A DNA stretch of 64,000 nucleotides from contig OZ024746.1 in NCBI GenBank assembly GCA_964016885.1, positions 58,342,001 through 58,406,000 on the forward strand, read 5' to 3'. Of this stretch, positions 1 through 64,000 are shown piece after piece. A model generated the notes under the pieces. That model had not been told where the DNA came from and made no database searches. It was given only the letters and a program-made list of their open reading frames with translations. The first letter of the stretch is position 1. Each line of letters starts with the position of its first letter. The position numbers were made by a program, and so were the translations under genes. The DNA is from Eledone cirrhosa. Its lineage: Eukaryota.

Positions 1-107
1 CCTAGGTGGTTCAATGCAGGAGGGTGCAGAACAATAATATAAAAGACGTAAAATAAGAAAATATTTTTTAAAAATTTTAAAAAAATGTTTTACTTACTTA
101 AATTTTC

Positions 108-189
108 ACTCCAACTAATTAGTTTCTGCAATGGGATAAAGACAGTTACGTAATCCTACTGTCGAGAATTCATTGCGTCATTAGGGAGT
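108..189 (-). ncRNA. HHR with long stem II, core mutated (CTAATGA)
   Basis: ACTCC-CTAATGA-c-GCAATG...CATTGC-a-GAAA-CTAATTAG-TT-GGAGT; homologous to 54891-54972. Confidence 0.6.
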
Positions 190-299
190 CTATTCTCAGC
201 TGAGTCTCCATTGAACCACCTAGGTACTATGACATAACCTGTGTATTTGCTGGCATGGACGTGCATCTGTGCGCCTATGTTAGTTGATATATTAAATTA

Positions 300-361
<62 letters not shown>

Positions 362-367
362 TATTTA

Positions 368-1124
368 TCTCTTTTGAGATGAGTTTGAATTATTTTTCCT
401 ACATCTTACGTTAACTATTTTTCCCATCTTGACGACATAGTCGCATATATGTTATGGAATACTGTTAGCTTCTCTCTAAAACAATTTCTATACCTTTCAT
501 TTATATTTATACTCGGATTTTTTTCCTTGAGTGCTTAAATTATCTGTGACTAATCCCGGTTTTTTTAATAAAAACTGCGATAATATTGCTGTTTGCTGAA
601 CTCCTTTTGTAGAGTGTTTTTCGGAATGTATTTGACTGTTATTTCTTGTAAACAAACATTCATTTTCATCCTGACGTCACTAGCCCTGTTTTTCCTCATG
701 TGCGTTTTTCATAATCATGCATGATGGTGAACTAGCCAGTTTTAGAATTCCCTTTTTGGCTTATAATTCTGTGGAAGCCCTGGTTATCTGTTGAGCTCTG
801 CTGACGATTGAAATCCAACCGTGACGATCTCCACTGAAAGTTTTAATGAAATAGTCTTTAAGACTATACAGAGCATTTGATGTTTTTCCAAATTGAAGGA
901 TAAGTATTTTAAACTTTATTTTATCATGAGTTAAGGGTCTATTGATTTTTCCCTGGATTTCACTAAATTCTGTGGATGAATTTATATCCTGATTCTCTTT
1001 TGAGATGAGTTTGAATTATTTTTCCTACATCTTACGTTAACTATTTTTCCCATCTTGACGACATAGTCGCATATATGTTATGGAATACTGTTAGATCCTC
1101 GCTAAAACAATTTCTATACCTTTC

Positions 1125-1130
<6 letters not shown>
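368..1130. repeat. Element with direct terminal repeats of about 135 bp (368-505, 994-1130) between TA tracts
   Basis: TCTCTTTTGAGATGAG...CCTTTCATTTATAT repeated 626 bp apart. The repeat contains a degenerate HHR-like TTGACGA-CATA..TATG-GAAT motif. Confidence 0.75.
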
Positions 1131-1158
<28 letters not shown>

Positions 1159-1160
<2 letters not shown>

Positions 1161-1347
1161 CGAAGGAAATGTGGTAAGGAACCAGGTGGACCATAACGCA
1201 CCAAAGTACTCAATACTTGAGGTAGTAGAGTGGGTAATAGGAACCAGTAAGACGCCGACAGCTGAGCTCAAGCCGTTTCGACGGCTAATTCTGGACTGAA
1301 TTAGCCGTCGAAACGGCTTGAGCTCAGTTGTCGGGGTCTTACTGGTT

Positions 1348-1350
<3 letters not shown>
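1159..1350. mobile_element. Short fold-back element (ACGAAGGAAATGTGG family) in (TA)n
   Basis: Arms of about 55 bp (TAGGAACCAG...GCTAATTC and its reverse complement); nearly identical to 38063-38297. Confidence 0.85.
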
Positions 1351-1380
<30 letters not shown>

Positions 1381-1385
<5 letters not shown>

Positions 1386-2334
1386 TTGGAGCTCTGAAAT
1401 AGCAATATATATATGGATGTATATATAATGTATTTTGCAATACACTTTATGCTTAATTAAAAGCATTTTGAAGACCGTAAGCTATTGTTTTAAAGTAGTG
1501 ACAAATTCACTTACTTTGATCTCAGTAAACAGGGGAGATGAGCCGACAAGTCTTGTTTCGCTTTGGTTGAAGCTTATCAAGGCCAACTACCCCTCCTGTC
1601 CACCGAGATCTCTGATGTTATATTCTTATAAAAATCTAGTAAATAATCAGGAGCTGATTATGCAGAGCGGTTGTTGGTCAGGCAGAAATTAAAATTAGAA
1701 TTGGAGCTCTGAAATAGCAATATATATATATGGATGTATATATAATGTATTTTGCAATACACTTTATGCTTAATTAAAAGCATTTTGAAGACCGTAAGCT
1801 ATTATTTTAAAGTAGTGACAAATTCACTTACTTTGATCTCAGTAAACAGGGGAGCTAAGCCGACAAGTCTTGTTTCGCTTTGGTTGAAGCTTATCAAGGC
1901 CAACTACCCCTCCTGTTCACCGAGATCACTGATGTTATATTCTTATAGAAATCTAGTAAATAATCAAAATGCTTTTAATTAAGCATAAGTGTATTGCAAA
2001 ATACATTATATATACATCCATATATATATTGCTATTTCAGAGCTCCAATTCTAATTTTTAATTTCTGCCTGACCAACAACCGCTCTGCATAATCAGCTCC
2101 TGATTATTTACTAGATTTCTATAAGAATATAACATCAGTGATATCGGTGGACAGGAGGGGTAGTTGGCCTTGATAATCTTCATCCAAAGCGAAACAAGAC
2201 TTGTCGGCTTATCTCCCATGTTTACTGAGATCAAAGTTTAGTGAATTTGTCACTACTTTAAAACAATAGCTTACGGTCTTCAAAATGCTTTTAATTAAGC
2301 ATAACGTGTATTGCAAAATACATTATATATACAT

Positions 2335-2340
<6 letters not shown>
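1381..2340. mobile_element. Retrozyme-like element with a unit of about 315-317 bp: about 1.9 units plus about 1.2 inverted units; related to the 311-bp unit
   Basis: Direct repeat 1381/1696 and inversion at about 1966. Shares GCTCTGAAATAGC, CATTTTGAAGACC and GAGCGGTTG..GGTC.GGCAGAAATT with the 311-bp unit. (TA)n on both sides. Confidence 0.88.
1541..1584 (-). ncRNA. HHR, U3-A8 core variant (also 1858-1901 minus, 2166-2209 plus)
   Basis: GGCC-TTGATAA-GCTT-caacca-AAGC-GAAA-CAAGACTTG-TC-GGCT; GUC site. Confidence 0.75.
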
Positions 2341-2369
<29 letters not shown>

Positions 2370-2553
2370 TTATGTCTCATATAAAATAATACAACTGGCT
2401 ATCCGCAAAATACATATAGTTAGGACCCCAAACGTAAAATTGGGATTATACTAAGGTATATCCTAATGTTTGTTGAGTGAGATGGAAGCCAGTCAGATTA
2501 TAACTTGAAGCTTTAAGCTTTCTCTGTTAATATATTAAATATATACAGACATA

Positions 2554-2628
<75 letters not shown>

Positions 2629-2630
<2 letters not shown>

Positions 2631-3112
2631 AAGGCGGGTAAAATTCCCGAGATCCATGGATGAGTTCTCTCCAGCGGTCTCTGTCGCTCATTATCGCTGC
2701 CATGTCCTGCGTCTCCAACAGACCAGTGTCTCTCCTTAGGGCATCAACATACGTGAACCTTGGTCTTCCTCTTCTAGTGTGTCCATGTAGGGGCTCCCAA
2801 AGGAGCACTGAGTGCAATGTCAACTCTGGATGTCGGTGAGCATGTCCAGCTAACCTCAGACTCCTCTGTGTCACTTTTGAGCTGACTTTTGGGATGCTCC
2901 CATACAGCTCTGAGTAGTTCATCCTCAGTGTATACTGATTAATGTTCAGATCCAACCACAGCATTCTCGTGTAGCACACATCCACCATCTGAGTGAGTTT
3001 CTTGGTCAGTGTCCAAGTCTCAGACCCATACAGCAGCACAGACTCCACTACAGCAATGAAGAGGCGGATTTTCAGGTCTCTACGAAGGTCCGACTTCCAC
3101 ACCGATCTCAAG

Positions 3113-3113
<1 letters not shown>
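2629..3113 (-). mobile_element. 5'-truncated RTE-clade LINE (3' end of the ORF) in (TA)n
   Basis: [23 protein letters not shown]...RLAGH..R...RRGRPR..Y.D...DRDRWR, a typical RTE C-terminus. Confidence 0.88.
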
Positions 3114-3211
<98 letters not shown>

Positions 3212-3935
3212 TAGTAATAATAATAAATTTGAAGACTAAAATCCAAAGAGGGCTCGATAAGGATAAATATATATCAAATATTTATTAAAATAACAGATTA
3301 AATTTTAATCAGTTTCATTAAGTTTCCCATTCAGTGTGAAAGCAGCGATTCTTTGCTAAAACTTTAATCAGTATTTTAATAAATATATATATATGTACAA
3401 GTCCCCAATTAGTAAGCCTCCCGAGGAAATCTGTCTAACATAAATATAAGTGTGTTTCGCTGTAAAATATCTATCTATATTGGTACGTGCAGGGACATTT
3501 CTCATTTACATTTACTTTCTACCATTTTTTTCTTTTGAAACACCAAACAAGTGATGCTTGAAATTCAGTTTTATTCCTCTTCATATAGTTTACGTAGCGC
3601 AAGTACTATTGCAGAGGTTTTCAATTTAAAGATTTGGTTTTCTTTTTAAGGAAATAGTTCCAAGATCTCTGTGCCTGTGTCAAAACACTATTTGGTTCAA
3701 CAATGTAATTTCCTTTTTTCCAATCGAAGATACATGTAAATCGAGCACATATCCGTGTATGCACTAACATATATAAACATATACACAGACAAATTTATAG
3801 ATGTACATATGAACGCTTAGACACATGCATTGAAATATGAGGGCAAACCAACACGCCGTCCACGGCAATATTTTACCATATTATATGCAACCAACATATA
3901 CATATATATGTGTGAGTGGTGTGTGTGTGTATGTA

Positions 3936-3977
<42 letters not shown>

Positions 3978-4098
3978 TGTGTGTGTGTGTGTGTGCGTGT
4001 GTATGTGTGTGTGTGTGTCTGTGTGTGTTGGTTGCATATAATATAGTAAGATGTTGCCGTGGACGGCGTGGTGGTTTATATATATATATATGTATATA

Positions 4099-4199
<101 letters not shown>

Positions 4200-7143
4200 A
4201 ATATCCACATATATGTATGTATGTGTGATTGTGTGTAGATACGTATATATATATACGTATCTACACACAATCACACATACAAAAGGGATATATACATATA
4301 TCCCTTTGTGTGTATACATAGGTATGATGTGATTTTTTATACATACATACATACATACATACATACATACATACATACATACATACATACATACTTCTCT
4401 GAATATACAACTACGCGCACATGCTTAGTAAGAACATTCCATGTCTTTTAATAAAAAGCGAAACAGAAATACCTTGGTTTATTTCCAAAACCACTCATTA
4501 TGTTTGTTAAGGAAGGAAAGTCTTGGCATGACAAATTGAATAACATGTCTAATTCTTTATTGTCAATCCGATCCTTTAACCTCTCCTGTAGACTTTTCCC
4601 CCATTTTCTCCTACCCACCTCTCTCAGCTACTAATTCTGCTTCTTCTATTCCTGCTCTACCTATTTAGCTTTGTAGATATAGAAAGACATTTATGTATAT
4701 TTTTATGTTTATTAAATATTATAGTAAGGTCTTATTTACATTCAATTCTTTCTTCGATATTTGCTCTTGTCTTTCTCCTGTCTTTTCCATTCTCACTTTT
4801 TGAACCTCTGCTTTTCCTTCTCTTTCTTCGTCTTTCCACCCACTGTGTGTGTTTGCGTGTGCATCAGTTTGGAAAGTATTACTGGAGTCGTCAAACAATC
4901 AAATAAAATTATTTTCCATTCTCACTCTCTGAACCTCTGCTTCTTCTTCTCCTTCTCAATCCACTACACTCGCCCTCCTCTCCACCTAGTGCGTGTGTTT
5001 GTGTGTGTATGAGATTGTATGTGAATAAATTCCAAATTATTGCTGGAGTCGTCCAACTGTTGAATAGGAAACTTTGCCGTTCTTACTCTGTGCGTTCTGA
5101 TTTCAAATCCTTATTCACCTCATCGGCAAATTGATAATCCTTGTACCCGGAGTAATGAAGGAAATTTAATAGAAACAATACTGAATATCTGTATCTTGGA
5201 TCATCTTATCGATCTCGAGGAATCGTTGACGTAATTCAACCACCAAGGGTTTATTTGTAGGTTTATACCGAAATCTGATATATGCAACAAAAAAAGGGGG
5301 AATTAATACAACAGAATATAACACGCTTATATAGGCTTCTGATTCATATATACTTGGATTTTATTTCTTATTTTATATTACCTTTACTGATCTATATATT
5401 TACTTATTTATTTTAGTGGATGCACACAGTTTGGTGAGGAGTGAAAGCAAAGATACCACGAAGGGTTCAATGTTCTAAAATCTTTGGGATTCGCTGCAAT
5501 GAGGTATGTAATGAAGTTAAAATTTCAGCCAATTGCATCATGATATTTATTTACATATTTTTGGTACAGCAGTGGGCAATGAGAAGGTCAAATATTCCAT
5601 GTCGTCGTCTACAGTATAACGGGTTTACTGATCCCTGATCTATATGTTCTTAAAGCAAGCATTGTTCTAGAACAATCTGTTGATATATACTCTTAAGTAT
5701 AGAAGTATACTCTTATATATATATATATAATCATGAGTTTATCAGACAAAATTTATTAATCTTTTGTTTTTTTCTTAGTCCGTAGAAATTACCTAGATAA
5801 ATAACCATTTAAACGGAGCTAAGTTTAAAATGTAACTTTGAAGAAATAGCAGATAAATGTTATCGATATTCCTTTATGAGGAACAGTCAGATAACATTTA
5901 CTTAATCTTTCTCTTTACTCTGTAGAAATTAACTGGACACATAATCATTTAAACGGAGCTAAGTTTAAAATGTAATTTAAAAGAAAAAAATAGATAAACG
6001 TTACCAAAAATTCTCCCGGTCCCGTATGTATGTATATGCACGTGTGTGAGGGTGGTTCGGGATTTTTTTTCTATTTGTGTAAAGTATGATGGAGTTAGTT
6101 AGTAGTAAATGTAATCCCGATTTTAAAAGAGGTAGCAGTGTATGTTTAGAAATAGTTTCTTGTGTTATTTCGAATATCAAGCTGCTATGTAATATAGCCT
6201 CTCTCAGGAATACTTTTATAATGCTGATTTGACAGGCAATTATGTTTCTGGAGAACGGATACAATATTCTGCTGAAATCTTGCTTGCAGATAGCGCAAGT
6301 ATACAATGGATAGTAAAATAGCGTGTTTTAATCTACATACCTGCGGACTGTGATCTTAATCATATGCAAAAAGAGGAAGGGTGAGAGAATCTAGGGAGAT
6401 ATAGCAGAGATATACACGCACCTATAAACATATATATCCACCTACGTTTATATGTGTTCATGTATTTGTAGATTTACATATATGGAGGTCTAGGTCTAAT
6501 AAATATACTGACGGCATTTCATTCAGTTAGTGAGAATAGCTTTACGCTACAGATACATGGTTGACAAGAATAGTTATCACGTCATCCAGTAAGTTAATTG
6601 GTGTAAGCAACAGTTTCAAGATAACATCATTTCGTCTGAGTTATCACGTCGGATAGAATGTTTTACGTACACGTTCCGATATGTTTTTGAGTTCAAATAA
6701 TGTCCAAGTCATTTTTCCTTTCATCAGTTCGTGGTTGATAAATAAAGTACTACTGAAATTCTGGGTTCAATCTTACTTCTGTCTTTCTGTCTCATGATTT
6801 CTGATTAAAAGAAAGCATTTATCTACTGCCCTAAAGAGTTTAGCTAAGTTTAATATATCGAAAATACATTGTATGTCACACCCACCCACCTAAGGCTCCA
6901 TCTTGAGTTCAGCAACCCTATTCTCTTGTGAATCCATACCTTCCAATATAATGGATTGTCCATTTATCAATCTAATAAATTGGGTACACAGAATTCTTCA
7001 TATGAGAACGTTTTTTATCTTGCCAACTTTCAGTAGCCACCGCAACTCCCACAAATCTCAATTTTCAACTTTGAGCTGTCCAAATGTATTCGTCATAAAC
7101 GTAAGAACACTACAGCAAGAAGAACACCATTAATAAAAATAGC

Positions 7144-7183
<40 letters not shown>

Positions 7184-8274
7184 GTAATAGTAATAAAAAT
7201 CTTCGTAAGATATACAAAAAATATCGTCTTAGTTATAAATCTTGAGGTTGAATATCTCGCGACTTCTAACCTCGGTTATATTTTCTAAAATTGTACATTG
7301 TTTTCAAATTGCCTTTGTCACATTCACTGATTTCAGACTATAATATCTGTTGGTAACTTAATGCTAGGCTCCTTCAACCAAAACTAAAAATAACTAATAC
7401 CAATTTACTTTTTAGAAAGCTTTGCTTTACAATAAATTCTATTAATGGTGATATTTACGACGATAACAACTTCCTTTGTGAAATCTCATTACATTTCTTG
7501 CGTACTGATACAATCTTTCTTTTCTGACTTGGTATTTGCATTAATGCTATTTTTGTCTGCAGTTTATCACATACATAGTCAACAAACATCATTTTCTTCG
7601 CTCTTTCTTTTATCTCCCATAAAATTCTGCCGTTATCTGTTTGGGGGATCAAAAGATTATATACAAAAACATTAAAAATGAAATATAATCGAAGAAAACA
7701 ATTAAAAGAAAAACATTGCCTTTTCTCACACAAAGTACTCAACGTTCGAGGCTAGATTATATATTCATAGCGGTATATAACAATTATGGTGTTCATTTAT
7801 TAGTGAAACGCCAAGATGAAGGTCAGGGAATCATACAACGCTCTCGGTGAAATATTTTCCAGGGTAGTTGGGAGGTAATTATTTTATGTCTAAATGTGGG
7901 ATACTTATAATTTCGCCTCTCAACTTCCGCAATGAAAACAAAATTAGTCTTTTTATTTCGTCTTTAAATAGAGAAACTATGTTTGATACAAAAAAAAGGA
8001 CAAACGTTACCATGAATCTAAATTGTAAACGGGAAATGTGATAGCGATCAAAAATAACACACTGTACCAGACCAGACATTGATTCCTTACTTAAGTTTAT
8101 TTTTTTGCTGTTGTTTTTTAGTTTTTTGGGTTTTTTTTTGTAATGTTTCATTTCATCTAGGAAAGATGCAGGGCCAATCGACGTTACAGGCCCACCCTCT
8201 ATCTATGATCTTGCTTTGTCAAATTAGTGAAGTAGTTATAAGTTGCTCCACAAAATATATAATAAATTACACGC

Positions 8275-8360
<86 letters not shown>

Positions 8361-9150
8361 GAAGTTGTATTTAGAGATAAGAAGATAGTTAATTTGATGT
8401 ATAGCTTATAGGTAGATAAACACACATATATACGTATATATATATTTACTATAAAGTGTAAATATAATATATATATATATATATATATGGGTGTGTGTGT
8501 AATATGATATTGTACCAGTTTTCAACTCGTAAGTCCATTCTTCAGTAGAATACTCGATACTTGGGATAGTAAAGTATAAATATATTAGAGAGATGGGACC
8601 AGACTCTGTCTGGAATTGATATCAAAACGCCAAGCGCTTACCCATCGGGCCCTGACTCTAATAAATATATGGGTTTTTTTTCGTTTTGCCTTGTTTTGTT
8701 CGTTGTCTTGTTAATTTTCCTAAGTTTATCAGTACCAAACTGTGACGAAAGTTTTCTCTTTTACGCCCCCCCCCCCCCCACATTCATTTCAATGGCTTAC
8801 ATTTTTACACGTTATCTTATTTTATTCTTGTTTTGCTTCTTGCTCTTCTTTATTGTTCCTGTTTCTTTGTTTCACTCATGTTCTGTGCTATAAATGCACA
8901 CTGCCTCTTGTTTTTCCTTCTTTTCATTTTCTGTTTGTTTCGTGTGACTCGTGTTTCATGAGACTCTCGTGCTATAAACATAATATATTCTCCCTGACGT
9001 CACATAAATTGTATGTATACATGTTATAGTTTAACTGCTACGAATTATTGTTTTGTCTAGTCTATTATTCCACGGACAGCATTTAGGCTTGTGTTAAACG
9101 CCGTGGCCCCGGTTGGACCAGTAGTAGGGTTGATAGGTGTTGAAACTGCC

Positions 9151-9768
9151 AAAGTCCATCTCAACGGCCGGTGATGCTGGTGTATTTGTCTTTCGTTTAT
9201 ATTTTAGCTAAATCATTTTTTAATGTGTCCCCTTATCTTTTTGTTATCGTTTATTGCCTTGTCCAATCTTTGTTAATTTTCCCATATATATATATATATG
9301 AAGGAACGATCGACTTTCGTCAAATCAGACCGAGGAAACAATGTTGCCATTGGTCTTTCCAATTGCTAATACTATCTATCGGTCGCAACTACAGGTAGAA
9401 GGAGCAGCGTGAAATAAAGTGTCTTGCTCAAGGACACAACGCATCGCCCGGTCTGGGAATCGAACTCACAACCTCACGATTGCGAATCCATGAGCAAGAC
9501 ACTTTATTTCACGTTGCTCCTTCTACCTGTAGTTGTGACAGATAGATAGTATTAGCAATTGCAAAGACCAATGGCAACATTGTTTCCTCTGTCTGATTTG
9601 ACGAAAGTCGATCGTTCCTTCATATATATATATATGGGAAAATTAACAAAGATTGGACAAGGCAATAAACGATAACAAAAAGATAAGGGGAAATATTAAA
9701 AAAGGATTTAACTAAAATATAAACGAAAGACAAAGAACACCAGCATCACCGGCCGTTGAGATGGACTT
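9151..9768. repeat. Inverted repeat with arms of about 280 bp and a spacer of about 60 bp
   Basis: 9151-9431 is mirrored by 9491-9768; the centre lies within a SINE head. Confidence 0.92.
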
Positions 9769-10139
9769 TATGGTGGTGGAGTGTATGCATGCATGTGTGT
9801 CTTTACATATATATATATATAGAGAGAGATAGATATAGATATATGCATGTATCTATCTATCTATGTAAATATGTATAAATTTATATATGTATGCATGCAT
9901 GTAAGTATGTATGTATGCCTGTATCTATGTATATATGCATGTTATATATATGTACGTATGTAAGTTTATAACGGAAAACCGCCTTCTTTAGTGACACCAA
10001 TAACAAGATGTAATACAAAGTTAGGGAGTAACATATTTCAAAACTTCCGACTTGCAATAATCCCTTCTTTTTACATTTTGTCATCCAACACACACCAATA
10101 TTCCACATAACTTAACTAATCGAATTTGCATAGTAGTCT

Positions 10140-10720
10140 GTAACCCAGCAACAAGAGATGGGCTTCACGAGATGAAACAAATCCGGATCACATGAAAATA
10201 TCCTGAGAACTAAAAAGGCAACACAAATTTCTGAGAAATAAAATCAAAAAGAAAATTCCAAGAAATAAAAACAGAAAGAAAATTCCTACCATATATTTTG
10301 ACATTTAATCAAATGAACAGAGAAATATATGCACTCCTATTGATAAACCTGCATATCCTATTAAAGCACTGAAAATGAAAATCTCTTATAAATATACCCA
10401 ACTGTAAAAAGAAAACGAGAGCCAAATTTACTAACTAATACAAACCTTCAAAGCTGCAAACGATAATTAAAGTGAAAAGATGCGGAGTATGCAGCTATCT
10501 ATTAAAACTACACAAATGTCACTGAGTTACACACAAATTAATTTTTAATTTTAAAAAGGGCTTCAGGAGAATTTAATGTATCATATATATTGTAAAGTTT
10601 GCTATGGACATTACATTGGAGAAACATGCCTAATATTCCGACAAACGATGGCAGTTAACCGTCAACAAATTAGTGATATGTACACCAGAAAGATCCATCT
10701 CAGACAACATGCAAAGGATT
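10140..10720 (+). pseudogene. Degraded PLE fragment (linker and GIY-YIG region)
   Basis: 10576-10626 translates MYHIYCKVCYGHYIGET, with KRCGVCSYL upstream; many stops and frameshifts. Confidence 0.55.
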
Positions 10721-11762
10721 GTGTAGTATGAAGGTTACCAAACTTTGATGATTTCCTTTTCTATCAATGCAGCCATTCAGCATGTGAGTAAAATGCGTTA
10801 GCAAGGAAATGTTTGTAATAAAGATGTTTAAATCAAAGCTTAATTCAAACGAGCATTGCATTCCTTTTCTAGGATTGAATTTTCCTCGACATAAGCAACA
10901 GACATGCACCCAGTTGCCTCCCATGATTTAGCAAAAACACTCGCGAATATCATGAATATCACGTACAAACAAAAATAAAACTTTAGAAACCCTACATTAT
11001 ATAACCACAACTATTTCACTGGAATATACTTTCCAGGCAAAACCTACTGGCAGTAAACCTACTGGTAGACACCGAACAAGAGAGCTACACAACATTCATG
11101 ATCTCAGCTGGTCTCACTTAGAAATCCACTCGGATAAACTGCTACCACGAAAATCCCAGAAGATTATGATGACTATTTCTGAATATCTACCTCTATCATT
11201 AAAAAACTGTTATCTATTTATATGTATTTTCATTTTGGAGTTAATTTATGTCATTTAATGGTGTGAACTGTGGGATTTGGATGTATATATAGAGAACATA
11301 GACTGCAACTTCAATTTTCTATTATTGTTTTCCATCTCCCGTCCCTTGCCTCTTTTTGCCTACTCTGGCCGAGGTTGGACTTATTTTTCTTTGCTCTACC
11401 CAAAATAAACCGTCAACAAAAACCTCGGACTTATTTTCTTGACCTCTCTCCCTCTCTCTCTTTCTCCTGGTTACTTATATAGATCCATGTGCTTCTAGTG
11501 ATCCCCTCTTTTTCGGTTTGTTCTCTGCATTTTTGTTTTCTTTTTTCCAGCCTGTTTAATTTTTTTTTCACTCTCCTTTTTACTCCAATAACTTCCACAA
11601 GATATTGACGCACTAATGTTAGACATATTGTCTTTAATGCGTTGAAATTTTCGTGGTCTCCAGCAGACAATTGAAGAAGGAATTGTCCCCCGTTTTTGCT
11701 TTCCTTTTATTTTTAAATGCACGTTATCCAGTAACCACTCAGCTCCCTGTTCCAAATGTTTA

Positions 11763-11793
<31 letters not shown>

Positions 11794-13920
11794 GTGTGTG
11801 TGTGTGGAAGGGGATATGTGTGTGTGTATGTGGATGTTTGTAAATAAATGTCTAGGAAATATTTACGCTTATTTACTCTACAAAAATGAGTCACATGTGT
11901 GAAGAATTTATGTATGGAATTATTGTAACTTTGACTATAATATGTAATAGAATTAGATTATATGGCAATCGTGTCCCCGAGGAAGGAGTTCACTCTAACA
12001 ATTTTATTTAATTAACATTTATTTATTTCTATCAGAAAATTCGTAAATACGCATTACATCTCTCTCCCTCTCACAATATATATATATATATATATGTATA
12101 TATATTTATGGGACGTGGAGACAGGAACTGAATGGTACCATTCTACTGTGCAAAGATGTGGAATTGCTTTTTCTAATAACCAACTTTTCACTACCTTATC
12201 ATTGTGTGTTTGAGACACGTTGACTGAAAACCTTTGGCCGGAAATATTTATGTTTTCTAATCTCCTGCCACTACGTAAATTTGTAAATCGGTGGCTGATA
12301 GGGAGACGGAGTTGTATTAGATTCCAGTTGCTAATCACTTTACTATGTCGGCCGTCACATACAGTTATAGCCGGCATGGACTGGTGTTGAGCTCTGTCGA
12401 TAGATTAGTTATTGATTAGGCATCATCATCATCATATCTTGTCGCGCCAGTGCCGTATCCATTGAAGTGCAGCGTCGTTTGCTTCCATCAGTTCTTGGTG
12501 GCATGTAATGTACCTTCCCGTGGTGCCCCTGTTAATCCGAAAGGAGACCGAACATTACAACACGCGCAACGCTGTACCCAACACCTAGGGTTGGTAAAAG
12601 GGTAAACCCTTGGCCCCTAGACGTGAAGAAGCAAAATAAAAATTGATTTGGCGATACCTGCTGATGAACCCACATGCGCCGATTATACATTGTTGAATAA
12701 TAAATGCAGACAGAGAGTGCGGTGCACCCTATTGCTGCATTAAGTGTGGCCAAACCTCGAGTCCAGGAACTAATATAAACACCCGTTTACGTGTGTTTTA
12801 TTGAAGCGAATAACTATGAGTATACACTGGAATGTATTCTGCATTATCTATTGAGTACGCTGAAATTCAAGTGGTCCTGGCATTGTTAAATACGCCGGGT
12901 CCGTCAACTTCTAATTATTATATAAGTTTATCCCGGGTTCAACTTGGAGTAACCACGGTAAGTAGGGTATTCAATACATAGAGTATAAATATTTAGTATG
13001 GAAATGGCTTCTACAGGACTAGAACTGTTTCATTCGGGAAAAAATCATCATATATATATGTGTGTGTGCACGTATGTGTGTATGTGTACGTAAGTGTGTG
13101 TGTGTGTGTGTGTGTGATAGAGAGTTAACTACTGTGCAGATAGCAGCAGACAGATCGTCTTAGCAATTGAAATAGCAATGGAAACATAGTTTCCTTGGTC
13201 CAATCTGACGATTGCTTTCTTTCTTCACCTTGCTTTTCATTGACAACATGCTTTATTATAATGACGATTCCTTTCGCGTCTCTCTGCGTGACTTGTGCCG
13301 TTCAAACTACTATTGATATTACAGCCTGCTTATCGCAAAATCGTGACTATGCGATCCCTTAAATTGAAAGCGATAATATAATTGCTGGACTGAAACATAA
13401 GTAGTGTATATGATATGGTCGTCTAAATCGGGGAAAGCCAGTACAATATATTTATTCCTTTCATATCTCACCGAAAGATATGAACTACGAATAGCAACGT
13501 CAAATCGTAGCGACTCCATAAATAAAGAGCGATATAACTAGAATGAAATGTGTACTGAGTTTGATAGACTCGTCTAAATTACTTTGTTGTGTTTGTTACA
13601 TCTCTTCAGATCATATATTCATATCCCAACCGATTCGACTTCGGATTGCGAGATCGGTAAATCACTACTAATATGCCTCAATCTATTCTACTTTCCCCAA
13701 CTCTCAAACTGTTGACCTTGTGACTAAATTAGAAACATTTACACACCTATGAACTCTCCGAGTTGGACGGGGAAATATCTCACCCCATTGGGCTGGTGAG
13801 TGTTGTGAAAATGGGTATAGCTTTGTGAAAATAGCTTTCATCGTGTAACATCTCCCCATTTTGTTTCCCCGTGTGGGTTTTTAGAGGTTGTCATGTCTGC
13901 GTTTAGGAGGTATAATGACG

Positions 13921-14218
13921 CTGCTAAATTTGCTTTGAACTGATGGAAACTAAACTTTCTTTAACTAGGTACCGTATAGACGAATGGGAACAGATAGCTG
14001 GTATGTCAATATTTTTACTATGGTAAATTTGCCATGGGCTAAAGGAAACTAAATGTTCTTTAACTAGGTACAGTATGGACGAATGGAAACAGATAGCTGG
14101 TATATTAATATGTTCACCCTGCTAAATTTGCCTTGAGCTGATGGAAACTAACATTTCTTTAACTAGGTACAGTATGGAAGGATGGGAACAGATAGTTGGT
14201 ATGTTAATATTTTTACCC
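13921..14218. repeat. Three diverged tandem repeats of about 99 bp
   Basis: TTTAACTAGGTAC...AACAGATAG.TGGTAT occurs three times. Confidence 0.85.
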
Positions 14219-15854
14219 CAACATCATAGTCGACGTCACTAGAGTTGGAGTTATTATAGCAACTGAGAATCGAATACAGTTTCCTGTTGTGATTGGACGA
14301 GAGAAATTGCCTGTTGCTTTATAAAAGGCAGACATCGTGATTTCATGATTTTAAAAGCATTTTTAATGAGCAGTAAGAAATAAATTGACTGACATTATGT
14401 TGTCCAATGAGAGAAATGTAAACCCGAAATATCTCTCTGGCGAACAATCTAGTAAGAATGGGAAATATCTATGCTCATTGTGGTATAAATCAATACTTGC
14501 TATTCTATTTTTGAAATAACCATTTTGATTTCTGTTATGTGAGGCGAATAAAACTTGGTGCTTTTTAATTGTTGCACTTCGTTTTTATTTTCAGTTTTTT
14601 TCCCTTCCACGTGGTTCTTTATGCTGCTTTTTCGTAATTAATCGATTTCAAAACTATATTTTCTATCAGTTGCACGTCATTAATAAGAGATAAATAAGTA
14701 GAAATAAATTGCTAACATCAACTGGTATTTAGTGACGTATTACGTCAACGATACGTCGATGTCTGTTAAGAAAAAAAATTTAATGATTAAAGTGACATGG
14801 AGTAGTGTTGAGTTCATGAGAATATGAACAATCTTTCTGCTAAGTATAACTTGTGGTGCGAGTTCAATAGCTAATAATGAAATAACATTTCCTATTATTT
14901 AGGGTCCTACGCTCATAAATTCTTGTGGTCGTTTCCTGTACCTTTCGGGACATTCTGTCGTTCAGTATGATGCGTTCTTTTTTTTACGTTGCCTTAGAGG
15001 ATAGGATTGAAGAATATATCATTAAAACATCCAGGAAACGTCCTATAAAATGAATACTCATGTGAAACAAACTAAACATGCATAGGTTTCAGCTGTAAGA
15101 TTTAAGAGAAGTCAGTCAGTTCCATTAGTCATCCCGAACAGCTCAGGAATGAGCCTATTCTGTCAATATCAGTTCACTCCATAAGACAGCGCCAGCTCTC
15201 TTGATTCAATTTCTCTGTCAATACGAACATTAGCATTATTATCATTATTGAAATCAAATTTAGACACATCTCTTTTCCAAAACTACCTTCAGTAATTTAT
15301 ATTCAATTCCTGGGTCTTTATGCATAAATTAATCATGCTGACTTTTTTAAAGTTTGAAAGTTTGTATCTATCCGGAAATAACCAGTTAGACGTACACTTA
15401 TACTAGCAATGTATTGGAAACAGTTGTTTGCAGCTAGGCCTACTGAAACAATGAATCGCTGTCCGTAACATATACAAACATATAATGATTTACTTGTACG
15501 CGCATTAATTTTCATTCAGTGTGACTAAGAATTGATATAATATAGTTAAACAGTGTATGGAAAATTGTAATATAATACAATGTAATAAATATAATGTAAT
15601 GTAATTTAATATAGAATGATATTGTGTAATCGTTGGTCTACAGGTGCAAATATATGGGCCCATCATTAGAATTGTATCATGAGGTCTTAAGATATTTTGG
15701 GTCTTACAGCATACATCCTCCTCCAGATGACCTATACGTGGGTATCAATCGTCAGCAGGAGTCTATCCATGCAGGAGTCTCACACTTTTCTCTAGAGATA
15801 TACATTAGAATATTTTTATTAGGCTTCCACATTGGTTTTGATAGTTCTTTTCCT

Positions 15855-15929
<75 letters not shown>

Positions 15930-17009
15930 GCAACCGGGAAAAACCTGTGAACCATCCACAACTCGCTGTGCTGTCATACACATCGTCTTCCACACATTCC
16001 TGCAGTCGTCCTTCACTAACGCCTAGTCCTTTGCATTATACCTTTATTGATATAATACAAGAATTATGTCATATAATCAATACAACATAAAATATACAAA
16101 CTACACACACATACACACACACATACATACACACATATACATACATGCATACATACATACATATCTATTATGCCTAAACGCTTTCTTATTGTTACCGCCA
16201 ATTAACTATATATATATAGAGAGAGAATGGAAAACGAAAAATCACTGATGCATCGTAACTCAATTTATTGTGTTTCACAATTGTTTCCCCGGCGAACAGC
16301 TCGAGGTGAGATTCGTGTGTGGATCTACCTGATTCAAGATGCGCAGGTTCCTCGGACACGTCTATTGATTTCGGAACATATCCTCTTTCTGGGGTTTCTG
16401 ACCCTAGGGTCTATATCGGCCACCTTCATCCTCTTGGCGCGTCCTTGGGTTAGTCACTGGTTAGTGACGTCATCAGTGTTCTGACCACTGGTAGCAGCCA
16501 GCTGACCGTCAGAGCGTGAGCTGTCACTCACCCACTGACCCGTCGGCAAAATTACTGCTGTTTGTCAGCCCACACTCCCACACGCACACACACACACACA
16601 GGGATACTGACAGATACGTACAGAGTAGCTTGTGCGCTTACGTTCACACATGCACGCCCAGAAGCATACACACATATACATGTGTACACACACACAAAAA
16701 TAGTCACACAAATATACGCATACAGGCACACAGAGAGGCACACACACACGCGTGTATATACGCAGACACACACACATACACGCACCCGTATATATACATG
16801 TGCACACACACACACGTACGCATTCTTACATATACATACACATACACGCACATATATATATACATACATACACATACATACACACATATGCACATCTACA
16901 CATATATATGCATATATATACACACATACACATACATATATATACACAGTTACCCACACGCCCACACACACGTATACACACATATATATACACATGTATA
17001 CATATACAT

Positions 17010-17049
<40 letters not shown>

Positions 17050-17077
17050 ACATATACATACATACACACACATATAT

Positions 17078-17109
<32 letters not shown>

Positions 17110-17133
17110 GTGAGTGTATATATATATATATAT

Positions 17134-17871
17134 AACGAAGGAGTTGTGGAAAGGAACCAGATGGACCATAACGCACCAGAGTAGTCAATATTTAGGGTAG
17201 TAGAGTGGGTAATAGGAGAAAGTATGACCCCGACGGCAGAACTTAAGCCGTTTCGACCGCTATTTCTGGACTAATGTAAGAGGTTTTTTTAGTCTGGTAA
17301 ATAAATAGCCGAACTTTTCAAGGGGTACTTCCTTATATGGGAAGATTGTAGTTGTCAAGATGATCGGTCAAAATTTGTAACAGACACAGAAAAGTCTATA
17401 ATGGCAGTGGGCGTGGAGTGGGGATGGCTGAACTTACCAATCTTACATTCTGATACATCTTTTTCTCATTTTTTATTATATTCTCTTTTATTATATTTTT
17501 TCATTGTCCCCTAATCGCATTTGATTTACTATTTCTATAACGTCCCTCCTCCGCCTTCTAAAGAAACCTTTTTTCGCCTACCTCCACTGGCCTACTTTCA
17601 TACACATTCCTTAGATTTTGCCGGACAGATTTCACCTTCTACGCTTGGCCGGCTCTACCCACTTCCCTATCGTTCTACAGGCAAGTTCAGCCGTCCCCAC
17701 CTCGCAACCAGTGCCATGTTAGACGTTTCTGTGTCTGCTACAAATTTTGACCAATCCTCTTGACAACTACAATCTTCCCATATAAGGAAGTACCCCTTGA
17801 AAAGTTCGGCTATTTATTTACAAGACTAAAAATACTCTTACTTTAGTCCAGAAAAAGCCGGGGCCATACTT

Positions 17872-17878
<7 letters not shown>
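17134..17878. mobile_element. Longer member of the ACGAAGG family with an inverted terminal segment
   Basis: About 17215-17390 is mirrored by about 17730-17878; TA flanks; a related copy lies at about 62020-62468. Confidence 0.8.
17227..17326 (-). ncRNA. HHR, U3-A8 variant with a stem II domain of about 65 nt
   Basis: ACCCC-TTGAAAA-G..GCTATTT...AAATAGC..C-GAAA-CGGC-ttaagttct-GCCG-TC-GGGGT. Confidence 0.65.
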
Positions 17879-17929
<51 letters not shown>

Positions 17930-19048
17930 AAGTATGTATATATATATATACTCATACATACCATTATATATATTTTTTCCCCTACACATGTGCATACACA
18001 CACACACGGACTCGCACATATATTCTTACACATCTACAAACACATCTACACACACATAAAAATAATGAAAAAAAATACATGTATGAAAAGATTATAAAGA
18101 TACACCTTGGGCCCTACATGCAAAAATGCCCCTTGGTGAACGTGCTGACAGAGTTGATACTATGTTGCCAACGTGGGTTAATCCACGTATAGACACCTCA
18201 AGTAAGGATACATATGGGGAGTTCATGGTATTAATGTAAAGGGTATGCCCAGACCGTATATAGAAAGTGCATGCAGGATATATAAAAAAATGTATTCAGA
18301 ATATATAAAAAATATACATACATCTGAATTATATAACAAAAGTATACAACTATACACATTGGTTTGTACATGGAAAAATACATGGGGTGTTACATAATTG
18401 AGTGCGTGGAGAGTATGCACATACCACTGAAAAGATACACATGCAGAGAGTGCGTGAACAGGCCATAATGGAGCATGTCACTGTGGTTGAGATAGTGTGC
18501 CTTATCGATGTATGGTAAGTTACTGAATATCCCCGTAGGTTGAGCCACCGTGAACCGGCTCATGCGATGGCGTTGCCTAGGTTGACGTGCCGAGTCCGAT
18601 AGGTAGCATAGGTTGCATAGACTTACCCGACAGGACATACATATATATATATATATATATATGTGTGTGTATATATAGAGATATGTAATAAACAACATAA
18701 GATAATTATTTCATTTACCAGTGGTTTCTTGAAAGCAAACAAAATTTGCTTTCAGTCATCAGAATGAAAAAATCCTGGTGTATTTATTGACAGTGGATTT
18801 TAAAAACAAAAATATAATCTATATGAAAGTGACGCTGGAAAAGGAAGAAGGAAAGGAAAAAAAAGAAACCACTGGTAAATGAAATAATTATCTTATATTG
18901 TTTATTACATAATTAATAAGCTCTGTAACCTATATAGAGCACTCTTTTTTCCTCGACCTACCAAACGGAATTATTTCATTCACATATATATATATATAAT
19001 TATATAATATAATATTATATTATATATATATATATATATACATAATAT

Positions 19049-19231
19049 AATGGTTTCTACTTTTGACACAAGGCCAGCAATTACCCAGTACATTACTGGT
19101 ACTTTATTATATCGACCCCGTAAGGATGAAAGGCAAAGTTGACCTCGGCGGGATTTGAACTCAGAATGGAAAGGGCCGTTACTCTATGCGTCAAAGCATA
19201 ACGGCTGACCCTCTACCGATACTGCCAATTC
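19049..19231 (-). mobile_element. SINE, same family as 25956-26144
   Basis: High similarity to 25956-26144. Confidence 0.85.
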
Positions 19232-19250
19232 ATATACATAATATAATATA

Positions 19251-19281
<31 letters not shown>

Positions 19282-19832
19282 CATATTATATTACTTTATA
19301 TTATATCATATATATATATATATTTATATATACTTATATATACTTATATATGTATCTCTGTGTTTGTATATATATATCTGTGTGTGCGTTTGTGTGTGAG
19401 TGTGTGTGTGTGTGTGTATACATACACACACACACAGGTAGTAGTTAATATTTCTTGATTAATTAGGAAGGCTCATTTCGTATTTATAAATCTTCTCGCG
19501 CGCACACAGTCACCTTGGTGTATATATATGTATATTTATATATTTCAATTTATTATCTGTGACATGTGTGTTAGTTATGTATTTAATTTATCCTAAACAT
19601 TTCTAAAGGGATATTGCTTTCAATGGATATGATCTAATATACACCATTCATACTACATCATATCTATGACACACATATACACACACCTATATATATTATA
19701 TATATATATGTGTATATATATATATGTAATTATATATAGATATATACACACATATATATATATATAATATATATATATAGGTGTGTGTATATATATATGT
19801 AATTATATATATATATATGTAATTATAGATAT

Positions 19833-19945
<113 letters not shown>

Positions 19946-20215
19946 CATAAATATATATAGATATATATATATACATATATATGTGTGTATATATATACAC
20001 ACACACATACGTATATGATTATATATATATATATTTATATATATAATTCTATGTTCGGATATTAAAAAAAAATGTCGATACCATTCACAGAGCAAGTTGT
20101 TTGTTGTAAAAGGAAATTAGATTTCTGCAGACAACAATACACCTGTCAGATGCCTATTTGTTTTTATGTGTTATCTTTTATTGTTTTTTTCTTTATATCT
20201 CTAATATATATATAT

Positions 20216-20325
<110 letters not shown>

Positions 20326-20397
20326 GATGCAAATATTCTATATAAGAATGAATGAAATGATTAAATAGTAAATACACTACGCCAACTTTTTATACTT

Positions 20398-20523
20398 TTC
20401 TTCTTCTTCTTCTTCTTCTTCTTCTTCTTCTTCTTCTTCTTCTTCTTCTTCTTCTTCTTCTTCTTCTTCTTCTTCTTCTTCTTCTTCTCCTTCTTCTTCT
20501 TCTTCTCCTCCTCCTCCTCCTTC
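20398..20523. repeat. (TTC)n/(TCC)n microsatellite
   Basis: Directly visible. Confidence 0.97.
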
Positions 20524-20689
20524 TGTTTTATTTTTTTTCATACATGCCATGTTCTCTAAAGGGAGATTCGGATTAAATTTGGACTATATATTCTAAATCA
20601 ACAAGTACACAATATATGCAGATACAAAAATGTTACTGAAAATGATAGATAAAAACTACATATGCATGTAAGTATGTATATTTGCCTAC

Positions 20690-20740
<51 letters not shown>

Positions 20741-22831
20741 GGGGGGGGGGGTCTGTGTATGCGCGCCTGCGTGTGTGTATATAGGGGGCGGTTTCTGTGT
20801 GTATATGTGTGTGTGTATATATGTATAATGTAATATTAAACGGCATGCAGTTTTAATTGTAATATTATTAAAGTAAACATTACTTTTTTTTCTAATTTAG
20901 TTTCCAAAAGTTTTCAGATTTTAAAATGTCGAGTAAATATAAACCTACACTTAATCGTAGGCTCATCCGTGCAGAAGAAAAATGGTTTGATTGAAAAGAG
21001 TTGATTTACATTCGATTCTTATTAGGAGCAGTTATGAGAGAGTTTGGTGAACACTTCATCATCAAGAAGGGAATATGATGTTTTTATTATCTCTCAACAC
21101 ATTTCATCAAACAAAGCTATACAGTATTATTCAAAACTTTTTACAACTGAAGTTACCTGGCTTGGTTAATTTATTCGGATCTTGACTGGAAGATCAAGAG
21201 TTAGAATCTCGGACTGGGTTGAAATTCGAGTTCTTCAGAAAGATAATTTATTTCACCTTGTTCTTGTCTACATTTGTATGGGAGACTCAGTTATTTGCAT
21301 GATTATATTGTTCTGTCGTTCAAAAAATTGAAATATTCGTCCTCAGAACCGACGAAGCCGAACATAAACGCACATACTCACACACCCATACCCACACACA
21401 CAACAACAACAATAACAACGACAACAACAATAACAACGCACATGCGGGCACTTTAACAAGAAACAAAATATATTCTTATATTTTCAATTTTCATTCATAA
21501 AACGTCGATAATGCTAAAGTTTATCTAATCATACCAATACTTTCTGCAAATTGCAAATATTGGCAGAAAGCACAACTGTTTTTCAGGGAAAGGAGACAAG
21601 ATTTGAACTCAGAATGCACACAGAAAAACAGCTTCCACGAAACATCCTATTCGACTCACTAATAATTCCGTAAAAAAGAAACCTCTTGATGTAGATATTT
21701 TTATCGAACCTTAGGCAATTTTGGAAGACAAATTTGACGTTGCTGGAATTTAAACTCGGAAATGGGACAACAATGAATCTCCTCCGACGGTTCAACAAAT
21801 ATTCCGAAACACCGTCCTGGGATTGCAACTTTAATGATGCGAGGCAGAATTGACATAACGGTAATTTGAATTCAGAAAGCATAAAGCTGTAACAGTCACC
21901 ACAAAGTATATCATTTGGTTCTTTAACAATTTTTCCAATCTGCCATAGCTGAAATAATACTTTATTTATCGATCCTCGAAAATGTTCATAGGCAAAGTTG
22001 ACATAAGCGAGAATTGTAGTAACTTATGGCGTAGAGAACTGGAACAAATACCAAGGCATTTAATCCAACGCACTAACGACCATGCCAATTTGCTGCCTTT
22101 GGGAAAAGCCGAATATAAATTTAGTGTATGCATGCAGTGAGTCAGGTTTATGGGCTTCAGGCTATATTGTTTCATTTTAACAAGAAGAGTCGTTCTGTCA
22201 ACGAACGTGAGATTGGCAGGAATGTATTACTTTTTTTTTTCATTCTATACACATTACGTTTCCATAGAAACATTTGCTTTCTCATCTGACATGCAAGACA
22301 TATTGACCTTAACTACACTGGGATGTTTTTACAAACAGCCATGTCAGAGTAAAAAGCAAGAAATGAGTATTGCACTGTTCTCCAGCTACTATCATTGCAT
22401 TTGTCAAACGAAATGGAAGACTTCGAAGGCTTAAATATATTTAGTTATCGCAAACAGAATTCTTGTAACGAATAAATATATAACATGTAAACGTTAATAG
22501 TATTATATTGGGAGTATTCTAACCATGTTTAACAGGAGAATAATCAGATATATGCCACGCAATAAAGGAGATTATATCACAAGCAAAATAATATGTGTGT
22601 GTGAGCATGCGTGTGTGTAAATGGGTGTATGTATATATATATATATATATATATCACACATATATATAGAGAGAGTGGGAGAGAGTGAGAGAGACAGATG
22701 TCATCACATGTGTATAAGTAGCGAAAATTCGAAGAAAATATTCGCTATTGATAAATATTTTCATCACTATCGAGTCCTTGATTCAGTTCATGTTTAGTAT
22801 ACTTAATTACACGCACAAGATCTAAGAAGCG

Positions 22832-22938
<107 letters not shown>

Positions 22939-23131
22939 TCGGTGTGTGTGTGTGTGTGTGTGTGCGTGTGCGTGCGTGCGTGTGTGTGTATTTTTGAGGG
23001 AGCGTGCATCGATGTACATGTAGGTATACTCATGTGGCGTGTGCGAGCATATATTTGTCTATAAGTGTGGTCGTGCTTATGTATGTATATATACATGCAT
23101 ATCTATCTATGTATATATACATGCATATCTT

Positions 23132-23227
<96 letters not shown>

Positions 23228-23416
23228 TGTGTATATATATAGAAAGAGAGAGAGAAAGAAAGACATATGTCACCACATGTATATACGTTGTCAAAATTCG
23301 AGAAACAATGTTTGCAATTGTAAATATTTTCATTAGTTTTGGCGCCTTGATTCAGTTCGTTTCGTGTATGTACACAAGCTCATGTAACAAGCGATATATA
23401 CATATACACACACACT

Positions 23417-23491
<75 letters not shown>

Positions 23492-23540
23492 TAATATATA
23501 TATATATTTATATATAATATATATATTATATATATACAAA

Positions 23541-23585
<45 letters not shown>

Positions 23586-23596
23586 ATAGATATATG

Positions 23597-23630
<34 letters not shown>

Positions 23631-23683
23631 TGTATATATATGTATATATATATATGTATATATATATATGTATATATATATAC

Positions 23684-23757
<74 letters not shown>

Positions 23758-24218
23758 ATATATATATACTATATATATATATATATATACATATAATTGT
23801 GTGTGTGTGTGTATTCATATTCACATTAGCTTGTTGGGAGTCTGCGGTGATATTTTAATAACCAGGAAGTACTTCTATTACAGATTGGTAACAAACTGTT
23901 TTGACAAGCAACATCACACATGTTAAATATCTATACCAAGGGAATAATATAGAAACACACAGACAAATAAATAAGAACATAACTGCTATTGTATAAGGAT
24001 GCACCATGAATACTGTGAATACACCGGACGCCTCTGGTAAATGGCGACATTTTAACGTACACATTCAATTCATACTGAATACATGTGTGATTCCGTGTGT
24101 ATATATATATATATATATTAACGTGTCTGTGCGTATGTGTGTATGTTTGTGTGTGTGTACGTGTGCGTGTTTGTACTTCTGTATATATATGTGTGTGTGT
24201 ATGCGTACTTACATATAC

Positions 24219-24313
<95 letters not shown>

Positions 24314-24679
24314 CAGAGGGAGAGAGAGAATGAGATAGAGAGGGAGGGAGTAAGAGAGAGAGAAAGATAGAGAGGGAGGGAATAAGAGAAAGAGAAAGAC
24401 AGAGAGAGATATGCATACAATTATATATACGTATATAGATACTTATATGTATGAGCGTGTGTGGTTGCATGTCGTTGATTGTAGGTGTATATGTGTTAAA
24501 ACTGTTAAATGCACTCAATGTAGACACCATTCATTAAATTAATCAATTATCTCGTGACATAACAACCAAAATATTATGTAAACAATACCTCTAATGGTAC
24601 ACGTCTATGGAAGCAATCAGATTTTTCTACTATTTCATACTACTTCATGCTGTTCGTAGCCGACGTGGTATGGCGAGAT

Positions 24680-25200
24680 TGGCCCTGGACCAATTCTCCA
24701 ATGCTAAACACGAAGACTGCCTTGTCTGTGCTAAGGCACGTGTTCTTATACACGAGGGATCGAAAGACGTTGAATGGGCTCGAGTAGCAGAGACGCGGTG
24801 TGACAACAAATCTAAAATCAGGTCTTTGTCGGAATATGTTCGATACATATTACCCGATCCCAAGCAGATTATTGCGGACTTTCAGCAGCACTTTGCTAAC
24901 ATTTTCGGGAGCATTTACGGGCTGGATCGAGGGATAGACTTCCCTATATATACGACGGCTTGTTGCAGCTCTTGAGCTCTTGGCCAATGGAGGTGGGGTG
25001 TTGTGAAAAGTTAAAACAGCTGCTAAATTACGGGAAACTAGGACTAGCTGCAAAAGTCATGCCTTCTGGAGTGTTAAAAAAACGGAGCAGGACAATGTTT
25101 TTAAAACCAGTGTTGTTGGAAGCTCTTAGTGATAGTATCTACTGCTCCAAAGACAAAGGGGAGGACCTTGATTTCATGACATTTCCAAAACCTTTTCAAT
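24680..25200 (+). pseudogene. Possible L1/Tx1-like ORF2 remnant
   Basis: The translation resembles the EN-RT linker (..ARVLIHEGSK..KIRSL..DPKQIIADFQQHFANIF); weak. Confidence 0.35.
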
Positions 25201-25955
25201 TCCCACTTTAAATCCTGGTAGCCGTTAATTTTATCGTTCTTCTTTTCCTGTGTCAAAGGGGTAAGCTACAATTATAATCAAGCAATATAGTTTTACTTTG
25301 TCGAAACCCACAAGGTTACGCCTGTTGCGTTCTAATTCCGCTAAAGTCTACTCCCTCAAAGTCCTATGGTTGTTCGTATTTCATAGGTGAGAAAAGATAA
25401 AACAGCAGAATGTCTGGCTGGAAGTCGGACAACATTTTCCTAGGTATCAGAGTTTATATACCACTGTATATAACTTTAAATTTCCATTGGTCTATATATT
25501 GTAATATACAAACAATATTGGCCAATATTACTGACTTATTCTTCGCTTCAAACTTTTAGGCAATAAACATATTTTAAAGATAGATATCTAATTCGAACAA
25601 AATTAATGAATGCAAGAATCTTCAAAATAGCGGATCGATGTTGCTACTTTATTCAACAATACCTGCTCAGGTTTCATATTCTCTGAAATCTAACGTTGCC
25701 AGACGTATGCATATGGGTTGAGCCATCTGTGTTGCATCTCGGATTGAGCGAAACTTTGCAAAAGAAATGACGTAGACAGGTGTTTGGAGCAAGAGCAAAT
25801 ATACTCTACTTGTAATACAAAGGCTAAGTTATTAATTTTGTCACGCTGAATCTAATTAAGAATCTAACATATAATAAAGGGGAGAGGTGCGGGAGAGCGT
25901 AGGTTTTATAATTGTTTATCCCGTTAGTAAAATAATTTCGATTACTTTGAATAAA

Positions 25956-26144
25956 TAATAATTTCTACTTTAGGCACATGGCCAGCAATTACTCAGTGCA
26001 TTACTGGTACTTTATTTTATCGACCCCGTAAGGATGAAAGGCAAATTTAACCTTGGCGAGATTTGAACTCAGAATGGCAAGGGCCGTATTTATGCGTCAA
26101 AGCATGGCGTCCGACCCTCTACCGATACTGCCAATCCACCGCCC
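25956..26144 (-). mobile_element. tRNA-derived SINE (octopus-type) with a 14-bp target-site duplication
   Basis: B-box-like GAGTTCAAATC; body TTTGCCTTTCATCCTTACGGGGTCGATAAAATAAAGTACCAG; TTTGAATAAATAAT at 25946 and 26148. Confidence 0.85.
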
Positions 26145-27121
26145 TAATTTGAATAAATAATGAAGGAATATTATGTAATTTATCTACTAACTTTCGTAGC
26201 AATTGATTAAACATAAATATTCTTATATATAAATTATTGCTTATTTTAAGATTCACTTCTTTAAAATGTTCAAATGTCAACTCTTTCGGTTAGTATCCGT
26301 TATATTATAACGCTTGTTAAGTGGCTTATATAAACCTTCATATATTTGCATAGTTATATAAGGTTTATATTTAGGTCACTAATGTTCTACCTTTTCGTTT
26401 TCCTAACATTTTAATTTATTATATATGCAGTTTATATATAATATCGTTTTTTCTTAATGTATGATGAATTATTTCACTGATTACAGAAGAGAGTATAACA
26501 CAGACTTCGTTCAATTTCTGTGTATATTGTCAATTACGATTTCATTTAACGTATCATATCTACAGGCATATATATTTGCGTATAATATCAATATGCACAC
26601 AACACATGCTAACAGAAAACCACCCGAAGAGTGGTTTTTCTGCTAGTTACGTTAAAAGTACGTGTTTGTGGAATACTTAGTCACTGGCTCATTAATTTCA
26701 TAACTATGGTGTTTCTTCATCTCACAACTAGAACACCCAACTTCAAAACCGTTGGAAGTCCATTACACCATATACCAGCGTCATCTTTTCACTTTGCCAT
26801 TCACTGAAATTACTAATTACTTTCCCAAACGTTATCAATCTGCGCCATCATCAAAGATAGAAGTCTCGCCAAGGTCAACTTTACATTTCATCCTTTTGAG
26901 GTCGACAAAAATGTACTGGTGTCGATTCTTCCTCTATATTTATTTCTCTGTTCCGCCCTCCCCGGAGAAAATATGCTGTATTAAGACATGTAGAAGAGAT
27001 GGGCTTCGCTAGTCTTTAAAGAAATTGACAAAGGAACACCGTGTCAATATGGCGCGTCTACGTCTCCAGCAGGAGTTACCAGACTATATATATACAAAGG
27101 AGAGAAGAAGATAGGGAGAGA

Positions 27122-27186
<65 letters not shown>

Positions 27187-27719
27187 CAGGTATAAATATG
27201 ATACACATGAGAGCATCAAAATAAAAAAGAAAGATTTAGAGATCCTAATCGAAATTCCAGTTCATAGATCTATCTAACTGCAATTGCTCATTTAATGCTA
27301 TAACTTCAGTATGCAACGATAACCATGAGATTTCCCTATGCACACGAGATATAACGAAGAATAAGAAATATAATACGTAAAAGAACCCAACAGATCGATA
27401 TTTAAGTGATGTTGGTCTTTCAATAACAATAGTTTCAAATAGGAACTGAAACCTGCAGCAAATATTATGTTTGATTTTTCGTAAACAACTTTATAAAATA
27501 ATGCACTTTTTTCAACCCGGCGAGATCGTTTGAAGTAGAATCGAAGAATATTGGATATAATTTTTTTTTTTTCACTGAGAACTGAATAGGGTAGAGAAAA
27601 AAATTGAATTTTCAAAAATACCAAGGATGAAAAATGTAGTACGGATGTTAAAATGTTATTTACATTCAATTTGTGTTGTTTCTTTTTGATTGAATATATT
27701 CCTATGGTTTGGTGTATAC

Positions 27720-27752
<33 letters not shown>

Positions 27753-28639
27753 TATATATATATATATACATATATATGTGCATATATATGTATATATATA
27801 TATGTGTGTGTGTGTGTATTGTGCATGTGTTTGTGTGTCTGCGTGTGTGTATATGTATAACCCTTTATAGTGCTTGCTGTACATATATAGAGTGCGTAAT
27901 AACATAGCAATGGTGGAAGAACTTTTGATACATTTAGAGTTTAGCTCTAAATCATCCTGTTACATGGCTAACAAGCAGTTGCAGACCAATATCTGCAACA
28001 TTCAGCTGTGAGCAGTGATCTAGCAGAAGTTAATGTCTGATCTACTAGAACATTTGTATAAACTCCCATAATGGTGCCGATGTAAGTTCTGTCGGTTAAA
28101 CTTCGGTGCACACCAAACATTCATTCCATTGATTTCAAAGGTTGGTGACACACTTGCTCTTCAGGTCGCTGGTAAATATATATGGGACACAGGTAGGCAC
28201 GTTATAGGAGCTGTGTAGTTGATAGGCAATGATTTGTGAGAGAGGAAATGGGCAATATTCGTAAAACTGTAAACTTTAGTTATTTAATGAAGACTTTAAT
28301 GAAATAAATAAAAAGATACTAAAATATAGTTTGCAAAGTATAATTGTTTTTTATCAGTTGTACAGTATGTGATGTGCGTTTTTGAAAACAGTGTTTCGAA
28401 AAGTCTAGGGTAGTGACATGCAACACTGTCGGCTTCCAGCTGTCAGGTTTCCATGTCCCACTGAATCAGAGTAACACACATACACACATGTGTGTGTGGA
28501 TATATGTGTGTCTGTATTTGTATGTGTGCGTCTGCCTGAGTGAAATCATGTATGTAACAAGAACATTTTTAAGCAATACATATTTGCCACTGTGAAGTCA
28601 AACTGCTCGGAGGATATGGTGTTAGGCTAAAGTCTATAA

Positions 28640-29950
28640 GGACGTGAGTTTGATTTCCGGACGCGTTTTGGGGTTGGGTTCTGTATCCCTTTCATGCTGG
28701 CGTGGTGAATTCCTTGACTTTCCTTGGTCCCTATATATCTGTAGGTTTGTTCCTGTTCTAGTTCCTTAAATATTATTTTCACATCTATTTCCATTGCGTC
28801 AATACTTCTCATTCTGCCTTTCTGGAATGTTGATTTGGCGAAATTTTCTAATCCGAACTTCATTTCTATATCATCGCTAAAAACCTTAAATGTTTTCAAA
28901 GACCCTTCCAATTCACTGTCACTTTTGTCATACAGCTTCGGGTCATCCATATAAAAAGTTGTTATTTATTTGGTAGCTGTATCTTTGTTTTGTTGGGCAC
29001 TAGAGACAGCGGTGTGAGTGCATTGCAATACATCAGAATGGAAAACTAATCACCTAGAAAAATAACACTTTAATACTCATAATGCTGAGATTTATAGCTC
29101 CGTCTCTGTGTGACAGGAATAGATTTATATTCCATGCAAATATATTTCATTTCGGAAAATTTGAAATTCTTGGGAAAGTTATCAGAACATCCAAAGTTTT
29201 CAAAATCATTGAGTTGGGAACACTCTCAAATGCTTTCTTATAGCTAATCCAAGCAGTATTCAGATTAGTAGCTTTCCAGAATCATATGGGTAATGAGACG
29301 TTGTTTATTGCAACCATAAGGCCCATGGCGGCAACCTTTCTGGTCAATAGGAAAGAGGTATGTAGACTCTCTAAGAAAAATTTTTTTTTTCATCCAAGTT
29401 CAATATGAATTTCTTGTTTTGTTTTTTATCTATCTAATATTTACGCTCATGCGTAGAGGCATCCTCATCCAAGTTGTCAATCTGTTTTGCAGTTTGACCC
29501 TCCTCTGTCATGTTTCATGTACTTTAAATTTTCTGTGAAATTTCTCCTAATACGTTTTGAGGTCTGTCTTCTATCACATATTCATTTCCATCCCTTTCGG
29601 CTATTGGTATTGTCGAAAGTTTCTCAACATTCTTTTTAATTTCATTTAACTAAGCATCTGTTGGTCCCATATTTTTAAGAATATCTGTTCTGGCATTCGG
29701 AAGTTTGATTTCGTCCAGAACTCTTTCCATCAATACCATAAACGAATTCTCTATGTGTTTTGATTCCGATGATTTTCACAATGAGTGATAGAATACATAT
29801 ATATCACTTCTTTGTACACTTCTCGAGTCTATTTGATACATTGAGGCCTTTGCCTTCCATGTCGTGCTGAATTTGGAGGGCCTGGGTTGAGATTATTTAC
29901 ATTCAAGTGACAATTCAAGTACGTATTTAGAGAAGAGCTCCTTTCCTCTA
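28640..29950 (-). pseudogene. Degraded R4/Dong-like (RLE-type) non-LTR retrotransposon RT region
   Basis: YMDDPKLY..FSDDIEMKFGLE..QTYRYIG, and NLNTAWISYKKAFESVP at about 29216-29266. Outer limits are approximate. Confidence 0.72.
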
Positions 29951-30226
29951 CAGATTTTTTAACCATGGGCTGATTCCTTCCATGCCGGACAAATCCATTG
30001 TTCACCGGATGACGACCGATCCGGTATGTGTTTTTCACTGTAGAAATTGTGCGGCTTTTTTGTTACTTCTTTGTGGGATTTATCTTTCATCGCCAACAGG
30101 TATTTATTTCCATTTCTTGCCGAGTGTCTTTCCGGCACCTAGGGTTGAAATATTCTCTGTATACAGTAAGTAGCCACAACACTTTCCAAATATACAAGTT
30201 AAACATTTGCTTCATACATTTGCACA

Positions 30227-30404
30227 GGATTGGCAGTAACGGTAGCGGATCGGGCGCATGCTTTGTAGCATAGAGTTAAGCCCCTTTATGGCCAAATCCC
30301 GCCGAGTTTAACTTTGCCTTTCATCCTTACGGGGTCGATAACATAAAGTACCAGTAATGCACTGGGATAATTGCTGGCCTTGTGCCAAAAGTAGAAACAA
30401 TTAT
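30227..30404 (+). mobile_element. SINE, same family
   Basis: GGATTGGCAGTA...TTTGCCTTTCATCCTTACGGGGTCGATAA...GTAGAAACAATTAT. Confidence 0.82.
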
Positions 30405-30959
30405 TTAATTTGAAACACTGAATGCTTTCACAGTACGTAAAAGGCCTTCAAGCTCATCGTTGTCTTTGCCGAATAGTTTTAGGTTATTCATATAAACTAG
30501 ATGGCACATTTTCCTGTTGTTCTATTTCTGTAAGTTGTTCTGTTGATTTTCATTGTAAGGGGCATTAGAGCTTTGCAAAATATTAGAGGGGAAAGTCAGT
30601 CACCTTGGAAAATGCCACAATCGATTTTAATATTCTTTGAACTGTGTACTCCATTGCAATGATATAACTGGAAATAATATATACGAGAAATTTTGAAGAT
30701 GTCCATCAATTTCAGAATCCATTGATGTTATGACAGTTCTCAATTACGATTAATTCAAATTTTATCTTTACATCAGCATCATTTTTATTCATGTGGGAAA
30801 GTTTGCTCTCTCTCATAAATGCATATATATTCTCCGTGAGAATGGATGTTAGATTCATATCAGTGGTGGATAAATAACTATCTTTATAGAATTTCTGCAC
30901 TTGAAAACTTTCTTTGTATTTATATATACACATATATTCCCAGTGCTTCAAAAGCCGAA

Positions 30960-31226
30960 AATTCGTGTCCTACACCATCTTCCTTTCTTGTGTGTGTGTT
31001 GTCACAAAAACAAGATGGTGTCGGACAGAACAAAGGAGATTTTCCAAAAATTTAAAAACCGAGTCACTGAGGAGGTCACATAATGTGTGAGGAAAGAGTT
31101 TGACAATACATAAACAACCATCCGGTTATCGAACCAACGAACCGGAAATTTATAAGAAATTGACGGGAAACCCAACATGTGGGTGTGTTTTTATTGGTAA
31201 CATGACCATCCCAAATTATAACAATA
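30960..31226 (+). mobile_element. Diverged solo pLTR related to the 55.6-59 kb PLE
   Basis: GTCACTGAGGAGGTCACA..TGTGAGGAAA and TATTGGTAACATGACCATCCCAAATTATAACAAT(AT)n align with 58775-59032. Confidence 0.8.
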
Positions 31227-31462
31227 TATATATGGGGGGGGGGTATGTATTTCCATAGATTAGACAAAGGAAAGAAGACCTTTCTGTGTATAGTACAGAG
31301 CTATTTATTTATATGATTAACAACACATTAAAATTATTCCATTACCCAAGTTTTCACTGAATTAGACGATTCTAAAAGAAACGTCTAGTTCGTTCATCGG
31401 ATGAAATAACTATCTAGATTACCTTGGGTAATAGAATAATTATATTGTGTTGTTTCTTATGC

Positions 31463-31508
<46 letters not shown>

Positions 31509-31665
31509 TGGAATAAATGCTCTGAAATAGCGATATATATGTGAATATAGACATAGAATATTCGAAAATATTCTGTATGTTTATAATAAACATTTTGAAG
31601 ACCTAATCGCTATAGAATAGAATACGTCACGTATTACAATTAGATTCTCGATAAAAGCAAGGGAA

Positions 31666-31709
31666 GTAAGTCTACGCGTTTCATTCTTGTTAGAATTCAT
31701 CAGGACTAC
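31666..31709 (-). ncRNA. First of 18 minus-strand HHR copies in the array (last starts at 36954)
   Basis: Reverse complement of the 37254 motif, repeated every 311 bp. Confidence 0.92.
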
Positions 31710-34700
31710 ATATCCAGTGCTTTTATCGAGAATGGCACAGCTAGAGACTTATAGAATACTTAGCTGTGTACAGGAACTGGTTTGAAAGAGCGGTTGCCGG
31801 TCCGGCAGAAATTAGAAATTGGAATAAATGCTCTGAAATAGCGATATATATGTGAATATAGACATAGAATATTCGAAAATATTCTGTATGTTTATAATAA
31901 ACATTTTGAAGACCTAATCGCTATAGAATAGAATACGTCACGTATTACAATTAGATTCTCGATAAAAGCAAGGGAAGTAAGTCTACGCGTTTCATTCTTG
32001 TTAGAATTCATCAGGACTACATATCCAGTGCTTTTATCGAGAATGGCACAGCTAGAGACTTATAGAATACTTAGCTGTGTACAGGAACTGGTTTGAAAGA
32101 GCGGTTGCCGGTCCGGCAGAAATTAGAAATTGGAATAAATGCTCTGAAATAGCGATATATATGTGAATATAGACATAGAATATTCGAAAATATTCTGTAT
32201 GTTTATAATAAACATTTTGAAGACCTAATCGCTATAGAATAGAATACGTCACGTATTACAATTAGATTCTCGATAAAAGCAAGGGAAGTAAGTCTACGCG
32301 TTTCATTCTTGTTAGAATTCATCAGGACTACATATCCAGTGCTTTTATCGAGAATGGCACAGCTAGAGACTTATAGAATACTTAGCTGTGTACAGGAACT
32401 GGTTTGAAAGAGCGGTTGCCGGTCCGGCAGAAATTAGAAATTGGAATAAATGCTCTGAAATAGCGATATATATGTGAATATAGACATAGAATATTCGAAA
32501 ATATTCTGTATGTTTATAATAAACATTTTGAAGACCTAATCGCTATAGAATAGAATACGTCACGTATTACAATTAGATTCTCGATAAAAGCAAGGGAAGT
32601 AAGTCTACGCGTTTCATTCTTGTTAGAATTCATCAGGACTACATATCCAGTGCTTTTATCGAGAATGGCACAGCTAGAGACTTATAGAATACTTAGCTGT
32701 GTACAGGAACTGGTTTGAAAGAGCGGTTGCCGGTCCGGCAGAAATTAGAAATTGGAATAAATGCTCTGAAATAGCGATATATATGTGAATATAGACATAG
32801 AATATTCGAAAATATTCTGTATGTTTATAATAAACATTTTGAAGACCTAATCGCTATAGAATAGAATACGTCACGTATTACAATTAGATTCTCGATAAAA
32901 GCAAGGGAAGTAAGTCTACGCGTTTCATTCTTGTTAGAATTCATCAGGACTACATATCCAGTGCTTTTATCGAGAATGGCACAGCTAGAGACTTATAGAA
33001 TACTTAGCTGTGTACAGGAACTGGTTTGAAAGAGCGGTTGCCGGTCCGGCAGAAATTAGAAATTGGAATAAATGCTCTGAAATAGCGATATATATGTGAA
33101 TATAGACATAGAATATTCGAAAATATTCTGTATGTTTATAATAAACATTTTGAAGACCTAATCGCTATAGAATAGAATACGTCACGTATTACAATTAGAT
33201 TCTCGATAAAAGCAAGGGAAGTAAGTCTACGCGTTTCATTCTTGTTAGAATTCATCAGGACTACATATCCAGTGCTTTTATCGAGAATGGCACAGCTAGA
33301 GACTTATAGAATACTTAGCTGTGTACAGGAACTGGTTTGAAAGAGCGGTTGCCGGTCCGGCAGAAATTAGAAATTGGAATAAATGCTCTGAAATAGCGAT
33401 ATATATGTGAATATAGACATAGAATATTCGAAAATATTCTGTATGTTTATAATAAACATTTTGAAGACCTAATCGCTATAGAATAGAATACGTCACGTAT
33501 TACAATTAGATTCTCGATAAAAGCAAGGGAAGTAAGTCTACGCGTTTCATTCTTGTTAGAATTCATCAGGACTACATATCCAGTGCTTTTATCGAGAATG
33601 GCACAGCTAGAGACTTATAGAATACTTAGCTGTGTACAGGAACTGGTTTGAAAGAGCGGTTGCCGGTCCGGCAGAAATTAGAAATTGGAATAAATGCTCT
33701 GAAATAGCGATATATATGTGAATATAGACATAGAATATTCGAAAATATTCTGTATGTTTATAATAAACATTTTGAAGACCTAATCGCTATAGAATAGAAT
33801 ACGTCACGTATTACAATTAGATTCTCGATAAAAGCAAGGGAAGTAAGTCTACGCGTTTCATTCTTGTTAGAATTCATCAGGACTACATATCCAGTGCTTT
33901 TATCGAGAATGGCACAGCTAGAGACTTATAGAATACTTAGCTGTGTACAGGAACTGGTTTGAAAGAGCGGTTGCCGGTCCGGCAGAAATTAGAAATTGGA
34001 ATAAATGCTCTGAAATAGCGATATATATGTGAATATAGACATAGAATATTCGAAAATATTCTGTATGTTTATAATAAACATTTTGAAGACCTAATCGCTA
34101 TAGAATAGAATACGTCACATATTACAATTAGATTCTCGATAAAAGCAAGGGAAGTAAGTCTACGCGTTTCATTCTTGTTAGAATTCATCAGGACTACATA
34201 TCCAGTGCTTTTATCGAGAATGGCACAGCTAGAGACTTATAGAATACTTAGCTGTGTACAGGAACTGGTTTGAAAGAGCGGTTGCCGGTCCGGCAGAAAT
34301 TAGAAATTGGAATAAATGCTCTGAAATAGCGATATATATGTGAATATAGACATAGAATATTCGAAAATATTCTGTATGTTTATAATAAACATTTTGAAGA
34401 CCTAATCGCTATAGAATAGAATACGTCACGTATTACAATTAGATTCTCGATAAAAGCAAGGGAAGTAAGTCTACGCGTTTCATTCTTGTTAGAATTCATC
34501 AGGACTACATATCCAGTGCTTTTATCGAGAATGGCACAGCTAGAGACTTATAGAATACTTAGCTGTGTACAGGAACTGGTTTGAAAGAGCGGTTGCCGGT
34601 CCGGCAGAAATTAGAAATTGGAATAAATGCTCTGAAATAGCGATATATATTTGAATATAGACATAGAATATTCGAAAATATTCTGTATGTTTATAATAAA

Positions 34701-37253
34701 CATTTTGAAGACCTAATCGCTATAGAATAGAATACGTCACGTATTACAATTAGATTCTCGATAAAAGCAAGGGAAGTAAGTCTACGCGTTTCATTCTTGT
34801 TAGAATTCATCAGGACTACATATCCAGTGCTTTTATCGAGAATGGCACAGCTAGAGACTTATAGAATACTTAGCTGTGTACAGGAACTGGTTTGAAAGAG
34901 CGGTTGCCGGTCCGGCAGAAATTAGAAATTGGAATAAATGCTCTGAAATAGCGATATATATGTGAATATAGACATAGAATATTCGAAAATATTCTGTATG
35001 TTTATAATAAACATTTTGAAGACCTAATCGCTATAGAATAGAATACGTCACGTATTACAATTAGATTCTCGATAAAAGCAAGGGAAGTAAGTCTACGCGT
35101 TTCATTCTTGTTAGAATTCATCAGGACTACATATCCAGTGCTTTTATCGAGAATGGCACAGCTAGAGACTTATAGAATACTTAGCTGTGTACAGGAACTG
35201 GTTTGAAAGAGCGGTTGCCGGTCCGGCAGAAATTAGAAATTGGAATAAATGCTCTGAAATAGCGATATATATGTGAATATAGACATAGAATATTCGAAAA
35301 TATTCTGTATGTTTATAATAAACATTTTGAAGACCTAATCGCTATAGAATAGAATACGTCACGTATTACAATTAGATTCTCGATAAAAGCAAGGGAAGTA
35401 AGTCTACGCGTTTCATTCTTGTTAGAATTCATCAGGACTACATATCCAGTGCTTTTATCGAGAATGGCACAGCTAGAGACTTATAGAATACTTAGCTGTG
35501 TACAGGAACTGGTTTGAAAGAGCGGTTGCCGGTCCGGCAGAAATTAGAAATTGGAATAAATGCTCTGAAATAGCGATATATATGTGAATATAGACATAGA
35601 ATATTCGAAAATATTCTGTATGTTTATAATAAACATTTTGAAGACCTAATCGCTATAGAATAGAATACGTCACGTATTACAATTAGATTCTCGATAAAAG
35701 CAAGGGAAGTAAGTCTACGCGTTTCATTCTTGTTAGAATTCATCAGGACTACATATCCAGTGCTTTTATCGAGAATGGCACAGCTAGAGACTTATAGAAT
35801 ACTTAGCTGTGTACAGGAACTGGTTTGAAAGAGCGGTTGCCGGTCCGGCAGAAATTAGAAATTGGAATAAATGCTCTGAAATAGCGATATATATGTGAAT
35901 ATAGACATAGAATATTCGAAAATATTCTGTATGTTTATAATAAACATTTTGAACACCTAATCGCTATAGAATAGAATACGTCACGTATTACAATTAGATT
36001 CTCGATAAAAGCAAGGGAAGTAAGTCTACGCGTTTCATTCTTGTTAGAATTCATCAGGACTACATATCCAGTGCTTTTATCGAGAATGGCACAGCTAGAG
36101 ACTTATAGAATACTTAGCTGTGTACAGGAACTGGTTTGAAAGAGCGGTTGCCGGTCCGGCAGAAAATTAGAAATTGGAATAAATGCTCTGAAATAGCGAT
36201 ATATATGTGAATATAGACATAGAATATTCGAAAATATTCTGTATGTTTATAATAAACATTTTGAAGACCTAATCGCTATAGAATAGAATACGTCACGTAT
36301 TACAATTAGATTCTCGATAAAAGCAAGGGAAGTAAGTCTACGCGTTTCATTCTTGTTAGAATTCATCAGGACTACATATCCAGTGCTTTTATCGAGAATG
36401 GCACAGCTAGAGACTTATAGAATACTTAGCTGTGTACAGGAACTGGTTTGAAAGAGCGGTTGCCGGTCCGGCAGAAATTAGAAATTGGAATAAATGCTCT
36501 GAAATAGCGATATATATGTGAATATAGACATAGAATATTCGAAAATATTCTGTATGTTTATAATAAACATTTTGAAGACCTAATCGCTATAGAATAGAAT
36601 ACGTCACGTATTACAATTAGATTCTCGATAAAAGCAAGGGAAGTAAGTCTACGCGTTTCATTCTTGTTAGAATTCATCAGGACTACATATCCAGTGCTTT
36701 TATCGAGAATGGCACAGCTAGAGACTTATAGAATACTTAGCTGTGTACAGGAACTGGTTTGAAAGAGCGGTTGCCGGTCCGGCAGAAATTAGAAATTGGA
36801 ATAAATGCTCTGAAATAGCGATATATATGTGAATATAGACATAGAATATTCGAAAATATTCTGTATGTTTATAATAAACATTTTGAAGACCTAATCGCTA
36901 TAGAATAGAATACGTCACGTATTACAATTAGATTCTCGATAAAAGCAAGGGAAGTAAGTCTACGCGTTTCATTCTTGTTAGAATTCATCAGGACTACATA
37001 TCGAGAATCTAATTGTAATACGTGACGTATTCTATTCTATAGCGATTAGGTCTTCAAAATGTTTATTATAAACATACAGAATATTTTCGAATATTCTATG
37101 TCTATATTCACATATATATCGCTATTTCAGAGCATTTATTCCAATTTCTAATTTCTGCCGGACCGGCAACCGCTCTTTCAAACCAGTTCCTGTACACAGC
37201 TAAGTATTCTATAAGTCTCTAGCTGTGCCATTCTCGATAAAAGCACTGGATAT

Positions 37254-37297
37254 GTAGTCCTGATGAATTCTAACAAGAATGAAACGCGTAGACTTAC
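37254..37297 (+). ncRNA. Type I hammerhead ribozyme of the 311-bp unit (plus copies at 37254, 37565, 37876)
   Basis: GTAGTC-CTGATGA-ATTCT-aaca-AGAAT-GAAA-CGCG-TA-GACTTAC: canonical core, GUA site, palindromic ACGCGT stem III. Stem I is extended by ATTCTCGATAAAAGCA/TGCTTTTATCGAGAAT. Confidence 0.92.
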
Positions 37298-38062
37298 TTC
37301 CCTTGCTTTTATCGAGAATCTAATTGTAATACGTGACGTATTCTATTCTATAGCGATTAGGTCTTCAAAATGTTTATTATAAACATACAGAATATTTTCG
37401 AATATTCTATGTCTATATTCACATATATATCGCTATTTCAGAGCATTTATTCCAATTTCTAATTTCTGCCGGACCGGCAACCGCTCTTTCAAACCAGTTC
37501 CTGTACACAGCTAAGTATTCTATAAGTCTCTAGCTGTGCCATTCTCGATAAAAGCACTGGATATGTAGTCCTGATGAATTCTAACAAGAATGAAACGCGT
37601 AGACTTACTTCCCTTGCTTTTATCGAGAATCTAATTGTAATACGTGACGTATTCTATTCTATAGCGATTAGGTCTTCAAAATGTTTATTATAAACATACA
37701 GAATATTTTCGAATATTCTATGTCTATATTCACATATATATCGCTATTTCAGAGCATTTATTCCAATTTCTAATTTCTGCCGGACCGGCAACCGCTCTTT
37801 CAAACCAGTTCCTGTACACAGCTAAGTATTCTATAAGTCTCTAGCTGTGCCATTCTCGATAAAAGCACTGGATATGTAGTCCTGATGAATTCTAACAAGA
37901 ATGAAACGCGTAGACTTACTTCCCTTGCTTTTATCGAGAATCTAATTGTAATACGTGACGTATTCTATTCTATAGCGATTAGGTCTTCAAAATGTTTATT
38001 ATAAACATACAGAATATTTTCGAATATTCTATGTCTATATTCATATATATATATATATATAT

Positions 38063-38293
38063 AACGAAGGAAATGTGGTAAGGAACCAGGTGGACCATAA
38101 CGCACCAAAGTACTCAATACTTGAGGTAGTAGAGTGGGTAATAGGAATCAGTAAGACCCCGACAGCTGAGCTCAAGCCGTTTCGACGGCTAATTCTGGAC
38201 TAAAAAAAAACATTTTTTTTTTTTTTTTTTTTTTTTTAGTCCAGAATTAGCCGTCGAAACGGCTTGAGCTCAGCTGTCGGGGTCTTACTGGTT

Positions 38294-38297
<4 letters not shown>
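38063..38297. mobile_element. Short fold-back element, same family as 1159-1350
   Basis: Same outer ends as 1159-1350; the hairpin centre is an A-run/T-run; TA flanks. Confidence 0.85.
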
Positions 38298-38337
<40 letters not shown>

Positions 38338-38924
38338 ATTGTATATATGTGTGTGTATAGGGAACATCGTGTCATTTCAACTGCGTGCCAGTTCGAAAGT
38401 TTTAAGGATGTATTGCATATCTAATTAAATGTTACAATTAATTTTCAAAAGTAACATTTCCAAATCCATGTGTAAATTAGCGATCCAGAAACTCTGCGGC
38501 ATCATTTTCGTAATAAGCAAGGGAGAAACCATGAGATAGGAGACCAGTCTTTAACTCCAGACCCATGATACTTCATAACCACTGCTAAGCAGCTGATAAA
38601 TATGTGATTATTCTGATTTGGGAAATTGCATCGGAAAGGTTTCGATATGTTAATACAAAGTGGAGTTGGGAGCAGCAACGTTCTATACATCGCATAAAGT
38701 TCTAAAATATAGACATAAAAATACTTCATATAATTTATCAACCTGGACTTCAATTGTGATTTTAATGTAATATAAATACACATACACACATACCCTCATA
38801 TATATATATCCAGGGAGTGAAATGCTGAGTAGGTTCACCCGAGTGAGCACACGATGTTTAAGTACACGACAGTATCGAGGTCTAGAGCTAGACAGAGTGT
38901 AATATTCTAATATTGCTGTAATTG

Positions 38925-39351
38925 TGCTGTAGTGGAGTCTGTGCTGCTGTACGGGTCTGAGACTTGGACACTGACCAAGAATCTCACTCAGATGGTGAAT
39001 CGGTGCTACACGAGAATGCTGAGGATGGCTCTGAACATAAATCAGTATACACTGAGGATGAAAAACTCAGAGCTGTATGGGAGCCTCCCAAAAGTCAGCT
39101 CAAAAGTGACACAGAGGTGACTGAGGTTAGCTGGACATGCTCACCGACATCCAGAGTTGACATTGCACTCAGTGTTCCCGTGGCAGCCCCTACATGGACA
39201 CACTGGAAGAGGAAGACCAAGGTTAACGTATGTTGATGCCCTAAGGACAGATACTGGTCTGTTAGAGACGCATGACGTGGAAGCGATAATGAGGGTCAGA
39301 GACCGCTGGAGAGAACTCGTCCATGGATCTCGGGAATTTTACCCACCCTAG
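38925..39351 (+). mobile_element. 5'-truncated RTE LINE, same family as 2629-3113
   Basis: [14 protein letters not shown]...GRGRPR...REFYPP*, with an in-frame stop at about 39118. Confidence 0.88.
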
Positions 39352-40164
39352 AAAAAATATATATATACAGTATATATCATGCAAGGATATATGTATATAA
39401 ATTATATATATATATCTAATTTATATACATATATCCTTGCATGATGTGTCTAATGTTTTGCTAGTTACCTGCGCTTTCGCCGCTAGCTAAATTGTGAGGA
39501 GACTGCTTATAGAATAAATTCTTGACAATGTAAGGCATGTGTCTGTTATAAATTCTTATGTATTGCTGAAGAAGAAAAGCTACGAGACTTATGTCACCTC
39601 GATGAACCTGTCGAAAACGTTCAGAGTCGAGAAGAACCAGAACGGTTTACAATTGACATGCTGATCTCGACCTAAAGATCTCCCCTCGTAGATATATATC
39701 TGTCATTGCTGTTGTTATCAACCATTCGCTGTATATTATATATCATATATTATATATTTACAATGCTGGCTTTTCCATTTAACTCGGAGTGATTGATAAT
39801 CATGCAGATTAACCCTTGATATATGAAAGGACACGTTGCCCTTTTCTAGAACGTTGCCGCGATAATTTATTCATTATCTGCCAAAGCATCAACAATTGAA
39901 TGCCAATTTGTTATTAATTACCAATAAGAATGTCAAACAGACACACGTTAGCTATTGTCCTGAATATGGCCAGCAAACTGCTGCGGAATTACTAATTAGA
40001 TTTGTACGAAAGGAACTGTTTATCACACCAACAATAAATGAATGATTTTCTTTTTGTTTTTATTTTTATTAGGTATGTATTAGTTAGGTGTAACGATATA
40101 TAAAACTCCAATAAAATACAATCACATTTTCGCTGTCCTTAAAATTTCTCGCCTTGTTCCAAGG

Positions 40165-40497
40165 GCGTGCATTGGCAGATCCGATAGTGCGTTGGACAAT
40201 AAGCTTTCCGGCATAGAGTTACCGCTCTTTACATTATAATTTCAAATACCGCTGAGGTTAGCTTCACCCTTCATGTTTACGGGTCGAAAAACTAAAGTAG
40301 CAGTACCGAACTGGGGTCGATTTAATCGACCTTCCACTCCACTTCAAATTGCTGGCTTTGTGGTAGACATCATTATTAATATTATAAATCCCGCCGAGGT
40401 TAACTTTGCCTTTCATCCTTACGGGGTCGATAAAATAAAGTACCAGTAATGTACTGGGTAATTGCTGGCCTTGTGTCTAAAGTAGAAACAATTATTA
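40165..40497 (+). mobile_element. Two tandem SINE copies (the second is 5'-truncated)
   Basis: The family body is seen at about 40240-40375 and about 40386-40497. Confidence 0.78.
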
Positions 40498-41384
40498 ATA
40501 TTATAAATAGAGTTTTCCTTTATGCGTTGTAAATTTCACTTTCATTTGTCTTATATTTCGCCTTTGTATTGTTTGCAGGATAGTGCGCCCTCGTGGGCAA
40601 TAAATGTAAGATCTATTAGTAATCATATTATTGTTAGTTTGTTATTGTATTGCCATTATCAGTAGTCTCAGATAGCAATCTGTTCCTACTAATCAAATAT
40701 GCTTATTTTTAAAGAAATAACTAGATAAATAATAATTCAGCGGGAAGTTCATGTATTGTTTTTGTATGTTTTATGTTAAAAGGAATGTGTGTGTATAATC
40801 ATCATCTTCATCGTCATCATCATCAGAGATAATGTTCAGAGATGACTTAAACATTATATATTACATTTCTTGCTTTCTTGCAGTGAATTCCTTCCTGTAA
40901 ACAGAACAATAATTGTATGAGGATGACAAAGACACTGTGTAATAGTGTTGGTTATTATAAGAGAATATATTTCATTGCAGCATAATTGGTGTTTCTGAAG
41001 AGACAAGCGATAATATTTGCACGTCATCCATACACACTCAAAATATGCGACACTTCATAAATACATATAATTACTAATTTATTTATGTCACAGAAGGCAG
41101 CATCTTTGGATTTACTTCTGCAAATTGATATCCAAATTCAATATATGGCGTAGCCAGTCAGATTTCGCCTAGTTTTGGAGGACTAATCCCCCACCCCCCC
41201 AAAAAAAATAATCAAAAACAGTACTTACATACTGTTTATTTTAACGATCCCACAATGATTAATGCTACGTACTACCTCGTAAGAACTTCGACTCAGTACA
41301 GGAAAATTGGTAAATAATAGTTTCGAATTTAGACAGAACACAATGAAAATAGGATTTGTCCATTAAATCTACCCCATTATATTA

Positions 41385-41612
41385 CATTATCTGATGGATC
41401 CCAGAAAGATGAAAAGCAAGTTTAACCTCGTTGGATTTGAACTCAGAATATTAAAGAAAGGTTACTGTTACTGAATAATGGTTTCTTATTTAGGCACAAG
41501 GCCAACATTTCTGGTCATGGGGAAAGTCGATTAAATCGACCCCAGTGCATCAATAGTGCTTTATTTTATCGATCACGTAGGATGAAAGGCAAAGCCACCC
41601 TCAGCGGGATTA
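41385..41612 (-). mobile_element. Degenerate SINE copies
   Basis: GGATTTGAACTCAG and GATGAAAGGCAAAG motifs. Confidence 0.6.
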
Positions 41613-42604
41613 GAGGTTACTAAATTATGATTGACAATTTTATTCGCCGCAATATCAGAGATTCTCGAATGCATATATAGTTAATTAATTTAAAGTTTTC
41701 ACAAGTCCAGAGGATCGACAGGCTGAACTTTAGCAAGGATTACTTGGTATTCATTAAATGAGAATACATGTCTCCCTTTTAGGCTGTACACCAATCTCTG
41801 GCAAAAGTAAGCCTCAGCCGCAGCTGGCCCTTGCTTCCTTTCAGTTGGGCGAGATGGAGACAGCTGAAATAAAGTGTCTTGCTCATGGATTCAATGTACA
41901 CTAAGTATTAGACTGTGCACATTTACACCTATTGATCATCAGTTTGAATACAGCAGTTTTCTGGGTAACGTTATAGATATACTGGAGGTTTTTTTGTTGT
42001 TATCTATAGCTACTAGTAACTATGTTGAACGACAATCTAGTATTGACCATCATTTTACACAGACATAGTGCATCTAGGAACGCATCTACAATAGTTATAT
42101 CTTGCATTTTTTTAAGAAAGGAAATAAATGATGGGAGATTTAGCATTTAAACCGGCCATATCAGGCCAGTATTCTCTTAGCTCTTTCCGTTCAAACTTGT
42201 GTAATGGTATTGTGCCATTCAAACTTGTGTTATGGTATTGTTCTCAAAATAAGTAACATCAAAATCTCAGCTTCGATATTATGTGAGATAAGTATGTGAG
42301 ATAAAGCCTTAACTGCGAAAATACAATAGTATATATAGAGAGTAATGTAAATACTACAAGGTTAACTAAAATATTTAGCAGTTCAAGGGGTCATTTCAAG
42401 CACATATATTGACGGGTGATAGACCACGTTGTATCTATTAGTTGATATAATTGCATAACATTTCGAAAATATTTTCACAAATCATTAATTTGAAACTGAT
42501 ATTAAAAAAACTCAGCATGTTAATAAATAAGGAATTATTCAGAATATGACTGAGTAGACAAGGTCTTGTATAATATGGGCAAGCAGTGTGCCTGTGTATC
42601 TGTA

Positions 42605-42642
<38 letters not shown>

Positions 42643-42854
42643 CATATATATTATACATATATATATATACATATATATACATATACATATATATATATAT
42701 ATACATATATATATATCTGTGTGTGTGTGTAGTCAGAAGCGACAATTTAACAATGTTTACTTCATTCTTAAATGAATTATTTAAAAGATTAATGTGTTAA
42801 AGGTATTGCACAGATACACGCACATATAGATATATAGATATACACACACTCATT

Positions 42855-42918
<64 letters not shown>

Positions 42919-43052
42919 GAGAGGTGAGTGTGTGTGTGTATATATATATATATACATATATATATATGTATTTATATATGTATGTACATATGTATATATA
43001 AATATCTATATATATATATGTATATTTATATATATATGTATATATATATATA

Positions 43053-43112
<60 letters not shown>

Positions 43113-43183
43113 GTATTTATATATATATATATACATATATGTATGTGTATATATATAAATATACATATATATATATATATTTA

Positions 43184-43302
<119 letters not shown>

Positions 43303-44208
43303 AATCACAAAAAAAGAGCATACAAATTAAAGTCATTGTCTGAACTCATTAATCATCTAAAAAAAAAATGCATCATAATTAAATAAAATAAAAATTTTTT
43401 TAAATCAGCCCCAAAATGGCTTCTTGTAAATATTCAGTATCTATTATTGAAAGAAAGAAAAAAAATACGTAAATTTAATAACGTCTTAATTAAAAAATAA
43501 TACAAAGAACTAAAATAATGATGAGAAAATATTATCTCTGTATTATGACAACAAAATGTGTGCCGTATCTGCAACAGAAAGCAAATCTTTTAACAACACG
43601 TATTGAAGTGCTGAGCTACACATTTCGTAGCCTTTTTATCACCTCGGTTATTATCATGGTGATATTTGTTAATTTAAAGCTTGCTTTCTCTCTGTACTCA
43701 CACATATTATTTTTTACCTTGTCTTTCTGTCAGGTATATTATATTAAACAGAAGATTCATCAACGCTTTCTTTGTTTACTTGAAAACAACTGCGACATGT
43801 AGAGAGAATGTGGCTGTGTGTGTGTGAGAGAGTGTGAGATTGGAGAAGAAATACGGTGAAAGAAGTGAATGAAGTGAGAGTTGGATTTAAAGGGAAGAAT
43901 GGAAAACAAAATGCTGACGTTTATATACTACATGTTTCCAGTTGTGCTTTCCTAATTGAGAAACTATTAAATTCAACAGGGGTTTATGTATGTATATTTA
44001 TATATATATAAATGTGTGTAGAGAGAGAGAGAGAGGGAGAGATTATAAATAACGGGACCCCGACGTCTGAGGTATTTCGGTTTCAACAGCCAGTTTCAGC
44101 CTCTGGGGTCATGTCACGTTATAATATAACCATACTCTACTAACCCACGTATCGAGTACTCTGTTGAATAAAGGTCTAACCAGTTTCAAACTGAATGCAT
44201 CCTTATTT

Positions 44209-44264
<56 letters not shown>

Positions 44265-46180
44265 AAGTGTGTGGTAAAATACTAAGTGGACCCTAACCCA
44301 CCAGAGTACTCGATACTTGGGGTAGTATATATAAATATATATATATATATATATGTGTATGTGTATGTATGTGTGTTTGTGTGTGTTTGTGTGTGTGTGT
44401 GTATGTGCGTGTGTGTGGGTATGTGGGTATGTGTGTGTATGAATGACCGGATGCACATATATACATATTAGTGAGGGTGTAAATTCTTCGTTGAATTCAG
44501 TAAGGTGAAGAATTTTGGGTTTTTTTAATGTAAATTTTATATTGATTATATAATATGATTTGATTTGAAATTACATTATAATTGTACTGTGAACATTAAA
44601 ATTATAACAAATAGTATAGCCAAAATGGGTAACTCATTCTTGCAAGGGAAGGATTATTGTTCATAATATTTAAATCATTTCAAGGAAACAAAACGTATAT
44701 TCCCAGTGTAAGGACTATTGAGAGATATATTAATATAAACCGCAACTTAAACCAGACTAAATTAAGAGATTATCTTTGGATATTAAATGAAGGCGTAATT
44801 AAATTTGATATCATCTGGAAAGATCTTGACTGATGCAACCCGAACGTGGACGTACCTTGACATGCCCGCTTATGTAATCCGGAAGAAAATGATATGATTG
44901 AATCACAAACAATAAAATATAATATATCTCTGAATATCTGATCGAATGTTTTCCGCGCAATGTTACTCGCTTCTCAATTTACATCATCACTATTAAGTTA
45001 AAGTCTGTTTATGACCCTACACATGTTGTTTGTCTCCAGGTCAACGCTGACATAATGTTTCTAGGAGTATATTAACAAATGTATCTTTCCTTTTATTAGG
45101 ACTATAAAAATCCTATTTGATTTGGAAATCCGAGTGTTATTTCCAGCAGATATAGAGAGCGGGGAGCCACTCATTCATTTGTCCATTTTTCATGATGTTA
45201 CTATATGGCGTGAAACAGATAGTTTGGAGCGTTTGCAATGGTCAAGTTTAATGCTATGTGTTGTCTTAGATGAAGTGCAATTACGGAAAAGGGATACACA
45301 ACAACATTAACAACAACAGAAACCAAACAATGACAAAGCAAAAACAAGTACAACAACTAAAAGAGCAATGACAATAAGGAAACCAATTCAAAATCTACGT
45401 TGTGAATCCATTATTGAAACAAAGAGTAATTTTGAAGAAAGGAGTATATAAGTTTTATTATTATCATACATGAGGGACATTTTCACACATTCACTCACAA
45501 ACACATACAAATGCACACACACACACAAAGATGCTCACATACAAAGATACAAACACACACACACAAAGACGTACAGTCAACATATGCACACGCATCCACA
45601 AACAGAAAGACATTTGATCGATTACACAAACACTTACTGAAACAACCATCATAGATTTTCATAGAATCACTGTTACACACACACGAATACACACACACGC
45701 GCACACACACACGCGCATACACACACACACGGGCGCGCGCGCGCGCGCATACACGTACAGATTCGCATAAATATGCACGGAAACAGACGCAAACACTAAG
45801 TACCCACATCATACACAGAGACACATACATACACAGCGTTCAGGACGCGACATTAACCAGACACACACTTCGAAGTCTTGAACAAAATTTTGGCAAGCCT
45901 CGTTTCCAAGATCAAAGTAGGCCATGTTGCTACTGTTGAATGATTTATTTTCTCTGTGTTTCTCAGATTTCCTTGGCAAGTTACAGTAAAGGTTAATATC
46001 GAAAGTTCACCAGTGAAAACATCGCTCGGCTTCAATCAAAGCGTTTTGTGTGAGATCAAAGGAGCTAGGCGCCGGCAATCGATAAGAATCGAGTAGAATC
46101 GTATTGACAACGACAATGTATGATGTATTTATATGATTTACACAGACACACATTCACATACAAATCGACGCATAAATATA

Positions 46181-46240
<60 letters not shown>

Positions 46241-46454
46241 AGTGTGTGTGTGTTTATGTGCATGTATGTATGTGTCTATATATATATATATATATTTACA
46301 CACGCATACACACGTGTATATAGGGAAGTAAATATACTATATACATATATATTACATTTATATACAGATGTATATACATATACATCTGTATATAAATGAA
46401 TGTTTATACATATACATAAACACACGCCCACACACACATATATATGTGTCTGTA

Positions 46455-46546
<92 letters not shown>

Positions 46547-47264
46547 TGTATGTATTCATATACATGTATATATATGAAGGTGGGGGTATATCTATATGTA
46601 GGATTATATATATGGATGCGTAAGCGTATGTGCACAGAAGCATACAGGCACATGCACATAAGAATACATGTGCGTCTGTATATGTGTATCGTTCTATGTA
46701 AGTATGTTTCTAGGTCTCTGTATGTATATCTGTATGCATGTGCACAATTATCGATATATCAATATTGAAAAAAATAGGTGAATGGCTATCAATAAACACT
46801 ATTTTAGTTATAATCACTTTACAATTGTCAACAAATCGATAGTATTTATTTATTGATCTCGGTCAATAGCTAGAGGGTGACACAACTACTAAGTAAAACG
46901 TGTGAAAGAGTCAAACAGTCTTTATTCTATCAATTGAAACTAAAGTAGCCAACTTATGTTTGATTCTCCAATATTGTTTTTGTGGGCGGTTTTTGTTTTG
47001 TTTTGCTTTACAGAACTTACAAGATTCTTATTTGTATATTGTTTTAACTAGCTTCATATTATTCAACGGTGGACGAGATCATTTTATATGCTAGAAATAG
47101 CAACTACTTTTATATATCAATGTGGTGTGTTATTAGAATCCACAAATTAGAAAAGCATAATCATATATACACGCCTATAAATACACACAGGCACACACAT
47201 TTATGCACATATAAAAAATACAGACACATACCAATATAGCATATAGCCTCATCCCATCCTCATA

Positions 47265-47401
47265 TCTCAGTGTCGGGGTCATGGACACAAGGACCAGCAT
47301 TCTCCATAGTTTCCTGTCTCTTGCCAATGCCGTACATTTCCCCAAACTCCTTCCCGCCCATTTTTAAATATCATCTGTCCATCTTCTTTTCTGCCGTCCC
47401 C
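47265..47401 (-). mobile_element. 3' fragment of a second RTE-like LINE
   Basis: The minus strand translates GRQKRRWTDDI*KW...LARDRKLWRMLV. Confidence 0.6.
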
Positions 47402-47424
47402 TATACAAATATAAAAAGTCTAAA

Positions 47425-47699
47425 CTCTGTCTTAAGCCAGAGGGCTCATTTGGCCGGTGCTTATCCCGGTTTCATGGCGTAAAGCGACTGAGAGTACAAG
47501 ACTCCCCTCTGGACAGGACGCCAGTCCATCACAGGGTTAAACCCTCAGCTATTGCTGGTACTCGTTTTCAGCTGAGTATACTGGAGCAACGTGAAATGAA
47601 GTGTTTTGCTCAAGAACACAACACGCACCCCAGGAATCGAATCCAAGACATTATGATCGTAATTCCAACACCCTTACCAGTAGGTCACATGCCTCCACC
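47425..47699 (-). mobile_element. tRNA-derived SINE with a CORE-like domain
   Basis: Minus strand: tRNA-like head with GATTCGATTCC, then GTGTTCTTGAGCAAAACACTT resembling the MIR CORE motif GTGACCTTGGGCAAGTCACTT. A partial copy lies at 9400-9490. Confidence 0.72.
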
Positions 47700-47849
47700 T
47701 ATACAACTATACACAGAGACAAATATACAGACACGTAAAAATATGCCAAATTTGACTTCCACCTTTCGTGGTCGATCAATAATTAAAATACCATTACAGG
47801 GGCGTTGAATTCAAGTAGTTCTAAAAGCTTAAACGGGCTACTTTGTAGC

Positions 47850-48250
47850 ATCTATAAAAGGATAGGATATATTGTAGGATATATTCAAAAATACTGAGGT
47901 AACATGGATGAGTGGTTCTGAAGGTTGCTAAAGATCATTGAGTTCTGCAAAACCTTGTGAAGGAACATTTAAACGGTTGTAACATGTGAGGTAAACTGCA
48001 CGAAGGAAAAGTGGTGGGATGTCCGTAATCTGGAGCTGCGTTACTATAGGACGGAAGGGGCTAGGCTTTGTGCACAATTAGGTTTAGTGATGTGTGATGT
48101 ATTTGAGTAATTTCGTTAAGGAATGTATAGCATTGAAGTCTTACTATACTTGGATACTATAGTTGGATTCCGTCATCGGTGAGTGATCAGAATGTATTGG
48201 GTGCATTATATAGTGAGTATTACCTGAATCTTACGAGACTGACTTACTAC
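47850..48250 (-). pseudogene. Possible degraded PLE RT fragment
   Basis: The minus strand gives frameshifted P..VHK and PFRPIV (RT1/RT2-like) near 48040-48085. Confidence 0.3.
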
Positions 48251-48330
48251 TGTATCCGTTATATATATGACTTGATTTTTTATTTCATTGTTTTAACTTA
48301 TATATATATGTATGTATATATATATATATT

Positions 48331-48490
<160 letters not shown>

Positions 48491-48748
48491 TGTGTGTAGA
48501 TAAATCTACCAAAATATACGGTACTGTCCAATCCGTATGAAGAACTCAATGTAATCCAAATATCATGAAAAGAGAAGATGTATTCAAAATTTTTTTCGAT
48601 GAAAATCACAGGAAAACAGAGTCAAGATAAATTGATAAAAACAATGAATAAAAACAAAGAAACAGTTCCTTATATTAAACATTTTTTAATATAAGGAATT
48701 TTTTAATATAAGGAACTGTTTCTTTATTTTTATTCATTGATTTTATTA

Positions 48749-48863
<115 letters not shown>

Positions 48864-49514
48864 AAGGTGCATATTGGATGTTGGAACACAGGTTTTTGAA
48901 TTAGCCATTATGGTACACTTCTTTTCATTCCATTCGATTAGTGATCCTAGGTTTTAATTGCTTGATTAAGAGTGCTTCCTTAATACTCAGTGCACCAGAA
49001 TGGCAAATTTAAAAGCCTGTATTCCAACATCCCAGCAGCCGTTTCATTCTTTCTTTCAAATTAAATCTATGTCCTAACTACGCAAACACACTTACACTCA
49101 TGCACATATAGCACACATATTTTCCCTGTTTTATTATATACATTTTCGCACACACCTTTCACTATATAAACTCACATTCACGCACACACATGCAAACATT
49201 CCAGAAAGCACACTTATATTCACGCACACACATGCATATATCATACATTTGACAATGTGCTCGTTTGAAATGTTAACATCTTCTCATTTAATTTCATTTA
49301 AATCTGCTCTCCAAACAAGCTAGTCAAATCCGATCGATATTTTAAGTCTCTCAGAGGGTTACTCCCTTGATAATCGGTTTTTAAACTATTTGACATCATT
49401 AAATTGGCTAAGGTATGATTTTTTGTTATCTTAGCGATTCAATTTTCTTTCTAATACCTTATTTGGTTTTAAAAATTATTTAAATTTGTGTCTCATGTAT
49501 ATATATAAATATAT

Positions 49515-49620
<106 letters not shown>

Positions 49621-50372
49621 GATGGCTACAAACTCAGCTAAGAATATTGCAATCGCTTCTCAGATTATAGAGTGTGCCACACGAATTTGTAACAGATCCA
49701 GAACAAACAATGCCTGTGCTTTGAAGGTTTTTTTAAGTGGGGAAAGGCCTTGCACTCGACCAATCCCACTCTCTGAGCATCAAAAACACTTCCTGAAAAG
49801 GAGAATCGGATGCTTCGGATATAAATATATATATATAAACACGCACACAAGGATTATAATCGTGAAGTTTAGATGTAGATATCCATAATTAGTTTTATTC
49901 AGAATCTGCCGCAACATATATTTCTGTGGCATTAATCATTACATAATGTTGCCATCATGCAACAACCAACACGATTTCACTACAAGGTGTTATGTGAAAT
50001 TTCTAATGCAATACAGTCTATCGATAAAAAAAGGACGAATTCGATATTGGGTATTTGTGAGTCTCTTCCTTTTACAGCATGACGCAATTATTAATTACAC
50101 AGAATTAATGACACAGAAATATATTTTACGGCAAATTATGAATATCTATATCTGGTCTTTGCAATTAATATTATTGTACGGCATGGGCAGGCTTTGGAGG
50201 GATACGGTGTGTCGTTGAGTGCTGCGTATACCTAATTGTGTCCGCAAAACACAGGTTGGGTGAACAACCCAAGTGTATATATATAAATATAGATATATAA
50301 TATATAGAGTTATAAACTCAAATACCGTTTTACAATTAAATAGCTCAAAGAAAGGAATATTTATGAGCCGTG

Positions 50373-50748
50373 TAATACAAATGAATATCTGATAGGGATA
50401 AACACCGATACAAGTATACATGTGTTCGCATTGCAAATGACCAAGTTAGCTAGATTGAAAAATACTAATTAAAATAATACGGTTTGCCTGTCTCGATTTA
50501 AAATAATAAATCAATAAAAACAAACCTTAATTGTTGCGAAACAAATTTGAAATTTAAAATTTAGATTTGTCCAGGTATCACGGCTATTGCCAATATAGGT
50601 TGGTTTTTATTGATTTATTATTTTAAATCGAGACAGGCAAACCGTATTATTTTAATTAGTATTTTTCCATCTAGCTAACTTGGTCATTTTCAATGCGAAC
50701 ACATGTATACTTGTATCAGTGTTTATCCCTATCATATATTCATTTGTA
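50373..50748. repeat. Inverted repeat with arms of about 155 bp
   Basis: TACAAATGAATAT...AACCT mirrored by AGGTT...ATATTCATTTGTA. Confidence 0.9.
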
Positions 50749-50857
50749 TATATATATATATATGAGTGTGCAGTATGAACTCTGGATGTCGGTGAGCATG
50801 TCCAGCTAACCTCAGCCTCCTCTGTGCTACTCTCGAGCTTACTCTCCCTCTCCCCCC

Positions 50858-50909
<52 letters not shown>

Positions 50910-50917
50910 TTGGGTTG

Positions 50918-50973
<56 letters not shown>

Positions 50974-50989
50974 CAACCCAAGTGTATAT

Positions 50990-53887
<2,898 letters not shown>

Positions 53888-53894
53888 TGTGTGT

Positions 53895-53954
<60 letters not shown>

Positions 53955-54259
53955 GGGTGTGGGTGTATGTGTGTGTGTGTGTGCTGTGTGTGGGTGTGGG
54001 GGGATGGGGGGGGGGGTGCATAGATAGATGAATATACAGAATTATAGAGACATTGGGGAGAGAGGGAATACCTCATTTCAGCTGCTATATAGACATTTAT
54101 TTATCACCGGAAAATACAAATAGATGGTGTTCACAGTCTCACACGAAATAGAACTGAAAATCCCAAAAGAAAAACACATGATATACTCAAGTAAATCTTT
54201 TGTAATTCTCAAATTGGTAATGAAGTGTGGCGAAGTGCTGCTGCACAGTAGTAATTACG

Positions 54260-54442
<183 letters not shown>

Positions 54443-54890
54443 AGTATATCTACCAACATATGTATACAGATGTATACTCATGCTAGCAAATATATATGTT
54501 ATGCCTTAGTACCTTTGTGGTTCTATGCAGGGGGATGCAGAAGAATTATATGAAAGACGTAAAATAAGAATATATTTGCAAGCATATGTTGGTAGATATA
54601 CTAATTCTCTATATTTATCTCCAAATTATTTGTTGAGTAAAACTTGCCAAAATTTACTGCTGGGATTCATGGTAGTAGTAGGCTATTGTCGTAATACCAC
54701 CCCACTTCTCAATGATTAACCTCAGTGTCACGTGATTGATCCTTTAGAATCTGCCACTGACCAGAGAGGTAGTGAATTTTTTCAGTGCTTTGGAATTTAG
54801 TCCCCGCTAGCTTTGTTCCATCCACTGAATTATTATTTTTATATGGGTTCCTAGTGTCCGCGCATTGCCTGGGAACTTAGCTGAGAATAG

Positions 54891-54972
54891 ACTCCCTGAT
54901 GACGTAAGGAATTCTCTATAGTTATCTTACGTAACTATATTTATCCCCTTACAGAAACTAATTAGTTGGAGT
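54891..54972 (+). ncRNA. HHR with long stem II
   Basis: ACTCC-CTGATGA-c-GTAAGG...CCTTAC-a-GAAA-CTAATTAG-TT-GGAGT; palindromic stem III ACTAATTAGT, GUU site. Confidence 0.72.
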
Positions 54973-55028
54973 GAACATTTTAGTAAGTAAGTTAAATTTT
55001 GATTTTTAAAATTTTCTTATTTTACTTT

Positions 55029-55160
<132 letters not shown>

Positions 55161-55165
55161 ATATA

Positions 55166-55468
55166 TCCTTATCGAGCCTTCTTTGGATTTCAGTCTTCAC
55201 ATTTATTATTATTACTATATAGTAATAATAATAAATGTGAAGACTGAAATCCAAAGAAGGCTCGATAAGGATATATATATATATATATATATATATCAAA
55301 TATATAAGAACCCTAGAGCAAATATTTATTAAAATAACATATTAAAGTTTAAGCAAAGAATCGCTGCTTTCACCCTGAACCGGATCTTCTGTTTCAGAAG
55401 ATCCCGTTAAGGGTGAAAGCAGCGATTCTTTGCTTAATCTTTAATATGTTACTTTAATAAATATATAT
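55166..55468. repeat. Two adjacent palindromes of the GAAGACT..AATCCAAAG family (other copies at 3213-3390 and 61565-61710)
   Basis: Perfect palindrome 55166-55271 centred on ACTATATAGT; second hairpin at about 55322-55466. Confidence 0.85.
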
Positions 55469-55471
55469 ATG

Positions 55472-55516
<45 letters not shown>

Positions 55517-55570
55517 CGTTTCTGAATTTGTTTAGCAAGATTCTTAATCTGAAATCGTGTGTTGAAACCG

Positions 55571-55828
55571 ATATTGTTATACTTTGGGAGGGTCATGTTG
55601 CCAATAAGAAACACACGCACCGGTTGCTTTCACTTCAATTTATTATATATTTATAAATTTATAAATTTACAAATCTACAAATTTATAAATTTCTGGTTGG
55701 TTGGTTGGTTCCACAACCAGATAGTTGTTTATATATAGTCATAGTCCTTTCGTCACACACTCTGTGACCTCTTCAGTGACTGGGGATTCCTCTCTTTGTT
55801 TCTGTGCCTTTCCTTTCTTCTGTCCTAC
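55571..55828 (-). repeat. Inverted 5' pseudo-LTR of the PLE
   Basis: 258-bp reverse complement of 58775-59032; I noticed 4 substitutions. Confidence 0.93.
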
Positions 55829-55913
55829 ACACAACAACGATAACACACACGGAAACAACAACAACACACATCAACAACAGCACACATCAACAACAACAAC
55901 ACACACGCATTCA

Positions 55914-58610
55914 ATGCCTCTCACCACCACCACAATCTTAACAAACACACAGACACAGAAAACAAGTAATGACAGTAGCACAGAAATCACAGAAATAAGG
56001 GAAAGTAATAGGATTAAAAGGAGAAGGGAGACTAAGGACAAAGAGAATAACCAAGACGAACACACAGACACACAAAATAGGGTAGATAACAACATTGAGC
56101 CAGTGGAAAGAGATAGGAGTAATTATGAGAGACATAGAAACAACCATGAGGCTGTTGGTGGAAATAAAAATAGAAACAACACAACTAACAATAACAATAG
56201 CACTAGTACACATAAAGCAGCAGCCTGGAACTCTCCGTTTTATAATCCCTCCGATAAATCATTCGACCTGCGACGAGTCCACGCCACGACTTTACCATTT
56301 AACAAACGCACGCAGTTGCCGTCGCAGGTCGATGAACAAACAGAAGCACAATTTAGTATAGCTAGATCCGAACTTAGAAATATTATAGAACAGTATAGCA
56401 AGAAGCATAATAGAATAGAGGCCCAGCAACTGGGAGAAAAATCTGCAAATAGCTTGCGTAAGCTCATGCAGCGCTCACGTAATAGAGAGATAGCATGCTT
56501 TCCAACAGACAAGTCTGGTAGAATGTCGGTTGACAGCCTGCCAAACTACATCCAGGCAATGCAACCCCACATCACTAACACAAGAGAGGTAACACCACAG
56601 GAGCATGAGGATAGAGAAAAAGCCCTCAATGCCCATATGGTGGTGTGGACGAATATAATGCAGCCCAACAAAAGGACTGCCAACAACTTCCAGGCCTGGA
56701 ACAATGACGTGCCGGCGTTGTATGGGCTTCGAAAAGACCATAAAACGGGCTGTGACCCTGTCGCGGGACCACCAACACGGCCAGTCTGTGGAGCTAACAT
56801 TGCTAGTAACTACAGACTGTCCTACTTCCTCTCCCTGATCATACGCCCCATCATTGAGATGTCCCCAGATGTATGTGACAGCACGGAGGACCTCCTCAGC
56901 AGAATCGGCGTGGGTAACCGATCTGGGGACCTAACAAACTGCATAATAGGCAGTATGGATGTTGTGTCCATGTATCCATCTATTGACGTGGATTTTGCTG
57001 TGGAGAAATGCGTAGAAATGATCAGCGAGAGCAAGGTTGAGTTCCGTGGGATTGATACCAGTGAGCTGGCACTTCTACTTAAGCTTACCCATAGTAATAG
57101 TTACCTAGACACATATGACCTTAGCAACCTGTGCCCTACAAGACCAGCAAGAGGCAGACCACCTACCATTACCTCAATGGCCAAGAAAATCCACACAGAT
57201 AGATGGAACGGGTGGACCAGAGCCATACGGACACCCGAAAACTACGATGAACTGAAGAAAATGATTGCACATGCGGTAGGGGCCAGCATAAAATTAACCC
57301 TTAAGGAACATATGTTCAAATTTAATGGAAAAACATATGCCCAAGAGGAAGGAGCAGCCATTGGTGTTAGTATTGCAGGCGACATAGCTAACTTATTCAT
57401 GGTATGGTGGGACAGTAGACTTAAACTTAAACTTAAAGAACAATTAGAAGACAGCTTAACCTTGATAATGTACTCCCGCTACGTAGATGATATAAACATC
57501 GTAGTTAAGACACCCCCACTAGAGAACAGTCAGGAACTAGAGAAAAACACAATGGAAAGCATTCAGCAAATAGCAAACTCCATCCACCAGAGCATTAGAG
57601 TTACTATAGACTACCCAAGTAGACACCCCAACCATCGATTACCTGTACTAGACACAGAGTTCTGGTTAGATACCATTAACAACCAAAAACAAATCCTCCA
57701 TTCCCATTATGCCAAACCCATGACTTCCAAACATCTGATGCACCGAAACTCGGCCATTTCGGACCATACCAAAATCAACATACTGATTGCGGATTTGGTA
57801 CGGGTGATGAGAAATGTGTCCCGCATGTGCAACCCCGAAGAACTAGAGAGACACATACAACACTTTATGCACCGTATGCAGTTCTCTGGCTACAATCAGA
57901 GAGATAGAATCAGAGTGTATAGAGGAGCCAGAACCAAATGGGAAAAAATGGTAAATAATGACATAAATGGGACCTGCCCCTTGTATAGGAGCAAATTTTG
58001 GAATAGAATAGAAAGAACTAGGAACAAGGCCAATAGAATAAACTCATGGTATGATAGCAATAAATACCAGAGTGTAATGTTCATCGATACAACCCCTAGA
58101 GGCGAACTAGCCTACATATTTAGAAGGGCCCTAAATAAACATAAACTCAATATTAAGATAGTAGAAAGACCAGATACCTCCGTAAAAACATTTATTAGCA
58201 AAACATACCCGTTCCAAAGACCCTCATGTATAGATAAGAAATGTATAACCTGTAAAATAAGCCCCCATATTAACTGTAAAACTAGAAATGTAGTGTATAG
58301 CATAAGATGTACTGAAGGACAATGTAGAAACAAAAATATAGTGTACATGGGTGAGACAGCTCGTAGTATAGGGGAACGGATAAATGAACACTGGCGAGAC
58401 CTTCAAGATAATAAAGAATCATCTGTTCTCCACCAACATGCTAAGATAGAACACAAGGGTAAATTAGAGAACATAGAAATAAAAATAGAATCTACACACA
58501 GAAAAGGTGCAAAGTTTAGACAAATTACAGAGGCAATAAACATAAAAGAATTACAACCAAAATTAAATAGAACATATGAGTGGAACAGCAACATCACAAC
58601 TTACAATTAA
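55914..58610 (+). CDS. PLE reverse transcriptase-GIY-YIG endonuclease polyprotein (about 898 aa from the first in-frame ATG)
   Basis: Uninterrupted ORF. RT motifs: PTDKSGR, LYGLRKDHK, PTRPVC, SMDVVSMYPSI, EGAAIGVSIAGDIANLFM, RYVDDI, LPVLDTEFW, YAKP. Cys-rich linker CIDKKCITC..C. GIY-YIG-type NVVYSIRC..C..VYMGET..ERINEH..EA. The ORF-track start at 55725 lies inside the inverted pLTR, so the true start is uncertain. Confidence 0.92.
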   Translation: MPLTTTTILTNTQTQKTSNDSSTEITEIRESNRIKRRRETKDKENNQDEHTDTQNRVDNNIEPVERDRSNYERHRNNHEAVGGNKNRNNTTNNNNSTSTHKAAAWNSPFYNPSDKSFDLRRVHATTLPFNKRTQLPSQVDEQTEAQFSIARSELRNIIEQYSKKHNRIEAQQLGEKSANSLRKLMQRSRNREIACFPTDKSGRMSVDSLPNYIQAMQPHITNTREVTPQEHEDREKALNAHMVVWTNIMQPNKRTANNFQAWNNDVPALYGLRKDHKTGCDPVAGPPTRPVCGANIASNYRLSYFLSLIIRPIIEMSPDVCDSTEDLLSRIGVGNRSGDLTNCIIGSMDVVSMYPSIDVDFAVEKCVEMISESKVEFRGIDTSELALLLKLTHSNSYLDTYDLSNLCPTRPARGRPPTITSMAKKIHTDRWNGWTRAIRTPENYDELKKMIAHAVGASIKLTLKEHMFKFNGKTYAQEEGAAIGVSIAGDIANLFMVWWDSRLKLKLKEQLEDSLTLIMYSRYVDDINIVVKTPPLENSQELEKNTMESIQQIANSIHQSIRVTIDYPSRHPNHRLPVLDTEFWLDTINNQKQILHSHYAKPMTSKHLMHRNSAISDHTKINILIADLVRVMRNVSRMCNPEELERHIQHFMHRMQFSGYNQRDRIRVYRGARTKWEKMVNNDINGTCPLYRSKFWNRIERTRNKANRINSWYDSNKYQSVMFIDTTPRGELAYIFRRALNKHKLNIKIVERPDTSVKTFISKTYPFQRPSCIDKKCITCKISPHINCKTRNVVYSIRCTEGQCRNKNIVYMGETARSIGERINEHWRDLQDNKESSVLHQHAKIEHKGKLENIEIKIESTHRKGAKFRQITEAINIKELQPKLNRTYEWNSNITTYN

Positions 58611-58774
58611 GGACAAAATGAAAACACACACACACATAGAAAAAACAACCAACCAACAACCAATAACATGTAAATAAATAAACAAATAGATAAATGAACA
58701 CAAACACACACAGACACCCGGATGTGGCGCATGCGCAAACTGAGCACACAACACACACACAGAAACAAAATGGC

Positions 58775-59028
58775 GTAGGACAGAAGAAAGGAAAGGCACA
58801 GAAACAAAGAAAGGAATCCCCAGTCACTGAAGAGGTCACAGAGTGTGTGACGAAAGGACTATGACTATATATAAACAACTATCTGGTTGTGGAACCAACC
58901 AACCAACCAGAAATTTATAAATTTGTACATTTGTAAATTTATAAATTTATAAATATATAATAAATTGAAGTGAAAGCAACTGGTGCGTGTGTTTCTTATT
59001 GGCAACGTGACCCTCCCAAAGTATAACA

Positions 59029-59032
<4 letters not shown>
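58775..59032 (+). repeat. 3' pseudo-LTR of the PLE (duplicated part)
   Basis: Follows the stop codon and a CA-rich 3' UTR; ends GTATAACAAT at (AT)n. Confidence 0.9.
58822..58866 (+). ncRNA. Minimal type I hammerhead ribozyme in the PLE pLTR (mirror copy 55737-55781, minus strand)
   Basis: AGTCA-CTGAAGA-G-GTCACA-gagtg-TGTGAC-GAAA-GGAC-TA-TGACT: stem I AGTCA/TGACT, stem II GTCACA/TGTGAC, very short stem III. Confidence 0.75.
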
Positions 59033-59113
<81 letters not shown>

Positions 59114-59118
<5 letters not shown>

Positions 59119-59570
59119 AGCTTGAAACTAGTACGGCGTTCCTTTGTCAGTGTTGAACAATCGAGCAACGATGGTTGCTGGACACTACGGCTTAATGCGG
59201 GATGTTTGTTTACAAACACACCGAGCATTATAATAAATGTTCGTTGAATCCATACGTACATATATATATGTGTGCATGTATGTATATATATAGACATACT
59301 ACTGTACGTCTGTATACATATGTTTATGTATGTGTACATACTTATATTTAAGTAACAGCTGTACTAAGAGTGGGAAATGAAATTTCGATTCATTTTTTCC
59401 GTTTATCGTTTTCGGTGCACCCGGCCGATAAACCCACTCGATATGCAAATTGGGCTACTCAGCCGTTAATATGCATAAGGTAGGTATATACGTTCTACAA
59501 TCTGGCAGGAAGGTATACGTTGCTGACGGTAGCTAATAAGCTTGAAACTGTACAGCGTTCCTTTGTCAGA
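59114..59570 (+). mobile_element. Retrozyme-like monomer of about 420 bp with a terminal direct repeat of about 37 bp; HHR at 59517-59558
   Basis: TAATAAGCTTGAAACT(A)GTAC.GCGTTCCTTTGTCAG at 59114 and 59534. HHR: ACGTTG-CTGACGG-tAGCT-aata-AGCTt-GAAA-CTG-TA-CAGCGT (A9 is G). Confidence 0.6.
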
Positions 59571-60144
59571 GGAAGTTCAAACGCAAAAACAAAAACACAA
59601 AAAAAAATCAACACACAATCTATTTTAAGGAGATATTTTCAATTAAATAATTTATTGCCTTTGCTTATAATTAATTTGAATATTAAATGAATTAAAATCC
59701 TATTGATTAGAAATAAAAGGTGTTCGTGGTGTTTGTTATCAAACCTTCAGTATTTTTGTACATCAGTGTTTAAAGATATGAATTTACTGCTGTGAAATTT
59801 TGGAAAAGCAAATATATTTCTCCTTCACTTTCAAATATCACTTTCATTAATGTTGTCAATTTGACAAAATCACCCACAGCCACAACATGCTATAATTAAA
59901 CTATGAGGTAAAAATATTTACAAAATCATAAAAATTAAAAGATTAACGAAATGCCAGCGAATTAATATAGTTCATAGAATGCAAACACTTCAATAGAGAT
60001 TCTAAATTGCCTCCCAGTAATGTTTTGATTATTGTGTTTGTGTGTATGCGTGCTTGATTGTAAATGTGTGTGTGTGTGTGCGTGTGTATGTGTGTGTGTG
60101 TTAGTATGTGTGTGATATATTTTACAAACAACGCATTTCGTGTA

Positions 60145-60292
60145 GGGTCAGGCATGGTCGTTTGGTTAAAGAGATTACTTCGCCTCCACGTGGTTTCAGG
60201 TTCATTATTCGGCATGGAACTTTCTAGTCCAGGGTTCACCAAGCCATTGCAAGTGAGATTTCTATCACGGAAAATGCTGAGGCGCGTCTTAT
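60145..60292 (+). mobile_element. Degenerate tRNA-like SINE of another family
   Basis: A-box-like TGGTCGTTTGG and B-box-like GGTTCATTATTC; ends at a TA tract. Confidence 0.45.
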
Positions 60293-60295
60293 ATT

Positions 60296-60783
<488 letters not shown>

Positions 60784-60786
60784 ATT

Positions 60787-61233
60787 GGTAAAAAGAGTTC
60801 CATGTATTTTATTATGCGTATTTCAAAAACAAACATCATCATGCAATAACATTTGCGTTTTCGTCAGATAAAATAGGGAGACATGATATGAAGGTTAAAA
60901 CACACTTCTGAATAGTGCAGTCTTAAATCAACATATCTTAAATCAACATATCTTAAATCAAGATATTAAATCAAGATATATTGATTTAAGACTGCACTAT
61001 TCACAAGTGTGTTTTAACCTTCATATCATGTCTCCCTATTTTATCTGACGAAAACGCAAATATTATTGCATGATGATGTTTGTTTTTGAAATGCGCATAA
61101 TAAAATACATGGAACTCTTTTAACCAACTTTTGATCTTATATATTATTTATACTCCAGTCCTACAAACTGTAGAGTGCTACTTATCCGATATCTGCATTT
61201 CTTTATTGTACTACGATAAAACTCACCTCCTAC
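60787..61233. mobile_element. Short fold-back copy of the 51-53.5 kb family with two HHRs (60807-60873 minus, 61039-61105 plus)
   Basis: Homologous arms, CTGACGA core, centre made of 3 x TCTTAAATCAACATA-like repeats, TA flanks. Confidence 0.85.
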
Positions 61234-61308
61234 ATATATATATATATATAAATATATAACAAGAAGTGTAAGTGAACAGGTTAAACTTAACTTCGTTTAT
61301 CCATATTC

Positions 61309-61367
61309 GGTGTTATATATATTTCGGTGAAAGCCATTATATAACAGCTATGACCTCATCAGACAGC
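61309..61367 (-). ncRNA. HHR with an (AU)n stem III
   Basis: GCTGT-CTGATGA-GGT..AGCTGTTA-ta-TAATGGCT..ACC-GAAA-TATATA-TA-ACACC; stem I is imperfect. Confidence 0.65.
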
Positions 61368-61504
61368 TAGAAATTGATCAGAATAAATAGAAAAAAACAT
61401 AATGATGGAACAAAGTTTACCTCCATTATTTCGATCCATCCTTCGATATGCCCAGTCCCGAATTATGGTGTTGTGTTCTCAAAGAATTGCTGGCAAAATT
61501 AAAT

Positions 61505-61568
<64 letters not shown>

Positions 61569-62477
61569 GTAGAAATAATAAATGTGAAGACTAAAATCCA
61601 AAGAGGGCTCGAAGGATAAATATATATCAAATATATAAGAACCCTAGTTAAGGGTGAAAACACCAATTATTTGCTTAAACTTTAATCTCTTATTTTAGTT
61701 AATAAATATATATATATATATATCTGAATTAATTTTTCGTATTAATTTTTCGTATTAATGTTTTCTTATCGTACGAGCATTTATGTAGTTTGCATTAAAA
61801 TGTATGTATTGTAGCGGCACCCTTATATATCGTATTAGTATTCATTTTCGGGATCTGAATTAATATTTCGTATTAGGTTTTTGTAGTATGTTGGCCCCCT
61901 ACTTGTTGACCTGTCATCGTAAGACAGATTAGGCCGAGTACTTCTACCTCATAAAATTCTTTCACTACAATCTCGTATTTAGTATCCCGCCCACCTATTA
62001 AACTTTTCTTTAGTCTAGTGAGAGATTTGATGATTGTGGTAGGGGAATAGTAACCAGAAATTGTGTTTTTTTAATATTTTTAACATTCTTATTTTCTATA
62101 TAGATTTACTCCATATAGATCTACTTATTGTTTAGACTCCCCCCCCCCTCCCCCTATTGACCTCTTATCCTTAGGATTCTGCGGTAGTCGTCACTTTCAA
62201 CGCACGACTGGGTTTCCTCCACTCCTTCTCCCTCTTTCTTCTACTGGCAAGTTCACCTACCCGTTCCTTCCCAAAAATGCCATGTTAGAATTATGTGTCT
62301 CAACAAAAAACTTTTGACAAATCCTTGTGACAATCACTTTTACCATATATGGAATATTATCCCCTGAGAAGCTCGGCTATTCATTTACCAGGATAAAAAT
62401 GTTCATTTAGTCCAGAATTAGCCGTCGAAACGGCTTGAGCTCAGCCGACGAGGTCCTACTCGTTCCTATATATATGT

Positions 62478-62573
<96 letters not shown>

Positions 62574-62768
62574 GTAGTAGATTTGTTATATAATGGTCCA
62601 CTTCTGTCTTCTGCAGCGCTGCAGCAGATTACAGTTTTCAAATATAATCCTTTTTTCATAAGGTTACGTATAAGTTCTCTTTTCAGTACTACATGCAGGG
62701 AATGTGCTAATATATCTAGAGTTAAATTTACCTGAGTGTTTGTGATAAAAAGAAACTATCATTATTAT

Positions 62769-63176
62769 GGATTGGCAGTATCGGTAGAGAGTCGGACACC
62801 ATGCTTTGAAGCATAGAGTTACGTCCCTTTATGATCTGAGTTCAAATCCCGCCGAGGTTAACTTTGCCTTTCATCCTTACGGGGTTGATAAAATAAAGTA
62901 CCAGTAATGTACTGGATAATTGCTGGCCTTGTGCCAAAAATAGAAACAATTATTATGGGCGGTGGATTGGCAGTATCGGTGCAAGGTCGGAGGCCATGCT
63001 TTCCGGCATAGTTTCGTTCCTTTACAGTCTGAGTTCAAATCCCGCCGATGTTAAATTTGGCTTTCATCCTGTCGCGGTCGATAAAATAAAGCACCAGTAA
63101 TATATTGTGGTTGATTTAATCGACTTTCCCCTCCCACCAGATACTGGCCGTGTGCCTATACTAGAAATCATTATTA
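62769..63176 (+). mobile_element. SINE dimer
   Basis: Two head-to-tail copies starting GGATTGGCAGTATCGG at about 62769 and about 62964. Confidence 0.85.
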
Positions 63177-63356
63177 TACGAGGATAATGATAGTTTCTTT
63201 TTATCACAAACACTCAGGTAAATTTAACTCTAGATATATTAGCACATTCCCTGCATGTTTTACTGAAAACCAAATCCAAATCATAAGTAACGTAACGAAA
63301 ACAGGATTATATTTGAACACTGCAATCTGCTGCAGCACAACAGATCACACAAGTGT

Positions 63357-63728
63357 TGGATTGGCAGTATCGGTAGAGGGTCGCTCGCCACGCTTTGCAG
63401 CAAAGAGTTACGGCCCTTTCATCTTTACGGGGTCGATAAAATAAAGTACCAGTAATGTACTGTGTAATTGCTGGTCTTGTGCCAAAAGTAGAAACAATTA
63501 TTATACGAGCATAATAGGTGGTGGATTGGCAGTATCGGGAGAGGGTCGGGCGCTATGCTTTACAACATAGTGTTATGATGTGAGTTCAAATCCCGCCGTG
63601 GTTAACTTTACCTTTTATTCTTAAAGTGTTGCTAAAATAAAGTACCAGGCAGGAACTGGGGTCGATATAATCGTCTTTCCCTCCCCCTAAAATTACCGGC
63701 CTCGTGCCTATATAAGAAACAATTATTA
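63357..63728 (+). mobile_element. SINE dimer
   Basis: Copies start at about 63357 and about 63520. Confidence 0.82.
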
Positions 63729-64000
63729 TACGAGGATAAGAGGGCGTTGTATTGGAAAACTCAGTAGAGCTTCGGAAAAGTAATCTTATTGTCATTGACT
63801 CTATAATATTCCACATTAATTCTATATATATAATTCTTCCCTCTATTTCTCAACACACATCTTCCTTCACCTTTTCTTGTTGCTTTTTCATTCATCTCCA
63901 TTTACTCATTTATCATATACGAATCCTACTCCCTTCCTTTCTCTCTCCCTATCTCTCCCTATCATTCACACTCTCTCTATAAATCTGCTACATCTCTAAT

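Follow-up and report, generated by a model that had tools for sequence, protein, structure and literature searches.

A 316-bp repeat of Eledone cirrhosa with a U3-A8 hammerhead and its 311-bp sister, retrozymes probably mobilised by a Penelope-like element

The window analysed here is a stretch of 64 kb from the genome of Eledone cirrhosa. Near its left end, between two (TA)n tracts, an insertion was identified which consists of 1.9 head-to-tail copies of a short unit and an inverted arm of 1.2 copies (1381-2340). The unit is 315-317 bp long; TRF gave a period of 317, and the head-to-tail joint was found at 316 bp in contigs of the runs X1, X4 and X7. The following features make up the insertion:

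1350..1380: (TA)n tract, the target, at the left 3' end of the 316-bp insertion
1381..1695, minus strand: unit copy 1, 315 bp, RNA sense minus, 3' end running into (TA)n
1381..1404, minus strand: tail of the type of Penelope-like elements (PLEs), at the left end only, at least 24 nt and up to 33 nt
1696..1966, minus strand: unit copy 2, cut, 5'-truncated where the inversion begins
1964..2346, plus strand: inverted 5'-truncated arm of about 1.2 units, 3' end at 2337-2346, merging with (TA)n

The tail may extend to 33 nt, because an internal AT run merges with the target. The arms are joined by a 3-nt overlap, TCA, at 1964-1966. In the list of open reading frames, no frame of 120 codons or more lies inside 1381-2340. 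The marks of a non-LTR retrozyme at the sequence level, a non-coding tandem unit with a hammerhead and a joint recovered in three runs, were found, and on these grounds the 316-bp repeat would function like a retrozyme of this type. The inverted arm is unlikely to be an assembly fold-back, as 11 of 289 places differ between the arms, whose ends and flanks are also unlike. The three copies differ from each other at 8 of 269 and 11 of 289 places, yet all of them share 1601C and 1604C, which are absent or minority letters in the contigs of X1 and X4. This fits a single template and an older insertion, be the template a circle or a multimer.

The preliminary description of this DNA had claimed a hammerhead with a U3-A8 pair, a TTGATAA core and a GUC site. 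In agreement with this, a type I hammerhead was identified in copies 1 and 2, and a related motif in the inverted arm:

1545..1590, minus strand: type I hammerhead of copy 1, core U3-U-G-A-U-A8-A at 1580-1574, stem II at 1573-1560, stem III at 1556-1546, predicted cut after C17 at 1545
1862..1907, minus strand: type I hammerhead of copy 2, core at 1897-1891, C17 at 1862
2160..2205, plus strand: inverted-arm hammerhead with the U3-A8 core at 2170-2176 and U in place of G10.1, likely damaged
1518..1610, minus strand: 16-bp helix extending stem I, with arms 1518-1533 and 1595-1610
1398..1488, minus strand: predicted multi-hairpin 3' domain, with AUAGC/GCUAU closing its three hairpins

Read on the minus strand, both tandem copies have the core TTGATAA (1574-1580 and 1891-1897), GAAA and the GUC site, with a stem II of 4 bp carrying a CAACCA loop and with ACAAGACTTGT as stem III. 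The 3-8 position is a Watson-Crick pair in both, three stems are formed and stem I is open, as in the type I class. In the inverted copy the core is intact, with the G10.1-C11.1 pair lost (1573 C>A in the numbering of copy 1) together with two pairs of the closing helix. The Rfam model HH9 was aligned to the hammerhead over all 77 positions with 24.6 bits (E 1.8e-4), the gathering score being 52, and in this alignment the bulge and loop 2 fit the HH9 layout. At the Rfam gathering threshold the 64-kb window gave no match, a result which bears on the Rfam families and not on the hammerhead class. Patterns for the U3-A8 hammerhead were matched at 26 metagenome loci and at least 123 viral loci; none of the 149 loci listed was a full type I hammerhead or resembled the unit beyond the pattern, and the scaffold pattern had no match among the metagenome and viral contigs. 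That the 3-8 pair tolerates U3-A8, as the preliminary description stated, has already been published (PMC3088659, PMC4209133). In the available parts of these papers, U3-A8 is reported to occur in nature and to be active in vitro (Perreault et al. 2011, PMC3088659), and about 1,300 hammerheads with this pair are reported from Cercyon PLEs of Schistosoma mansoni (Cervera and de la Pena 2014, PMC4209133).

The 317-bp unit folds better on the hammerhead strand (z -6.0) than on the opposite strand (-2.0), while for the 311-bp unit described below the opposite strand folds better (-4.8 versus -3.5). The G residues at 1600, 1601 and 1604 of the window form G.U pairs on the hammerhead strand. Within the same 16-bp helix, A-to-G changes on the RNA strand were noticed at 1600-1604 and 1917-1921, one of them in a UAG context; the three copies have them in common, while in X1 and X4 they are rare or absent. 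They could be fixed A-to-I edits, and tolerance of G.U pairs accounts for them equally well.

In the best predicted fold of the monomer, U3-G5 are paired with stem III, and the active fold lies 6.5-7.4 kcal/mol higher in a nearest-neighbour model that contains no tertiary contacts; for a C3-G8 version made in silico this cost is 4.3 kcal/mol. Stem III is near-palindromic, and its self-duplex was calculated at -8.7 kcal/mol compared to +1.2 kcal/mol per hairpin. By rough arithmetic, with tertiary contacts aside, two copies together would regain through the self-duplex about 11 of their 13 kcal/mol. This predicted behaviour fits the dimer mode which has been described for animal hammerheads (PMC4209133, as far as its available text goes). 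The U3-A8 hammerhead of the 316-bp unit is considered more likely than not to be active. In the accessible part of one study on Xenopus retrozyme dimers, one of nine was reported to be cleaved in vitro.

Variation within the family was followed with contigs mapped on 1381-1697, 1,582 from X1, 41 from X4 and 3 from X7, in which depth does not equal copy number. The variants are unphased contig letters from libraries of unspecified type, and X1 is possibly not independent of the window. In the search of runs, 15 of 24 matched part of the window and none matched half of its words; no RNA run was among the holders listed. Of these runs, X1, X4, X7 and X16 were used for the mapping. No read of X16 aligned, from raw reads sampled at about 1 in 100, which is too sparse to count against the repeat. 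None of the 25 variable sites falls in 1554-1592 (p 0.015); the 13 core bases are invariant, being too few for significance when taken alone (p 0.27). The stem III partners 1549 and 1553 change from A-U to U-A at an equal depth of 2078.9 with three contigs each, corresponding to about 29%, and in a sub-family of X1 (a loose end of 3 contigs) the third pair of stem II, 10.3-11.3, is swapped with U3-A8 retained. Loop III is longer in a loose end of X4. Variation at 1518 (20%) and 1610 (18%), which pair with each other in the 16-bp helix, is unphased. Of the 10 variable sites in the 3' domain, seven are unpaired (p 0.048), two preserve a pair and one disrupts a pair. The covariation among copies that had been proposed as a check was thus found as compensatory changes in stem II and stem III of the contigs with U3-A8 kept, the events being few and unphased. 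A depth peak of X1 at 1425-1468 was considered as copy number or truncation, and this reading was not adopted.

A second, longer insertion in the window is composed of a sister unit of 311 bp, with which the 316-bp unit shares four exact blocks:

31505..38043: sister 311-bp insertion, 17.7 copies (sense minus) and 3.4 inverted copies, with a 37-nt tail at the left end and the junction overlap TATC
1464..1476, minus strand: block B1, 13 nt, found unchanged in the 311-bp unit, in a single-stranded linker of the fold
1391..1403, minus strand: block B2, 13 nt, within the tail
1681..1691, minus strand: block B3, 11 nt, directly 3' of the farther insertion end on the RNA
1664..1673, minus strand: block B4, 10 nt

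The sister array consists of 21 repeats without coding DNA between the copies, and only 4 single differences were found in the 19 units compared. This marks the sister as a very young insertion, and rolling-circle copying has its best case here. Its hammerhead is minimal, with C3-G8, ACGCGT, a GUA site, a 5-bp stem II and a 6-nt stem III. No third sister was found in the rest of the window with a two-sequence profile (best E 0.17).

The claim that the two units share blocks in the same order is borne out by a global alignment of the 317-bp and 311-bp units, in which 202 of 323 columns are identical with a score of 239, compared to 76 +/- 10 and at most 110 in 300 shuffles; the four blocks of 13, 13, 11 and 10 nt keep their order. 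All of them lie within positions 69-198 of the monomer, B3 and B4 just past the tail. Identity amounts to 99/131 (76%) at 69-198 and to 103/192 (54%) elsewhere, shuffles giving 47%, where the limits of the region were picked after the blocks were known. The ribozyme region is identical at 36 of 61 positions. The folds of both units contain the same series of helices, including the 16-bp helix that closes the ribozyme. This helix stands at the same place in the 317-bp and 311-bp units and differs by double-sided changes; what had been described as a different long hairpin is in fact one homologous helix. Covariation between the sisters is modest, with p values from 0.004 to 0.20 in 12 tests over three alignments and two directions. 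Pairs altered between the sisters remained paired modestly more often than after a redraw of the variable sites, with p 0.004-0.14 when any pair is counted and 0.01-0.20 when double-sided Watson-Crick pairs are. A count based on helix registers set by hand, 18 double-sided changes among 46 kept pairs of 52, was set aside, the AT-rich registers being ambiguous and one of them shifted by a base. The earlier statement that structure is kept while sequence turns over is supported, by a sister covariation whose strength depends on the alignment and by compensatory changes within the family. From these alignments the ribozyme and the 16-bp closing helix have probably diverged in place and were not swapped.

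When the insertions are read on the hammerhead strand, both arms begin at a short overlap and end 3' in (TA)n in both sisters. The ends lie at positions 131-140 and 164 of the 317-bp monomer and at 131 and 168 of the 311-bp monomer, and the tail is the offset between these two ends, 24-33 nt in the 316-bp insertion and 37 nt in the sister. The nearer 3' end is located in the loop or the 3' arm of the last hairpin of the predicted 3' domain, and the right end of the 311-bp sister stops in the UCAC loop of the last hairpin. In ten contigs of X1 the unit breaks off at 1405 and is followed by an AT run with mixed flanks; the 1405 end is therefore used at further loci.

Partial tandems, an inverted 5'-truncated copy, a tail of 30-40 bp and a (TA)n bias have been described as features of PLEs (Craig et al. 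2021, PMC8557442, available part). Both sisters contain the corresponding inverted 5'-truncated arm, the tail at one end and the microsatellite target. For the PLE PAc, an in vitro assay has identified the tail as the stretch between two internal start sites of the reverse transcriptase (RT), in an AC-rich stem-loop; the main substrate was uncut RNA, and hammerhead mutants were inserted normally, so that cleavage was dispensable (Frangieh et al. 2024, PMC11167929, as given in the accessible text). Since the blocks B1-B4 ring the shared ends and the PAc tail lies between RT start sites, the conserved blocks are likely to be signals for a borrowed reverse transcriptase, which was one of the two roles proposed for them earlier. 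The arms cross two and one ribozyme sites in the 316-bp insertion and 21 in the 311-bp sister; copying therefore used a circle or an uncut multimer as template, unless the array expanded afterwards. Taken as a whole, mobilisation of the 316-bp retrozyme by a PLE is considered probable.

The window itself contains an element of this kind:

55514..59029, plus strand: TA-inserted PLE with an unbroken frame of 961 codons (55725-58610) containing the RT and a CX4CxxC linker, a C-terminal GIY-YIG-like domain, and hammerheads in its repeats at 58827 (plus strand) and 55776 (minus strand)

Its 5' repeat is inverted, and its tail of about 59 nt is longer than the retrozyme tails. The best match of the 961-codon frame is an Octopus vulgaris protein with 69% identity, the next having 49%, which fits an octopod as the likely host. 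The match to RVT_1 remained under the Pfam cut-off. At the C-terminal end, the CX4CxxC linker, the GIY-YIG-like and the CCHH motifs were read by eye, and the GIY-YIG label rests on these motifs, because Pfam called no family in that region. By the definitions available from Craig et al. (PMC8557442), the sequence of the element is Neptune-like. The element shows that TA-targeting machinery is present in the genome, and in its role as partner it is a candidate. In the same orientation, neither the 317-bp nor the 311-bp unit gave a significant match to the repeat or the tail of this PLE (p 0.30-0.78), and no similarity of the 3' ends of the units was found to it, the sole PLE with an open reading frame within the window. 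One of 24 local alignments, between the 317-bp unit and the PLE repeat, reached p 0.005; it is in opposite orientation and AT-rich and was ascribed to composition. The 8-mer ATTTCAGA is common to the PLE tail (about 55530-55545) and to B2 (1391-1403), a post hoc observation for which the local alignment is not significant. A Naiad element was rejected as the local partner, since Naiads are described, in the accessible part of PMC8557442, as having an N-terminal nuclease and no canonical hammerheads, whereas the nuclease of the window PLE is C-terminal. A Naiad partner may be present elsewhere in the genome.

Several other repeats in the window are inserted in TA tracts or lie close to them:

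51071-53530 and 60786-61235: a further family inserted in TA, whose arms are inverted and whose tail measures about 90 nt
1160-1350, 38064-38297, 17135-17870, about 44225-44330 and about 62240-62470: a small TA-flanked family with inverted arms

In the first family a hammerhead-like motif with C3-G8 and a long stem II was found, and open frames of 120 codons are absent from it. In the small family no hammerhead was found. One of its copies adjoins each retrozyme insertion, and these two copies differ at 2 of 138 bases; the simple reading is nested use of one TA tract. A further hammerhead-like motif was noticed on the minus strand at 61300-61370, with a CTGATGA core at 61362, beside a TA run. 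Repeated fragments at 2628-3111, 38925-39352, 53665-53885 and 50768-50843 translate to a peptide resembling the C-terminal part of an RT; Pfam gave only a weak match to DUF6451, and the fragments probably belong to a truncated LINE family. Copies of a dispersed repeat, about 190 bp in length, lie at 62599-63739, 19042-19234, 25951-26148, 30227-30405, 40168-40499 and 41474-41614, with several tandem copies close to the end of the window.

Compared to metazoan non-LTR retrozymes, as described in the available parts of PMC7229834 and 10.64898/2026.07.22.740005, the 316-bp unit lies in the range of 150-450 bp, has a GC content below 50%, is a non-coding tandem with one type I hammerhead per unit and a self-paired fold, and occurs in a genome with PLEs. 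It differs from them by the U3-A8 core and the 11-nt palindromic stem III, and it is known here from DNA alone. Its (TA)n target, inverted arm and tail are undescribed for retrozymes in the accessible text of both sources. The compensatory core pair is shared with Cercyon of S. mansoni (PMC4209133) and with the hammerheads of Perreault et al. (PMC3088659), and Cercyon is likewise linked to PLEs. The S. mansoni motifs are, in the part of PMC4209133 at hand, minimal and mostly single, whereas the 316-bp unit has a full stem III, a long stem I, a stem II of 4 bp with a 6-nt loop and a tandem arrangement. With the EN+ PLEs Neptune, Hydra and Naiad (PMC8557442) and the Poseidon element PAc (PMC11167929), as far as the available text describes them, it has in common the partial tandems, the inverted 5'-truncated copy, the tail of 30-40 bp at one end, the (TA)n bias and the hammerhead in the repeat; unlike these, it consists of the repeat only and has no reading frame. 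It also resembles Chlamys MRC1, a non-autonomous PLE derivative with multicopy head-to-tail insertions (Craig et al. 2021, PMC8557442, in part); elements of that type are algal, mostly without hammerheads, and resemble an autonomous family at their 3' end, whereas such a resemblance was not found in the window. On the basis of these sequence features, the 316-bp family joins the non-LTR retrozymes as a new member. In a partial coverage of the literature, no paper was found that deals with octopus hammerheads or with footprints of tail and inversion on retrozymes; supplements and repeat databases may contain the families described here.

The reading that we consider likely is that the 316-bp repeat is a non-autonomous retrozyme, copied through its shared 3' domain by the reverse transcriptase-endonuclease of a TA-targeting PLE. 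The hammerhead strand of the unit would be transcribed, probably by read-through. The U3-A8 hammerhead would then cut after GUC, probably as a double hammerhead formed via the palindromic stem III, giving unit-length RNA which, by analogy to the family, a host ligase may circularise. The PLE protein would bind the conserved domain of about 130 nt, with B1-B4 and three hairpins, and cut (TA)n, and reverse transcription would be initiated from the two DNA ends, at a pair of internal RNA sites separated by about 24-37 nt; of this step, the two ends and the tail are observed. Each cDNA would run beyond the length of a single unit, the template being circular or an uncut multimer, and joining at the 3-4-nt overlap would yield the inverted arms, a layout which is observed and for which the route is deduced. 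Because recognition by the protein would involve the 3' domain and leave out the ribozyme, the ribozyme half would be free to drift under structural constraint, as reflected in C3-G8 versus U3-A8.

One different view is that the unit is the terminal repeat (pLTR) of a PLE family, left as truncated inverted fragments, with the tandem derived from tandem pLTRs or unequal crossover and without any circle. PLE fragments are reported with an identical layout (PMC8557442, PMC4209133), retrozymes have been reported as related to pLTRs, and the preference of PAc for uncut RNA (PMC11167929) would suit this view, all as far as the available parts of these sources go. However, head-to-tail closure of the unit at 316 bp is seen in contigs of three runs, the sister has its repeats without intervening coding DNA, and the unit does not match the window PLE, which makes a pLTR origin improbable. 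The conserved blocks could instead form an internal promoter, for Pol III or another polymerase, which was the second role proposed for them earlier. B1 is single-stranded and exactly kept between the sisters, and the 317-bp unit contains one pair of A- and B-like boxes with one mismatch each. None of the shared blocks contains this pair, and the 311-bp unit lacks a counterpart of it, so that no A/B-box pair as in Pol III SINE-like elements is common to both; the blocks coincide with the insertion ends, and according to the accessible text of a review metazoan retrozymes are apparently without promoters. A promoter function of the blocks is therefore regarded as very improbable.

The difference between the two hammerheads had been described as a different ribozyme on the same scaffold. 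A modular exchange of the ribozyme hairpin through template switching, with an origin of U3-A8 separate from the 3' scaffold, is suggested by the difference in class (a 4-bp stem II and 11-nt stem III versus a 5-bp stem II and 6-nt stem III) and by loose ends in X1 and X4, relatives which are alike over 1420-1516 and diverge after it. The same position of the ribozyme and the same closing helix with double-sided changes speak against it, and the ribozyme region is about as diverged as other paired parts, its identity not falling under the 54% of the non-conserved half; such an exchange is held to be unlikely. That the U3-A8 hammerhead is a dead relic, with an apparent covariation caused by palindrome repair at the DNA level, is also unlikely, though slightly less so. 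The predicted misfold of the monomer and the dispensable cleavage in PAc insertion (PMC11167929, available part) would agree with a relic. The G.U pairs on the hammerhead strand, where the other strand would have A.C, the double-sided swaps in stems II and III around a constant core, and the reported activity of U3-A8 hammerheads in vitro (PMC3088659, available part) are evidence against it. Short palindromes can become homogenised at the DNA level, which adds to the case for a relic.

Beyond the likely copying by a PLE, a wider and tentative proposal, to which we give less than an even chance, regards animal retrozymes as RNA parasites of Penelope-like elements, built from two parts. A loading domain of about 130 nt would set two RT starts, while the ribozyme half would turn over, down to the 3-8 core pair. 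Whole arrays, like the 21 near-identical units of the sister, would be laid in one event by both-ended rolling-circle reverse transcription of a ribozyme-made circle and not by satellite growth.

A PLE origin of retrozymes has already been proposed in print, in the part of that literature available, and the mobilisation of animal retrozymes by PLEs was previously argued from shared hammerheads, co-occurrence and pLTR similarity. The U3-A8 pair is a known natural variant and adds little to this; the useful part is the shared insertion ends. Here, two diverged sisters display the PLE footprint directly, with the same two 3' ends, and the likely cis signal is narrowed to about 130 nt. With this, both the partner and the signal come within reach of in vitro PLE assays of a type already in use.
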